Notes under the pieces: model-generated
Database searches by the model: none
What the model was told of the DNA's origin: nothing
The model's input: only the letters and a program-made list of their open reading frames with translations
Made by a program: the position numbers and the translations under genes
From: an uncultured Bacteroidaceae bacterium
Lineage (GTDB): Bacteria > Bacteroidota > Bacteroidia > Bacteroidales > SM23-62
Length of the DNA: 64,000 nucleotides
Assembly (NCBI GenBank): GCA_963777115.1
Contig: CAVZPP010000002.1
Span: 1,355,834-1,419,833 of the forward strand
Reading direction: 5' to 3'
Shown here: piece after piece, positions 1 through 64,000 of the stretch
Position numbering within the stretch: position 1 is the stretch's first letter
Layout of the letters: each line of letters begins with the position of its first letter

Positions 1-824
1 GGACCATCAAACCATGTTAGAGCCTGGGATAGTTTTGATGCTGCACTATCCCATAATACCGGATCATTATTGAGGTTGTAAGCGGGACTGGCAGCGAAGG
101 TGTAAACTATTCCCATAAGAGATTTTACAATTCCCTTGTTGGGAGAACCATAGTACTGAATACCAGTAACCAGATCATCCCCTTCGTATTGGTCAGGTAC
201 ATATTGTAAGGCAGAATCACAATCAATTATTATGGCTTCGACTGTTTCCAGGTATGTAGATCTTTGTATATCATAAGATTCCTGCAGACTAAGGTTTTTC
301 TTAACTACAGGTATGCCCAATACCTCTCCGCCTGATATACCCCCGTATCGTTTTAATAGTTTCCAGTGATAGTATGCCCTGAGGTAGAAAGCATCTCCCT
401 TGTATTTTCGGATAAATCTCTCATTTGTAAGGGAATCCGGATCATATTTAGTGCTCCCGATATTGTCCAGGAACCTATTGATATTGAAAATATTGCTGTA
501 ATCAACCTCCCATGTATCCAGATAACTCAGATTATAATAGGGAGATTGTAGTCCCTGTGCAAAATTACCGGGACTGCTTGACAGATTACTGGATACAGCA
601 TCATCCGTAAGGACGGCCATTAATTCATTGCTCTGGACTCTCCATGATCCCGGATGCAAATCCTGAAATGCCTGCATCAATACACCCTCTGCATAGGACG
701 GTGTATTCCAGACGTACTCCTCATCAACCGTTTCTTCAAAGGGATGGGGTTCCAGAAAATCAACACAGGAATCGAATGCTATCACCCCAAGAAACAAAAT
801 CAATATTTGGACAATTCTTTTCAT
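1..824 (-). CDS. SusD/RagB-family outer-membrane lipoprotein (N-terminal part; the C-terminus runs off the window)
   Basis: Absent from the supplied ORF track because it has no stop in the window. My own minus-strand translation from the ATG at 822-824 gives MKRIVQILILFLGVIAFDSCVDFLEP...GDAFYLRAYYHWKLLKRYGG.... It has a lipoprotein signal with Cys and a SusD-like helical N-terminal region. It starts 13 nt after the reconstructed end of the upstream SusC-like gene. Confidence 0.75.
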   Translation of the reverse strand, partial: MKRIVQILILFLGVIAFDSCVDFLEPHPFEETVDEEYVWNTPSYAEGVLMQAFQDLHPGSWRVQSNELMAVLTDDAVSSNLSSSPGNFAQGLQSPYYNLSYLDTWEVDYSNIFNINRFLDNIGSTKYDPDSLTNERFIRKYKGDAFYLRAYYHWKLLKRYGGISGGEVLGIPVVKKNLSLQESYDIQRSTYLETVEAIIIDCDSALQYVPDQYEGDDLVTGIQYYGSPNKGIVKSLMGIVYTFAASPAYNLNNDPVLWDSAASKLSQALTWFDG

Positions 825-837
825 GTATTATTTCTTC

Positions 838-3595
838 TTATAATGATAAGGATATTCCTATGACAAACGATCGCATAGAAGGATATGAACTCACCCCGAA
901 ATTAATATTACCCGGGTTAAGTCCCTCTACCTTCGAGAAAGTAAACAGGTTTGAGGCCCTTACGAATAAAGAGATATCTGCCTGTGTGAAATCATAATAC
1001 GATCTCTGCACTCTTAATACTAAAATAGCTTCCGTCAACCAACCAGTAAGAAGAATTTCGGTTGTCATTATCACTGTTGCCTGTAGTCAATCTTGGGTGT
1101 TTGGCCAGTGGATCCGGATTACCAGGGGTCCATCTGTTATCCTGAATGAATCCGGAATATTTATTGCTTCCATAAGCATAATAATATGGATTATTACGGG
1201 TATTGATATCATAATCAGCAAGCCCGTAACCCATTAGATAGAATCCGATATTCCTGTACCTCAGATTTATATTGATTCCGTAATTGAACCTGGGACTTGA
1301 ATGTCCGATCATTTGTTCATCGATGGTACCCTGGACTACTCCATCCTGGTTAAGGTCCTTATACTTGATGTTTCCGGGGTAAACGAGTCCAAAGCTTTGC
1401 TGGGGAGGATTCTGGATATCGTTTTCGGATAACAAACCATCAGCAACCAGTCCATAAATAGCATCCCCGGGATTGCCCTCTCTTTTCATCCATTCATAAG
1501 GATAATCCAGGTCGTTGGACTTGATAACTTCAGATTTATTATATCCTGAGTTAAGTCCAACGGAATAGGTAAAATCCCTGTCTGAAGAACTCCTGTATTC
1601 AATTGCAATATCAAATCCGGAATACCTGTTGGATCCAATATTCTCCTGGTACTCCTGCGTTCCAATAATAGATGGTATGGGTGACATCAGGATAATACCC
1701 TCCCGGGTAATGGTATAATAATCCAGGCTGACTGCAAGCTTGTTATTAAGCATGCGGGAATCCAATCCCAGGTTTAATTCCTTTTGTACAGCCCAGTCAA
1801 TATTCTCATTTCCATATTGAAGAAGTAGCGTTCCACGGCGATTTGCCCGGGATGATTCTGTTCTGTTATTAAACACGGTCCAGGGCCCTTCGCCCCAGAA
1901 AGTCTGGTACAGAAATGCATTGTCTGAATTGTAATATCCCATGGTTCCGTATGAGGCTCTCAATTTCAGGAAGTCCACCATCTTACTGTCGCTCAGAAAT
2001 GCCTCTTCACTCAGAACCCAACCTGCCCCGATCGTTGGGAACAACCTGAATCGTTTATCTGCAGGCAGATTCATCAATCCGGAATAACTCATTATAAAAT
2101 CAAGCTGATAACGATTGGCAAACGAATAAAAGAGGCTGAGACTCAGGTCCTGCTTCTTATAATCCTGGCTTCGGGTATCCTTCCAATAATAACTCCGGTT
2201 ATTAATGCTGTTAACCAGTCCCGTTTCAATCCTGTTCCTGCCAATTTGTTTTTTATAACCCAGTTTGATGACATTGAAAAACTGATTCTGATAGTTTCTC
2301 TGGTTTTGCGAGATTCCTGCACTCGGATTATTGAGCCCATATTGTTTCAGGCTGTCCGGGATTACATTATCTCCATAAAAAATCGGTTCGAATTGAGCAT
2401 AGGTAAGATCAGGCCTTTCTATGAATCCGGCAATGGTGTTGATATCATAGGCCAGTTTGATACTTGCGTTGAGTCCCTCAACCCAGGTTGAAAAATCAAA
2501 ATCCAGTCCCACATCAAACCTTCCGCTCATATCATACTCGGTGGTTTTCAAATGATTGGTAAGGTCACCTACCGGGTTTACCCGGTAATTTTCACTGGTC
2601 CCGAATGTATCTGCGGCTATTAAAACAGGATATGCATTGGAGGGGTAAGTTCCCAATACCGGCCATACCTGGTCTTCCGGGTTGGGAGATTTAAGGATAT
2701 CCAGGTTACCAAAGACACCGGCGTTCAAACTCAGGAATTCTGAAATTTTAACATCAAGGTTCGACCTTAATCCAATCATGTCTGCACTTAGAGAATTTAT
2801 TTTATACAGACGATTTCCTTCTCCCTGGTAATTCATGTTGATGAAATATTGCACTTTCTCCGTTCCTCCCCCATGTCTCAGGTTTACCCTTCTGTAAGCC
2901 ATATTCTTATTAAATACCTGCTCATAGATATCTTCATCGGGATAGCGAAGAGGACCCTCACCGCTTTGATAATATGAGAGGGCATCTCCAGAATAATATG
3001 CCGAAAGTCCATCGTTCAGGCTTGCCTCATTATAGAGGCTGGCATAATTGTAGGAATTAAGCCAATCTGGCAAAAACTTCTTATTAACGCTGCTAATCCC
3101 GTATTCAAGATCAAAATCAATATAACTCTCCCCTTCATTTCCTCTTTTAGTCTGAATATACACAATCCCATTTCTCGCTTCAGTACCGAACATAGCTGTT
3201 GAAGACAGTCCCCTTAATACATTCACTGATTCAATTTCAAATGCGGATACTTCTGATAGTGGTCTGGGTACCCCGTCTACCAGTACCAGGTAATTTGAAC
3301 CCCTGATTTCCATACTCATCTTATCTGATCCCGGTCTGCTTGACATCCATTGAAACTCTCCATTAGGAATCCAGCCGCATAAAGCTTCCTCCAGGTCAAA
3401 GGAGGGTGTTTTTTCAAGTGTCGCACCTTTAATAATGGTCACAGGTGCTGTTGTGGAAGAAGTTGAAGAGTTGTAAGATGGGATAAGAAAAGAATCAATC
3501 CAGCTGGAATCGGACTGAGCAGATGCGCCAATAATAAACCCTGTTAATCCTGATAATAGGACAATTCTTCTCAGGTATTTGTTAGCGATCTTCAT
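838..3595 (-). pseudogene. SusC-like TonB-dependent outer-membrane receptor, reading frame broken near the 3' end
   Basis: ORF 992..3595 (867 aa) has plug motifs (MEIRGSNYLVLVDGVP, IESVNVLRGLSSTAMFG, NGIVYIQTKRG) and a long barrel, and it stops at ...SIKSAEIVL*. The expected conserved C-terminus (YYDFTQADISLFVRASNLFTFSKVEGLNPG...SFVIGISLSL) continues in ORF 838..1074 in a different frame. There is no CarboxypepD_reg-type N-terminal extension. Confidence 0.8.
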
Positions 3596-3624
3596 TTAGG
3601 TTTATTTCTATTCAACATTAATTA

Positions 3625-5550
3625 TTAATATCCCGGATTCTGCCTGAATTCCGGAGCTTTTTGTATATCATCTTTGCTGACCGGCAGGAAATAGTGTTTC
3701 AGCTTATAGGTCCGGCGATAAAGGACATTATTTAAAACATAGGGTTGAGTTTCATATTTATATCCAGTCGGATAATTTACCAGGTCATCCGATTCAGTAA
3801 TGTACATAATGCTTGGAGAGTCCTGGTACTCCTTGGTTTCAATGAGTCTCCACCTTCGGACGTCCATGTACCTGTGAATCCATTCAAAGCATAACTCGAC
3901 GGATCTTTCATTAAGAATTCTTTCATGAAGCTCATCCTTGCTTCCTGTATAGCGGGCATCTACATTCGGCATTCCAACCCTGTTTCTGATTACATTAAGG
4001 GCCTCAAGTGAAGTCAGGTTTGCACCCGGAGCTGATCCGGAGGGACCGTAGGCCTGGTTGGCTGCCTCAGCGTAATTGAGATACAATTCAGCCATTCTCA
4101 TCAGGATCCATGTCCAGGGTTCCCTGATCTGATACAATACTTCAGATTCTCCAAGCCAGTACTTGCGGGTATAATAGCTGGTACGGTTTACAGGGAAAGG
4201 AGAATTTTTGTCAAAATCATCGTTGAAATACCCTGGTTGAATGCTTTCACGGGAAAAATTCCAGGTTGTATCACCGCCCCCGGCACCATACCCTGGTTTG
4301 AGACTTCCATGATAGATAATATTATAGCTGAATCTCGGATCCCTGTTAATAAATGGATTCTGGTCATTATACAATCCTTCTGATCTTGCCTCTTCTATCG
4401 GGAGTGCCTTTGTAATATTTCCGCTTCCATCCTTTTCGACCACTTCAAACCGGTCGACCATTTCCTGGCAAACATCCACTCCCCTGTTTTTGTCATAATA
4501 AGCACCGACGAGGATTCCCGGAAAAAACATACTCGTCAGTTCCCTGTCATTGATATAAAATCCACTGGATCTGGAAATCCTGGTAATGGTATGCAAATAT
4601 TCACGGCCGGCCCATTCTCCCCTGAAGATTTTTTTATAGCTTACACTGTCTCCCGGAAGCAGCTCATAACCCTTGGCCTCAGCAAATTCTATGGCTTCCC
4701 AGCTTGCCTCGGCAGCCTTTTCCCATCTTTCCTGTGGGTTGTTTTCAACCTCATATCCCATACTTCCATCCGCAAAATAGCTCAGGGGAGAAGCATCGTA
4801 TAGCAGGACCCTGGCTTTAAGTCCCTTTGCAGCTGCGGAAGTATATCTTCCGTAATCTTCGGTTGCATAAGGATCGATTCCCGGTATCTCCCAGCTTGCA
4901 GGCAGGTATTTGATTGCGGAATCAAGATCAGATACAATGTTTTGAACAGTTTCATGGTAGGACAAGCGTGTAAAATCGGGTTTATCTTCAGCTGATATGG
5001 GTTCTTTGAAATAGGGCATTCCCCCGTGCATAGACAATAAGTAATAATAGGTAAATGCCCTTCCATAATAACCCTGTCCAACGAGCTCATTGATTTGTTG
5101 TGTGCTGCCATCCTTAATATTGGGAGCTTTCTTAATAATATTGGATGCTGCCCTTATGGCATCCCATGTGGAAACCCAGAATGGCCAGCGGTTATGATCC
5201 AGTCTTGTCGGATGGCAGAATCTTTCATTAAACTGATCCACATCAAACCACCATTCCTCACCCATTCGAGGAGCCCCATCTCTTGATCCGGGATGAAGAT
5301 ATTCATCACAGGCAGCCATGGGGTACATGGACCACCACCCTACATGTGCATAATTCTGGTCCGGCGAATAAGCAAAAATGTAGATTTTGGCATAAACCTG
5401 GTTAAGATATTTTTTGGTTTCCAGGTAAGAGGTGAAAATGTCCTCTTCTGATATTTCAGTGGTATCGCGTGGCACATCCAGATATTCCTCGCAGGAAACC
5501 ATGAGAAGTCCAAGTAGAACAAACAATAATATATTGGATTTAACTCTCAT
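3625..5550 (-). CDS. SusD/RagB-family nutrient-binding lipoprotein
   Basis: 641 aa. It has a signal peptide plus lipobox Cys (LLMVSCEEYLD) and SusD-like segments (LMRMAELYLNYAEAANQ, NERSVELCFEWIHRYMDVRRW). It begins 7 nt downstream of the SusC gene 5558..8743. Confidence 0.85.
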   Translation of the reverse strand: MRVKSNILLFVLLGLLMVSCEEYLDVPRDTTEISEEDIFTSYLETKKYLNQVYAKIYIFAYSPDQNYAHVGWWSMYPMAACDEYLHPGSRDGAPRMGEEWWFDVDQFNERFCHPTRLDHNRWPFWVSTWDAIRAASNIIKKAPNIKDGSTQQINELVGQGYYGRAFTYYYLLSMHGGMPYFKEPISAEDKPDFTRLSYHETVQNIVSDLDSAIKYLPASWEIPGIDPYATEDYGRYTSAAAKGLKARVLLYDASPLSYFADGSMGYEVENNPQERWEKAAEASWEAIEFAEAKGYELLPGDSVSYKKIFRGEWAGREYLHTITRISRSSGFYINDRELTSMFFPGILVGAYYDKNRGVDVCQEMVDRFEVVEKDGSGNITKALPIEEARSEGLYNDQNPFINRDPRFSYNIIYHGSLKPGYGAGGGDTTWNFSRESIQPGYFNDDFDKNSPFPVNRTSYYTRKYWLGESEVLYQIREPWTWILMRMAELYLNYAEAANQAYGPSGSAPGANLTSLEALNVIRNRVGMPNVDARYTGSKDELHERILNERSVELCFEWIHRYMDVRRWRLIETKEYQDSPSIMYITESDDLVNYPTGYKYETQPYVLNNVLYRRTYKLKHYFLPVSKDDIQKAPEFRQNPGY

Positions 5551-5557
5551 TATGTGA

Positions 5558-8500
5558 CTAGTTAAAAGCTATTTTAATACCCATATTATATCTTCTCAGT
5601 AATGGATAGGACCCGTCAGCTCCCGGCCTGATCTGTGCTTTTTCGGGGTCGCCAAAATATGTATTAGGCGAGTAAGTAAACAGGTTATTGGTATTGATAA
5701 ATATCTTCAGGTTCTTAAGATGTTGTTTTCGGGGCATTTTAAAATCATAGGATAATTCCAGTTCCTTAATTCTCAGGAAGGAGGAAACAGGTCTGGCATA
5801 TACCGGGTTTAATAAATTATAGGTTCCGTATGCACCGGTATGGGGAGCGGGGAAGAATGCATTTGGATTGCTGCTGGAATAGTAATCCGTTTCATGTGCA
5901 TACAATACAGGGAATGGGGTTGTGAAAGGCATCATTAATTCATCCTCAAGGATTGATGTTTTCTTCAATTGTCCCATTAAAAGCATTCTGAAGCTCAGTC
6001 CTTTATAGCGAAATAATCCTGAGAATGAGAAATGACTTAGTGGATAAGAAGGATAAAGATCAGCCGCGGCATCATTGCCGTCAACAATGCCATCTCCATT
6101 ATAGTCTATGTATTTTTCATCCCCGGTACCATAAAAATACAACACTGGATAACCATCGGAACCTATGGCAGATGCATTGGTCCCGGGCTGTGTGTAATTG
6201 TTTATATCATCCACGGAAGTATATCTACCATCTGATAGCATAACACGGGGTTGTCCGATCGGGTATCCTGCCGATCTTTGATGAAGAGGTAAACCGGGAG
6301 GATCATCCCGGAAAACAACACGATTTTCTGAAAAGCTGTATTTCGCATTAAGATTAATATGGAAATCCGATCCGTATGTATCGATATATGAGGCTTCAAT
6401 CTCAAATCCATGGCTTTTTGTGATTCCCATGTTCAGCTCTTTGAATTCCAGCGCTGCCAATTCAGGTACAGTATTAGGAGTCTGAAGGATATTATCCCTA
6501 TCCTCCTTAAATAAATCAACACTCAGACTTACCTTTTTAAAGACTCCAAGTTCAATCCCAATGTTCTGCTTCACGGCCGTTTCCCATTGAGCCAGGGTGT
6601 TTGCCACCGGTCCTTCTATGTACCCTGTATTGGTAGAATACCAGGCTCCGTAAGCTCCCAGACCATTTCCGGCTGCAATGGAGCTTCCAAAGGTTCCTTC
6701 GGAGTAATTCTGGTAATATAACCAGCGGCTTACATTATCAACTCCCACCTTCCCATAGGAGTAACGAATCTTCAGCCTGTTAATAAATGTGAGATTATCT
6801 TTTATATAGGATTCTTCTGCAATATTCCATCCGACGGCAAAGGCCGGAAAGAATCCAAATCTATTACCGGGAGCAAATGACTCTGACCCGTTATATCCAA
6901 GATTTGTTTCAAAAAGATATTTTAGCTTATAGGCATAGGTCAGACGCCCTGACCACGCTTCTTCCTTGTAGGGTTCCTGTGTGTTTCTGTTTACCTGTTT
7001 ACGCCTGAAAATTCCCAGGGCAGTTAAGTAGTGATCGCTTGCAAATGTCCGGTTATAATTGGCCTGTACATCATAATACAGGTTTCTTATATAGAAGTTC
7101 TGTGATTCTTCGGTAAAGGCAAGATTTGGAAGGTCCTCGTGATAATCCGGACGACGCTGCCAGAGATACGATTCATCATCATAGATAGTCAGGCGATACC
7201 TGGGAGCAATTTCATTGCCTGATCCTTCCCCAATATAACGATGGTATTCACTGTTTGTTCCGTAGGAAATGGATGCCTGTGCTGACAATCCTTTGGTTAT
7301 ACTGCTCAGATCCTGTTTAAGTACCAGGTCGCTGTTCAATATGAACTGGTCCTGGTTTTCGAACCCGACGGTATAAAGCATGGAGTAAGGATTGTCATGT
7401 AGATGCCCGTTATTGAAGAAGGGATACCTGACGCCATTGGCATCCGGTTCATTAGGATCAGGATATTCTTCAAGCACAGAGGGAGGATAATAAAGGGGAG
7501 ATGAATTAACAGCAGAAGTATAAATGCCTACCCAGACCAGCGAATGACCTCCCCTGTTCATTTCAGAAGGACGGTTCCGGTTCTGGACACTTCCTGAAAT
7601 ATTGGTTGAGAGGGTTGTGGATTTCGTTAATTTAAAATCCAGATTGGAACGCATATTATACCGGTTATAATAGTTCCTGGGATCAAAATCTCCCTGTTTC
7701 TCTACATTAATAATATCACCATCATGAAGATATCCAAGTGAGACAAAATAATTGACTTTTTCTGTACCTCCCGTCACGCTTAAGTTCAAATTATCCGTAT
7801 GACCGATCTTAAACATCTCATCTATCCAGTTCACTGAAGGATAAGATATTGGATCATCCTGTGTCCGGTAGTGATTTATAGCATCTTGAGAATAGAGAAG
7901 GTCCCATAGATTATCATTCCTGAGAGCATCATTATAGGCAGGAATAGTAGTGGAGGCATCCAGCATGCTCATTTGATCCGAAATCTGTTTGAATCCATGG
8001 GAATAAGAAAAACTGAATTCCGGTTTTCCTTCCAGTCCCCTTTTCGTAGTAATAAGTATAACTCCATTCCCCCCCTTGGCACCATATACAGCTGTTGCTG
8101 AGGCATCCTTCAGAACGGTAATAGACTTTATTGCGTTTGGATCAATTTCCGACCAGCTTGATCTTTCAATGCCGTCAACCATAACCAGAGGATCCGTATT
8201 ATTCCAGGTTGCTGCACCCCGGATAAATATTTTAGGTTCCTCCTCACCGGGTTTGCCATCGGTCTGAAGCGTGACAACACCTGATAATTTTCCCGCAATA
8301 GCGGTAGAAACATTATTTGTACCCGAGGAAACCAGAACATCCCCTTCTACCTGGCTTATTGCCCCAACCACACTTTCTTTTTTTTGGGTTCCGTAACCCA
8401 CCACTAGTACTTCGTCCAGATTTATCCCTGAGGATAAGGATACATTAATAATAGTTCTCGTCCCGACCTGTTTTTCAAGGGACTCATACCCAATAAAGGA

Positions 8501-8743
8501 AAATACAAGGGTGGCAGAAGATTCAGCAACCGATATTGTGAAATTGCCATCAATATCTGTGACAGTACCGTTCAGGGTTCCTCTCTCTAGGACATTTGCC
8601 CCTGGGAGAGAAACACCGGACTCAGCATCGCTTACAGATCCGGAAACAACTATCTGCCCCATACTTAATTGGTGACCGAGGAGTCCCAGCATTATCGCAA
8701 TGAAGATCTTCAAAAGACCGGACTTAAAAAGGTTCAGGTTCAT
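5558..8743 (-). CDS. SusC-type TonB-dependent receptor with N-terminal carboxypeptidase-regulatory-like domain
   Basis: 1061 aa. Motifs seen are VVSGSVSDAESGVSLPGANV...GNFTISV (CarboxypepD_reg), VVGYGTQKKESVVGAIS (SusC TonB-box region) and the plug ITVLKDASATAVYGAKGGNGVILITTKRG. A long barrel ends in an aromatic residue (...GIKIAFN). Confidence 0.9.
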   Translation of the reverse strand: MNLNLFKSGLLKIFIAIMLGLLGHQLSMGQIVVSGSVSDAESGVSLPGANVLERGTLNGTVTDIDGNFTISVAESSATLVFSFIGYESLEKQVGTRTIINVSLSSGINLDEVLVVGYGTQKKESVVGAISQVEGDVLVSSGTNNVSTAIAGKLSGVVTLQTDGKPGEEEPKIFIRGAATWNNTDPLVMVDGIERSSWSEIDPNAIKSITVLKDASATAVYGAKGGNGVILITTKRGLEGKPEFSFSYSHGFKQISDQMSMLDASTTIPAYNDALRNDNLWDLLYSQDAINHYRTQDDPISYPSVNWIDEMFKIGHTDNLNLSVTGGTEKVNYFVSLGYLHDGDIINVEKQGDFDPRNYYNRYNMRSNLDFKLTKSTTLSTNISGSVQNRNRPSEMNRGGHSLVWVGIYTSAVNSSPLYYPPSVLEEYPDPNEPDANGVRYPFFNNGHLHDNPYSMLYTVGFENQDQFILNSDLVLKQDLSSITKGLSAQASISYGTNSEYHRYIGEGSGNEIAPRYRLTIYDDESYLWQRRPDYHEDLPNLAFTEESQNFYIRNLYYDVQANYNRTFASDHYLTALGIFRRKQVNRNTQEPYKEEAWSGRLTYAYKLKYLFETNLGYNGSESFAPGNRFGFFPAFAVGWNIAEESYIKDNLTFINRLKIRYSYGKVGVDNVSRWLYYQNYSEGTFGSSIAAGNGLGAYGAWYSTNTGYIEGPVANTLAQWETAVKQNIGIELGVFKKVSLSVDLFKEDRDNILQTPNTVPELAALEFKELNMGITKSHGFEIEASYIDTYGSDFHINLNAKYSFSENRVVFRDDPPGLPLHQRSAGYPIGQPRVMLSDGRYTSVDDINNYTQPGTNASAIGSDGYPVLYFYGTGDEKYIDYNGDGIVDGNDAAADLYPSYPLSHFSFSGLFRYKGLSFRMLLMGQLKKTSILEDELMMPFTTPFPVLYAHETDYYSSSNPNAFFPAPHTGAYGTYNLLNPVYARPVSSFLRIKELELSYDFKMPRKQHLKNLKIFINTNNLFTYSPNTYFGDPEKAQIRPGADGSYPLLRRYNMGIKIAFN

Positions 8744-8807
8744 TGGTCTTGGGAATATTTCAGAGTATGATCAATCTTAAGAGTCATAAGTTATGAGTTT
8801 TTTCCTT

Positions 8808-10727
8808 TCATTCGTCCAGCCATTCATTGTTTTTTGTTATAAATCCTGGCATACTGTGATTGTCCATATTGATATCCTTCTCAATGAAATCCTTAATCTT
8901 ATTCCCGGAGAATTCAGTATAATTGACTTTGGTGATCCGGATCATAGGATTATCCCCGAACAATGGTGGATAGGTGCCGGACTTTGAAATTGTATTATTG
9001 CGGATAATGAGGCTGTCGATCCCCTCCGGATTCATGAGTAAAGGATCAAAGGTCCTGAACTCATTATCCTCGACAATTATCTTTTTAAACAGAAAAGGAT
9101 CATTTGATTTTTCTGCATGAAAATCAATAACTGCCCTCTCCCTGCCAGAGTAAACATTATCGGCAAAATAATTATTTCGTATGATTAATTCTCCTGCAAA
9201 ACCAGATTCATACCAGTATCCCCCAAATCCTCCATGGACGGAAATGGCCTGGTCCATTGAACTGAAATAATTGCCTTCGAGGAGGCTATTTTCCGGAGTA
9301 CTGATAAGAAAGCCCCTTGCCCTGTTATTTCTGACAGTATTATTTACCAGCTCCACCTCCGGATACCAGTCCAGGTTGTCCAGAAGGTCTCCTGCTTTCA
9401 CATCAGGATCAATTTCTTCGTCAAATTGTATAATATAATAGACCTTGTTAATTTTCTCAAGCGAAGCAACTTTTGATTCATAATATGGGTGCAGGGACCC
9501 GCCTGTTTCCACGAATCCGACCCTGTCACCGGGGGTTGCAAATTCAAATCCCAGTTGCTGAAAATGCCCCATTTTAATTCCCAGGGTATACTTATCTATT
9601 ATATCTTCAACAATGGCATACACTCCGTGAATATTTGTACCATCGTCCAGCATGTTCTCAAATAAGCAGTTCGACATGCGTACAAGTCCCTTGCAATTAT
9701 TAAAATGAGTAGCATCTGCAGTAGTTGTCAGCATCCTGCCGCTGCCCGGCTTAAGCATTACATTGAACTGATCCAGCGTAATGTTTTCGCTGCGTTCAGC
9801 TACAAGTCCCATTCCCCCGGCATGATGCAGCGACACATTCTGGATTAAAATATCCCGGCTGCTGTGTATATGAATTCCAGGGGCAAAACGATTGTAGGCG
9901 TTTCTTCCCTTGGCGACAATAATATTGCCCGGTTTTGGTAATCCTTTCCGATGCCCGGAGATTCTGATTAAGCCCGGTTCCAGTTCTTCTGCCAGAAGGC
10001 TGTTTTGCTCACCCCGGTATGTAAATCTCTGTCCCTTCTCCGGTTTATAGAAATAATCAATAACATCCAGGTTCCTGACTGTGGAAGGTTTCCTGAGCGT
10101 TAAAGGTGTGGAAGCCCAGGTATTATATGCAATGGCCATGGATTCAGGATCCCAGCATATAGCCCTCTCCAGGTTATGTTCATATCCTTCCTTTAGAAAG
10201 ATCAGTTCTCCGTTCCTGATTTCATAGGGATTTTTCCGGTCGACTGCAATATCAAATGTATGATTTGACTCATCCACGGCAAGAACCTTTACTTCACTGT
10301 GCAGGGGGATCTCCCAGTCAATGGAGAATCCGCTGAGTTTAATATCGCTCGAGTTTTCAATAATAAACGGCAGAATAATACCGTGAAAAATAAACTCTGC
10401 GCTGTCAGCCTCGATTTCCAAACCTTCAAACCCTAAAATGGGGAATGGAGTACTCCGTAAACCATCGTCGTGGTTGGTAACATAACAGAATTTCTCGAAA
10501 GCTTTTTCAGGGTAAAAATGGTAGATCCCGCGTTCGATGATTATTTTGGAGTTGGACTGCTTTCCGGCAGCTTTAAGCATTTCAAGTGCAGCAGGTGTGC
10601 AATCATGAGATTCCCCAAATCCGAAATCTTTTGAACGCAAAATCTGATTGCTCCCGGATTGGGTGCAGCTGCTAAAATATAAAATTACAGCCAGTAGCAG
10701 GAGCCACCGAGGGTTTAGTTTGTGCAT
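8808..10727 (-). CDS. Right-handed beta-helix glycoside hydrolase, GH110-like (alpha-1,3-galactosidase-like) lipoprotein
   Basis: 639 aa with a signal peptide plus Cys (YFSSCTQ). Parallel beta-helix repeats are present (NVSLHHAGGMGLVAERSENITL, TTTADATHFNNCKG, LFENMLDDGTNIHG, VRNNRARGFLIS). Length and motifs resemble GH110 enzymes as I remember them. The family assignment was not verified by a search. Confidence 0.55.
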   Translation of the reverse strand: MHKLNPRWLLLLAVILYFSSCTQSGSNQILRSKDFGFGESHDCTPAALEMLKAAGKQSNSKIIIERGIYHFYPEKAFEKFCYVTNHDDGLRSTPFPILGFEGLEIEADSAEFIFHGIILPFIIENSSDIKLSGFSIDWEIPLHSEVKVLAVDESNHTFDIAVDRKNPYEIRNGELIFLKEGYEHNLERAICWDPESMAIAYNTWASTPLTLRKPSTVRNLDVIDYFYKPEKGQRFTYRGEQNSLLAEELEPGLIRISGHRKGLPKPGNIIVAKGRNAYNRFAPGIHIHSSRDILIQNVSLHHAGGMGLVAERSENITLDQFNVMLKPGSGRMLTTTADATHFNNCKGLVRMSNCLFENMLDDGTNIHGVYAIVEDIIDKYTLGIKMGHFQQLGFEFATPGDRVGFVETGGSLHPYYESKVASLEKINKVYYIIQFDEEIDPDVKAGDLLDNLDWYPEVELVNNTVRNNRARGFLISTPENSLLEGNYFSSMDQAISVHGGFGGYWYESGFAGELIIRNNYFADNVYSGRERAVIDFHAEKSNDPFLFKKIIVEDNEFRTFDPLLMNPEGIDSLIIRNNTISKSGTYPPLFGDNPMIRITKVNYTEFSGNKIKDFIEKDINMDNHSMPGFITKNNEWLDE

Positions 10728-10816
10728 AGCTTATAGTAATCAGGTGCAACAAATCTAAAGAAAGACGGGATGGGGAATGTTCTGTATCGTAATTTTCTTG
10801 TTCGGAATCGTAAGAA

Positions 10817-13800
10817 TTACAAATTGATTTCTTTATTTCCACGCGTGTTCTTGAGGAACTGGCTGGGAAGCGTGCCGAATGTTTCCTTGAAGCATTTTGT
10901 GAAATGTGATCGGCTTTGAATGCCCACGCTTAAATTGACTTCAGAGACCGGGACCTTTTCTTTTACCATCAGTTCGACAGCCTTATTCATCCTGAATGCC
11001 CTCAGAAACTCCGATGGTGTCTGGTTGGTAAGAGCCTTCATTTTTTTGTAAAAAAGGGATCGGTTGATGAATACCTTTTTACTGAACTGATTGCTGTCAA
11101 ACCCGGGATCGCTGAAATTATCCTCGGCAACAGCTTTCACTTTCATTAGCAGGTCCTTATCCATAGGATGCAGATCTTCCGAGGATATATCAAAGGGCAA
11201 TTTCAGACCTATCCTTTCCTTGATTTTATTGCGATTATAGAGGACAGATTTTAATTCCGCCTGCAACAAATCAATATCTACGGGTTTGGGGATATAATAA
11301 TCCGCTCCATGCTCCAATCCATTGATCCGGCTCTCAATATCACTCTTAGCACTCAGAAGGACCACGGGTATATGACATGTGAGTACATCCGTTTTCACCC
11401 TGTCACATAATTCTATACCATCCATCTCTGGCATCATTACATCGCTGAGGATCAGGTCAGGAAAATCTGATTTCATCAATTCAACAGCTTCCAGTCCATT
11501 GAAAGCGGTAACTAACCTGAAATCATCGCTCAGTACATCTTTAAGGAACTTCAGCATCCTGACATTATCCTCAACTATCATTACCAGTGACTTATAGCCG
11601 GTATCATTGATACCAGGTTGTTCAGCGATAATCCTGTTTACCATATTTTCCCTTTCGGGGGAAGAAGATACCGGGTCCTCCAGCTCCACCGGATTGCTTA
11701 TTTGATCATCTTCCAGGTGATCCTTTCCAATCAATAATGTCACAATAAAATCCGTTCCCTGTCCCGGTATACTGCTTACGGATATTGTTCCCTTATGAAG
11801 TTCAACAAGGGTTTTTACAAGTGAAAGTCCAATGCCGTAACCTCCGATGGAAGAATTTTCCTGGTAAAACCTTTCAAAAATTTGGGGTATTTTTTCAGCA
11901 GCAATGCCAATACCGGTATCCTTTACAGAAATATGAATCCGGTCCTCCTGCATATCCGGATATACTGCCAGGGTGATCCTGGAACCCTGTCTGGAATACT
12001 TAAAGGCATTGGATATCAGGTTATGTATTATCTTGTCCATGCTCTTGGGATCAATCCAGAGCATGATTTCAGTATCGGGGTGTACATAGTTCAAATCAAT
12101 CCGTTGTTCGGTGGACTGCCATTCGTAGGATTTCTTAATGTTATCAATAAATGGAATGATATCAAGATACTGGCATTTCAGCTCCAGTGTTTCTGATTCT
12201 GCTTTGCGGAAATACACCAGCTGGTCAAGCAGGTTTAAAAGGTAATCGGTCTGGTTTCGGATCAGGGAAAGATAACTTTTGAAGCGGCTGTCGCCATCAG
12301 TGTATTTCTGGAGATATTGAACCGGACCGGTAATCAATGAGATGGGTGTTTTGAATTCATGGGAAACATTCATAAAGAACTTTAACTTAGATTCATTTAA
12401 CTCACTCGTTTTCAATGATTCAATTTCTTCAATCTCAACCTTATGTTTAAGATCCAGGATCCTTCTGCTGTTTCTCAGGAGAAGCAGGAAAACAGCAATA
12501 ACAAGGGCAGCATAAAATACAATGACATACTTATTCCACCAGATGGGAGGTTTTATCGACAACTCAATTCTCTTCGATTCTGAAGACCACTGCCCATGGC
12601 TGTTTGCAGCAAAGAATTCGAAAGTATACCTGCCCGGTTTAACTTTTGCATAATTGGCAAATGTGTTTCCCTTATTGTAATAAATCCAATCCTCATCAAA
12701 TCCGTGTAGCTTGTATTTTAAGCGATTGGTGCGGGGATTTGATAAATGCAGTGCAAGGAGTTCGAATGAAAATGTATTTTGATTATGAGCAAGCTTGAGA
12801 TGATCTGTTTCTGCAATGGATTTCGGAAGTAATATTTTATTATTGATCGTTTCAAGCGGAAGCACCGTTTGGTAGAATAGTTGGAAACTTCCAAATTCGG
12901 GGATCGGAGGTATGGGGTTATCTTTTATCTCAGCCGGATTGAATAGGGTAAGTCCCTGATTTCCTCCCATAATCATTCTCTTATCTGACATAAGAAGAGC
13001 CGCAGAAGTGAAATAATCGCTTGGCAAACCATCGTACCTGTCATAAACAACGAACTGTCCTGAATCTTTCAGGAATTTATTCAATCCTTTGTTGGTGCTG
13101 ATCCATAGGTTCCCTGATTCATCTTCCAGGATAGCTTTCACGGCATTATTGGACAATCCTGACTCTTCATTATAGGTTGAAAACCTGATCCCTTCAGAAG
13201 TAAATTTTCCATGGCTGATCCCCCCTCCTTCAGTACCCACCCAAATATCATCCTCTGAGGTCCGGAGTATTGAGGAAACAAAATTGCTCTGAAGGTTTTC
13301 TTCTGCTTCCATTCCTGATGTGTATTGCCGGAAGTGGACTGTCCCACTCTCCTTATATGTATTGCTCACATCAATATTGATCAGTCCCTTGTGAAAAGTT
13401 CCAAGCCATAGTGTATGATCAAAGGGATCATTATAAAGTACCTTGGCAATTATAGGGGAATCATCAGCCTTGATCTCCAGTGAATAATTTTCAATGCCGG
13501 ATATATAGTTATCTTTCCCGATATTGAGTTTCTTCAGACCGGAGCGGGTTCCCAGCCAGATAGAACCAAAATCATCCTCGCAAATCCCGTCTATATCCTC
13601 TTCTATTTCTTTAATCTCTAGCAATTCATTGCTTTGTGGGATCAGGTAATAGAGAGCATCCCAGGTCCTGATCCAAAGTATATCCCTGGAATCAATGAAC
13701 ATAGTGGAAACGGATTTATCCCTGAGTGGATTGAAATAATTCTCCGGTTTGATAAACTGTCCGGCTGTACTATTCAGCAGGTAAACCCCTTTCTCCCTGG

Positions 13801-14933
13801 TGCCAACGAGTATCTTCTCCTTTTCCAGTTGAAGGAAGGACAATATAATATCGGAGTTCAGACCATAGGTTCCGGAATTATGAATACCAAGGTTATTGAA
13901 AACATGAGATGCCAGGTTATATTTATTCATCCCCATCACCGTAGAGCCAATCCATAAAATACCCTGCCGGTCTTCAAACAGGCACCTTAAGCGATCGCTT
14001 GAAAGGGAATTATTGTCCCCTGCGTTGCTGTGGAAGGACTGAACTTTATATTCACCGTTCTCATACACGATCTTTTTCAGACCATCATCATTCATTGCAG
14101 CCCAGATATTTGATTCACGATCAATCAGAATACTTCTGACTTCTTTTCCCGGGTAAAATGTTTGAAGATGAGTTATTATTGTATTAGGATCAGACCTGAT
14201 TAAACGGGCCAGAATTATACCATTTTCTGAATCCAAGCCATACCAGGGAATCATTCTGGATGGTGATGGACCGGTAATTATGACCCCTGAAATTTTCATT
14301 GTGAATATTTGTCTCAAGGGTAAGATCGGCATCTACAATGAGCAGACCCGCGCTTGAGGCAAGATAATAGTTACCACTCTGGTCAGAGTCAACATCATAA
14401 AACTGTGTCTGGCCATTCCGGCTATTCTGATAATAGATATTCCTGCATGAGCTCCGGTCTTTATGAATAATATAGATATTGTTATTATTACTAAGCACCC
14501 ATAATCTTTGCCTGCTGTCCTCAAATAGCTTTGCAACATGTAAACCTTTATTCACAAATCCTTCCAGTTGAAGGCTGTTGAATTTCTCGGTGAGGGGGTC
14601 ATAAGAGCATAATCCCTCCTCAGTTCCAATCCAGAGTATACCATCATGGGATTCCAGAATGGTTTTAACACGATTGTTTATAAGGCTTGTTGAATCATCA
14701 GGCTTATGGTTGAAAATCCTGAAACTGAGTCCGTCGTAACGGTTTAAACCGTCATAGGTGCCAATCCATAAGAACCCTTTTGAATCCTGGTAAATTGAGT
14801 TCACTCCGATATGGGACAAGCCTTCCGAGCTTGAGATATGTTCGAAAAAACCACCCTGATCCTGCTGTGCATCAGAAATTCGGAACAGTAAGCTCAGTAG
14901 CACTGCAGTACCGTATATAAAAAAGGATTTCAT
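10817..14933 (-). pseudogene. Hybrid two-component system sensor kinase/response regulator with AraC-type HTH (HTCS), frameshifted
   Basis: ORF 14190..14933 carries a signal peptide and the first propeller repeats (LWIGTYDGLNRYD, LWIGTEEGL). ORF 10817..14332 carries more repeats, a TM helix, HisKA (FMNVSHEFKTPISLI), an HATPase (GIGIAAEKIPQIFERFYQ, GYGIGLSLVK), a receiver (MIVEDNV...LILSDVMMPEMDG) and an AraC HTH tail. The two ORFs overlap in different frames. The combined length is typical for a Bacteroidota HTCS. Confidence 0.85.
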
Positions 14934-14947
14934 CAGGGAATTCTTTT

Positions 14948-16556
14948 CTATTTGTTGCTGAGGGCTTGTTTAAGGGGTCTAATATACAGATTTCTATATC
15001 GGATCAGTAATTCATCTTTCGAGTGAAGTTGAAGAGCGATATGACCTTTTAATCCGACATTCAATGCCTTATGGATTTCATCATCAAGGATTCCGGCAGC
15101 ATCAAATTTACTGACACGCTTACCATTCACAAATGTCCGGATCTGCATCCCCTGGCATATCAATTCAAGGCTGTTCCATGCATCCGGATCCTCATCAGCG
15201 TAAACCAGCTTAGTCCCAAGGGCAGTTTTCGGGGCTTGTTCCTCTAGAATTTTTGAGTTTGGAAGGGAGGGATATATCCATCGCTGAACTCCCCGGGTCT
15301 CATCGTATATCAATCCGCATCGTACCGGCCAGGGAGGGTGAATATCAATTTGGGGACCATTCAGCCAGCCTCCGGAAGATTTCTCGTCAGATTCATTAAA
15401 CCTGCTTCGGAACTGTATCCCACTATTTCCTGTTGAATTTTTGAATGCCTGGAATTCCAGTCTTAACTGGAAATCTCCATATTCCCCATCGCTTACCAGC
15501 CAGTAATAATTATGACCGGGTTTTCCCAGTGAATTGCATTCAATGAATCCATCCTCTGCTGTCCAGTAAACCTTATCTCTGTCCTCCGGAAGGCATTCAA
15601 AATGCCAGCCATCCAGGTTTTCTCCATTATAAAGGTTTTTCCATCCATCAACATCCCTGTAAACCATGCCAAATTCCTGAAGGGATATTTCAGTAGCTGT
15701 CGGGAAATTATCCGGAACCATTGCTGAAACTTTACTTCCAGCCAACCACTGAACAGTCCTGATAAATGTGGTCTGGAATGCCACACACTGAATGCTTGGA
15801 GGCATACGCATATCATGCCATAGATGACCGGTAGTTGCATTATATACTCTGCCCTTTCCATATTCCACGATCCAGTCCACCGGCCAGTTCTTATCCGTAA
15901 TGGAATCATAGGTATATGACAGTACCTGTAGATTTTCTGCCGGTCCTCTTGCATACACATAAAGTTCCATATCCGGACTCATCCATCTTGTCAGGATATC
16001 CCTGGTTAATGGGATGGTCCTTTAGTTTTTCAACCAGGATATCCCTGCGCTTTCCCATGGCTTGTTTTGCTCCCTGTCCCGCAGGAATTCTATGCATCTG
16101 ACCGTCGATTATTTCAATGGCAACACCCTGGTCAGGCTTCCTCCATCCCAGTCCGATCATCTTATTATATTCTTCCCATTTTTCAAAAGAGTTATTGCCG
16201 GAATGAAAAACATAAAGGCCTCCCCCTCCTTTCATGTACTTCTCAAAATCTGCCTGGACCTTTTCCGGCCAGTAATTACCATTCCCAAGACTGTTACAAT
16301 TCTGAACGATAACATCGTACTTTTTAAAGTCAGGTCGCCATTGTTCAAATCCCGGAGCATCTTCCAGTGGTGCTGTGCTTATATCCACTTCAAAGGATCC
16401 GGAGTTTTCGAGCATGCTGGTAATTACTTCGGTTGTATAGGACCAGTCATGATTGCTGAATCCATCAATGATCAAGACTTTTGCATCAGGTTTGAGTCCG
16501 AAGGATGTGACCGAGATAAATACCAGAAATGATGAAATGAAGAAGGTCTTTTTCAT
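14948..16556 (-). pseudogene. Secreted ThuA-like domain fused to a DUF1080 (3-keto-disaccharide-hydrolase-like) domain, frameshifted
   Basis: ORF 15906..16556 has a signal peptide and ThuA-like motifs (VLIIDGFSNHDW, GGGLYVFHSGNNSF, HPINQGYP). ORF 14948..15982 has ELYVYARGPAENLQVL followed by DUF1080-like motifs (WKNLYNGENLDGW, NSGIQFRS, GHIALQLHSKDELLIRYRNLYIRPL). The two join only after a 1-nt correction near 15984-15992, giving ...YPDK/WMSPDMELY.... Confidence 0.75.
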
Positions 16557-16604
16557 ATCATAAAGTTCTCGTTAATTCTGTACTTATATTATTTCTGCCA
16601 GAAA

Positions 16605-17717
16605 TCAGGGGCCAGTAATATCCTCCCATCCCCTTGTCCGTATCTCCTCTCCCACTTCCTTAAATACTTTGACATCATGAGGATGGATTTTTCCTGATGG
16701 AAGAGGACCCGTATTCAATAAGACGTTTGCAGGTAGCTCCCTGGCATTTCTCAGCATTTCAAGAACATCCTCCTTGCTTCTATGCCTGCCATCATCCGCC
16801 TTCATATAGCCCCATCCCTTGGGCTGCATGGTATTGCATAATTCAAGGGGTTTATCCACAGCTCCCTTATAGTGCCTTTCAGGTGCATTAAAATCTTCAG
16901 TACCGATCAAACCCTGCTTATAGGATACCAGTACCTGTGATTGCTGTTCATGGATCATATCGTACAGCTCCTGGCATCTGAACAGGGAGAAATCACCGGA
17001 TTTCGGGGTAGATATCCCATCCAGCCATATTCCCGCAAGGGGAGAAAACATCTCAAGTAATTCCCTGACCTGATTACTCACGAATTCAATATAAATTTCC
17101 AGGTCATGCTCCTCCCCGTATTTATAGGAAGGATCGGGCGGATCGTAATCCGGACGTCCCCTTTTCCATTTATCATTATTCGGGGCATGCGGATGCTTCC
17201 AGTCCCGCCCGTGTGAATAATAAAAAAACAGTCCCAGTCCCTTTTTGTTACATTGCTCCGATAGCTCTGCCAGCAGGTCTCTTTTTGCAGGTGTGTTAGT
17301 GGATTTAAAATCTGAATATTTTGTATCCCATAAACAGAAACTGTCGTGGTGCTTGGTAGTAATATTAATATATTTCATTTCCGCCTCCAGGGCCATGTCC
17401 GTAATAAAATCCGCGTCAAACTCGGAGGCAGTAAATTGCTCGGTTAGCCTGGCATATTCCTGCACCGGGATCTTTTCCCTCAGCTGCACCCATTCATGTC
17501 TTCCCAGCAGGGAATATAAACCGTAATGCATGAATAATCCATAACGGGCATTTTTAAACCATTCAAGATTAGCCTTCCGGGGATTCTCCATCCAGGTGTC
17601 TTCATGGTCTTGCAGAAATGCAGGGGCTTTCCCACGCGATCCGGCAGCACATCCGGGGAATAAAATCATTCCTGTACCAGCTGCCAGGCTGGTATTTAGA
17701 AAATCTCTTCTTTTCAT
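16605..17717 (-). CDS. GH29 alpha-L-fucosidase with Tat-type signal and lipobox
   Basis: 370 aa. The N-terminus is MKRRDFLNTSLAAGTGMILFPGCAAG. GH29 core motifs are present: ARYGLFMHYGLYSLLGRHEW and MKYINITTKHHDSFCLWDTKYS. Confidence 0.85.
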   Translation of the reverse strand: MKRRDFLNTSLAAGTGMILFPGCAAGSRGKAPAFLQDHEDTWMENPRKANLEWFKNARYGLFMHYGLYSLLGRHEWVQLREKIPVQEYARLTEQFTASEFDADFITDMALEAEMKYINITTKHHDSFCLWDTKYSDFKSTNTPAKRDLLAELSEQCNKKGLGLFFYYSHGRDWKHPHAPNNDKWKRGRPDYDPPDPSYKYGEEHDLEIYIEFVSNQVRELLEMFSPLAGIWLDGISTPKSGDFSLFRCQELYDMIHEQQSQVLVSYKQGLIGTEDFNAPERHYKGAVDKPLELCNTMQPKGWGYMKADDGRHRSKEDVLEMLRNARELPANVLLNTGPLPSGKIHPHDVKVFKEVGEEIRTRGWEDITGP

Positions 17718-17756
17718 AGTATTGATTGAGTATTTTAATTTCGTTCAATCAGCAAA

Positions 17757-18779
17757 TCAGACCAATTTCAAAATGTTTTCCCAGGTTTCTCTGTTTACCG
17801 GGATACCCTCCTTCTCATTTTCTTCTCTTCTCTTCCAGGTTTCCTGGCCGGGATAACGAACGGACTGGCCTTCTTCCATCGGATTACATCCTGTAACTGA
17901 CTGTATTATTTCACTTACTTTTTCCTTCCTGCTCTCCTTATCCGTAAGCTGTTCAAGGTCAAAGGCCATGAAAAACTGGGACAGGGATCGCTCATCATCC
18001 AGCTTACCTATGTCATTGGTACTCAATCCATCTGACAACAAAGTCACCATCAAATCCATCATCATCGACATTCCGGAGCCTTTCCAGTATCCCATGGGAA
18101 GGGCCAGTTCGGTCTCCAGGATTTTGGATGGATCATTGGTGAGTTTTAGATCTTTGTCAAATCCCCCGTCAAAAGGAAGATTCTTACCTGCCTGTTTGAG
18201 TATTTCAAATTTACCATAGGAAAACTGTGACATCGCCATATCCAATAAAACGGGATTAGGAGAATCAGGTACCGCAACTATAAAAGGATTGTTTCCAACT
18301 TTTGGTTCCTGTCCCCCCCAGGGTGGCATATTGGGTTTGGTATTTGTCATACAAATGCCAATGCAATCATTTTTAGCTGCCTGTATCCCATAGGATCCCC
18401 CTCTCATCCAGTGGTTGGTATTGCGTATAGCGATCATTCCTGTTCCGTGTTCCTTAGCCAGGGAGATGGCCCTTTCCATACAGAACCAGGCATTAAGATT
18501 TCCGGGACCGAGATTCCCTTCCCAGCGCTCAAAATTACCGAAGGATTGAATCAGGGAGGGCGATGCATCTGGCCACACCAGGCGTTTGTGAATATACTGG
18601 ATAAACAGGGGAAAGCGGTTTAATCCATGGGAATAAACCCCGTCAAGAGTAGTCTCGGTAAAAAGAGTTGCACATAGATCAGCCCTGGCTTCTGAAAAAC
18701 CATGGTGCAACAATACTTTGATCAGGGTTACCTTAATTTCCTCATAACCCAGGCGAATAGTATCTCCTGATTCTTCCAT
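17757..18779 (-). CDS. Ldh_2-family (malate/L-lactate dehydrogenase 2) oxidoreductase, 2,3-diketo-L-gulonate reductase (DlgD/YiaK)-like
   Basis: 340 aa. From memory it aligns along its whole length with E. coli YiaK. Shared motifs are GVYSHGLNRFPLFIQ, IRNTNHWMRGGSYG, MPPWGG, GNNPFIVAVP, DMAMSQFSYGK and LPMGYWKGSGMSMMMD. Confidence 0.75.
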   Translation of the reverse strand: MEESGDTIRLGYEEIKVTLIKVLLHHGFSEARADLCATLFTETTLDGVYSHGLNRFPLFIQYIHKRLVWPDASPSLIQSFGNFERWEGNLGPGNLNAWFCMERAISLAKEHGTGMIAIRNTNHWMRGGSYGIQAAKNDCIGICMTNTKPNMPPWGGQEPKVGNNPFIVAVPDSPNPVLLDMAMSQFSYGKFEILKQAGKNLPFDGGFDKDLKLTNDPSKILETELALPMGYWKGSGMSMMMDLMVTLLSDGLSTNDIGKLDDERSLSQFFMAFDLEQLTDKESRKEKVSEIIQSVTGCNPMEEGQSVRYPGQETWKRREENEKEGIPVNRETWENILKLV

Positions 18780-18791
18780 GTTTTGGATAGA

Positions 18792-20315
18792 TTAAAAATT
18801 TCCAGCGTTGTCCGGTCTGTTTTCTTCAGTTACACCCAGGGATTTCATTCTTATCTTATATTCATCATTAGATTCTCCTGGAAGAAGGAAAACGTCACTG
18901 GGTGTGTGTTCGGATTGCATAATCTCGTCAATTTTGCTGTATATCTCAGGATACTTTTCAGAGAGATCCGTATCCTGTTCCGGATTATTTTCCAGATCAT
19001 ATATTTCCAGTTTTCCCTTTTTGTTTTTAAACCCATACCATTTGCCCATTCGAACAGCCTGTTCGGCCTTATATTCCCAGTAAAGAAATTCATGTTCTTT
19101 CTGCTCCTCAATTTGTCCCAACAAAGTAGGCAGAAAGGAAATCCCGTCTGTATTTCCCGGCGTTTCAACTCCAGCCAGGTCGGCAGCAGTAGGAAGGAAA
19201 TCCCAGAATGCCCATATATGATCACTGACTGTGCCTGCCTCAATAACACCTGGCCAGCGAGCCATGGCAGGAACATTAAATGCTCCGTCATAAATGTCGC
19301 CCTTACCGCCACGGGTTGGTGAAAAGCTGTTAAAGAAGATTTCATTGGGCGTTTCATCCTCCTTGGCATTTCCACCGGTATTCCCGTTATCAGAGGCAAA
19401 TATTACGAGTGTATTATTATCTATTTTCAGCTCCTTCAGTAGATTAAGCAGCTTGCCGACCTCATCATCCACACGGGTAACCATGGATGCATAGATCTTA
19501 TGAGAGAGAGGCCAGTCCAGGTCCTTATAAATATTCAGGTCCGGTGCGATATAGGAACCGTGAGGGGGTGTATAGGCCAGATACAGGAAGAAGGGATCCT
19601 CAGAATTATTACGAACGAATTCAAGAGATTTTTCACAGTATTCATCAAAGGCATATTTAGCCTTTGTATGATCTTCAATTCCCAGAGGGTGACAGATCCC
19701 ATTTTCATCATAGGGCTGATCTTCCTTGTAATTCTCAGGGAGGTGGTGAGTCCCGTTCTCAGGATAATATACCCTTTCCCCGTTATGGTATAAAAATTCT
19801 GGATAATGGCAATGTGCATGCCTCTGGTTCAGGTAACCATAAGATTCGTCGAAGCCCATTACCGGCGGTATTCCGTACTGATCATGGTTGGCGAGTCCCC
19901 ATTTACCAAACAAACCTGTTTTATACCCGGCTTCCTTCAGCAGCATGGCAACGGTATAGTCCCCTTCTCTCAGGGTTTCACGGAAGCCGTTGATCATATT
20001 ATCCCTTACCCTTGCATGTCCGGGATGCAAACCCTGCATGAGTGTAGACCGGGCAGGAGCACAAACTGCATTGCCTGCATAGGCCTGGGTAAATTTTATT
20101 CCCTCTGTAGCCAGGAGATCGATGTTTGGTGTTTTAATTTTTTCCTGTCCGTAGCAACCGATATCCCCGTAGCTCAGGTCATCCACCAGGATGAAAACAA
20201 TATTGGGTTGATCAGGATTGTCCTGTGCAGATTTTTTCTGGTTGGTTGATTTCCCGGTGCAGGCTGCCAGGCTGGCTAATAGTAATAATAATAAGAGATT
20301 ATTTAAATACTTCAT
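18792..20315 (-). CDS. S1-family (formylglycine-dependent) sulfatase, lipoprotein
   Basis: 507 aa with a signal peptide plus Cys (LAACTG). It has the metal-binding start FILVDDLSYGDIGCYG and the C-x-P-x-R formylglycine motif (AVCAPARSTLMQG). Confidence 0.9.
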   Translation of the reverse strand: MKYLNNLLLLLLLASLAACTGKSTNQKKSAQDNPDQPNIVFILVDDLSYGDIGCYGQEKIKTPNIDLLATEGIKFTQAYAGNAVCAPARSTLMQGLHPGHARVRDNMINGFRETLREGDYTVAMLLKEAGYKTGLFGKWGLANHDQYGIPPVMGFDESYGYLNQRHAHCHYPEFLYHNGERVYYPENGTHHLPENYKEDQPYDENGICHPLGIEDHTKAKYAFDEYCEKSLEFVRNNSEDPFFLYLAYTPPHGSYIAPDLNIYKDLDWPLSHKIYASMVTRVDDEVGKLLNLLKELKIDNNTLVIFASDNGNTGGNAKEDETPNEIFFNSFSPTRGGKGDIYDGAFNVPAMARWPGVIEAGTVSDHIWAFWDFLPTAADLAGVETPGNTDGISFLPTLLGQIEEQKEHEFLYWEYKAEQAVRMGKWYGFKNKKGKLEIYDLENNPEQDTDLSEKYPEIYSKIDEIMQSEHTPSDVFLLPGESNDEYKIRMKSLGVTEENRPDNAGNF

Positions 20316-20372
20316 GCCTGTGATTAATTAGTTTAGTTTTAGTTTAGTGTCTATCTATTCAATGGATTCTCA

Positions 20373-21296
20373 TTATCTGAAAACAGCTATCAGCTCCTGG
20401 TGAAAACTATCCACCTTGACATAGGGATCACCTTTTCCGAGTGATTCAATGGGCAGGTAGCCCTTATAATCTGAGCCGGCAACTATATTCTTCAGTCTGG
20501 GGATATCAAGGGGTGTTCTCTCCTGGTTAATAAAGACATCCTCCTTTACCTGCCAGCTGATCGCGTGTTTAATCGTTTCTTCAATATCCACATATGGATC
20601 AGGGGTACGGTAAGATCCCACATCCAGCATGAGGCCTACCCATTCATGATTAACCATGGCCATAAACTTATTTACCTCTTCCGCTGTTTTCAGAAAATTA
20701 TTATGATTCTGGATCTCAAGAACCACTCCATAACTTTTGGCAACATCGGCACTTTTCTTAATTTCTTCAGCTGCCCAGCCAGCAATTTCATCCCAGGTAT
20801 AGTCTGTTGAAATTTTTGGTCCCTGAAGTATCCTTATTGCAGGCGCTCCAAGTTTCTGAGCCACTATAAGCCACTCACGGATAAATTCCTGGTCCTGTTC
20901 ACGTACGGCAGGATCCGGATTGCAAAAATCATTTCTTATCCCGGTCCCACAAATATGGATTCCCAGCTCAAATGCTCGCTTTTTGACGCTGTTAATGTAT
21001 TCATCACTTGGAGGTTCAGGATATCCGGGGAAGTAGTATCCCGTGATGTCTACCGCCTTAATTCCAATTTCAGAGCAATACTCCAATAGATCAAAAACGT
21101 CCATGCTTCCTTCCCTCAAATTGGCATTGAAAGAATAGGCATTTAAGGCAAATTTACTATTGACCTTAGGGGAAGGCTCTTGGCAATCAGAAGATTCGAC
21201 ATTGGTTTTACATGAAGTTCCAATTATTAGTGGAATAGTACAAGCTATTGCAAACAAAATTCTAGTACCGGGTTTGATTCGTTTTGATTTCATCAT
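20373..21296 (-). CDS. Secreted xylose-isomerase-like TIM-barrel protein (sugar phosphate isomerase/epimerase, AP_endonuc_2 fold)
   Basis: 307 aa with an N-terminal signal and lipobox-like IGTSCK. TIM-barrel pattern: FALNAYSF, IKAVDITGYYFPGYP, GAPAIRILQG, VVLEIQNHNNF, GLMLDVGSY. Confidence 0.75.
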   Translation of the reverse strand: MMKSKRIKPGTRILFAIACTIPLIIGTSCKTNVESSDCQEPSPKVNSKFALNAYSFNANLREGSMDVFDLLEYCSEIGIKAVDITGYYFPGYPEPPSDEYINSVKKRAFELGIHICGTGIRNDFCNPDPAVREQDQEFIREWLIVAQKLGAPAIRILQGPKISTDYTWDEIAGWAAEEIKKSADVAKSYGVVLEIQNHNNFLKTAEEVNKFMAMVNHEWVGLMLDVGSYRTPDPYVDIEETIKHAISWQVKEDVFINQERTPLDIPRLKNIVAGSDYKGYLPIESLGKGDPYVKVDSFHQELIAVFR

Positions 21297-21351
21297 TGTT
21301 TATTTGGGTTTATATTCCAGATTATTAGTTTATTACCAGTAACAGGTTCAA

Positions 21352-22698
21352 TTACAAGTCAGATATTTTCTCAATGTATTCAGCAGATCCGTCCCTCAGC
21401 CAGCCATCTAGTTCTGCTACCTCTTTCAATTGTTGTCCTCTCATGCGAGGGATTTTCAGGTATCGGCAGTTAAGATCCGGCAGGCCTGTCATGTCTCCCC
21501 ATAGTTTTTCAAACTGGATCACCGGAAAAATATCCTCCTGCCCTTTGCCCCATCTTTTTTTCACATCCTTAACGGTGATGTATGTAGGCATTCGCCGGGA
21601 CATATCCCGGATGGCATTGATTACTTTTTCCGGCTGCGCAAGTTCATCCCGTGTGATTCCGAAACAATCCAGTATCTGCTGAATATCCAGCCAGAAAGTA
21701 TTTGAATTATAGTAGGTCAGATCAAATTCAATCTTCTCATCCGGCAATGCGAGTCCCTCTATAATCCTCACCCTCCCATCAATTTTTGCCAGTCCCCCTC
21801 CCCGATCATTCAGCTTCCGGCCAATGACCTCGGCGGACAATGCCGCTTTTGTGCCGAGATGGTATCCGAATACTTCCGGATCCGCATTAGCTCCAAGGGT
21901 ATCGACATTATGAACCAGCAGATGTTCCAGGTCCGGATGTTCTTTAAGCATCTTTTCCAGCGTACCGTTCAGCAACATATTGGGTATCTCGTACCAATGT
22001 CCAACCGGATGGATGCATTGCTGTGGAATATTATCCCGGTAGTCTTCCGCTTCTCCCGTCTCTTTTGCCCAGTTGATAAGGGCATTATGAAGACTGTCTT
22101 TCACCTTCTGTTCCTGTTCATCCAGTATTTGTTGTGGAAGTACTTCCCAGAGATAACGAAGCTCTCTCTCGGTAGGAATAAGGCGGAGACCGATGGATTT
22201 ACCCTGGGAAAGGTAAAGGGGACCAGTATGTCCGAAGTTTTTTGAATATGAGAGGAATTCCCCAATTGCATCATGGGTCAGAAAACTTGTAGTAATCACA
22301 TGGGGAATTTCCCGACCGGCCATTTTAGAAATGGCCCTGTTTTTGGCCAGGTGCAATTCCAGAAAGCTCCTGTGTTTTCCTGAAAACCTGGCAAAGGGAT
22401 GCAATGCCTTTACCACGCCTGCTCCCTGGGTCCATCTACTGCCTGCTCCCCCTGCAAGAGTTACAATGCCAAGCTTTCCACTTTGAAGGGCCTTCAGGCC
22501 AGCCTGGTGGTTGGACTTTGAAGGCTGCTCAAGCAGATCATCAATTTCCTGCACAGATACATCCTTTATGATACTGCTGACAGGTAACCTGTTTTGGGAA
22601 AGGCCAATTCGACCTGATTTCAGATCCGATTTAACCTGCTGATGTATTTCCGTGATCGAATCCATAGCTAGAGAGAAGGTCATCGAGGGAGAGATCAC
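21352..22698 (-). CDS. UDPGP-family sugar-1-phosphate nucleotidylyltransferase (UDP-sugar pyrophosphorylase-like)
   Basis: 448 aa. The nucleotide-binding loop GIVTLAGGAGSRW resembles the LAGGQGTRLG loop of UAP/USP-type enzymes, with VHNVDTLGA downstream. The start is uncertain: GTG at 22698 or ATG at 22683. Confidence 0.6.
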   Translation of the reverse strand: MISPSMTFSLAMDSITEIHQQVKSDLKSGRIGLSQNRLPVSSIIKDVSVQEIDDLLEQPSKSNHQAGLKALQSGKLGIVTLAGGAGSRWTQGAGVVKALHPFARFSGKHRSFLELHLAKNRAISKMAGREIPHVITTSFLTHDAIGEFLSYSKNFGHTGPLYLSQGKSIGLRLIPTERELRYLWEVLPQQILDEQEQKVKDSLHNALINWAKETGEAEDYRDNIPQQCIHPVGHWYEIPNMLLNGTLEKMLKEHPDLEHLLVHNVDTLGANADPEVFGYHLGTKAALSAEVIGRKLNDRGGGLAKIDGRVRIIEGLALPDEKIEFDLTYYNSNTFWLDIQQILDCFGITRDELAQPEKVINAIRDMSRRMPTYITVKDVKKRWGKGQEDIFPVIQFEKLWGDMTGLPDLNCRYLKIPRMRGQQLKEVAELDGWLRDGSAEYIEKISDL

Positions 22699-22802
22699 TC
22701 TCAGATTCTTTGTCTGCAGCAGGAATCATACGTTCATACAAACCTGAAACGAAACTGCCGTAGGCCTTATTCTCTCGGGTTTGACGGCCCAGGTTCTGCA
22801 AT

Positions 22803-24701
22803 TCACTTCGTTGTCCCAGCTGTTAGGCTCTGGATTTCTTTCTTCAGCATGGCAGGGGACATGAGAATATAATATCCCTGTGGCATCATGGCCTCACTGC
22901 CCTCAAGAACCTGGCAAACAGATCCTTTTCCATTGATACTGAAATCATATACTACCGGCTCCATGGCAAATGGAATGGCCTTTTCGAAAACCCTTTTAGT
23001 TTCAGTCAGGATTTCCTGTAGTCTGCTCTGTGCCTGGACTTTTACAAGCGGATCGAAGATGAATCCCATTCCACCTCCTGACATTCCTCCCATCATCCAG
23101 AAACCCCAGAACCGGTCTTTGAACTCTTTCTTAACCTTTTGTATAAGTGATTCAGTGTATATATTTGTAGTCCATGGTATTATATCACGAATTGGACCGG
23201 TAAAATTCCGGTCAGTCAAGCCTCCGATGGCGGAAATATCTCCTTCTTTCAGTTTATCGACAACTTCATCAAAGAACTTAATGGCTTTCTTCCTGGCCTT
23301 CCATTCCGTATCAGAGCGAAGCAGGTATTTTTCGGTTACCATCTCAAGAACAGGACCTACATCCTGGGCCATGCCTCCATGTACTATAACCAGGCTGTCA
23401 TGCAGTTTTTGCCGGGTAGCTTTGCTTACCTCATCTTCCTCAAGGATAGTATGGTCAGGCAACAGCCTTCCCTTGCTTTTACCGTATTCAGGGTCACCTT
23501 CCTTGGCCTGCACACCCCTGATCAACTTCACCCCGGGCCAGAGTCCACCGCTATCCTGCCATCCTCCTCCGGATCCACCAAGCCATTCACCCAGTATACT
23601 CCGGGCAGCCACCAGCCGTCTTTCCTCACTTTCTAAGGGTCCTGAGAGGGAAACGGTCTGTCCGGTTGCCCTCATGCAAACTGATATCAGGGAAGCGAGC
23701 AGGTTGGTTGATACAGCCAGTCTTGACCCCTTAGGGATATTATTTACATGGCTGACCAGCTCAATTCCTTTGCCTGGTCCAAGTATTTTCGATAGCAGAT
23801 CTGAAAGTGGGACACCCGATCCCTCCATTCCCGGGGGAATAATACCGCTTGCAATGACCGCAGCTTTTAGCAGTCCAAGGTAATCTTTGGCAAAATCAAA
23901 GACATCATCCAGGCTGGAAATGCTGGTGCTGGCGCCAAGATCTACACTGCAGAGCTTCAGTACAGGTTCATCGATAACCCTGAAATAAGTCCTGATGGGA
24001 GGTTCTGGCCTGGGTGAGCTTCCCTCCTTTCGGATTTCCAGATTGACGGAAATATTGAGTACCTGTGCACCTTCCGGGAAATCCATTCCCAGAAAGAAAA
24101 TATCGCTCCAGCCGCTATGGGTGATGTCCATCCGGACAGGAGTGGATTCAAAAAGGACTGGTGTTAGCCCGCTATCGGCATCATGCACGAGTAATTCCTT
24201 CCTGATCTGAAGCGGATGGTCAAAGGGATGTCCGCAGCGGAACATCCACTGGTTTCCCAGGGTATTGCGGACGCTGTACCGGACCTGGTCTGCAAGGGTC
24301 TGGAATGCTAATCTGTGATAGGCTTCTGCCAGGCCGCTGGAGACACCTTCATTGGGTCCCTTTTCTTTCTGGATCCGGGTAAAAATATCAATGGCCTGTT
24401 CAAACCGCCTCTTCAGCATATGATCATATGCCTCAAAGGGTATCCATCCCTCTAAACTGATCCCTGGACGGAACGAAAGATAGAAACGGTGGATGGCATA
24501 TAGGAAAAACAGCGCCCGGACCCGGTGATAAAGGTTTTTATTGGTTTTTCTGAATTCGTCAAGCTCTTCGCATGCGGCAAGAAGTTCTTCTGTGCTGGCT
24601 GTTTTGCAGAAATTGTCAAGGGACTGATCCTTAATCCCTGGTTTTTCTGATGTAATGATTTCTATGAGTTTTCCCATTTCCGGCCTGTCCTTCTTATTCA
24701 T
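22803..24701 (-). CDS. Fucokinase-type GHMP sugar kinase with an unrecognised ~300-aa N-terminal domain
   Basis: 632 aa. The C-terminal half has a degenerate GHMP motif II ([21 protein letters not shown]). It also has the GWQD box typical of fucokinase/HddA-type GHMP kinases ([16 protein letters not shown]) and motif III ([15 protein letters not shown]). I cannot assign residues 1 to about 300 to any family. Its start overlaps the stop of the upstream gene by 8 nt. Confidence 0.55.
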
Positions 24702-25536
24702 CTTTCATTGCAAAAAACTCAACCAGTTCACTCAGTACCCGGTCCCTCTCCTTCCCGTGAAGGGCCAAAGCCAACTGCGCCTTAAGCAAACCGTACTTCT
24801 CTCCCATATCATACCGCAGATCATTCCGCTCAAGAGCAAGGTATTGTTCTTTTTTTGCCAGTAAGTTTAAAGCACCTGATAAATCCACCTTTCCTCCTTT
24901 GGCAGCCTTCAATCTCTGGTCAAGAGTCTTCATTACCGTATGTGTCAGTACATGCATGCCGAAGAAACAGAGATAATGGCCGGCTCGGAGTCCGGGTACA
25001 ATAAGTTTTTGCTCAGCTTCTGTCGGTGTGGGCTTCTCAATCACCCTCTCAATCTGGTAGGCATTCTTAATCCCCTGGAATCGTTTTCCGCCAACTACCC
25101 CGAAATTAGGAATCAGGCTTTCCCGTGTCGGCTGAACAGTGGAAACTGCGCATTCATGCTTTTCCGCAAAATCTACCAGGTGCTTTGCACTGGATTCACC
25201 GGAACGGTTAACATAGAGATGGTCTCCCACCAGGTGGAGAAAAGGATCTTTTCCTGTAAAGGGATGTGCACAGTGAAGAGCGTGACCGTATCCAAGGGGT
25301 TCAGCCTGGGGTAAAAAAGTAACTACATGGGAATGGTTTCCTATTACCTGTCCATAAGGATCTTCATCTCCCGGCTGCACAATAATGCAAATATCCTGGA
25401 TGCCTGCGGCAAGTACTTCTTCAACAAGGAGTTCAAGAAATGATCTTTTATCACCGTTTCGGTCGACCAGTGTTTGCAAGGCGAGTTTACGCTGATTTGG
25501 GCCAGCAGCTGTAATCACTGCTTTACGTATTTCCAT
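24694..25536 (-). CDS. GalU-like NTP_transferase-fold protein with a degenerate nucleotide-binding loop
   Basis: 280 aa. Length and layout fit UTP-glucose-1-phosphate uridylyltransferase ([29 protein letters not shown]). The canonical G-x-G-T-R-x-L-P-x-T-K loop reads [13 protein letters not shown]. Confidence 0.55.
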
Positions 25537-25660
25537 AGGGCTAGAATTAGACCCTTAATTTCATCATTTTTTCATTATCGGAAAAATAATAATGGAAGTA
25601 TATACATTCTCAATGGGGATGACTAAATAATCGGAACATATCGACCTGCTATACTTACTT

Positions 25661-27859
25661 TTACAACGCTATATATATCTCAGCAAAACCATCCAGCTGT
25701 TTGATGGTAAAAGAAGTTTTACCCTCCTCCCTGATCCCTTTAATTTCATATCCATCTTTTCCTGGCTGGTATACCATTCCCTTTGCGGGAAGTTGTTTCG
25801 CAACGGAAACTGATATGTCCGGGAGAGAAATTATCTGATCCAGGGGAATTTTCCCGGTTCCGTTGACGAACTGGATTAAAATACCTTTTTCAGTTTCATG
25901 AAGGGTAATCTCAACTGTGGAGGGTGCGTTTGTCGTCAAAATTGGAGAGTTTGAGCTTTCATTGAAAATCATCTTATACAATAATTCAGTATAATCCGGA
26001 TGGTCGTAACGAAACATCATCTCACCCAGTCCATTGCCAAAGTATACCAGATCCCCTTTTCCTATTGGTTTGGACCATAGAACTGCATTGTCTCCTTTAA
26101 CAATTTTACCAAGATCTTCCGGAGTCGCCCTGTAAACATTATCCAGACAGGCATTCAACCAAACTTTGCAATCATCCGTAATTTCTGTCAGCCTGTAATT
26201 CAGGGAAGAATTACGGGTCGCTAATCCCAGTGGACCCTTTAAAATATCCTGCTCGGCATAGGAATCGGTGGAAGGGACTGCATAGTTGCCTCTTCCATTT
26301 TCAGTTGTCCAGGTTTCCCCGCACATTGATTGAAACAAATCCGGTATTCTGGTAAATCCAGTTGCATTGAATGAATTGTCCATCATCACCAAACGTCCGC
26401 CTTGTTCCATAAAATGATATAATTTCTCTATTTCCTGGTCCTTAAAATAAACCATGGAAGGAATCACAATCACATTATATTTCCTTAAATCATAGTCCTC
26501 CAAAATATGATCATACAATACATTAAACTGTATGTGTTTACCGGCCATTGCCCGATATAAGCCAAGAAATTCATTTCTCAATCCCAGGTTGGCTTCCTCA
26601 CCCATCATTATTACATCTTCAATCCCCATTTTGGGATATACCAGGGCTACCTGGTTCATTTTTTCAGGATTAAGGGCATATTCTTCCCGGGTTTTCATCA
26701 ATGAATATATTGAAGAAACCATCTCTTTTGAACGTGTATCCTGAACATTTTGTATAATTCCGTAAGTAGGAATTTTGAGTCCGGCGTTATGAGCGATCGC
26801 CTGATAACAATAAAACTTAAATTCTTCAGAAGGTTTCTGGAAGTCGGAATAATTTAATCCGGCGGACTGTACCTTCATATTTATTATCGGGTAAAAATCA
26901 GGCATGGTTGCATGTGCCATTTCAGCTGAAAGACCTATCCAGTAACGAAAACTGTATAAGTCCTCACTCATTCTACCTGTTGTAAGCAGAAGATTTGTAA
27001 ATGCATCGGATAACCGATAATTATCAAATGCCTTGCGATAAGCCCATCCCGGTGATTCAGCTCCAGCTATTTCAGCCATTAGAAGGATGTTCTCATTTTT
27101 TTCATGAAGGATCTTTCTATAATTAAGGATCATTTCTTCAACAACACTTTGTCTCCAGGAGTTAAATTCATATACCTTATCCGGATCAGAGTAAATATCT
27201 CCCTGCAATAAGGACCCAAATTTATCCATTGAGACTTTGTCATAACTTATGCCTTCAAAACCACTGGCATTCAGGTGAATGCCGGCAATCTCATAATTAT
27301 CAATCAGCTCCTGCAGAACCTTATGGGCAAAATCTGCGTTTTGATAACCTCCTGTAGGTGTTGTGGCATAACGTGACTGGGACCCTCTGTGATTTTTAAA
27401 TGAACCATCTTTGTTCATGTGAAACCATCCTGGATAGAGTTCTGATAATTCTGTGGATGCACCTGCAAAATCAAAGCGGGCGATAATTTTCAGATTCTGC
27501 TTCTTTGCTTCTTTACAGATTTCTCCAAAGAGATCACGACCATCCAAAAGCGGATTTGGATTATGATATTTAATTTTTGAGGGGTAGTAAGAGTAAATTC
27601 CTCCTGCATTAACAACAATGGCTTCTGCATTGATAGCCACACAATTTTCAATAAATTTAGCAGCATCGAAGCCTTCAACCTCCCAGTTTCTCATATTGGG
27701 ATGGTAAATCCGAAGCAAATTATTTGAGTACCATACATTGTCTTTCTCCGACTGCCCGGATGAATTGAGCATAAGAAATGAAAAGCTCAAAATCAGAAAC
27801 CATCGAAATGAATCTGAACCTGAACCTGGACCTGAAAAAAGAGAATTCGATCTTGACAT
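25661..27859 (-). CDS. Putative secreted glycoside hydrolase (TIM-barrel N-terminal domain plus GH42-type trimerisation/GATase-like middle domain)
   Basis: 732 aa with a signal peptide. The N-terminal region (AINAEAIVVNAGGIYSYYPSKIKYH..., LKIIARFDF) resembles uncharacterised GH-like TIM barrels. The middle (VALVYPK..., YNVIVIPSMVYF, GGRLVMMD) resembles the beta-galactosidase trimerisation domain. The family is unverified. Confidence 0.35.
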   Translation of the reverse strand: MSRSNSLFSGPGSGSDSFRWFLILSFSFLMLNSSGQSEKDNVWYSNNLLRIYHPNMRNWEVEGFDAAKFIENCVAINAEAIVVNAGGIYSYYPSKIKYHNPNPLLDGRDLFGEICKEAKKQNLKIIARFDFAGASTELSELYPGWFHMNKDGSFKNHRGSQSRYATTPTGGYQNADFAHKVLQELIDNYEIAGIHLNASGFEGISYDKVSMDKFGSLLQGDIYSDPDKVYEFNSWRQSVVEEMILNYRKILHEKNENILLMAEIAGAESPGWAYRKAFDNYRLSDAFTNLLLTTGRMSEDLYSFRYWIGLSAEMAHATMPDFYPIINMKVQSAGLNYSDFQKPSEEFKFYCYQAIAHNAGLKIPTYGIIQNVQDTRSKEMVSSIYSLMKTREEYALNPEKMNQVALVYPKMGIEDVIMMGEEANLGLRNEFLGLYRAMAGKHIQFNVLYDHILEDYDLRKYNVIVIPSMVYFKDQEIEKLYHFMEQGGRLVMMDNSFNATGFTRIPDLFQSMCGETWTTENGRGNYAVPSTDSYAEQDILKGPLGLATRNSSLNYRLTEITDDCKVWLNACLDNVYRATPEDLGKIVKGDNAVLWSKPIGKGDLVYFGNGLGEMMFRYDHPDYTELLYKMIFNESSNSPILTTNAPSTVEITLHETEKGILIQFVNGTGKIPLDQIISLPDISVSVAKQLPAKGMVYQPGKDGYEIKGIREEGKTSFTIKQLDGFAEIYIAL

Positions 27860-27891
27860 ATTTTTATGTATTAGAAGAGGTCATTCATATT

Positions 27892-29994
27892 TTATAATCC
27901 CAAATAATGGGGTTCCTGGTCGTAAGGCTCAATTTCACCGCTTACTACCTCATAGAGTCTCTCATGTGTCTCTCGGGCTGCTTCGATGAGAGGTTGGTAA
28001 CCCTTATGGCATACATTGTAAAACCCGATATTGTAATTTTCCCCGTCATTACGGCCCATCGCAGGATTATCATAGAAACGATAATAATGGGACCCAACGC
28101 AATATGTTTGTGCAGCAGCCCATTCCTGATAAACCCTGAATGCTTTCCCGCGCTCCTCCTGAGTTCTGACCTGTTGGTTGGCTAATCCTGGCAGTCCGGC
28201 ATCCAATGCTCCAAAATGCCATTCACCGATTAGGAGAGGTTTGTCCAGGTTCTCTGCTATTTTTCCATATTTATCTCCAACTTTCCTCGAATAAACATTG
28301 AAACTAATAACATCCATATACTTCATGCTTTTTAATGCCCATTCTTTTGGAGTTCCTGCAAAGCGGGTCCCCAGATTGATATGATTTTTATCGACTTTTT
28401 TACATTCAGAAGTGATGGTACTGTATAGATAATCTGCAAGCAGAATTGAGAAATCTTTTAAATCTTGTCTGGCTTGTTCGGATAGTTTCTCTGTCCAGAT
28501 TCCCGTTGTTATATCTTCAAATGTTTTATCCGTTTTCCAGGCTTCAGAAAAAATCGTTTGATTATTGTATTTACTCTTTAGAAATTCCGCCAGTTCCTCA
28601 CGTGTATAACATGTTTCAGTATTGTAGAGCATCCCTTCCGCAGGAGTCATATTCAGGCTTGAGCGAGCCCAGGTAGCTTCATTTTGTATAAAATATCCAA
28701 TCATCGCTTTGGAATTTGCCGTAACAGCTAATTCCTGAACACTTTGTATTACATCTTTACGGAAATTGGGATGATATACATCCGGGAAATCCCTGAAAAT
28801 AGAGGGTGTATTGTCCAGGGAAATCCGTATTCGCTTGGTGTATGGAAATTGATTTCTTTCAGCAAGATCCCAGTCAGAGCTGTTGCCAAAGCTGTTAAAT
28901 CCTGCCTTTTTTAAGGATCCCATGGCTATTTTATCCCAATTATCTCTCCATGACTCAGCTCCAAAAGCACGAATAAAATTTGCAATCAGAAAATTAATTG
29001 AGTTCTCTCTATGATAATAAATTCCATCCCAGGCATCTGCATACTCACCTGTTTTCTCCGGTAGCCAGGCATAAGCCTTTTCAAGATAATCAACCGGAGA
29101 GGGAGGTGGTTCTCCAACACAGTTGATCCCCGATGACCAATATCCATAACCATCAGGATCCACCAACCACCATCTTTTTCCATCAAATTGAGTTCTGAAA
29201 AATCCTGTGCTATTAAATTTTATATTTTTCCAGCCTCCCCATTTTGAATAATTTTCCGGTAAGGTCGAGTTTTCTGATTCCCTGAGTTGTACCAATAAAT
29301 GATTTCTTGAATCCTCATTACTGGATAATTTATTGGCAAAGGAATGCAATGTAAACTGACCCAGAGAGTCTATTAGGACGCCTTTTGGATAAGAAGGATT
29401 TTCCAATATCGGTGGTTCCGATACGGAAACATTCACAGGAGTCTGGCACCATCTGAGGGGAGAGATTGGCTCGCCTATTCGAATAACAAGAATTTCCATA
29501 CGATCCACTTTAGATAGATCCACCCTGTCGCCCCGGGCTGAAGGTTTTATCAAACCACCTTCCCGGGTGAAGAATAATCGGTTCTGATTAACAGCTTCCA
29601 GGGGTATCCGAAGTCGGGCTGTAACGGATGGCAACAATCCATAGGTATAGTAAAAAACCGGGGATCCTCCCTCTTCAATTAATCGCAAATGAAATGTATG
29701 CTTTGCCATGTGCAATCCTTCAAAAAGAAGATCAAAGCTCAGATAATTATAATCAGCCAGCAATCCTTTTGGGAAACGATATATAAGTCCATCTCCTTTT
29801 TCCTGGGCCTTATACCAGGTATTTTCAGAAAAATAATCTGTCCCATTTGTCTTTTCAAGTTTTCCGATAAACTCTTCCGGAAGCAATTGAATTGTATCCG
29901 ATCCGGCAGAATTATGTTTCTGTGACTTATCCGGTGTACAGGAAAAAACGAAAAGCAACAGAAAAGGTAGTATTGTTTTCATCATTGAATTCAT
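27892..29994 (-). CDS. Putative glycoside hydrolase lipoprotein (C-terminal (beta/alpha)8 domain, GH42/GH50-like)
   Basis: 700 aa with a signal peptide plus Cys (VFSCTPD). The C-terminal segment PLLIGEWHFGALDAGLPG...RGKAFRVYQ...VGSHYYRFYDNPAMGRNDGENYNIGFY resembles the catalytic-domain end of GH50/GH42-type enzymes as I recall them. Unverified. Confidence 0.35.
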   Translation of the reverse strand: MNSMMKTILPFLLLFVFSCTPDKSQKHNSAGSDTIQLLPEEFIGKLEKTNGTDYFSENTWYKAQEKGDGLIYRFPKGLLADYNYLSFDLLFEGLHMAKHTFHLRLIEEGGSPVFYYTYGLLPSVTARLRIPLEAVNQNRLFFTREGGLIKPSARGDRVDLSKVDRMEILVIRIGEPISPLRWCQTPVNVSVSEPPILENPSYPKGVLIDSLGQFTLHSFANKLSSNEDSRNHLLVQLRESENSTLPENYSKWGGWKNIKFNSTGFFRTQFDGKRWWLVDPDGYGYWSSGINCVGEPPPSPVDYLEKAYAWLPEKTGEYADAWDGIYYHRENSINFLIANFIRAFGAESWRDNWDKIAMGSLKKAGFNSFGNSSDWDLAERNQFPYTKRIRISLDNTPSIFRDFPDVYHPNFRKDVIQSVQELAVTANSKAMIGYFIQNEATWARSSLNMTPAEGMLYNTETCYTREELAEFLKSKYNNQTIFSEAWKTDKTFEDITTGIWTEKLSEQARQDLKDFSILLADYLYSTITSECKKVDKNHINLGTRFAGTPKEWALKSMKYMDVISFNVYSRKVGDKYGKIAENLDKPLLIGEWHFGALDAGLPGLANQQVRTQEERGKAFRVYQEWAAAQTYCVGSHYYRFYDNPAMGRNDGENYNIGFYNVCHKGYQPLIEAARETHERLYEVVSGEIEPYDQEPHYLGL

Positions 29995-30035
29995 TTTATC
30001 ATGGGTGATACTAATGTTTATCTTGGATGAAACTC

Positions 30036-31112
30036 TTATGATTGCAGATCTTTTAATACATCCACCACCGCATCACCGCATTCCCTGGTATTTGCTTTGC
30101 CTCCCATATCCGGGGTATGGGCTATCCTTTCTTTCAGGACTATTTCAATTGCCTTCATGATTGAATCAGCCGCTTCCGGGTGTCCCAGGTGCTCCATCAT
30201 CATGGCGGCTGACCAGATGGTTGCAATGGGATTGGCAATCTTTTTTCCGGCAATATCCGGAGCTGAACCATGGACCGGTTCAAACATTGAAGGATATTCC
30301 CGTTCAGGATTAATATTGGCTGAAGCTGCAATTCCGATGGTGCCTGCAATGGCCGGTGCCAGGTCGGATAAAATATCCCCGAAAAGATTTGAACCAACCA
30401 CCACATCATACCAATCGGGGTGAAGCACAAAATAGGCTGTTAAAATATCAATGTGGTACTGGTCTGTTCGTATATCCGGATATTCCTTCTTAATTTCTGC
30501 AAAACGTTCATCCCAGAAGGGCATGGTATGAACAATTCCATTGGATTTGGTGGCGGAGGTAACATGCTTGTCAGGGCGTGTTCCGGCCAGTTCAAATGCA
30601 TACCGCAATACCCTGTCAACTCCTTTTCGGGTAAAAATACTCTGCTGGCTGACCACTTCATTTTCTGTCCCCTGGAAGATCCTCCCCCCGATTTCTGAAT
30701 ACTCACCTTCATTATTTTCCCTGACAATCATCAGGTCGATATCTTCTGCTTTTCTTCCGGCCAGGGGACAGGGAATGCCCTCAAATAATCGCACCGGGCG
30801 TAAATTGATATATTGATGAAATGCCCTGCGGATTGGGAATTAACAAACCCCACAAAGAAATATGATCAGGGACTCCTGGGAAACCTAACGGCCCCCAAAA
30901 AGATCGCATCTTTTGGCTGCAAGTTGCTCCAATCCATCATCAGGCATCATTTTTCCTGTTCTGGCATAATGTTCACAGCTCCAGTCAAACTCCTCCCAGG
31001 AAAAGGAGATATCAAACCTTGAACCTATGGTTTCCAGGATTTTGATTCCTTCGGGAATTACCTCTTTTCCGATTCCATCCCCCGGGATCACTGAAATTTT
31101 ATATTCCTTCAT
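30036..31112 (-). pseudogene. Tartrate dehydrogenase/decarboxylase or D-malate dehydrogenase (isocitrate/isopropylmalate dehydrogenase family), disrupted by three 1-nt insertions
   Basis: ORF 30885..31112 (MKEYKISVIPGDGIGKEV...) and ORF 30036..30794 (...RENNEGEYS, TSATKSNG, SNLFGDILSDL, EPVHGSAPDIAGKKIANP) are in the same frame. Together they match E. coli DmlA/YeaU from memory. The 90 nt between them encode DAIFLGAVGFPGVPDHISLWGLLIPIRRAFHQYINLRPVRLFEG only if three single bases are skipped. Confidence 0.85.
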
Positions 31113-31127
31113 GTAGTTCCTCTTTAA

Positions 31128-32631
31128 TTATAACCATTCAGGCATAACACCTGGAACAATATCAAAATATTTCCCCCCGAACAGCCACATCATTATTACT
31201 ACCACAAGAATGCCAATCATATTCAACAGGAACCCGGTTCTGATCATGGTAGCAATCCGGATTTTGTTTGTGCCGAATACTATGGCATTTGGAGGGGTAG
31301 CCGTTGGCAGCATGAAGGCAAGTGATGATGCCAGGGTGGCTGGAATCATAAACAATATTGGATTATTCCCGCTGGATACTGCAAGTGCTGCAAATACGGG
31401 CAGCAACATTTGGGTGGAGGCAACATTGGAGGTTAACTCGGTCAGGAATGACATTAGTGTTACAATGGCCAGGAGGATGAATAAAGGATGGATGGACTGG
31501 GTCCATGAAAGTTGTTCTCCAAACCAGAGGGCGAGGCCACTGGACTGAAATCCTTGGGCGAGTGCAAATCCCCCGCCGAACAGCAACACAATATTCCAGG
31601 GCAATTTCTGGGCTGTTTTCCAATCCATAATCCTGCCGGATTTTTCTGATTTTGTTGGTATAATAAACAGAATAATTGCAATAAGCATTGCCACTGTCCC
31701 ATCATTAATATATTCCGGATATCCAAACAGGGTAGACCAGCCGGGCAATCGGAAATTTTCGAATTGTATGCCAGCTCTGAATATCCATAGGAGGGCAAGA
31801 CTTGCAAATAATAAGAAAACAATTTTTTCCTCGAAACTTGCCTTACCAAGCGCCTGGTACTCGTTTCTGAAGTGTTCCTTATCAATACCAGTCCATTTCT
31901 CCTTGGGGCGGTACATGAAATATACCACCAGCCAGATGGCCGCAAACATTATCAGTGTAATAGGCAGCGCAAAAAAGAACCAGTCTGCAAAGGATACCTC
32001 CGGAGCATTGGGATACAACAATGTCAGGATTTTAGGAAAAACCAGGTTAGTCGGTGTACCCACAAGGGTAGACATCCCGCCGACAGATGCACTATATGCA
32101 ATGGCAAGGAAAAGTCCTGTGGCATATTTTGACATATTCTTTCCTTTCGACGGTTTCTTCCAGGCTTACAATGATTGACATGACAATCGGGATCATCATC
32201 ATTGTAGTGGCGGTATTCGATATCCACATGGACAGAAATGCTGTTGCCAGCATAAAACCAAACAATATCCTACCCGGACTCACCCCTATTACCATTAGGA
32301 TTTTTAATGCTATCCTTTTATGCAGATTCCATTTCTCCATAGCCAGGGCCATGATAAAACCACCCAGAAAAATAAAGATGATATGGTTAATGTAAGTGCT
32401 TGAAACTTCCTTTCCGTTCAGGACTCCAAGCATTGGAAAAAGCACCAACGGCAAAAGAGCGGTGACGGAAAGCGGAATTGCCTCTGAAACCCACCAAATA
32501 GCCATCAACATGGTTACTGCAAATGCCCGTGTGACTTCCGGATGCCCTGGTTTCAGGTCGGTAAAAAGCAGAATAAAAAGAAATACGATGATTCCCAGGA
32601 AGAGTCCGATAAATTTTGATGAAATTTTCAA
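31128..32631 (-). pseudogene. DASS-family (SLC13-like) sodium-coupled di/tricarboxylate or sulfate symporter, frameshifted
   Basis: ORF 32092..32631 is the N-terminal half, with the hairpin motif SNTATTMMMIP. ORF 31128..32135 is the C-terminal half (KYATGLFLAIAYSASVGG, SNVASTQMLLP). They overlap in different frames, and the junction lies in an A-rich stretch around 32125-32150. Confidence 0.8.
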
Positions 32632-32649
32632 AGCTCTTATGTTTTTATT

Positions 32650-34041
32650 TTAAAGTTTCCAGGGCTTACGGTACTCGTAATGAAGTAGTTCGTTGGCCTT
32701 CTCCGAGTTTGTGATTATTTCCTTCTCGGCATCCCACTCAATACGCGTTCCTGTCTCCAGTGCAATATTTGCAAGATGGGCAAAGCTGGTGGACCGGTGA
32801 CCGTCTTCGAGTGTACAGAGAGGAGTACCTCCGGATTTTATGCAATCAAGAAAATTCCTGATAAGGTTACCGGTTGAATTCTCTTTAATACCTAGGTCCC
32901 CAATTTTTGAATCCCCTTCCAATGTATATTCTTTCTTTTCTGTAAGAGATTTCCAGTCCTGGAATTGTCCTGCTTTGGAAGGTTCTACCCTGTATCCATC
33001 CTGGTTTGCAACCAGTCTTGCTTTGCTGCCTCCAAGTTCCACTTCTCCTCCTTCGATTCTGCCTCCACTGGTAGCTTCATGAATACTAAACTGAACTACG
33101 GAACCTGAGTCAAATTCAAACAAAACTTCCATGGTATCTGGTATGTCCCTGTCGTCCTTTACACTGTATTTTCCTCCATGTGCTGATATAGAAGAGGGTG
33201 CCTTCTCTCCTATCATCCAACGGATAACGTCCATGTAATGAACACCCCAGTTGCCCATTTGCGAGGAATAATCTTTCCACCATCTGAAATAATAGGGAGC
33301 AATATTATACTGGTAGGGTCTGTAGGCCCTTGGTCCAAGCCACATGTCCCAGTCAAAATCTGCCGGTGGTTTTTCAGCTTTTAGAAGTCCAATTCCATCC
33401 GGGTACATATTACTCTGTCTGATCGCTCTTGCAAAACTCACCTTTCCAATGAGTCCGTTTGATACTTCAGGCGCCAGTTTCTGATAAACGGAGGATCCTC
33501 TTCTGTTTAAGCCAACCGCTACTACCTTGCCTGTCCTTTTCTGGGCATCGACCAGTGCGCGACCTTCCTTAATTGTTATTGTAAGAGGTTTTTCAACATA
33601 AACATCTTTCCCGGCCTCCATCGCCTGTATGGCCTGAACTGCATGCCAGTGATCCGGTGTGGCAATGCAGACTGCATCGATATCTTTTTGCTCCAGGAGT
33701 TTTCTGAAATCTTTGTAATACTGGATTTTATTCGGGAATTTTTCACCCATACGAGGGACTTTCCCCGAATCGATATAACGCTGATTTACAGCAGAGCGGT
33801 CCCGGTTCATATACGGATCATAGGCATCACATAGAGCCGCCACTTCCATATCTGGATTTTCCATGAACCAACCCAGGAGCTGGGACCCACGGTTTCCTAT
33901 TCCAATAAATCCAACCCGGATTTTTTCATTGGCACCCAGGATTGAAGAATTGGCGAGGGCACTCATTCCTACAGTAGCTCCGGCAGTAGCAAGAGAGGTT
34001 TTCTTAACAAAGGATCTTCTGGTTATTTTATGTTCTTTCAT
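32650..34041 (-). CDS. Tat-exported Gfo/Idh/MocA-family oxidoreductase
   Basis: 463 aa with a twin-arginine signal (ITRRSFVKKTSLATAGATVGMSALA). It has a Rossmann loop (RVGFIGIGNRGSQ) and the EKP motif (VYVEKPLT). Confidence 0.85.
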   Translation of the reverse strand: MKEHKITRRSFVKKTSLATAGATVGMSALANSSILGANEKIRVGFIGIGNRGSQLLGWFMENPDMEVAALCDAYDPYMNRDRSAVNQRYIDSGKVPRMGEKFPNKIQYYKDFRKLLEQKDIDAVCIATPDHWHAVQAIQAMEAGKDVYVEKPLTITIKEGRALVDAQKRTGKVVAVGLNRRGSSVYQKLAPEVSNGLIGKVSFARAIRQSNMYPDGIGLLKAEKPPADFDWDMWLGPRAYRPYQYNIAPYYFRWWKDYSSQMGNWGVHYMDVIRWMIGEKAPSSISAHGGKYSVKDDRDIPDTMEVLFEFDSGSVVQFSIHEATSGGRIEGGEVELGGSKARLVANQDGYRVEPSKAGQFQDWKSLTEKKEYTLEGDSKIGDLGIKENSTGNLIRNFLDCIKSGGTPLCTLEDGHRSTSFAHLANIALETGTRIEWDAEKEIITNSEKANELLHYEYRKPWKL

Positions 34042-34199
34042 GATTTAGGTATTAATTGAATACTAATATAGGAATATTTGTTTTTTCTGGTTCTGGGACG
34101 AAGTGGGCATAGAAGTACAATTCCACTATGGAGAGCATATGCTTGAAACCTGGTATGAATCCGGCGGAGGGATGCATACACCCATATGTATAGAAGTTC

Positions 34200-35567
34200 T
34201 TACTTCAGAAAAATCTCAATAACAGGTACCTCAACATCAGGCTTGTTTACAGGCATGTTCAGGTTGATGTCATTATCTCCCATTTTATCCGATGACCTGT
34301 GTCCACGTGGTCTGGTGATCCTGATTTCGGAAGCATCATGAAGGAATTGTGCATATTTAACTTTATCCTTGTAATCTTTTAAAAGAAAGTTTTGCAAGGG
34401 ATAATCCAGCAGATGGATATACAGCCTGTTCGATTCAGGATTGTAGGTAAGGAGGGTATTGGCAGGGACCTGGAAGTCCTCCGGAGCCTGTGTGCAGTTG
34501 TAGATGGAACGGTCATTTAACTTCATCCACTCCCCCATTCCCGCAAGCGCATTATCTGCTCTTTTATCAAATGTTCCACGGGCAGTGGGACCCACATTCA
34601 ACAGAAGATTCCCTCCTTTGGAAACGGATTCAATGAGCAGTACCAGTAATTGCTTATTATCTTTCCAGGTAAATTCATCCCGGTAATACCCCCAGGATCC
34701 GGAAAAAGTCTGGCAGGTTTCCCATGGAATTTTTTTACCGTCTACCTCGGGCCAGTTGTTAACTTTAAATTGCTCTGGAGTCGTAAAATCCCATCCTCCC
34801 TGGTAATCTTTCAAGTCCGCCCTGTCATTAATGATTATTTCAGGTTGAATCTCTCTGACCATCTTCAATAGCTCAACGGATCCCCAGTCATCCATGCCTT
34901 TCCCATTTTCACCAGGAAAAGAATAATCCAGCCAGAGTATATCAATTTTGCCGTATTTAGTCAGTATCTCCTTAACCTGGTTTTTCAGGTATTCACGGTA
35001 TACTGCCATATCCCTGTCCTTATTCAATTTATCATACTCTTTCTTTGTGCTGACTCGCTGGGGATGCCTGCTGTCAATGGTATAGTCCGGGTGATGCCAG
35101 TCAATAAGGGAATAATAAAAACCAACACCCAGGCCTTCGGCACGGAAGGCCTCAACCCATTCCTTTATGATATCCTTTTTATAGGGAGTATTGGTAACAT
35201 TGTAATCCGTATACTCTGATTCGAACATGCAGAAACCCTCATGGTGTTTGGAGGTAATGACTGCATATTTCATGCCTGCAGCCTTTGCCTTCTTAGCCCA
35301 ATCAGCAGGGGCAAATAAATCCGGGTTAAAAACATCAAAGTACTTCTGGTAATCAGAATCATTCATCCTTTCCCGGTTTTTTACCCATTCATGCCTGCCG
35401 GCCTGGGCGTACAATCCCCAGTGAATAAACATACCAAAGCGGGCATCGGTCCACCAGGACAGTCGTTCAGTTTTTTGTTCTTCCGTTTCATCCCAGATCT
35501 TGTTCTGGGCATTTGACAGGTTTGCAAGCAGAGCGCTTACAAGTAGGGTTAGAATCAGCTTTTTCAT
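34200..35567 (-). CDS. GH29 alpha-L-fucosidase, secreted
   Basis: 455 aa with a signal peptide. Motifs: ARFGMFIHWGLYAQAGRHEW, MKYAVITSKHHEGFCMFES, GFYYSLIDWHHPDY. Confidence 0.85.
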   Translation of the reverse strand: MKKLILTLLVSALLANLSNAQNKIWDETEEQKTERLSWWTDARFGMFIHWGLYAQAGRHEWVKNRERMNDSDYQKYFDVFNPDLFAPADWAKKAKAAGMKYAVITSKHHEGFCMFESEYTDYNVTNTPYKKDIIKEWVEAFRAEGLGVGFYYSLIDWHHPDYTIDSRHPQRVSTKKEYDKLNKDRDMAVYREYLKNQVKEILTKYGKIDILWLDYSFPGENGKGMDDWGSVELLKMVREIQPEIIINDRADLKDYQGGWDFTTPEQFKVNNWPEVDGKKIPWETCQTFSGSWGYYRDEFTWKDNKQLLVLLIESVSKGGNLLLNVGPTARGTFDKRADNALAGMGEWMKLNDRSIYNCTQAPEDFQVPANTLLTYNPESNRLYIHLLDYPLQNFLLKDYKDKVKYAQFLHDASEIRITRPRGHRSSDKMGDNDINLNMPVNKPDVEVPVIEIFLK

Positions 35568-35586
35568 TGGTTTTGCTTTTTTGATA

Positions 35587-36897
35587 TTATATTTCTAGTA
35601 CAATAATCTCATCCAATTTTTCCGGATCAATCTCGGGAAGAGTAAGAATGATGCCTTCTTCGTGTTTCTGGAATTTGACTTTTTCTCCAGAATCAAAGCC
35701 GTAAGCTTTTTTAATTTTTTGTCCCCCCATAGGAACGTAAATCACATTTTCTTCAGCTTCAAGAACATGTACAAATGTTTTGTTCCCTTTGGTAGTAGTT
35801 ACACCCCATGTTTTTGCTCCGGCGGGACCACCACGGGTACCGTAGATAGTTTCCCCATACTTATCCAGCCATGCACCCATTTCCCTGAGTGTCCGGATAT
35901 TATCTGGCTGAATTTTCCCGTTTGGCATTGGACCGGTATTTAGCAGCAGGTTGGAATTTTGTCCGGCTGCCCTGACCAGGAAGTGAATGAGCCGTTTTGT
36001 GCTTTTAAACCTTGTATCCTTGATATTAAAACCCCAGGATCCATTCATGGTCTCGCAGGTTTCAAGTGGAAGATCACCGATACCTGTCTGGTTGAATCCA
36101 GCTGTATTCTGTCCGGGCAGATCTTTCTCAAACATCTGGAAATCCTCACCAGGGATGGGCATAAGATGGTGGTTGCTTCCGATCAGTGCCTGGGGCTGAA
36201 GCTTATGGATCAGGGAATAGGTTTCATCAAGTTGCCAGTTTTCTCCTTTTTTATCCCACATCCCGTCAAACCAGATCCCTCCTATCTCTCCGTAGTTGGT
36301 AAGTAATTCAGTAAGCTGGGTATTCATGTAATCAATATAATTATTCCAGTCACCGCTTTCTTCCCTGCCTGTCCGGTTCCCGGTCCTTCCCCTGGGATAA
36401 TAATCCGGATGATGCCAGTCCAGTTGGGAATAATAGAAAAATAACTTTATTCCCTGCTTATCACATTCCTTCTTCAACTGGCCCAGTACATCTTTCCCGT
36501 AAGGAGTCCTGTCTACAATATTATAATCAGATACTTCCGAGTCATACATGGCAAATCCATCGTGATGTTTGGAAGTAATTGTGATGTATTTCATCCCGGC
36601 ATTCTTGACCATGGAAACCCATTCTGCCGCATCAAAATCAATGGGATTAAAAAACTCGGGCAGGTATTCATACTGATTAATAGGAATTTGCTTCCTTTCC
36701 ATGATCCATTCCGCAATACCCATATCTCCTCCTCCGCCCATAAGCGAATAGACACCCCAGTGAACAAATAGTCCGAATTTTGCATCCTGGAACCATTCCC
36801 TGGATTCAAGATTGGATTCAGAAGGCTGATAGTTTTCCTGTGCCGAGACAATGCTCAGCATGGCCAGCAGCATAATAATACTCAATGTTGTTCTCAT
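35587..36897 (-). CDS. GH29 alpha-L-fucosidase, secreted
   Basis: 436 aa with a signal peptide. Motifs: AKFGLFVHWGVYS, MKYITITSKHHDGFAMYDS, FFYYSQLDWHHPDY. Confidence 0.85.
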   Translation of the reverse strand: MRTTLSIIMLLAMLSIVSAQENYQPSESNLESREWFQDAKFGLFVHWGVYSLMGGGGDMGIAEWIMERKQIPINQYEYLPEFFNPIDFDAAEWVSMVKNAGMKYITITSKHHDGFAMYDSEVSDYNIVDRTPYGKDVLGQLKKECDKQGIKLFFYYSQLDWHHPDYYPRGRTGNRTGREESGDWNNYIDYMNTQLTELLTNYGEIGGIWFDGMWDKKGENWQLDETYSLIHKLQPQALIGSNHHLMPIPGEDFQMFEKDLPGQNTAGFNQTGIGDLPLETCETMNGSWGFNIKDTRFKSTKRLIHFLVRAAGQNSNLLLNTGPMPNGKIQPDNIRTLREMGAWLDKYGETIYGTRGGPAGAKTWGVTTTKGNKTFVHVLEAEENVIYVPMGGQKIKKAYGFDSGEKVKFQKHEEGIILTLPEIDPEKLDEIIVLEI

Positions 36898-36948
36898 GAT
36901 GAAATCAGTAGTTTAAATAGAATTATTGGTTGATAAGGCCTAAATATA

Positions 36949-38739
36949 CTAAACAGCAAACTGAAGTTCGCTTAAATTCCGGTAAATTCCGGACTTAAGT
37001 TTCATTAATTCCTCATGGGTTCCCTGCTCAACCAGACTTCCCTGGTCAAGTACCAGTATGCGATCCGCCTTTCTGACAGTGGCCAGGCGATGGGCAATTA
37101 CCAGGGATGTCCTTCCTTTCATCAATTTCTCCAGGGCATCCTGTACCAGGGATTCGGACTCTGAGTCAAGTGAAGAAGTCGCTTCATCTAGGATCAGTAT
37201 CTTCGGATTCTTCAACACAGCCCGGGCTATAGCAACCCTTTGTCTTTGTCCCCCGCTCAACTGTGTCCCCCTCTCTCCAACAACCGTATCCATTCCTTCC
37301 GGGAAACGGTCGATAAACTCGAGGGCATTGGCCTGAAGAGCTGCTCCCCTGATCTCCTCCTCGCTGGCACCGGGCCTTCCGTAGGCAATGTTTTCCCGTA
37401 TACTGCCACCAAATAAAAATATATCCTGGGGCACCAGGGAAATCTGCCTGCGAAGGATGGAGACAGGGATATCTGTCCCTTTCTTTCCGTCAAACCATAT
37501 TTCTCCTTCCACCGGATCATGAAGTCTCAGCAAGAGGGAAGTTAGGGTGGATTTGCCTGCTCCACTGGGACCAACAATGGCTATGAGCTGATTTTCATCG
37601 ATCTGAAAATCAAGATTCCGGATAACTTCTGCCTCCGATCGGGAGGGATAAGCGAAACTGACATCACGGAAGCGGATTTCACCCGTAAGTACATCTTCAT
37701 GCGAAATCTCTTTTACTTCTTCAATGGGTTCCTCATCAATATTGAAAATCTCAAAAAGATCCTCAGTAGCACCGATAAACCTCTGTATTCTTGTGATAAC
37801 ACTTGCCACACCCCCGATATTCCCTCCAATAAATCCTGAATAAAGTACGAAGGAGAACAATTCGCCGGCATCCATTTCGCCGGCAGCCAGCAGGGCAGAG
37901 CCCCTCCATATAACTGCTACCAGGGCACCGAATAATCCCAGTATCATGAAGGAGAAAAAGGCAGCACGGTACTTTCCACCTTTTATTCCAAGCTGGGCAA
38001 TCTCCAGGGTTCTTTCCCGGTAACGTGCCATCTCAAGATACTCATTGGTAAAGGCCTTAACACTGCGTATCCCTTGCAGGGTTTCTTCTACAATCGTATT
38101 GGATTCAGCCACCTCTTTCTGCATATCCCTGGAGTATTTCCGGATAAAGCGGCCAAAAAAGAATACCATCAATACCACTGCTGGCAAAATGGAAAGCATA
38201 AAAAGGGTTAGTCCGGGTGACATAAAAAGCAAATATCCAACCCCTCCAAAAATGATGATCATCTGTCGAAGGAAATCTGCCAGGGTTGATGTCATGGTGT
38301 CCTGAAGCAGGGCAATATCGGCAGAGATCCGTGAGTTCAGCTCCCCTACCCGTTTCTGTTCAAAGAATTTCAGAGGCAGGCGGATCAGGTGATTATAGGT
38401 ATCCTGCCTAAGGTTGGCAAGGGACTTCTCGGTAACATTTACAAAAAGTATGGTTCGGAAATAGGAAAAAGTGGACTGTATAACCAGGATAAGAACCAGG
38501 AGCTTTCCTATGTCATTAAGAGATTCAGTCAGGGTTCCCTCATTACCTGCACTTACAAGGTCTCCCAGTAATTTTGGAAAGGCCAGGCTTGCCAGTGAAC
38601 CTCCAAACAGGAAGAACATTCCCAGACCAAAGGAAAATGCAAAAGGACGTATGTACCTGTATAGCTTATAGGCATTTTTTAGTCCCCCAATCGTAATCTT
38701 CTTCTTTGGAATATCAGCCTCAACAGTCCTTCCAGCCAT
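36949..38739 (-). CDS. ABC transporter, fused permease/ATPase (MsbA/ABCB-type exporter)
   Basis: 596 aa. It has an N-terminal six-helix domain, Walker A (GPSGAGKST), the ABC signature (LSGGQRQRVAIARA) and Walker B (ILILDEATS). Confidence 0.9.
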   Translation of the reverse strand: MAGRTVEADIPKKKITIGGLKNAYKLYRYIRPFAFSFGLGMFFLFGGSLASLAFPKLLGDLVSAGNEGTLTESLNDIGKLLVLILVIQSTFSYFRTILFVNVTEKSLANLRQDTYNHLIRLPLKFFEQKRVGELNSRISADIALLQDTMTSTLADFLRQMIIIFGGVGYLLFMSPGLTLFMLSILPAVVLMVFFFGRFIRKYSRDMQKEVAESNTIVEETLQGIRSVKAFTNEYLEMARYRERTLEIAQLGIKGGKYRAAFFSFMILGLFGALVAVIWRGSALLAAGEMDAGELFSFVLYSGFIGGNIGGVASVITRIQRFIGATEDLFEIFNIDEEPIEEVKEISHEDVLTGEIRFRDVSFAYPSRSEAEVIRNLDFQIDENQLIAIVGPSGAGKSTLTSLLLRLHDPVEGEIWFDGKKGTDIPVSILRRQISLVPQDIFLFGGSIRENIAYGRPGASEEEIRGAALQANALEFIDRFPEGMDTVVGERGTQLSGGQRQRVAIARAVLKNPKILILDEATSSLDSESESLVQDALEKLMKGRTSLVIAHRLATVRKADRILVLDQGSLVEQGTHEELMKLKSGIYRNLSELQFAV

Positions 38740-38933
38740 GGTCTATCATTAAGGAATTGTTCGCAACAATAATAGATAAAAATATCCAATAATGCTTATA
38801 TATACATTTAGTCGTATTCCGCAGGTGTCAATTGAATCATTTTAATTGAAATGATATTGTCAAACAGTCTATATTTCTTGACATTGGGTCATTGTTAGCG
38901 TAACTTGAGATAATAACCAAAATCCTTAAAGCC

Positions 38934-39140
38934 ATGACAAACTCGGTCTACAAAATTATCGAACTGGTAGGTACCAGTACCGAATCCTGGGAAAAAGCTG
39001 CCACCAATGCCGTTGAACGGGCATCCAAATCCCTTAGAGATCTCCGGATTGCAGAAGTGGAAACCCTTGACCTTCAGATTAAGGACGGTAAAATTGAAGC
39101 CTACAGGGCCAAAGTTAAAGTCTCATTTAAATTTGAATAA
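38934..39140 (+). CDS. Dodecin-family flavin-binding protein
   Basis: 68 aa. VYKIIELVGTSTESWEKAATNAVERASKSLRDLRIAEV...YRAKVKVSFKFE matches the dodecin (PF07311) pattern. Confidence 0.8.
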   Translation: MTNSVYKIIELVGTSTESWEKAATNAVERASKSLRDLRIAEVETLDLQIKDGKIEAYRAKVKVSFKFE

Positions 39141-39166
39141 ATTCGGTGAATAGTACGCTTAGATTC

Positions 39167-39232
39167 AGGAATCGAGCGCTCCGGTCATAGGAATCAAGCG
39201 CTCCAGTCACGGGAGTCAGACCTTCCAGCGTT
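39167..39232. repeat. 22-bp tandem repeat: two good copies plus one degenerate copy, each around a GAGCGCTC-type palindrome
   Basis: The copies are AGGAATCGAGCGCTCCGGTCAT (39167-39188), AGGAATCAAGCGCTCCAGTCAC (39189-39210) and GGGAGTCAGACCTTCCAGCG (39211-39230). The repeat lies between convergent genes, and the third copy overlaps the 3' end of ORF 39216..39479. Confidence 0.7.
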
Positions 39233-39479
39233 CGAGACTGTGAATATGTGAAGTGAAGAACCAGCGTTTCAATGAGCTGTAACCCATTTCCTTTAATTTG
39301 TCTTTGACCAATCCGATCATTTCCTCTGCAGATGAGAAATTGTCCTCAAACTTCCCGTTAACATAGCAAAGACTGCAAAACTTATGTGTCTTTGTCCCGT
39401 CTTCGTTTGTTCCCCCGTGATTGGGGTCTTTATTCATAGGCATTCCGCAACTCTGGCAAAACCTGTCATATGTTCCCAT
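39216..39479 (-). CDS. Zinc-ribbon domain protein (Zn_ribbon_2-like)
   Basis: 87 aa. CQSCGMPM...GTNEDGTKTHKFCSLCYVNGKF has two CxxC pairs in the arrangement typical of the putative zinc ribbon family. Confidence 0.65.
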   Translation of the reverse strand: MGTYDRFCQSCGMPMNKDPNHGGTNEDGTKTHKFCSLCYVNGKFEDNFSSAEEMIGLVKDKLKEMGYSSLKRWFFTSHIHSLERWKV

Positions 39480-39480
39480 A

Positions 39481-39513
39481 ATAATATAGTTTGATTAGAA
39501 TATAGTCATTATT
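39481..39513 (+). promoter_or_regulatory. AT-rich box, second copy of the motif at 53851-53895
   Basis: ATAATATAGT (39481-39490) is followed by TTGATTAGAATATAGTCATTAT (39491-39512). The latter is identical at 21 of 22 positions to 53876-53897. The box lies between the start of ORF 39216..39479 (-) and the sugar-porter gene (+). Confidence 0.4.
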
Positions 39514-39650
39514 AGCGATTATATAATAAACAAATATATATTCCCATCCAAATTTCATTCTGGAATTTTATTAAGGATTAGCTATATTCACACTGTATTT
39601 AAAACATTTGTTTTTTAAACATTCTATCCTAATAAAAACATTTTCATCTA

Positions 39651-41001
39651 ATGCGCATTAAACCTACCCTGCTCCTGGCCGCTGTCGTTGCTTCGTTAGG
39701 GGGACTCCTTTTCGGATTTGATACGGCCGTGATTTCCGGCACAACGGACTGGCTTCAGAGCTATTTTGACCTGAGTAAATTTGCCCTGGGCTTTACGGTT
39801 GCAAGTGCAATCATAGGTACTATTGCAGGATCGATTATTGTCAGTAAGCCATCCGATAGATTCGGGAGACGCAATGTATTGTTCGTACTCGCATTACTCT
39901 ACCTGGTCTCAGCCCTTGGATCTGCACTTTCCCATAACTGGATCATGTTTTTGGTTTTCAGGTTTTTGGGTGGTATTGGTGTAGGAGGATCATCCGTGGT
40001 AGCTCCCATGTACATAGCAGAAATCACTCCTGCCCGTAAAGCGGGGCAGAATGGTTGCTGTCGTTCAGATGAATGTAGTAATGGGCATGCTGATCGCCTA
40101 CTTTTCAAATTACCTGATAGCTTCCTACAATCTTGGGGATATTGAATGGCGATGGATGTTCGGAGTGGAATCTGTACCCGCATTTTTGTTCTTCATTCTC
40201 CTGTTTTTTATCCCCTTTAGTCCCAGGTGGCTGGTGGGTAAAAACAGAATTAAGGAAGCGACCAGGGTACTGGAAAAATGCGGCACCGATAATGGCAATG
40301 TAGAAGATGAGATTGCTGAAATCAAGGCTTCAATTGAGCTTGAAACGGGAATTCAAAAAGAAAGGTTTTTCAGCCGTAAGTATGCACGGCCGATATTCCT
40401 GGCCATGACCATAGCCATTTTTAACCAGCTCTCAGGGATCAACGGGGTATTATACTATCTGAAGGATATTTTTGAAATGGCAGGTGCCGGCAATGCGGCA
40501 TTTCTACAGTCCGTCGTTACCGGCGGCACCATGGTCCTCTTTACGATGATTGCCATGAGCATTATTGATCGCTTTGGCAGGAAGCAGCTGATGATATACG
40601 GATCCATTGGTTATATCATAAGTCTTGGAGTAACAGCCTGGGCATTTTATACCTATGGGGATAATTTCAGTCAGGCTGGAAATACGGTCGTACTGATAAG
40701 TATTATGGTGTTTATAGCCGCTCATGCATTCGGACAGGGAACAGTAATCTGGGTATTCATCAGCGAGGTTTTCCCCAACCGAGTCAGGGCCAAGGGACAG
40801 GCATTGGGTAGCTTTACCCACTGGTTTATGGCCGCATTGATATCCTGGACCTTCCCGGTGATTGCTGATATTTCAGGGGGACATACATTCGCTTTTTACG
40901 CTGTTTGTATGGTGGGACAACTACTATGGGTTCTGTTAGTTATGCCTGAAACTAAGGGAATAAGCCTGGAAGCAATCCAGAAAAAGATGGGCATTAAATA
41001 A
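39651..41001 (+). pseudogene. MFS sugar porter (sugar:H+ symporter family), frameshifted
   Basis: ORF 39651..40145 has GGLLFGFDTAVISG, SDRFGRRNVLF and PMYIAEITPARK. ORF 40051..41001 has MVAVVQMNVVMGMLIA, PFSPRWLVGKNR and PETKGISLE. Removing one G from the run at 40041-40047 restores ...ITPARKAGRMVAVVQMN.... Confidence 0.85.
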
Positions 41002-41045
41002 GGACTACCTCAATCAATTAAGGACAAGTCCCAATCAAATAAAGA

Positions 41046-42137
41046 TCATTCCCCCACCCCATAAGCCGGGTAGGTGGTATATCCTTCCGGACCCGAATTA
41101 TAGAAGGTAGCTTTATCGGCTTCGGCCAGGGGGTATCCCTTTTCAAATCGTACAGGAAGATCAGGATTGGAAATAAATGGGATTCCGTAGCAAATGGAAT
41201 CGGCATTCCCGGCCAATAATTCAACCTCTCCTAAATCCCTGTCATACCCCCCGTTTACCATCAGGTGGCCACGGTAGATCCCGCGAAAATGTGCAGGCAC
41301 ATTATCAATCAGATAGGGTGACTCAACCGGAAAGAAGGGTCTGGATATATGAAGATAAGCAAGCTTGTAATCATTCAGGCGCTCTACTATGTAATCAAAT
41401 GTCGGAAGTGTTTCTTCATCCATCATGATCCCGGCTCTACCGTGATACATGGGATTCAACCTGGCAGCCACCTTTTCCGGCGGAAGCTTTTCCATAATAG
41501 CATCCAGTACCTCAAAAAGGAAGCGGGTCCGGTTTTCAACCCCTCCTCCATACTGATCGTTCCTCAAATTAGCAGTGGTACTGAAAAACTGGTGAAACAG
41601 GTAGCCGTTTGAGGAATGTATCTCAATTCCGTCAAACCCGGCTTCTATTGCCCGAAATGCTGCCGAGGCGAAATCAGACACGGTCTGCCTGATATCCTCC
41701 TCCGTCATAGCCTTTGGGGCCACCGACATCTTTCTCCCATCAGGAGTCCTGACAGGCAACCTGGGGTCCACTGCTGATGCCGAATGTGGCAGTTCTCCTC
41801 CATGATAATCCGGATGCGAGATACTCCCCACATGCCAGATCTGTGCGAATATCCTCCCTCCTGCTTCATGCACAGCGGATGTCACTTTCTTCCATCCCGG
41901 CACCTGCTCATCCGAGTAAAGTCCCGGGGTATTTATATACCCAATCCCCTTTTTGGAAACCACCACTCCTTCCGAAATAATTAGTCCCGCTCCAGCTCTC
42001 TGCCGGTAGTATTCAGCCATGAGGTCATTAGGGATACGGCCAGGATTCTCTGCACGGCATCGGGTCATTGGGGCCATTATCACCCGGTTAGGTAATTGCA
42101 TGGATCCCATTGGAACGGTTTCAAGTAATTTCATCAT
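41046..42137 (-). CDS. Old Yellow Enzyme-family NADH:flavin oxidoreductase (alkene reductase, NemA-like)
   Basis: 363 aa. Motifs: RVIMAPMTRCRA, GAGLIISEG, IEIHSSNGYLFHQFFS, GYDRDLGE. Confidence 0.9.
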   Translation of the reverse strand: MMKLLETVPMGSMQLPNRVIMAPMTRCRAENPGRIPNDLMAEYYRQRAGAGLIISEGVVVSKKGIGYINTPGLYSDEQVPGWKKVTSAVHEAGGRIFAQIWHVGSISHPDYHGGELPHSASAVDPRLPVRTPDGRKMSVAPKAMTEEDIRQTVSDFASAAFRAIEAGFDGIEIHSSNGYLFHQFFSTTANLRNDQYGGGVENRTRFLFEVLDAIMEKLPPEKVAARLNPMYHGRAGIMMDEETLPTFDYIVERLNDYKLAYLHISRPFFPVESPYLIDNVPAHFRGIYRGHLMVNGGYDRDLGEVELLAGNADSICYGIPFISNPDLPVRFEKGYPLAEADKATFYNSGPEGYTTYPAYGVGE

Positions 42138-42253
42138 TGTCTATAAGTGCTTAATTAAAAAATCGATCAGTCTGCAAATATTTGCTTAATCATCTCAAAT
42201 AAACAACTTTTCGGAGTTAATGTTTACCACTCCTTTTAATTTGAGGATCACTC

Positions 42254-42907
42254 CTAAAGATATTCACCCATCTCCAGCCAGAAGAATTCGCCCAGGCCCA
42301 GGGTATAGACAAGCATCCCCAGTATCCCGTGAAGAATGGCTGTATACAGAACACTCCGGGTTTGCATATAAACACCGGCCAGGTAGAGTCCCCCGAAAAG
42401 CGTTAGTATCATGGAGATGGGATGATAATACAGGATATGCACAAAACTGAATGTAATGCCGCTTGCTGCAATCATAAGCCATTTTGAAGAAAAGATCTTT
42501 TCATAGCGGTGAAAAATATATATTCTGAAAATGATCTCCTGGGGATAGGCTGAAAAAATGGGGTAGAACAAAGAAAGTGCCAGCCAGATCAGAGGATTCC
42601 CACGGGGAAGGTTGAACAGCTTGTCAGGGATCCAGATAAGGACCGTAAGCAAAAGCAGGATACCGATTATTACAATAATTACCCCGTCGCGCATTATGCG
42701 GGATCTATCCACCTTGAAGGAAACAAGCTCTTTCCAACGAAACGCGGTCCGGTACCTGAGAATAAGAAAAATAAAAACCAGGCAGGGAATAAGTACCATG
42801 CTGGGAAGGGTAAAACCGGTATCGAAAAACATCAGGAGGGGGATGCCGAAGAAAAGGATCAGAAATTCCAATCCAAGTACAACCTTATTCAAATTCCAGG
42901 TGCCCAT
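42254..42907 (-). CDS. CPBP-family (CAAX/Abi) intramembrane metalloprotease
   Basis: 217 aa and polytopic. It has an EExxxR-like motif (YPQEIIFRIY), an FxxxH motif (FSFVHILYYH) and a distal His (AILHGILG). Confidence 0.7.
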   Translation of the reverse strand: MGTWNLNKVVLGLEFLILFFGIPLLMFFDTGFTLPSMVLIPCLVFIFLILRYRTAFRWKELVSFKVDRSRIMRDGVIIVIIGILLLLTVLIWIPDKLFNLPRGNPLIWLALSLFYPIFSAYPQEIIFRIYIFHRYEKIFSSKWLMIAASGITFSFVHILYYHPISMILTLFGGLYLAGVYMQTRSVLYTAILHGILGMLVYTLGLGEFFWLEMGEYL

Positions 42908-42930
42908 GGCACAAAGTATTAATGGCCGGA

Positions 42931-43950
42931 TTATAACTCCCAGCCAAAAGTGGTCTGAATGACATAATTATGTTTTGGAGCATTTTCAACAGGCTTATTA
43001 TCAAAGTTATAGGAAACTCCAAATTTTATAAAGAAATCGAGGGGAAGGTCATATTTCAGGTCAAACTTATAATCAGCACGTACACGTCCTTTCACCGTAA
43101 CACTCGGATAAATTTTAAGTGAGGTGAGTACGCTGATATCTTCGAAAGCAAACATATTTAACTCCGTGGTTATGAGTCCTTCCAGACTCTGGTCATCGGC
43201 CTGGTCAGTGGTAAAGCTTTCATAGTTAAATGCAGCCCCAACCCCAACTGCCCAATAGGTCCGGTATGAATTCACGAACATATGTCCGGCCTGAAGGTTG
43301 GTTATGCTTCGCAGCCTCAGCTTTTGCTCATCGTCCTGAAGGAAGTTATTGGACAATGCGACGAACCATGAATTATTTAAAAACTTTCTGTACCCAATAC
43401 TGCCTTCGGTCCGTCTGGTATCCGCAACAGAATCCTGGGAACTGCGAATGGCATCAAGGGAAGCATCAGCACCCCATGAATCTGCCAGGTACCCGATATT
43501 GCTATTAAAGTTAAATTGATGATGATTCTTTGCCTTGGTAAAACTGTATCCCAGTTCAATAGAGGCATCAAGCCTTCCGAGAAAAGACGCTTCAACTGGC
43601 TTCAAATAGGTAATTTGAAGGAGATTATCGATAATCATATTACCGCTCAGGGTATTAATCAATACGAAACCCGGATCGCCGGATTGACTGTTTACACTGC
43701 CGTTCATTCGCCTTCCATCGGAGAGGTAGATCAGGAAGGTATTTTGAGATTTCACTTCTTTGATTTCGTCCCATTCAATATGAAAATCCTTATCACTATA
43801 TTGCGTTTTGACAATAAGTACTCCCTTTGACATCGATTTTATTTCACCTACCAGCATGTCACCACCTGAACTCATGATGGTATCATGCTGAGTCAGTGCA
43901 ACAGAAGTCATCGCAAACAGTAAAATCAAGATGGACAGGGTCCGCTTCAT
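42931..43950 (-). CDS. Putative outer-membrane beta-barrel protein
   Basis: 339 aa with a signal peptide. The N-terminal soluble region is followed by alternating hydrophobic beta-strand patterns (IELGYSF, GADASLDA, GSIGYRKF, WAVGVGAAFNYE, VSYNF). I cannot assign a family; it may be DUF481-like. Confidence 0.4.
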   Translation of the reverse strand: MKRTLSILILLFAMTSVALTQHDTIMSSGGDMLVGEIKSMSKGVLIVKTQYSDKDFHIEWDEIKEVKSQNTFLIYLSDGRRMNGSVNSQSGDPGFVLINTLSGNMIIDNLLQITYLKPVEASFLGRLDASIELGYSFTKAKNHHQFNFNSNIGYLADSWGADASLDAIRSSQDSVADTRRTEGSIGYRKFLNNSWFVALSNNFLQDDEQKLRLRSITNLQAGHMFVNSYRTYWAVGVGAAFNYESFTTDQADDQSLEGLITTELNMFAFEDISVLTSLKIYPSVTVKGRVRADYKFDLKYDLPLDFFIKFGVSYNFDNKPVENAPKHNYVIQTTFGWEL

Positions 43951-43982
43951 GGTTTAATTAAGGATGAAGGTCTATGATGAAT

Positions 43983-44699
43983 TTAAGAATTCGGTATAAT
44001 ATGAAAAAACACAGCAAAGAAATGAGATAAGCTACCGGCGATGACAAACAAATGCCAGACCAGGTGGTGATAAGGGAATTGGATCTTTTTATAAAATAAT
44101 ATTCCAAGTGTATAACATGCTCCTCCAATAAGGATCCATGCAAGGCCCCATGTCGACGTTGAACGGGCGATGGGACCGATAGCCAAAAGCAGCATCCAGC
44201 CCATAACCGCATACATAGCTATAAAGAAATAATTTACTCCGGATTCAAACTGTGTCGGTTTGACTATTTTAATGATAATTCCCAGAATCGCCAATCCCCA
44301 TTCAATCCCAAAAATCGTCCATCCCAGTTCCCCTCTTATCAAAACAAGTGTTATGGGTGTATAGGATCCGGCAATCAGCAAAAAAATTGCCACCTGGTCA
44401 AAATTGAAAAAGAACTCTTTCCTCCTTCCTGGTTTCAATCCATGATTAGCAGCAGATGATAAATAGAGAAGTACCATAGTTGTGCCGAATATGGAAGTTG
44501 ACACAATATGCCAGGCATCTCCACGAAGAGCTGAAAAAACTATCATGAGGATCAGTCCCGCGCTGGCAAATAAGGCTCCAGCCAGATGAGAAATGGTGTT
44601 GGCAAGCTCTTCAGAGGCGGAAAATCGTGTTGTGACTGAATTCATTAGATACGGGTGAGATTTATGTCCCAAAAATAGTAATTCTGGGACTTTATCCAA
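43983..44699 (-). CDS. Hemolysin III / PAQR-family membrane protein
   Basis: Seven predicted helices. It has the N-terminal motif SASEELANTISHLAG and the C-terminal His motif HHLVWHLFVIAGSLSHFFAV. The real start is more likely the ATG at 44645 (MNSVTTRF). Confidence 0.8.
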   Translation of the reverse strand: MDKVPELLFLGHKSHPYLMNSVTTRFSASEELANTISHLAGALFASAGLILMIVFSALRGDAWHIVSTSIFGTTMVLLYLSSAANHGLKPGRRKEFFFNFDQVAIFLLIAGSYTPITLVLIRGELGWTIFGIEWGLAILGIIIKIVKPTQFESGVNYFFIAMYAVMGWMLLLAIGPIARSTSTWGLAWILIGGACYTLGILFYKKIQFPYHHLVWHLFVIAGSLSHFFAVFFHIIPNS

Positions 44700-44762
44700 G
44701 TTCGGAAAATCAGCCTGAAGATTCGAAAAGACTTTTCAAAATCTTGACTTAACATTGGGAAT

Positions 44763-45714
44763 TCAGGCAGGCGGATGACTGAAAATTGGCTTTATGCCAT
44801 CAATCATCCGGTTGACCACATTCTCATCAGGAGCAGAGATGACGCTGTTTCCGGATACGAAATCAAGGGTCTTTTGCATATACAGACTATCACCGGCATG
44901 AACAGTAGCCGTGATGTCTTTTGAAAGCGTGAACCGTAATGCATGTTCAATTTCGGAATCTTCAGAAAATGGTTCGTACCACATATTAGGATAGGGTCTC
45001 TCCTCCTTTGGAACCCGTGTTTTTGCAACAGCCTTAAGAGCCAGTATGCCCATATTTTTTTTGTGGGCTGTTTCAAATACAGAGGGACCAAAATTCCCAT
45101 TATTCCAGCAGACACAATTAATAGGATATAGGATGGTATTAAAGTCAAACCTATCCATTAGAGCCAGTGCTACTTCCTCATTGTGAGCTGAGAATCCCAG
45201 ATATCTAACCTTACCGGCCTGCCTGGCTTTAAGGAATGTCTCCATAGCGCCCGTCGGGACCGAATACCTTCTCAACATCTTCCATTTTAGTCATTCCATG
45301 AAGCTGGTAAAGATCGAAATGGTCAGTTTTTAGCAACTTCAGTGATTCATTGAGTTCCTCCTCAGAACCTTTCCTGTCTCTTTTTCCTGTCTTGCATGCC
45401 AGGAATACTTTCTTGCGGAAAGGACTCAATGGTGCACCCAATAAATCCTGGGCGTCTCCGTAACCTGGTGCCACATCGAAATAAGTTATACCTGCTTCGA
45501 AGGCTTTAGGAACCAGTTTGTTGGCAAACTCCTGTCCATTGTTACGAAGGGCAATGCTTCCAAATCCGATGACGGAGATATTCTCTCCGGTATTGCCCAG
45601 GGCCCTCCTGGGTATGGAATCCGGTCCAAGTCTCTCATACATGCTGAGTACATCCGCAAACGGCATAGCCATACTACCAGCCGCACTAATCTTTAAAAAT
45701 TTTCTGCGTTCCAT
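44763..45714 (-). pseudogene. Aldo/keto reductase with Tat-like signal, frameshifted
   Basis: ORF 45229..45714 has MERRKFLKISAAGSMAMPFA, ITYFDVAPGYGDAQDLLG and DLYQLHG. ORF 44763..45278 has GAMETFLKARQAGKVRYLGFSAH. They are continuous as ...VFGPDGAMETFL... after a 1-nt correction in GGGCGC at about 45247-45253. Confidence 0.8.
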
Positions 45715-45857
45715 GATTGTTTGTTTTTGACAACATCCAAGTTACATTTTTTAATAATATTCCTAAAATGATCTTTGAGTAAACTCTTTTTTCGAAAGAT
45801 TTTCATAATTTTATATACAGCACAATTCACCACACAGCGAAATTAATACTCTGAGAA

Positions 45858-46349
45858 ATGGAAATATTGAATTTTGAACTTACCACCATCCAGGAGAATG
45901 CATTCATATACGAAACCCACCTTAAAAATATGAATCGCAGAAGAGAACTATGGTCATCTGTTGTCAAGGACAAGATTAAGGCAACTCTTGAATCGGTACA
46001 AAAGAATTTTAAAAGGATAGATTGGGAGATTGAAATTTCAGACGAGAAAAAAAACCTGGAAATTATCCATATTAAGATTAAAGATACTCCAAGCGGCGTC
46101 AGTGAAGTATCGGAAGACGGAAAGACAAAGCAGTTCATTAAAATAGGTGCCAAGCTTGGGTTCTCCCAGATGATCTCAGGGAAAATAAATGTATGGTTCG
46201 ATTACCCCTTCTGGGAAGGCCTTCAGATCTCCAGTCAGCTGAGAAAACATATTGTGACCATTGAACCTTCCTACGTCACAGAAGGATTAATAGCCGGTTA
46301 TGTTCATCAGTTTCTGGCGGATGTCACCAGTTATGAATCCGGGGTATAG
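45858..46349 (+). CDS. Hypothetical protein
   Basis: 163-aa ORF with no recognisable motifs. It sits 11 nt upstream of the TIM-barrel gene on the same strand. Confidence 0.4.
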   Translation: MEILNFELTTIQENAFIYETHLKNMNRRRELWSSVVKDKIKATLESVQKNFKRIDWEIEISDEKKNLEIIHIKIKDTPSGVSEVSEDGKTKQFIKIGAKLGFSQMISGKINVWFDYPFWEGLQISSQLRKHIVTIEPSYVTEGLIAGYVHQFLADVTSYESGV

Positions 46350-46360
46350 AATTTTAAAGC

Positions 46361-47194
46361 ATGGAAGATAATCTCAATAGTAAACTGGGGATCAGTTCAT
46401 GGGCATTCCCATGGGCAGTTGGTGTTTCCAAAGGTCCCAGGCTGAAAAGAAGACTGACTGCCAATGAACTCCTTGAAAAGGCGGCTAAACTGGAAGTCGG
46501 TAGAGTTCAATTTGCCGATAATCTCCCCCTGGAAGAACTTCCCTGGGAGACGCTTGTACAATGCAAACGTTTCGCCATTGAAAAAAATATACACATGGAA
46601 GTGGGAACCAGTGGATTGGATCCTGAGCATTTAATGAAGTTCCTTGAAATTGCCCATTTCATGCATTCACCCATCCTCAGGACCCTGCCATCCAACTCGG
46701 GCATGCGGATGGACATTAAAGAAATTAGCGCTAATCTCAGGAAGGTTCTGCCTGAATTTAAAAAAGCCGGAATTACGATTGTGCTGAATAACCACGAGAG
46801 CTATAAGGCTTCAGAGATTGCTGCCCTAATGGAAGATATAAATCATCCAAACCTGAGGGTTTGCCTGGATCTCTCAAATGCACTGGGGGCTATGGAGGGA
46901 CCGGAATATGTGATGGAGAAATTGGGTCCCTGGTGTGGAAATTTCATCTTCAAGGATGTGATGGTATTGAGATCACAAACCTCTATGGGCTTCAGTGTGG
47001 AAGGAAGGCCTCTGGGAGAAGGACAAATACCCTTAAAGTGGGCAATTGAACAGCTTAAAGGGTACGGTGTTGAACATAGCACCATCATTGAACTCTGGCC
47101 TCCATGGCAGGGAGACATTAGCTCTACGGTCAAACTGGAGGAGAGCTGGGTTGCCAAAAGCGTGGAGTTTATGAAGGAAGTCCTTAATTCCTGA
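46361..47194 (+). CDS. Xylose-isomerase-like TIM-barrel protein (sugar phosphate isomerase/epimerase), cytoplasmic
   Basis: 277 aa with no signal peptide. Motifs: LGISSWAF, GRVQFADNLPL, ITIVLNNHESY, LRVCLDLSNAL, TIIELWPP. Confidence 0.7.
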   Translation: MEDNLNSKLGISSWAFPWAVGVSKGPRLKRRLTANELLEKAAKLEVGRVQFADNLPLEELPWETLVQCKRFAIEKNIHMEVGTSGLDPEHLMKFLEIAHFMHSPILRTLPSNSGMRMDIKEISANLRKVLPEFKKAGITIVLNNHESYKASEIAALMEDINHPNLRVCLDLSNALGAMEGPEYVMEKLGPWCGNFIFKDVMVLRSQTSMGFSVEGRPLGEGQIPLKWAIEQLKGYGVEHSTIIELWPPWQGDISSTVKLEESWVAKSVEFMKEVLNS

Positions 47195-47266
47195 TCCGGT
47201 CCTTCAAATCCAGGATCAGACCTTTCTTGCTATGATCAGACTTCAGACATTCTGAAACCGAGTTTT

Positions 47267-49942
47267 TTATTTTATATTCTGGATGGGTCTGTTACCGGCA
47301 GGCCAGAGCAGTTTATCTTTTACAACAGCATTTTTGCTGATTTCATTTTTGCCTTCTTTCAGGCTTACTTTATAGGTTCCCGGATTTGCATCCGATGTGT
47401 TCCAGACGAGTTTATGTATGCCTTGAAAACTGTTTCCTTCCATTTCCTCCATGAGCTTTCCTTCCCCATCAGTTATTTCCAGCAGTACATCATTCTGACT
47501 GTCCTTACCCAGGTAATAGTATATATGTAAGCCGTTTTCTTCATTCGGCGTACGAAACTCATTATTCTGGAAAGGACCGTGGTTTCCCCACCAGGCTTGC
47601 TCTGAATAATTCCAGGCAGGTTTGGCTTCTATATCAAAAAGATGGATGTCTTCCTTTAGCAAATCCTCTGTTAATTCCTGAAAGGGATAAATATCAGTCA
47701 CAAAAACTCCCCTGCCATAGGTTCCGACGATAAGATCCCTCTCCAGGGGGTGGATTAGAATATCCTTCACGGGAACATTGGGCATATTATTTTTCATGGC
47801 CAGCCATTGGCTTCCCCCGCTAAGGGTAAAATACACTCCCCCGTCATTCCCGAGGAAAAGAAGCTCCGGATTTGAATCGTCTTCATAGAAGGCGGAAATG
47901 GACTGCTCAGGGAGATTCGAAGAGATATCGGTCCATGTCTTACCGAAATCATCCGTTCGGTAGATATAGGGATTGAAATCATCATTTCGGAAACCGGTTT
48001 TTACGAGGTATGCCCTGCCCTTCTTATGATGGGAAGCAAATATCCTGCTTACGTATCGTTCTTCCGGAATATCCCTGGAGTGAATATTTTTTGTAAGCTC
48101 GGACCAGGTTTTTCCATGATCAGGTGTGATCCAGACTTTGCCGTCATCTGTACCCACCCAGATAATACCCGGAACCAGGGGTGATTCGGAAATGCTGGAT
48201 ACCGTGCAATACATGATATGTCCCCTTCCGGCAATTTTATCTGCATCATTCCGGGTCAGATCGGGACTGATCTCCTGCCAGGTATTTCCCCTATCCACAG
48301 AACGCAGGAGCATTTGTCCCCCAGTATAAAGAATACTGCTGTTATGCGGAGAAATGATCAGCGGGGTATTCCAGGTATACCGGTAAGGTGGTTTTCCTTC
48401 CTCTGCCTCTGGCTGTATGTTCACCCTTTCACCTTTGAGCTGGTCCACCCGCTGATGAGCACCGAACTGGGTCGTAGTATAGAACCAGCGGTTGTTCTCA
48501 TGGTCTACCTTCAGGTACATCCCGTCCCACATACCCACAAGGCTCCAGTCCGATTCTCCCAGGGATCCACGCCAGCCGTTGGAAGGGACCTTCCATCCCT
48601 CATGATCCTGGAGACCTGCGTAAATGTTGTATGGGACTGCATCATCCACTTCAATATTATAGATCTCCCCCAGGGGGATATGGTGATGGCACTGGGTGCT
48701 TACACCCTGGTCGAAGCTGACATTTATTCCCCCGTCAGAACCTGCCATTATATGCCTGGAATCCTCGGGATTGATCCAGAGACAGCGCACATCGCCGAAC
48801 ATGGTATTAAATCGCTGGGCTGTTCCCCAGATGGTGCCGTCCCATGTTCTTCCCCCGTCAAGGGAGGACTGAAGAGCAATATTATTGATGTAAAGATTCA
48901 TTTCATTATTCGGATCGACCATGATCTGGTTGAAGGAATAGGCGGCCTTGCTCCCGACATCAACCGTATCGTGGTTCATTTTCTGCCAATTCGCGCCGGC
49001 ATCCCCGCTGCGGTAGACCTCCCCTCCTATCAGCCGGTCGAAATATGGGTCGCGCATATGGTCAAATGCTTCATCCTCCTCGCTGATTTCGTACCCGGGT
49101 TTGGGATTCAGATTCTCAACTACGGCATACAGGACATCCGGGTTACTCCGGTAAATGTCCACCCCGATACGGCCTACATTACCTTTTGGGAGTCCTCCCT
49201 CAAGCCTCTCCCAGTTCTCGCCTGCATCGCTTGTTTTATAGATCCCGCTGTTCTCCCCGCCTGCCTCGAAGTGCCAGGGATACCGGTATTTCTCGTAAAC
49301 GGCTGCATACAGGATGTTGGGGTTGCTGCGATTTATTACCAGGTCAATAGCCCCTGTATTTTCATTGATATAGAGAACTTTTTCCCAGGTCTCACCGCCG
49401 TCCTGTGTGCGGTACACTCCCCTGTCCTCATTCGGAGTAAACAGGCTTCCCATGGAGGCCACATAGACGGTATTCTCGTCTTTGGGGTGGATCACTATCC
49501 GGGGTATATGCTGGGTGTTTTTTAGTCCCATAAACCGAAAGCTCTTCCCTGCATCCTCTGATTTGTAGACCCCGTATCCCCGGTGGGTGGAGCGGGCATT
49601 GGAGGCTTCACCTGTGCCAACCCAGAGGGTGTATGGATTCGAAGGGGCTACTTCAACGGCTCCCATGGAGGTGGTGGGCAGGCTGTCGGTAATGCATTCA
49701 AATGTCACCCCCTTATTTGAGGTTTTCCAGACACCCCCGTGGCGGGCAGCTGCGTAAAATACGTGCTGGTTGGCGGAGTCAGGATTTTCCGGGGCGGCAA
49801 TGTCGCTGATCCAGGCGGAGACTTGAGTGGGACTAAAATTGCGGTACTGGAAAACTTCGAAAAGTTCCTGCTGGCAATTTGCTGTATTTGATATCAGTAC
49901 CAGTAGCAGGAATAAGGGGATGGAGGATCTGGATAATTTCAT
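47267..49942 (-). CDS. VPS10/sortilin-type BNR (Asp-box) repeat protein, secreted
   Basis: 891 aa with a signal peptide. At least eight Asp-box repeats are present: TQDGGETWEKV, SDAGENWERL, SGDAGANWQKM, SLDGGRTWDG, SVDRGNTWQEI, TPDHGKTWSEL, TDDFGKTWTDI, LSGGSQWLAM. Confidence 0.75.
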   Translation of the reverse strand: MKLSRSSIPLFLLLVLISNTANCQQELFEVFQYRNFSPTQVSAWISDIAAPENPDSANQHVFYAAARHGGVWKTSNKGVTFECITDSLPTTSMGAVEVAPSNPYTLWVGTGEASNARSTHRGYGVYKSEDAGKSFRFMGLKNTQHIPRIVIHPKDENTVYVASMGSLFTPNEDRGVYRTQDGGETWEKVLYINENTGAIDLVINRSNPNILYAAVYEKYRYPWHFEAGGENSGIYKTSDAGENWERLEGGLPKGNVGRIGVDIYRSNPDVLYAVVENLNPKPGYEISEEDEAFDHMRDPYFDRLIGGEVYRSGDAGANWQKMNHDTVDVGSKAAYSFNQIMVDPNNEMNLYINNIALQSSLDGGRTWDGTIWGTAQRFNTMFGDVRCLWINPEDSRHIMAGSDGGINVSFDQGVSTQCHHHIPLGEIYNIEVDDAVPYNIYAGLQDHEGWKVPSNGWRGSLGESDWSLVGMWDGMYLKVDHENNRWFYTTTQFGAHQRVDQLKGERVNIQPEAEEGKPPYRYTWNTPLIISPHNSSILYTGGQMLLRSVDRGNTWQEISPDLTRNDADKIAGRGHIMYCTVSSISESPLVPGIIWVGTDDGKVWITPDHGKTWSELTKNIHSRDIPEERYVSRIFASHHKKGRAYLVKTGFRNDDFNPYIYRTDDFGKTWTDISSNLPEQSISAFYEDDSNPELLFLGNDGGVYFTLSGGSQWLAMKNNMPNVPVKDILIHPLERDLIVGTYGRGVFVTDIYPFQELTEDLLKEDIHLFDIEAKPAWNYSEQAWWGNHGPFQNNEFRTPNEENGLHIYYYLGKDSQNDVLLEITDGEGKLMEEMEGNSFQGIHKLVWNTSDANPGTYKVSLKEGKNEISKNAVVKDKLLWPAGNRPIQNIK

Positions 49943-49984
49943 TGTTGGGGTAGATTAGGAGGTATTTCATATAATTCGAGAATC

Positions 49985-51430
49985 TCATTGATATGGTATC
50001 CACCGTAGAGGGTTATAAAGGATCTCCATCCATTCGGGCATGGCCTGGGTTTTCTTTTGGAGCTTGTATCTGCTAATGAGTTCCTGTACATGTTCTTTTT
50101 CAACCTCCTGTCTTTTAATCGAAAGCAGGTTCACCCTGTTTTTCTCGAAAATGGAATCGTTGAACTCGGATAATGATTTCATACGGATATCCTGCAAGTC
50201 TTTCTCTGCGTAAAAACTTGCAATCAGGTTCCATGGGCCATACGGATTGCTGTAGTCGTAGGATATCAGCCGGATGGGCTTATCCCCGTAATTCCTGCGG
50301 ATATGTTTCATGATTACTGTGAGTCCCCCATCACATGGTTTAACGCTTACCGTAAGGGCTCCAATGATATTGATGCTTAACAGCAGAATGGCAAGGACTT
50401 TTACGGTAAGAACCTTGAATCGATTCCATTTATCCGGATTCCAGTTCAATTCCTGGTAGGCCATTACCAGCATTAGAGGGACTAAATTGATAACCGGGAA
50501 CAGAAACCTTAACTCCTTATGGGGAATGATGGAATGAATAATAAAAAAAGGCAGGATGCACCAGGTAAAAATACTTTTAGGTTGTTTGTAGATGAAAATA
50601 AAAAGGGCGAAAATGATAGGTATCCCGATGGGGAAAAAGCTAAACCGGAAAATACTGTAAAAATAATTCCACCAGCGTTCTGTACCGAAACCCGAGGCAA
50701 CATCTTCCACAAGGTTGACATAAAAATAATTCCATGCCGAGAGGGTCAGTTTATCGTATAACCAGAAGTCGATCCCTACTCCTATCAGTACCAGAAATAT
50801 GACGGCCCCTGCCAGTTTCACCAGGTTTGCCAGCTTCTCCTTCCCGATGAAAATAAGCCAGAAAAACAAACCCATTGCAAGGAAAGCATTCTGATACCTG
50901 AACAGGAAACTCAGTCCCAGTAGTCCCCCGATCAAATAAAACCTGTTTGCCCTTTCCTTGCTGCTCAGCACCAGGGATAGTGCATTTAAAAACATTATCC
51001 CTGACCAGGTTTCAGAGCTGAACCTAACATTTACAAAAGGAATGAACCACAGGAAGTAAGACAGGAAGAGAAAAACCTTCCAGAATTCAGGTGAGATCAT
51101 CTCCCGGATGGTATTTGTGAAATACCTGATGCTGTAGAGTGCAAGGAATGCGGTTACCAGGCGAAGCACGAATGCCTGAAAATAGGGATCCGGAATCGAC
51201 AATATATTCATAAGCGAGATAAAAGCATAGGCTATCAGGGGCTGAAGGCCAGGTCTGATCATAGCTTCATACTCCCATGCCAGTCCCTCTACCGAAACAG
51301 TCCCAAGCTTATATGCAGCAAACTCAATGATCTGGTAATGTTCATCTCCATGCAGGAATCCTGAGCTGAACCAGGCTGCCACTGTATAGAGTACCAATGC
51401 GGCAAGAAAAATTATCTTTTCATATTTCAT
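49985..51430 (-). CDS. GT-C fold membrane glycosyltransferase, GT22 (Alg9/PIG-B-like mannosyltransferase) family
   Basis: 481 aa and polytopic. The first-loop motif HGDEHYQIIEF resembles the HPDExFQ signature of GT22 enzymes. Confidence 0.5.
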   Translation of the reverse strand: MKYEKIIFLAALVLYTVAAWFSSGFLHGDEHYQIIEFAAYKLGTVSVEGLAWEYEAMIRPGLQPLIAYAFISLMNILSIPDPYFQAFVLRLVTAFLALYSIRYFTNTIREMISPEFWKVFLFLSYFLWFIPFVNVRFSSETWSGIMFLNALSLVLSSKERANRFYLIGGLLGLSFLFRYQNAFLAMGLFFWLIFIGKEKLANLVKLAGAVIFLVLIGVGIDFWLYDKLTLSAWNYFYVNLVEDVASGFGTERWWNYFYSIFRFSFFPIGIPIIFALFIFIYKQPKSIFTWCILPFFIIHSIIPHKELRFLFPVINLVPLMLVMAYQELNWNPDKWNRFKVLTVKVLAILLLSINIIGALTVSVKPCDGGLTVIMKHIRRNYGDKPIRLISYDYSNPYGPWNLIASFYAEKDLQDIRMKSLSEFNDSIFEKNRVNLLSIKRQEVEKEHVQELISRYKLQKKTQAMPEWMEILYNPLRWIPYQ

Positions 51431-51513
51431 GGAGAAACAGGTAAGTATCGAATTTTAGATGTTAATTTTAAACACTGAATATAGAAAAAAAATAACCCTA
51501 AAAACAAAATATT

Positions 51514-52107
51514 ATGAGAAGGTATATCAGAGTTACATTACTTGGTGGCATTGCAGCTGTCCTACCGCTGGCACTGGTAATTATTGTTTTCCGCTGGATT
51601 TTCAACCTGATTGAGAAGTACCTTGGACCCATCGTTGAAATGTTCATTACCGATTCCAAATTCCTTTCCCTTGCCATCTATGCAATTTTGGTAACGGCTA
51701 TAATAGTCTCCTTCTTCTTCTTGGGTATTATCGTTGAAACAAGGATAGGAAGGTTCTTTACCCATGTACTGGAAAAGAAATACATGATGAAGATACCCGG
51801 TTACCGGATAGCAAGGGAAACGGTAATGCAGTTTTTCGGGAAGAACAAATCCTTTTTTTCGGAAGTGGTACTGGTAGATATTTTCAACTCCGGCGCACTA
51901 ATGACCGGATTTATAACAGATACTCAGAAAGAAATTTTCACGGTATTTGTTCCTACAGGTCCCAATCCCACATCAGGAAATATCTACCATGTCAGAAAGG
52001 ACAAGGTTTACCGGACAACTGCCGCGGTTGACAATGGCATGAGAAGTATTATCAGCTGCGGAGCAGGTTCATCCGAAATCTTTGAAAATATTGTAAAAGA
52101 GAGCTAA
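51514..52107 (+). CDS. DUF502-family membrane protein
   Basis: 197 aa with two N-terminal helices and the conserved VPTGPNPTSGNIY motif. Confidence 0.7.
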   Translation: MRRYIRVTLLGGIAAVLPLALVIIVFRWIFNLIEKYLGPIVEMFITDSKFLSLAIYAILVTAIIVSFFFLGIIVETRIGRFFTHVLEKKYMMKIPGYRIARETVMQFFGKNKSFFSEVVLVDIFNSGALMTGFITDTQKEIFTVFVPTGPNPTSGNIYHVRKDKVYRTTAAVDNGMRSIISCGAGSSEIFENIVKES

Positions 52108-52245
52108 GTCGATTTGGGCTGGATGACAATTAACAATTATCTAACATTCTGGCATGGTAATTGGATTAGAGAAAGAGTTCAGGTGTATTCTCAAAAGCTC
52201 CGCCCTGATTATTGATTATTAGGGTATTAATTAAAACTTAAAATC

Positions 52246-53043
52246 ATGAAAACAACCCTTATTTTAACAGTTATATTTCTTTTTACAGGAAGCCTGTTCA
52301 GCCTGGAGGCACAGGACAGGATCGTCAAACGTGACGGTGAAACCATTGTTTGCAAAGTACTTGAGATTGGATCCAAGGAGATCAAATACAGCCTTGCTGA
52401 GTATGATTTCCAGGTACAATTCAACATTGAGAAATCCCAGGTGGACAGGGTAATCTTTGAAAACGGGAAGGAACTGCACATTGACCATGCAGCAGAAGCT
52501 ATGAAGTCCACCGAATACAATTCCAGAGATCTGTTTCTGGTTCAGAACAAGAATGCCGTGAAGATCAGTTTCCTGGGTCCGGTTTTCGGCACAACCACTT
52601 TCGGATATGAAAGGGCCATCAAGCCGGGGCAGTCCATTGAGGCAGAAATTGGCATTATTGGCCTTGCTTTTAATAACGATTCCAGGGGAAATGGTGCAGG
52701 TGTGGGTTTTTCTGCCGGGTATAAGTTCATACGTAGTCCGGATCATTACCTGGAAGGTATGCGATATGCGCATATCCTTAAGGGAGGCTATGTAAGACCT
52801 GAGATTAACTTCGCCAGCTATGAATTAAGGGATGATAATCTCAGTGTTACCAATTTCGCTGTATTGCTGACTCTTGGTAAACAGTGGATTTATTCGGATG
52901 TATTCCTGGTAGACATTTTTGCTGGATTTGGATATGGTTACACCAATAATGGAGGAATAGACACCACTCCCTATTATTTCATTGTCGGAGAAGATGTTCC
53001 CCTTGCGGGAAAAGCAGGATTCAGGATAGGATTTCTTTTCTGA
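52246..53043 (+). CDS. Hypothetical outer-membrane beta-barrel protein
   Basis: 265 aa with a signal peptide, alternating strand patterns and a C-terminal aromatic signature (...GFRIGFLF). Confidence 0.45.
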   Translation: MKTTLILTVIFLFTGSLFSLEAQDRIVKRDGETIVCKVLEIGSKEIKYSLAEYDFQVQFNIEKSQVDRVIFENGKELHIDHAAEAMKSTEYNSRDLFLVQNKNAVKISFLGPVFGTTTFGYERAIKPGQSIEAEIGIIGLAFNNDSRGNGAGVGFSAGYKFIRSPDHYLEGMRYAHILKGGYVRPEINFASYELRDDNLSVTNFAVLLTLGKQWIYSDVFLVDIFAGFGYGYTNNGGIDTTPYYFIVGEDVPLAGKAGFRIGFLF

Positions 53044-53062
53044 GAAGTAAATAAAGGACAAT

Positions 53063-53101
53063 AAAAAAAGCTCAGCGGTTTGAACCACTGAGCTTTTTTT
53101 A
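53063..53101. terminator. Bidirectional rho-independent terminator
   Basis: AAAAAAAGCTCAGCGG-TTTGAA-CCACTGAGCTTTTTTT: a GC-containing stem flanked by an A-tract and a T-tract. It lies between convergent genes 52246..53043 (+) and 53120..53311 (-). Confidence 0.75.
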
Positions 53102-53119
53102 AATCAATCGGATAATATC

Positions 53120-53311
53120 TTATGCTAACTTAACATCCACTGCATTCAATCCTTTCTTACCTTCTTTAAGCTCGAAAGTTACCTGATCATCTTCCTTGAT
53201 TTCGTCAATTAACCCGGATACATGGGTAAAATACTCATTTTCCGAATCATTATCTTTAATAAAGCCATAACCTTTGGCGTCGTTAAAGAATTTTACACTT
53301 CCATTTTTCAT
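53120..53311 (-). CDS. Cold-shock protein (CspA family)
   Basis: MKNGSVKFFNDAKGYGFIKDNDSENEYFTHVSGL... carries the RNP1 (KGYGFI) and RNP2-like motifs. I chose the internal ATG at 53311 rather than the 83-aa ORF start at 53371. Confidence 0.9.
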   Translation of the reverse strand: MKNGSVKFFNDAKGYGFIKDNDSENEYFTHVSGLIDEIKEDDQVTFELKEGKKGLNAVDVKLA

Positions 53312-53485
53312 TTCAATAGTACTTGATAAATAAATTAATAATTGCGGCAAAGTTAATAGAAACTTTGACAATGTCTATTAAATATTTGTTAAAACCAATT
53401 CTAAGTAATGTGCCGCTTTCGCGGGAAATTATTAATTTAATGCTCCAATAGAAACCATTTCTCAAAATCCGTTTAATCCTACATT

Positions 53486-53791
53486 ATGAAAAATAAATTT
53501 GTTCTGCCAATTGTTCTGATAGTAATTATGATCATGGTCACCGCCTGCTTTGCGGGAGGAAACCCCACTGAAGGAGTGGTTGATGAATTCGGGAATACCG
53601 CAGGCTTCCTCAGGGGGTTGTGGCATGGAGTCATTGCTCCTTTTACCTTTTTTGTCTCTCTTTTTACTGATATTCACTTCTATGAAGTACATAATAACGG
53701 CGGCTGGTATAACTTCGGCTTTGTTATCGGTGCCGGTATCATTTTTAGTGGAAGCGGCAGGGCTTCCAGGATGAAAAAGAAATCTGTCTGA
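53486..53791 (+). CDS. Small hypothetical membrane lipoprotein
   Basis: 101 aa with a signal peptide plus Cys (MVTACFAGG) and two further hydrophobic segments. No family recognised. Confidence 0.4.
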   Translation: MKNKFVLPIVLIVIMIMVTACFAGGNPTEGVVDEFGNTAGFLRGLWHGVIAPFTFFVSLFTDIHFYEVHNNGGWYNFGFVIGAGIIFSGSGRASRMKKKSV

Positions 53792-53850
53792 GCGATTTAC
53801 TCAATCTTAATGTTTAGTTTTTTCCGGATATAATTTGTTGTTTCAAAATA

Positions 53851-53895
53851 AATGATTATAATATAGTCAATTAAATTGATTAGAATATAATCATT
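53851..53895 (+). promoter_or_regulatory. 45-bp near-perfect AT-rich palindrome ending at the base before the DUF763 start codon
   Basis: In AATGATTATAATATAGTCAATT-A-AATTGATTAGAATATAATCATT, pairing position i with its mirror gives 19 Watson-Crick pairs plus one G-T out of 22. The ATG of the DUF763 gene is at 53896-53898. Confidence 0.55.
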
Positions 53896-55128
53896 ATGAT
53901 GAAACGAAGCGGTCTGGCAGACCTTCCACTACATCCGGGAAAAGTACCTCCCTGGCTTTATGAACGAATGACCAAGATGGCCAGGGCCATTACGGAAGCC
54001 ATTATAGCTGACTATGGCAGTGATGAATTGATCAGACGTATCAGTGATCCCTACTGGTTTCAAGCCCTTGGATCTGTTCTTGGAATGGATTGGCATTCCT
54101 CTGGAATTACAACCTCCGTAATGGGAGCATTAAAACAGGCCATTAATCCCATTTCCAAATCATTAGGATTATATGTATGTGGAGGCAGAGGGGCATATTC
54201 CAGGCGTACCCCATTTGAACTACTTGATTATGCAGGACAAACCGGTCTGGACGGAGAATCCCTGGTTCGCTGCAGCAGGCTCTCTGCCAAAATTGATAAT
54301 ACAGCCATTCAGGATGGATTTCAGATATACCTGCATTCCTTTATTGTTTCAGCATCAGGAAACTGGTCGGTCGTGCAACAGGGGATGAACGGTCCCGCAG
54401 GAATGGCCCGCAGGTATCATTGGCATTCCCCGGATTTAAAATCTTTTATGATTGATCCCCATACTTCCATTGTCGGCGATAATATCGGAGAAATACTGAA
54501 CCTGACGGACAGGAAGGCTGGAAAAACCAGGGATGGAATCCTGGCCATAACAAAAGAAAAACCAGTTAAGATGATTGACGAGATACGGCTGATGGTTTTA
54601 CCTTCTCATCATGATGTAAGCTACCGGGATGTGGATCTCAGGAAACTAGGTTCCGTACTGGCTATAGCATATGACCGGAAATTCACTGAATTTGAGGATT
54701 TGTTGCTTTTAGAGGGACTTGGACCAAAGACTCTGAGATCGTTGACTCTGGTTAGCGAGGTGATACATGGCACGCCCTCCAGGTTTAAAGATCCGGCAAG
54801 GTTCTCATTTGCTAATGGAGGCAAAGATGGCCACCCCTTCCCTGTCCAGACCTCAGCTTATGATGAAACCTACCAGTTTTTAAGAACTGCAATTGACCGC
54901 GCAAAGCTTGGAATTCATGACAGGCAAAGAGCGGTCAGAGGACTGGTACCACTTCTGTATAAGCTGGAAAGGAATTTTAAGCCAAACAAAGATCAATTTC
55001 AGAAATACATCGACAAGGAAGTAAGAGAATCCCCAAATTTTGGTGGCATGACGGCAGTATCTGCTAAGAGAGCAAACAAAAAAAAGAGAACAGTGCAAGT
55101 TGAAAATCAACTCAGCCTGTTCTCCTGA
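53896..55128 (+). CDS. DUF763 domain-containing protein
   Basis: 410 aa. The N-terminus ADLPLHPGKVPPWLYERM...SDPYWFQALGSVLGMDWHSSGITTS matches my recollection of the DUF763 family. Confidence 0.65.
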   Translation: MMKRSGLADLPLHPGKVPPWLYERMTKMARAITEAIIADYGSDELIRRISDPYWFQALGSVLGMDWHSSGITTSVMGALKQAINPISKSLGLYVCGGRGAYSRRTPFELLDYAGQTGLDGESLVRCSRLSAKIDNTAIQDGFQIYLHSFIVSASGNWSVVQQGMNGPAGMARRYHWHSPDLKSFMIDPHTSIVGDNIGEILNLTDRKAGKTRDGILAITKEKPVKMIDEIRLMVLPSHHDVSYRDVDLRKLGSVLAIAYDRKFTEFEDLLLLEGLGPKTLRSLTLVSEVIHGTPSRFKDPARFSFANGGKDGHPFPVQTSAYDETYQFLRTAIDRAKLGIHDRQRAVRGLVPLLYKLERNFKPNKDQFQKYIDKEVRESPNFGGMTAVSAKRANKKKRTVQVENQLSLFS

Positions 55129-55151
55129 TTTATTTCTGAATATCTACCTAT

Positions 55152-57655
55152 CTATCTTTTTTTGGGATCAGAGCTTCTTGGCTGAGGACTACTGGACCTG
55201 GAAGGAGAAGCGGAACTTCTGGAACTGCTGCTGGACCTGGAAGTTGATGATGAACTCTTCGGTTGCTGACTCTTCTGATAGTTATAACTGCGCTGGCTTC
55301 CCTGGCTGCGAGCCTGTGATTCCCGATTTAAATTCTGACCTGCTGTACCTTTGTTGGACCTGGATATCTGCGAGCTGCTCCCTGTGCTGCTCCTGGTGGT
55401 GGCCCCTGATTGTGTTGCTGAAGAACGGCTGGTAGAACTGCTCCCTGTGCTGCTCCTGTTTGTCGCTCCGGATTGAGTAGAAGAAGAACGCGAAGTGGAA
55501 GTGCTGGATTCCGTCCTGGTTCTTGTAGCTGGACTCGTAGAGGTACGTTCAGTGGTCCTTGGACTGGAAGTAGCTTCTCTGCTCCTGACGGGCGTGTCAC
55601 TTTTCTTCCATGAACCGTCTTCCCTTGATTGCCAGTTATCACCTTTTTGCCTGTAAACTTTCCCGTTTCTGTCAGTATAAACATTATTCTTTTTATCCGT
55701 GGTGGCAGGCTTGTTATAGGAGGAACGTGATGCTGCTGAACCGGTCCTTGACCCATAGGTAGATGCCCGGGTCCCTGTATGAACTACTCCGCTGCTCCTG
55801 CTCTTATATACATTATGGTTATGGGCCTGGTGGTATCCGGATGAATATCCTGCACCGGTACCCGGAGCGACTGCTGGTATATACCCCGTAGTTGTAGCCA
55901 TGATAATATCCTCTGTGATAAGCACGGCTGTAGCCATGATAATAACCATGCCTGTATCCGTAGCTGTATCCTGCAGGTCCCCACCATGATGTGTAATAAT
56001 ACGGGCTTCTGTGGTACGAATAACCTATCCAGCCATAACTGACACCTACAGAGAAACCCCAACCGGTATATGGATTATAATGTACACCGTAACCATAGGT
56101 AACAGGCCTTGGGTAATAATAGCTCCTGTACCAGGGCTTGTAGTAATACCCTGTCCCATACACCACGGTACCACGATAGGAGTAAGAATATACATAACCG
56201 GGTGTATACCCTACATATACTACCTCAGGTGTATAGTCATAAACATAAACGTACTTGACATTGTATACCGGGTATTCCGGTGGAATGGACTGTACATCAT
56301 CGGGAACTGAAACACAGACCTCCCATGGTCCGGTTGCATTATTGGAGACGAACCATACCGCATTATCTACTGCATAATACCTGTTATCAATCAGAATGAC
56401 CGATTTGTCTGTATTAGTGGCATAAGCCATTTCCGTTCCCTGAATCCTTTCAAATTGTGGATTTCCGTCGTATGTAACCTCCACTTTAGCTGATTTTCTG
56501 TCGATTTCAGCAGTTTGGGGAATCTGGGTTTCCAGTACCGCTTCCCTGGCTTCCTGTGTATTCGGAACCGAAGAACGCACGCTGCCCATTTCTGATTCCG
56601 TATCGATATTGGCAAAATACTCAGGAAGAGCATCCGGATTTACGAAAACCCAGTCATACTGGTCAAAGGATCCTGATTTATACCAGCGTCCTGCAAGCAA
56701 TGCATAGTATTCCTGGCTGTTTATATCCATCAGAACCTCGCTCTCTGTATTTCTAACATATAATAGATCTGTACCCTCAAGAGTTGCAAAATCAGGTTCG
56801 CCGTCAGTTATAATGAGTTCAGCAGGTTCTTTACTGAGTATAACTTTTGGTGGATAATCCAGGGTCCGGGCAATGGAGTCTACATCTGTCTGATAGTCTT
56901 CATTACCGGACTGGATATTCTAGAATGGATTCCGGGGGAGTATCAACATTTCTCCAGGTATTTTCAACCCTGCCTGCCCTGTACCACCAGTCCCCTCCTT
57001 TCAGGTAAAAGAATCCATCAGACTTATTGTACAGAATGAAATAGGGAGTATTCACGACGTACTGTATCTGGGTGTTTTCAATATCTTCCAGTATGGGTTC
57101 CCCGTCAATCAGAACCAGAACCGCTGCTTCATTCTCAATAAACACTTTGGGTGCGAGCATGATTGAGTTTTTCAGTTTGCATGGTCAGTTTGCTCCGTCA
57201 CTTTGAGACTTGTTAACAATCGATCCAGAGAGAATGTAAGATCCATTTCCGGTATACTCGGATTCCAGAAGACTGATCAAAGCAGATTCATCCCCCTCTT
57301 CTGCATCAGGAAACTTAACGGACTCAATATTTATATCATTGAGACTAACAAGCCTGGTATCAAAGTCCGTCTCAAGTTTGCTCGTAAACCACATGGCCCC
57401 AAAAACAAGCTTCTCGCCTTTTCTTTTGACAGAAAGTGCTGCCCTTGCATCGAGTAAATCTCCTTCAAGGGAATTTATCTGAGGCTGGTATATGGATATC
57501 TGGGCCTCATCATTACTAAGTTTTTTCGGCCATTCCGGTTCCTGCTTATCTGCTGCAGCAGTTGCTGCCTGCAGAACTGATCCGGCAAGGATCAGGAATA
57601 TGACTGTTATTGCTTTTAGTGTTTTCATGACTGTAAATTTATTGAAAAACTTCAT
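55152..57655 (-). pseudogene. Large secreted protein with repeated globular modules, a Tyr/Gly-rich segment and a Ser/Thr/Arg-rich tail; interrupted by one in-frame TGA and two frameshifts (or four separate ORFs)
   Basis: Four ORFs read consecutively: 57185..57655 (signal peptide), 56903..57160, 55819..56730 and 55152..55949. The first two are in the same frame, separated by a TGA and 8 sense codons. The module PKVxxxxEPAxLIxxDGEP...YYxLxxGxWY recurs across the breaks: APKVFIENEAAVLVLIDGEP...FYLKGGDWWY and PPKVILSKEPAELIITDGEP...YYALLAGRWY. No family name recognised. Confidence 0.55.
55375..55500. repeat. 63-bp imperfect tandem duplication inside the Ser/Thr/Arg-rich tail
   Basis: CTGCTCCCTGTGCTGCTCCTG starts at both 55375 and 55438. 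On the minus strand this encodes STSRSS(S/A)TQSGAT(N/T)RSSTGSS twice. Confidence 0.7.
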
Positions 57656-57898
57656 TCTGAGGGTATAAAATCCAAATACCGTGCCATGTAATATTTCAAT
57701 TCCAAATGTCTGTTCAGAAAAATCAATATACAGTATATCTCTTCAGAGAGCAGAGAATTATCTAACTTCTCAATGACATAAATTTAAGTTTATTTCATCT
57801 GCTTATTCCCGGGATTGGTCAAAAACCTGTATACCCTGGAGATATTCCTCTCGTATCATTTTTTATTACCCCTGAGTTTTATGATTTTTGAATCTGGA

Positions 57899-58472
57899 AT
57901 GAAAACGTATTATATGCACTGTACAAAAACTCAATTACACATACTATTATTACTTATCCTGGGCAGCTTTTATCTTTCATCCTGTGAAAAGGGTGGTGAA
58001 ATATTTAATGATCCGGTCAATGTATTTGATACAGATTATTATGAAATGGAATTTGTTGTTGAACCACAGGATCGCGTTGGATTTCAAATATTTGCAGAGG
58101 AAACATTTACTGATAATACATCGGAGTTACTCTCGCAAATCGGACTGAACGAAGAGCAGATTGAGGAGGTTATAATTAAGGAAGCTGAAATCAGCTTTGT
58201 TGAGTCAGATAGTAATTTTGACTTTAACATTCTGAAATACATTGAATTGACAGTTTATACTGATGATCTCGGAGAAATGAAGGTTGCCTGGATGAATCCT
58301 GTTCCAGCAGAGCAGCGAAACTCTCAAATTAGATTTGTCGGAAGAAAACATTTATCCTTATTTCAGCGAAAGTAATTTTATGCTTACTTCTCAGGGATTT
58401 CTTAAAAACCGGATCAATGAAAACCTGAAGCTCTTGGTAAAGGTAAAATTCCAGATTAAGGTTAGATTATAG
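57899..58472 (+). pseudogene. Hypothetical lipoprotein, paralog of 58569..59105, frameshifted
   Basis: The likely start is the ATG at 57899 (MKTYYMHCTKTQLHILLLLILGSFYLSSCEKGG). ORF 57815..58375 ends in unrelated residues. The frame that is open from 58296 to the TAG at 58470-58472 encodes ETLKLDLSEENIYPYFSESNFMLTSQGFLKNRINENLKLLVKVKFQIKV. That aligns with IELKLNKDDLSDYMNEDSFIFTATGYLEEKVTEKIDFLSEFRYVM of the paralog. Confidence 0.5.
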
Positions 58473-58568
58473 AACATTTTTTTATTAATATATATTCCCG
58501 AACTTGATAAGTCAAAAATTAGTCGTTAATTTGAATTAAAATACATTAATATCTTAAATTCTTAGGAA

Positions 58569-59105
58569 ATGAAAACTACCCGCATTGTTCTCATATTATT
58601 AGTTTCAGCTGTGCTTTTCGGCACGGCCTGTGATGAACTTCTTTCGAACCTGCTTAAATTTAATTCTCAATGGTACCCGAATGAGTTCAGTATCTACCCT
58701 TCTGACGAGGTTGGTGATGTTCTTTTCATTACTGATGAGATCAGTGCCAATGTCGATTCAGCTTTGGAAGCCAACGGTATAACCCAGGAAAACTTACGAT
58801 CCGTGCGCATGTCTGATGCAAAAGTAACGGTTCTGACTAAAGGATATACCTTTGATCCGGTAACGAAGATTGAACTGTTTATGGACTCACCTAACCTTGG
58901 AAAAACAAAAATCGCCTGGCTGGATACTATTCCACGCGGAGTTACAATGATAGAATTGAAACTTAACAAGGATGATTTGTCTGATTACATGAATGAGGAT
59001 AGTTTCATTTTTACCGCTACAGGATACCTGGAAGAAAAAGTTACTGAAAAGATTGATTTCCTTTCAGAATTCAGGTATGTGATGCAGGGAGGACTCGGAC
59101 AATAA
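58569..59105 (+). CDS. Hypothetical lipoprotein (paralog of 57899..58472)
   Basis: 178 aa with a signal peptide plus Cys (LFGTACDE). Segments shared with the upstream gene include VEPQD/YPSDE, KEAEISF/SDAKVTV, ELTVYTDDLGEMKVAWM and ELFMDSPNLGKTKIAWL. Confidence 0.5.
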   Translation: MKTTRIVLILLVSAVLFGTACDELLSNLLKFNSQWYPNEFSIYPSDEVGDVLFITDEISANVDSALEANGITQENLRSVRMSDAKVTVLTKGYTFDPVTKIELFMDSPNLGKTKIAWLDTIPRGVTMIELKLNKDDLSDYMNEDSFIFTATGYLEEKVTEKIDFLSEFRYVMQGGLGQ

Positions 59106-59132
59106 AGCAAAGAAACATACCAATTATACCAA

Positions 59133-59176
59133 CCCCTACAGTGAATACCAAGAAGGTATTTTCTGCAGGGGTTTTT
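59133..59176 (+). terminator. Rho-independent terminator
   Basis: CCCCTACAGTGAATACC-AAGAA-GGTATTTTCTGCAGGGG followed by TTTTT. It is a long imperfect stem 28 nt after the stop of 58569..59105. Confidence 0.65.
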
Positions 59177-59246
59177 GCTTTACTTGGATATATGTAAATT
59201 CCTTTAGATATTGCATGCCAGAAAAAACCATAATTAATTTATAAAC

Positions 59247-60287
59247 ATGATGAAAAGAGTTATTAATATTTTATACGTTCTCATACTTATTGCTGTTGTT
59301 TCATGCCAGTCAGGAGATAAATCAGCTGAGTCAGGAGAGAAGTACTACCGTCAACTGAAATTCTCTGAAACCCCATACGACCAAATGAGTGGATTGCATG
59401 AGATAACTGCAAATGAAACCAGCGCCATAAACCATTATATGTTCAATTATAATGAAGAGGGACAATTGGTTTCTGTTGAATATAGACGGGGGGATGAATT
59501 GCTTGACGGCTCACAGACCGGGTCATCAAAGATTGTCATCAGGTATGAAGGCAATAAAGAGATACATAATTATTTCGATAAGAATGGTGAACCGAAACAA
59601 TACAGAAAGGTTTTTACATCTGAGTATGAATTGGATGATAATGATGTACGTACGGGACTGAGGTTTTTGGATAAGGAGGGTAATCCTGTAGAAAACAGGA
59701 ATGGAATTGCATGGTATAAATGGGATATTTTGGCGAATGGACAACTGCAGGAAAAAAGGTTCAACCTGGAAGGTGAAGAAACCGTTCTGAATGAATTCTG
59801 TCCCTTCTACGAACTAAGGTTTACATATGATGAGGAAGGATTTGTAACGAATATGGCAAACTACCAGGGTGACAGCATGTATAATTGCACAGTTGAAAAT
59901 TGCGGTGACATCGGGGTTTCCTATTTTGCTTTCGAATACAATGATGCCGGTGACTTAACTCAATTTACAGTTTCCAGTTTAACGGGACAACTCTCCAATC
60001 TTTACTGGGGATGGGCAAAGTTTGAAAATAAGTATGATGAGAACGGGAACGTTCTGGAAAGAGCCATGTATGACCAGGATGATGAACCTCTTGGAGGAAT
60101 GTCCGTTCCTGTTACCCAGATGGTATATGATGAGCATGGATCACTTTTAGAAAGAAGGAATTTAGATCCAGGCAGGAATCTTATGGATCATCCCCGCAAC
60201 GGCATCGCTGCTTCAAAATATGTGTATGATGAACTGGGACATCCAAAGGATACCCTGAATTTTAATGCTCAAATGGTAGAGATTTAA
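59247..60287 (+). CDS. Lipoprotein with degenerate YD-type repeats
   Basis: 346 aa with a signal peptide plus Cys (AVVSCQSG). It has about seven Y-(D/N)-E-x-G-x-(L/V) units: YNEEGQLVS, FDKNGEPKQ, YDEEGFVTN, YNDAGDLTQ, YDENGNVLE, YDEHGSLLE, YDELGHPKD. Its stop overlaps the next start (TAATG at 60285-60289). Confidence 0.45.
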   Translation: MMKRVINILYVLILIAVVSCQSGDKSAESGEKYYRQLKFSETPYDQMSGLHEITANETSAINHYMFNYNEEGQLVSVEYRRGDELLDGSQTGSSKIVIRYEGNKEIHNYFDKNGEPKQYRKVFTSEYELDDNDVRTGLRFLDKEGNPVENRNGIAWYKWDILANGQLQEKRFNLEGEETVLNEFCPFYELRFTYDEEGFVTNMANYQGDSMYNCTVENCGDIGVSYFAFEYNDAGDLTQFTVSSLTGQLSNLYWGWAKFENKYDENGNVLERAMYDQDDEPLGGMSVPVTQMVYDEHGSLLERRNLDPGRNLMDHPRNGIAASKYVYDELGHPKDTLNFNAQMVEI

Positions 60288-61321
60288 TGAGAACAATTAC
60301 TTTTCTATCTCTTCTGTTTCTGATTTCCTGTACCCCTTCCGGGGAAAAGAAATCAGGGACAAGCCCAAAAAATCAGGAAATCTCCGTAGCTCCTGCTATT
60401 ACTTCATTTGAAGGTAAGGCAGCCTTACTTCTTCAGCAATTACAGGATCAGGGAGATTATGTGAATAGCAGGCAGTATCCCAGTATGATCAAACCTGCAA
60501 CGGTTTATGAGGAACTGGATCTAAATAACCTGGTAATTGATATCAGAAATGCTGAATCATTCGGGAAGGGACATATCAAGGGAGCTGTGAATGTTGGAAT
60601 GACCGATCTTTTGTATTTTTTTGAAAATGATATCATTCCATTTAAATACAATAAAATTATCATTGCATGTAATGGGGGACAAAGGTCGTCATATTCAACA
60701 AATCTCCTGAGACTTTTAGGTTACGGAAATGTTTATTCCATGCGCTGGGGTATGGCAGGCTGGCACTCTGACTTTTCAGGCTATCTGGGTGAAAAGTACC
60801 TCTCCAGTGAATACCAGGACATACTGGTATCTGAAAGTCCCGAAAGACCTGCATCGATTAACCAGCCTCAACTTGAGTCCAATGCAACCACCGGAGAAGA
60901 AATTCTGAGGGAAAGGGTAGCTGAACTTCTCTCTACCCCTCCCAGCGAAATATTCATAAAAACACCGGAACTTTTCGAGAATCCGGATAAATATTTCCTG
61001 ATTAACTTTGAGCGCAAGGATAAGTATGAATCAGGTCATATCCCTGGTGCTCACCGTTATAAGCAGCAGGGCACACTTGGGATCCCTTCGGTAATGGGCA
61101 CACTACCGACCGATAAGACGATTGTATTATACTGCGGAACAGGGATGTCTTCAGCATTTGCAGCAGCCTACTTAAGGCTCTTCGGGTACAATGCCAGGTC
61201 GCTTTCTTACGGAACAAACAGCTTTATGTATCAGAAAATGCTGGATGAAAAGGAGGCTCTTTCCTGGCAGCCATTTACCGATGATATCCCGGGCGGATAC
61301 TCCTATGTAAAGGGAAATTAG
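60287..61321 (+). CDS. Tandem-rhodanese lipoprotein (two domains, both with an active-site Cys loop)
   Basis: 344 aa with a signal peptide plus Cys (LISCTPSG). Domain 1 reads VIDIRNAESFGKGHIKGAVN...IIACNGGQRSS. Domain 2 reads ESGHIPGAHRY...IVLYCGTGMSSA. Confidence 0.75.
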   Translation: MRTITFLSLLFLISCTPSGEKKSGTSPKNQEISVAPAITSFEGKAALLLQQLQDQGDYVNSRQYPSMIKPATVYEELDLNNLVIDIRNAESFGKGHIKGAVNVGMTDLLYFFENDIIPFKYNKIIIACNGGQRSSYSTNLLRLLGYGNVYSMRWGMAGWHSDFSGYLGEKYLSSEYQDILVSESPERPASINQPQLESNATTGEEILRERVAELLSTPPSEIFIKTPELFENPDKYFLINFERKDKYESGHIPGAHRYKQQGTLGIPSVMGTLPTDKTIVLYCGTGMSSAFAAAYLRLFGYNARSLSYGTNSFMYQKMLDEKEALSWQPFTDDIPGGYSYVKGN

Positions 61322-61716
61322 TTCCTGTCGAGTATAAGTAGATTCTCGTAACCCATCTGTGTCAGTAATATCCAGGCAGTGGAGGCTGTGGATGTTTCCC
61401 TTGCATAGAGTACAGCCATTTCCTGCTTTGACAGGAATTCATTGATGGATGGTATGTCCAATTCTTCCAGGGGTAGATTAATCGCGCCTGGAATTGCCGA
61501 ATTCAAAAATTCTTCATTGGAACTCAGATCAATAAGTTTCAACTCACCCTTATCCTGCAACAATTCAAGCTGTTGCATGGAAATGATATATTCATTTTCC
61601 CCAATGATTTCTACAATCTCATCAGCATCGAGTATAAAAGAGTCCTTGCCCGGAAGAGCCAGAACTATTAGTAGAACCAGGATGGCTGATATAACATATA
61701 AAAGGTATTTTTTCAT
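61318..61716 (-). CDS. Rhodanese-homology domain protein lacking the catalytic Cys
   Basis: 132 aa with an N-terminal TM/signal helix. It has KLIDLSSNEEFLNSAIPGAINLP, and the active-site loop position reads AVLYARETSTAS (no Cys). Confidence 0.65.
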   Translation of the reverse strand: MKKYLLYVISAILVLLIVLALPGKDSFILDADEIVEIIGENEYIISMQQLELLQDKGELKLIDLSSNEEFLNSAIPGAINLPLEELDIPSINEFLSKQEMAVLYARETSTASTAWILLTQMGYENLLILDRN

Positions 61717-62351
61717 TAATCACATCCTCCCACAAGGTCAGCTTCCTTTTTCCTCTTTACTGACAGATAAACCTTTTTAAGACTATCCGGGAGCTGGTTC
61801 ATACTGGTATAAAATCCCCTGGCCCTGTACCGGGTTTCAAATAGGGCATTTTCAGAGGGACTTATATGTTCACCGGTGAACTCGGATTCCATAATCAGCT
61901 CATTCCACAACTCCAATCCACCTTTCATAATTTTTATCCTGGGGTATCCCAGCTGTGTGCCAAGCATCCAGGCTTCTGAGGAGAGAATATCATTCTTGGA
62001 ATATAGAATCACCATTTTCTCTGGATCATCAAGATATCCTGACCAGTCAGGGTTTAAAATATCCTTAAATGGAATGTTTATAGCCCCCGGAATGTTTTCA
62101 TCAAGATATTCCTCCGGCTCCCGTATATCTATCAGTTGTACTCCAGTATCCTCATAAACAACAAATTTTGCAACCTGGTCGCAGCTGAGAAATCTACCGG
62201 GATCATTTAGCAGAACAATCATTTCCGAAGGTTTCAGTTCATTTGCTGATCTATGCCGGTCAGGCATGATGAATGCCAGGGTGGCAAAAAGGACCAGCAC
62301 AGCGGATACCTGAATCCGGAAGGATATATTTTTATGAAAATCCATGCTCAT
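61716..62351 (-). CDS. Rhodanese-homology domain protein lacking the catalytic Cys
   Basis: 211 aa with an N-terminal helix. It has QLIDIREPEEYLDENIPGAINIP, and the loop position reads VILYSKNDILSS (no Cys). Confidence 0.6.
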   Translation of the reverse strand: MSMDFHKNISFRIQVSAVLVLFATLAFIMPDRHRSANELKPSEMIVLLNDPGRFLSCDQVAKFVVYEDTGVQLIDIREPEEYLDENIPGAINIPFKDILNPDWSGYLDDPEKMVILYSKNDILSSEAWMLGTQLGYPRIKIMKGGLELWNELIMESEFTGEHISPSENALFETRYRARGFYTSMNQLPDSLKKVYLSVKRKKEADLVGGCD

Positions 62352-62984
62352 TTAATAATCGCCGCTTATATCAGGTCTGGCAAATCTTTTTTCAGCTTTT
62401 TCTGCCAGCCAGAACATAAAAACAGCCGCAATAACGACAAGCAGAATAAACAATGAATCACTTATTCCCATGGATTCAGAGAGTTTGATTGCCCCTTTGG
62501 ACCCGGAAATATGAAAGTTTTCTATAAGGGGATAAGTTTCTGCGAACAGAAAGGCACCTATCCCACCACCAAATAGAAAGATGAATGCATCAATTTTGCC
62601 AATGGCAGCAGCACTTATGCCTGTACCTGGACAAAAACCTCCCATGATAAAACCCGCTCCCATAATAATTCCACCGATGAGAGCTGGACCAGGATAAAAA
62701 TAATTATGAAAAACAAGGTTCATATCCAGCATTCCCAGGGAGGACAGTATCCTTGCCCCTATCATGGCAACAATTGCAGCGGTAAAGAAAACCTTGAGAA
62801 CAGTAGCGTCATAACCGTAAAACATCCCGGCAAGTTTTCTGCTGGATGAAAATCCTGCCTGCTCCAGAGCAAAACCAAAACCTATCCCGATTGCAAATGC
62901 AATCAAAAGATTAATGAACTGCCCCGATTCTAATGCCAAAGGTCCCATATTCCTATATCCAGTTTTTTCTGAAAAACCATGCAA
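62352..62984 (-). CDS. YeeE/YedE-family sulfur-compound transporter subunit
   Basis: 210 aa and polytopic, with the conserved Cys motif GGFCPGTG. Confidence 0.8.
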   Translation of the reverse strand: MHGFSEKTGYRNMGPLALESGQFINLLIAFAIGIGFGFALEQAGFSSSRKLAGMFYGYDATVLKVFFTAAIVAMIGARILSSLGMLDMNLVFHNYFYPGPALIGGIIMGAGFIMGGFCPGTGISAAAIGKIDAFIFLFGGGIGAFLFAETYPLIENFHISGSKGAIKLSESMGISDSLFILLVVIAAVFMFWLAEKAEKRFARPDISGDY

Positions 62985-63447
62985 AAAGATAACCTGATCC
63001 GAATATTGCCATCATAGTGACAAACCCGGCAGTGGTCAGGACGGCCATTCCCGAAAGAGCTGCCCCGCTTGTACAACCCCTGGCAAGCTGAGCTCCATAA
63101 ACAAAGAATACACCTCCGAGAAAAGCCATTATCAGGCGCTTCCTGCTGGAAATTTTAGGCGATTTTTCAACCTTCCATGTCAACCTGCCGGATACTGATC
63201 CGGAAATAAAACCTCCTGCCAGCATACCAAGTATCTCCAGCACAAGCCAGTTTTTCAATGGTGAATTACCATCTGCAAAATACTTGCTGTAATAGGATGA
63301 ATTCTGAACATGTTCCTGGCTGCCTGCCCCCACTATGGAAACAACACAGTATTTTATCCCTCCACTTGCTCCCAGTCCCCTGCCTGACAGATACATAGCA
63401 GATAACAGTACCAGTCCCAGTAAGACACCGGCAAGGTAGGGATTCAT
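62953..63447 (-). CDS. YeeE/YedE-family sulfur-compound transporter subunit
   Basis: Polytopic, with the conserved Cys motif ARGCTSGAALSG. I chose the ATG at 63447 (MNPYLAGVLLG). The 186-aa ORF start at 63513 would collide with the divergent gene. It overlaps the downstream YeeE/YedE gene by 32 nt. Confidence 0.75.
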   Translation of the reverse strand: MNPYLAGVLLGLVLLSAMYLSGRGLGASGGIKYCVVSIVGAGSQEHVQNSSYYSKYFADGNSPLKNWLVLEILGMLAGGFISGSVSGRLTWKVEKSPKISSRKRLIMAFLGGVFFVYGAQLARGCTSGAALSGMAVLTTAGFVTMMAIFGSGYLFAWFFRKNWI

Positions 63448-63512
63448 GTATGGTTTTCGCTTTACCATTCCCAAATGTAGAAAAATCTGGAATTCATTGG
63501 TATTTTTATGCA

Positions 63513-64000
63513 ATGAATCGGTTTATTTTACTTGTAACTGGACTACTTTTCTATGTGAATTCTGCCGCCCAGGATGGTTGGGAGCTTAAAAAAGACAGGG
63601 ATGATATCGTAATCTATACCCGGGAGTCCGATGAAAATCCACTGAAGGAATATAAAGCAACAGTGATTCTTAACAGTCCCCTTTCAGAGGTGTATAGTTT
63701 TCTTACAGATCTGGAATACAGACCGGCATGGGTTATTCGGTGCAAGGGACTTCAAATAATCGATACCCTTGACGGTGGAAGCATACGGTATCAGACAAGT
63801 TATGATATACCCTGGCCATTGGCAGACAGGGACCTGCTTGTTCGTGCAGATCTCTCCTATGATAAAGTAAACCGAAGAGCAGAACTTAACACCAGGCATA
63901 CGGACCTGGAATATCCATTGGAAAGCGGAATGGTGAGAATGCCTCTTTATAAGGAACACGTATTTCTTGAAGAAATAGATTCCCATCATACGAAATTCAG
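63513..64000 (+). CDS. START/SRPBCC-superfamily lipid-binding domain protein (partial; the C-terminus runs off the window)
   Basis: Absent from the ORF track because it has no stop in the window. My own translation from the ATG at 63513 gives MNRFILLVTGLLFYVNSAAQDGWELKKDRDDIVIYTRESDENPLKEYKATVILNSPLSEVYSFLTDLEYRPAWV...PWPLADRDLLV.... That is a signal peptide followed by a START-like pattern. Confidence 0.5.
   Translation, partial: MNRFILLVTGLLFYVNSAAQDGWELKKDRDDIVIYTRESDENPLKEYKATVILNSPLSEVYSFLTDLEYRPAWVIRCKGLQIIDTLDGGSIRYQTSYDIPWPLADRDLLVRADLSYDKVNRRAELNTRHTDLEYPLESGMVRMPLYKEHVFLEEIDSHHTKF

Follow-up and report, generated by a model that had tools for sequence, protein, structure and literature searches.

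A conserved two-gene module of a GalU-like enzyme and a probable sugar kinase-UDPGP fusion, read as three open reading frames in an uncultured Bacteroidaceae genome

We examined three adjacent minus-strand open reading frames (ORFs) in a 64-kb stretch of DNA (the window) from an uncultured Bacteroidaceae bacterium, which an earlier note had described as a three-gene operon with separate kinase and UDPGP genes. All three ORFs are present where that note had placed them, but, judging from their homologs, the second and third are pieces of one gene, and the real unit is a widespread two-gene module consisting of a GalU-like enzyme and an ~1,106-residue kinase/UDPGP fusion. With somewhat better than even confidence, we favor the view that this is a self-contained module, its second gene (gene 2) probably broken in the window by assembly insertions, that would convert a sugar to its 1-phosphate and then to a UDP-sugar by a route like that of Bacteroides fragilis FKP.

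Pfam recognized PF00483 in the first ORF and PF01704 in the third, and no family at E ≤ 0.01 in the 632-aa middle ORF, GHMP_kinases_N/C and Fucokinase included. Gene 2 has more than 4,500 homologs, most of them ~1,102 to 1,106 aa long with PF01704, which is the only family in the precomputed Pfam annotation of the homologs. The kinase and UDPGP parts form a single polypeptide in all 81 loci fetched from outside the window's clade, representing at least nine phyla, and gene 2 is likewise intact and undivided in the close relative L084. In tblastn searches, the fused homologs matched the window in frame 3, then frame 1, and then frame 2, and a DNA alignment with the intact L084 gene contained exactly two 1-nt gaps, the window being the longer sequence at both. 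Deleting one base per site opened the frame over 1,115 codons, counted from position 24701, and restored a 1,107-aa ORF. The first shift leads to a TGA at 22803 to 22805, four codons on, and the segment between the two sites still aligns as a homolog with the linker region of the fusions (residues 612 to 674 of P0002; 52% identity by tblastn). The apparently separate "kinase" and "UDPGP" genes thus result from two extra bases in the linker, and the view that the system is split over three proteins gives way to one in which two single-base insertions divide what is one polypeptide elsewhere.

Table 1. Features of the module in the window
Feature	Position	Strand	Remarks
GalU-like ORF	24694..25536	-	280 aa
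Middle (kinase) ORF	22803..24701	-	632 aa
UDPGP ORF	21352..22698	-	448 aa; GTG start
Gene 2 (predicted fusion)	21352..24677	-	~1,107 aa: helical N-domain, GHMP kinase, linker, UDPGP
Helical N-terminal domain	24237..24677	-	ORF residues ~9-155
GHMP kinase domain	22902..24158	-	ORF residues ~182-600; fucokinase/heptokinase clade
Frameshift site 1	22814..22820	-	One extra nt; window AGCTGGGAC versus A-CAGGGGC in L084
Linker	22655..22813	-	Readable solely in the intermediate frame; contains SGLYERMIPAADKE, then LDDLLSSYGFD
Frameshift site 2	22650..22654	-	One extra nt; window GATCACGG versus GACC-CGG in L084
UDPGP-type pyrophosphorylase domain	21352..22649	-	PF01704

Translational coupling had been proposed from an 8-nt overlap (ATGAATAA) between the first two ORFs. 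The overlap exists in the DNA, but it is probably not the true start of gene 2. L083, the closest relative, with a partner protein 90% identical to that in the window, has no ATG at the overlap position, and the N termini of the homologs (MGKLIEII) correspond to a Met codon at window position 24677, 16 nt past the partner stop codon. As the overlap is not kept in L083, coupling by this means was not upheld.

In 75 of the 76 loci with enough upstream sequence, the fused gene is immediately preceded by the GalU-like gene, so that the three parts seen in the window are kept together elsewhere as a conserved unit. Neither outcome named in the earlier note as speaking against its reading, a known non-kinase family for the middle ORF or a trio not kept together elsewhere, was observed. 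This unit occurs in at least nine bacterial phyla and also in oxymonad eukaryotes; we found no literature on the gene 2 family. When flanks of up to 8 kb were clustered, no further conserved neighbor emerged, no other family being present in more than 4 of the 81 loci, and conserved co-localization with SusC/D, glycoside hydrolases, or sulfatases was not found at these loci. The PUL-type surroundings reported for the window are real (GH29 fucosidases, SusC/D, a sulfatase, and a hybrid two-component regulator flank the genes), and in the complete genome L001 the pair sits amid housekeeping genes. Since no neighbor besides the GalU-like gene is conserved, the occurrence of the module within a PUL is incidental, and the flanking PUL genes do not belong to the system; a functional link to the PUL or its fucosidases, as suggested earlier, was not borne out among the 81 loci.

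The identification of the middle ORF as a fucokinase/heptokinase-type GHMP kinase is borne out by its fold and its catalytic residues. Its AF2 model (pLDDT 89.4, pTM 0.90) has the two-domain GHMP fold, and Foldseek matched it to the FKP kinase (9iip; E = 6e-19, TMt 0.82), WcbL (TMt 0.81), and galactokinases (E about 1e-11). By sequence, phmmer matched it to FKP in the PDB (E = 2e-12, 18 to 20% identity) and detected no match to WcbL or HddA; the NCBIfam model PRK13412 gave 77 bits against a cutoff of 721, and only its positions 609 to 952, the kinase part, matched. Motif I (PxRxD...GGW(T/S)D) is present, and the GGGWQD box and motif III (GxGGG), which the earlier note had read in the middle ORF, are both present and invariant. 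FKP residues R592, W599, D601, E751, Q761, D762, and S719, whose roles have been described (PMC11982464), correspond to R190, W198, D200, E372, Q382, D383, and S331, all of them invariant in 53 sequences; with the exception of T602, every experimentally supported catalytic or sugar-binding residue of FKP is invariant in the family. The degeneracy reported for motif II is also real and invariant across the family: the glycine loop departs from PxGSGLGSS in that FKP G715, G717, and T718 are replaced by R327, A329, and V330, and S719, which binds the metal, is retained (S331). Given this non-canonical phosphate loop, with R in place of G715 and A in place of G717, the use of ATP by the kinase is not assured.

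The N terminus, once put at ~300 unrecognizable residues, really comprises about 155 to 180 aa, since the GHMP fold and motif I begin at residue ~182. In the AF2 model it consists of helices (residues 11 to 155, pLDDT about 90), and it has no Pfam or NCBIfam match. Foldseek aligned 576 columns to full-length FKP and 439 to the FKP kinase part alone, which suggests that this region overlaps the helical linker of FKP.

The C-terminal domain scored 59.4 bits against PF01704 (cutoff 22) and matched PDB UGPases at E = 1e-10; Foldseek searches with its AF2 model (pLDDT 75.5) gave UAP and UGP nearly equal scores (E about 1e-17, TM about 0.55, 14 to 19% identity). The nucleotide loop LAGGAGSRWT...K97 and the lysine of a C-terminal PRxRGQQLK motif (PRMRGQQLK here), which by inspection we take to be the catalytic loop and lysine of UAP/UGP, are invariant or nearly so in the family alignment, and the sugar motif GHGD reads GHWY. 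The domain is deep-branching and, in these comparisons, not nearer any characterized subfamily (UGP, UAP/AGX, or USP).

The kinase-plus-pyrophosphorylase logic proposed in the earlier note is thus supported by the GHMP fold and the catalytic residues. The kinase domain would use an NTP to phosphorylate a free monosaccharide at its anomeric hydroxyl, and the tethered UDPGP domain would combine the resulting sugar-1-phosphate with UTP to give a UDP-sugar. The whole would amount to FKP-like salvage on one polypeptide, in the opposite domain order and with a pyrophosphorylase of the eukaryote-type fold; a liberated sugar might conceivably be diverted into surface glycans. B. fragilis FKP (PDB 5YYS, 9IIT, and 9IIP) likewise combines a GHMP anomeric kinase and an NDP-sugar pyrophosphorylase in one polypeptide, its kinase domain is the best match in sequence (E about 1e-12) as well as in fold, and the two share the catalytic Arg, Glu, Asp, and Ser and the sugar-contacting Trp, Asp, and Gln. 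Besides the low identity and subthreshold PRK13412 score given above, the module differs from FKP in that the kinase comes first and is followed by a UDPGP (PF01704) fold, whereas FKP has an N-terminal GFPP domain, in its extra ~150-aa helical N-domain and altered glycine loop, in its obligate GalU-like partner gene, and in its nucleotide, which is probably UTP rather than GTP. Zebrafish DrGKUP, a glucuronokinase/putative UDP-GlcA pyrophosphorylase, also serves UDP-sugar salvage through the fusion of a GHMP sugar-1-kinase with a pyrophosphorylase of the uridylyl type (PMC3938481). In DrGKUP, however, a short bacterial-type nucleotidyltransferase domain is N-terminal, whereas in the module the short GalU-type enzyme is separate and the fused C-terminal pyrophosphorylase is of the long, eukaryote-type UDPGP kind.

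The partner protein aligned to the GalU model TIGR01099 over aa 71 to 253 only (96 bits; cutoff 327), scored 45 bits against PF00483, and matched GalU/YngB in the PDB at E = 4e-21. It shares with GalU and GalF the GalU fold family and the uridine/sugar motifs QxxPxGxGHA (QxxPLGxGHA), GD, EKP, and YDxG (RYDMG), which are conserved in 79 family members. It differs from them in lacking an ~25-aa insertion past strand 2 and in its N-terminal loop, where the family consensus GxxQRxLPLQT...DRDG replaces GxGTRxLPxTK (GLGTRFLPATK in GalU). The partner belongs to a dedicated subfamily of GalU-like putative uridylyltransferases and is the mate of the fused gene, and the change in its N-terminal catalytic loop means that it is perhaps not a simple pyrophosphorylase.

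One speculative role for the partner would be the reversible conversion of UDP-glucose and PPi to glucose-1-phosphate and UTP, in which case the three activities together could make up an Isselbacher-type route that needs no GalT and in which UTP and PPi are recycled. In the sugar-1-kinase/UDP-sugar pyrophosphorylase (USP) salvage and the Isselbacher pathway of plants and trypanosomatids, a GHMP kinase of the anomeric type likewise supplies a pyrophosphorylase of the UDPGP family, and a further UDP-glucose pyrophosphorylase rounds off a way of using galactose that is independent of GalT (PMC6329318). Those enzymes are separate, unlinked, and eukaryotic, whereas the module is bacterial, with the kinase and UDPGP fused and a prokaryote-type GalU-like enzyme apparently co-transcribed; no epimerase or glycosyltransferase to complete such a route is conserved nearby in the 81 loci. 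Only tentatively do we entertain the larger proposal that the variant-loop kinase, the UDPGP domain, and the modified GalU-like enzyme form one complex in an unrecognized bacterial nucleotide-sugar pathway, serving either as a GalT replacement or as a 1,6-bisphosphate route. The first version would take the place of the Leloir pathway's HIT-type GalT, swapping uridylyl between UDP-glucose and the newly phosphorylated sugar, with UTP and PPi recycled; the second would yield a UDP-sugar through a 1,6-bisphosphate with no phosphomutase. Given its spread over at least nine bacterial phyla and oxymonad eukaryotes, such a pathway, if real, would be a major means of activating sugars that has so far been overlooked.

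Giant relatives (P0144, P0155, and P0271) carry, in the same polypeptide, a sugar kinase of the ROK type and a domain of the inositol monophosphatase family, and a GalU-like domain is not detectable in them, a combination that fits a different route. These fusions are a few metagenomic proteins.

HddA/WcbL and HddC are the heptose-7-phosphate kinase and heptose-1-phosphate guanylyltransferase of GDP-heptose synthesis. They too pair a GWQD-type GHMP kinase with a GalU-fold nucleotidyltransferase, and WcbL is a top structural match to our kinase domain; the phmmer result, by contrast, sets them apart, the UDPGP domain has no counterpart there, and no GmhA or GmhB gene was found among the neighbors of the 81 loci. 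A heptokinase-like enzyme would phosphorylate a terminally phosphorylated sugar to a sugar-1,6-bisphosphate, from which a phosphatase would release sugar-1-phosphate for UDPGP, giving a UDP-hexose independently of a phosphomutase. WcbL being structurally as close as the FKP kinase is consistent with this scheme, the ROK and inositol-monophosphatase-family fusions would supply the extra steps that it requires, and the conserved glycine-loop Arg could hold the additional phosphate. We nevertheless think it unlikely, as the bacterial module has no conserved phosphatase or ROK gene beside it, the fusions are known from few proteins, and the GalU-like partner is left without a role.

The two extra bases in gene 2 are likeliest to be assembly insertion errors, since at least three more genes in the window are broken (Iso_dh, a DASS transporter, and the hybrid two-component regulator [HTCS]) and all seven breaks are +1 shifts, two of them within ~170 nt in gene 2 and three within ~100 nt in Iso_dh. 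Genuine frameshifts, reflecting fission at the interdomain linker into separate kinase and UDPGP proteins or a recent pseudogene, would fit the facts that both breaks fall in the linker and leave both catalytic domains intact, that the second half has a GTG/ATG-containing frame, and that neither site is a clean long homopolymer. L085, a short-read contig from a related population, is also interrupted near the domain boundary, by a TAA stop at codon ~598, and in L082 the gene is likewise broken near residue 600. Yet L082 contains many further split genes, and it was retrieved with the 632-aa ORF as query, which favored fragments no shorter than 620 aa; other relatives in which the gene is broken have different break positions. 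The out-of-frame linker still encodes conserved protein, and all 81 loci outside the clade are intact. Taking these points with the clustered single-base insertions in the window, we consider genuine frameshifts quite improbable and retain the assembly explanation.

GalF is a paralogous regulator of GalU, the UTP-glucose-1-phosphate uridylyltransferase, and by analogy the GHMP-like domain, the partner, or both might be non-catalytic sensors controlling a single active UDPGP, a reading to which the non-canonical glycine loop, the missing Pfam GHMP match, and the partner's divergent loop and score far under the GalU cutoff lend themselves, but which we judge very improbable in view of the near-complete invariance of the FKP catalytic and sugar-binding residues, the retention in the partner of a loop Arg and the EKP lysine, and the fact that the deviant loops of both proteins are invariant rather than decayed.

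The three minus-strand ORFs that the earlier note read as a three-gene kinase/nucleotidyltransferase operon are present in the window (see the table), as are the motifs it quoted from them. To judge from the sequence, however, the "kinase" and "UDPGP" ORFs are pieces of one gene. Used as a query, the 632-aa ORF retrieved more than 4,500 relatives (62 to 76% identity) from Bacteroidota, Chloroflexota, Ignavibacteria, Calditrichota, and Methylomirabilota, the great majority of them 1,102 to 1,106 aa long with a C-terminal PF01704 domain. In tblastn comparisons, three fused homologs matched the window in three different frames, over residues 1 to ~620, ~612 to 674, and ~670 to 1100. Read against the homologous protein P0002, the junctions run from LTAG to QRSEL and from GFD to (H/T)EIHQQ, so that two +1 frame changes are needed. 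With a base removed at each of two sites, near 22815 and near 22650, a single frame stays open for 1,115 codons, starting with the ATG at 24701; counted from the homologs' Met, the restored frame is 1,107 aa, the family length. Furthermore, a short-read contig reached via the partner, the GalU-like nucleotidyltransferase encoded upstream (77% identical), carries an intact 1,116-aa fused gene (L084), and its DNA alignment with the window has exactly two single-nucleotide gaps (AGCTGGG versus A-CAGGG and GATCACGG versus GACC-CGG). The stand-alone atypical kinase was therefore an appearance produced by two single-base insertions in a fused gene, and the finding as first put, with three genes, a PUL link, and a separate kinase, is in part an artefact. 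For genome scans there is a caution here, in that two inserted bases sufficed to mimic such an operon.

Features of the window in and around the kinase-UDPGP module
Feature	Position	Strand	Remark
SusC/SusD	3625-8743		PUL-like region
Hybrid two-component regulator (HTCS)	10817-~14935	-	1,171-aa ORF; apparently broken (inspection only)
GH29 fucosidase	16605-17717		PUL-like region
Sulfatase	18792-20315		PUL-like region
Xylose-isomerase-like TIM-barrel protein	20373-21296	-	lipoprotein-type signal sequence; directly downstream of module
"UDPGP" ORF	21352-22698	-	448 aa; GTG start
"Kinase" ORF	22803-24701	-	632 aa
GalU-like partner	24694-25536	-	280 aa
GHL6/GH42M-like putative glycosidase	25661-27859	-	732 aa; weak fucosidase-family match only; PUL component
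Lipoprotein-like protein	27892-29994	-	700 aa; no Pfam/NCBIfam match; PUL component
Iso_dh (isocitrate/isopropylmalate-dehydrogenase-family) gene	30036-31112	-	broken; 75-aa + 252-aa ORFs
DASS transporter (Na_sulph_symp/CitMHS)	31128-32631	-	split; 179-aa + 335-aa ORFs
GH29 fucosidase	34200-35567		PUL-like region

The breaks in the window are most likely assembly errors. All seven that we mapped are single extra bases, they are clustered, and at least five lie outside the fused gene. The two Iso_dh pieces correspond to model positions 1 to 69 and 112 to 348 and are rejoined by three successive +1 shifts, all inside ~100 nt; the two DASS ORFs match the Pfam model in complementary stretches and are separated by one +1 shift; and, by inspection, the signal peptide and first propeller repeats of the HTCS apparently lie in another frame (+1), upstream of 14332. 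No decay is seen in the sequence downstream of any break, and homologs still align with the 57-codon linker that the fused gene has in its intermediate frame. A methylation-related long-read basecalling artefact may have been the source of the insertions: GATC occurs at or near the breaks at ~22654 (the second site in the fused gene), ~30895 (site A in Iso_dh), and ~14320 (HTCS), where the exact insertion points are ambiguous. No Dam motif common to all break sites was found; other breaks are in short homopolymers (AAAA, CCC, GGG).

A real, very recent fission or pseudogene seems improbable to us. It would draw on the short-read contig L085 (2980-5436), the partner protein of which is identical to that of L084 (1154-4504), so that the two are likely to be from the same population; the fused gene is intact in L084, but in L085 a TAA nonsense codon interrupts it at codon ~598, near where the kinase domain borders on the linker. 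This is, however, the only unbiased case, it is not significant, and coverage of L085 is about 3×. Programmed recoding at two sites was ruled out, since none of the 81 loci fetched from outside this clade has the gene broken and the breaks of other broken relatives are elsewhere, as in the locus on contig_3058 (256 kb) that encodes P0003. The same contig has EPSP synthase, DUF4290, and ABC-2 permease genes each split in two, a signature of error-prone assembly like that of the window.

The earlier note had taken an 8-nt overlap (ATGAATAA) as a sign of translational coupling. The overlap is physically there, but it probably does not mark the real start: in the closest relative (L083, whose partner is 90% identical), the GAT of the window is replaced by GAC, which leaves no ATG at this point. 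Because the fused gene of L083 is called from MGKLIEII, with which P0001, the 624-aa NCBI protein of the window's own locus, also begins, the start is likely to be at 24677, 16 nt past the partner stop codon. Elsewhere in the family the two genes overlap by 1 to 4 nt; tight coupling is thus a family trait, and this particular 8-nt overlap apparently is not.

A one-genome-per-species scan found the fused gene in at least 566 species, the best 80 loci of which fall in Bacteroidota, Chloroflexota, Verrucomicrobiota, Planctomycetota, Acidobacteriota, Armatimonadota, Ignavibacteria, Rhodothermales, Myxococcota, and Moduliflexus. In 76 of 81 loci, the same strand carries a partner homolog (45 to 71% identity, for the most part more than 51%) upstream of the fused gene, with a gap of less than 300 nt in 71 of these. 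Four of the five exceptions have 291 nt or less of upstream sequence and the fifth (L022) has 983 nt; once loci short of upstream sequence are set aside, the partner is directly upstream in 75 of 76, and the survey that the note proposed for a conserved unit did find one. Clustering of the flanking ORFs of the 81 loci gave no further family in more than 4 loci. The surroundings in the window are genuinely PUL-like (SusC/SusD, HTCS, GH29 fucosidases, sulfatase), but this clustering ruled out PUL membership of the module; the true unit appears to be two genes in an incidental setting. The neighbors of L083 differ from those in the window, and a complete 4.9-Mb genome has the pair flanked by a gene for a large secreted protein on one side and by genes for thioredoxin and amino-acid biosynthesis on the other. 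A scan of 21000 to 26000 for sigma-70 promoters and terminators gave nothing above shuffled expectation, Bacteroidota promoters being outside its coverage. Adjacency of the TIM-barrel gene to the module is not kept in other loci; an exported location is unusual for that family. Directly upstream of the module, the lipoprotein-like protein and the putative glycosidase adjoin each other, both uncharacterised.

The 632-aa ORF had no Pfam match, and in NCBIfam it matched only the kinase part of PRK13412 (FKP) over residues 182 to 569 (77 bits against a cutoff of 721). AlphaFold2, run on this part with a 53-sequence alignment, gave a model (pLDDT 89.4, pTM 0.90) with an all-helical region at residues ~10 to 155 and a GHMP fold from ~182 to ~600. 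Foldseek against the PDB returned full-length FKP (9iit; E value, 6e-20; 576 columns), the FKP kinase (9iip; TMt 0.82), the heptokinase WcbL (TMt 0.81), and then galactokinases. Because the alignment with full-length FKP is the longer, the model suggests that the helical N-domain overlays the helical linker of FKP. An unrecognised N-terminal region therefore exists, as the note had it, but it spans ~155 to 180 residues and not ~300.

According to the FKP structure paper (PMC11982464), D762 serves as general base, E751 is indispensable, and R592 acts with Mg2+ to stabilise the leaving group; the sugar is contacted by W599, D601, T602, and Q761, and the triphosphate is bound by a glycine loop (residues 712 to 720) in which S719 contacts the metal. 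By HMMER alignment, D762, R592, E751, and W599 correspond to D383, R190, E372, and W198, and D601, T602, Q761, and S719 to D200, I201, Q382, and S331; all are identical save for the Thr-to-Ile change, and all are invariant in the 53 sequences. The deviant motif II of the earlier note is real: the glycine loop reads KGSRLAVST in place of AGSGLGTSS, and this deviation is itself invariant in the 53 sequences, which makes it a family feature and not decay.

The UDPGP half passes Pfam PF01704 and retains LAGGxGSRW...K and the lysine of a C-terminal PRxRGQQLK, which we take, from inspection, to be the UAP/UGP nucleotide loop and catalytic lysine; in place of GHGD, the usual sugar motif, it has GHWY. 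Its model (pLDDT 75.5) points to a deep branch of the PF01704 pyrophosphorylases, since UDP-GlcNAc and UDP-Glc pyrophosphorylase structures match it equally (TM about 0.55, 14 to 19% identity). The partner is one of a large, dedicated subfamily whose members are 280 to 285 aa long, and it has a Pfam NTP_transferase match and a GalU match in NCBIfam over residues 71 to 253 only (96 bits against a cutoff of 327). It keeps the QxxPLGYGHA, EKP, and RYDxGxKYG motifs of GalU, lacks a GalU insertion of ~25 residues, and has AAGxxQRxLPLQTLxDRDG for AAGLGTRFLPATKAxPKEMLP. With the binding motifs kept and the N-terminal loop replaced, its uridine and sugar-phosphate half looks GalU-like and its β/γ-phosphate (or PPi) loop remodelled.

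Established here are the folds, the conserved catalytic residues of the kinase and UDPGP domains, their fusion, and the obligate pairing with the partner. In all probability, the family acts in the manner of FKP-type salvage enzymes: the kinase domain would turn a free sugar into a sugar-1-phosphate and the UDPGP domain would turn this into a UDP-sugar, on one polypeptide, with the domain order reversed and another pyrophosphorylase fold. More speculatively, the module could be an Isselbacher-type route, to our knowledge the sole pathway logic that needs an anomeric kinase and two uridylyl-type pyrophosphorylases. In that route, one enzyme yields UDP-X, and reversal of the UDP-glucose pyrophosphorylase reaction frees Glc-1-P and regenerates UTP (PMC6329318). 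With its PPi loop remodelled, the partner might even favor direct uridylyl exchange, but no epimerase is linked to the module, which weakens the Isselbacher-type reading. That the pair forms a complex for a hitherto unrecognised GalT-independent or mutase-independent UDP-sugar pathway is a possibility that we hold as doubtful. There is also a hint of a heptokinase-like bisphosphate route: WcbL is structurally as close as the FKP kinase, and giant relatives from metagenomic contigs (P0144, 2,318 aa; P0155, 2,939 aa; P0271, 3,096 aa) have a ROK sugar-kinase domain joined to the kinase-UDPGP core, P0144 carrying an inositol-monophosphatase-family domain as well. These giants have long stretches without Pfam assignment, and BLASTP found no GalU-like domain hidden in the giants; no extra Pfam domains were found in five odd-length representatives (P0151, P0206, P0237, P0142, and P0199).

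FKP-like bifunctional kinase/pyrophosphorylases are workhorses of nucleotide-sugar making, and we know of few natural architectures for them. Despite a partly artefactual first report, the gene family behind it, as yet uncharacterised, deserves study. It spans more than 4,500 protein clusters, with 55 to 65% identity between phyla; its carriers are abundant environmental heterotrophs (Bacteroidota, Chloroflexota, Verrucomicrobiota, Acidobacteriota, and Planctomycetota); about 630 residues of the fused protein have no Pfam model; and the only existing annotation is "UTP--glucose-1-phosphate uridylyltransferase." No study describing it turned up in literature searches. Among characterised systems, the nearest are FKP, zebrafish DrGKUP (PMC3938481), the plant/trypanosomatid sugar-1-kinase/USP salvage enzymes, and HddA/HddC. 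The family falls below the curated thresholds of the FKP, GalU, and Pfam GHMP models and lacks the canonical motif II, so that it should not be filed under any of these. Finding out which sugar it uses, and why a second uridylyltransferase is obligate, could bring to light a new route of salvage or of entry into catabolism, and the family could yield a one-protein catalyst for UDP-sugar synthesis.

The oxymonad eukaryote Blattamonas nauphoetae has an annotated homolog of 1,292 aa (P0157, KAK2962578.1), and Omnitrophota have divergent versions of 1,158 to 1,343 aa; together these suggest transfer between domains of life.
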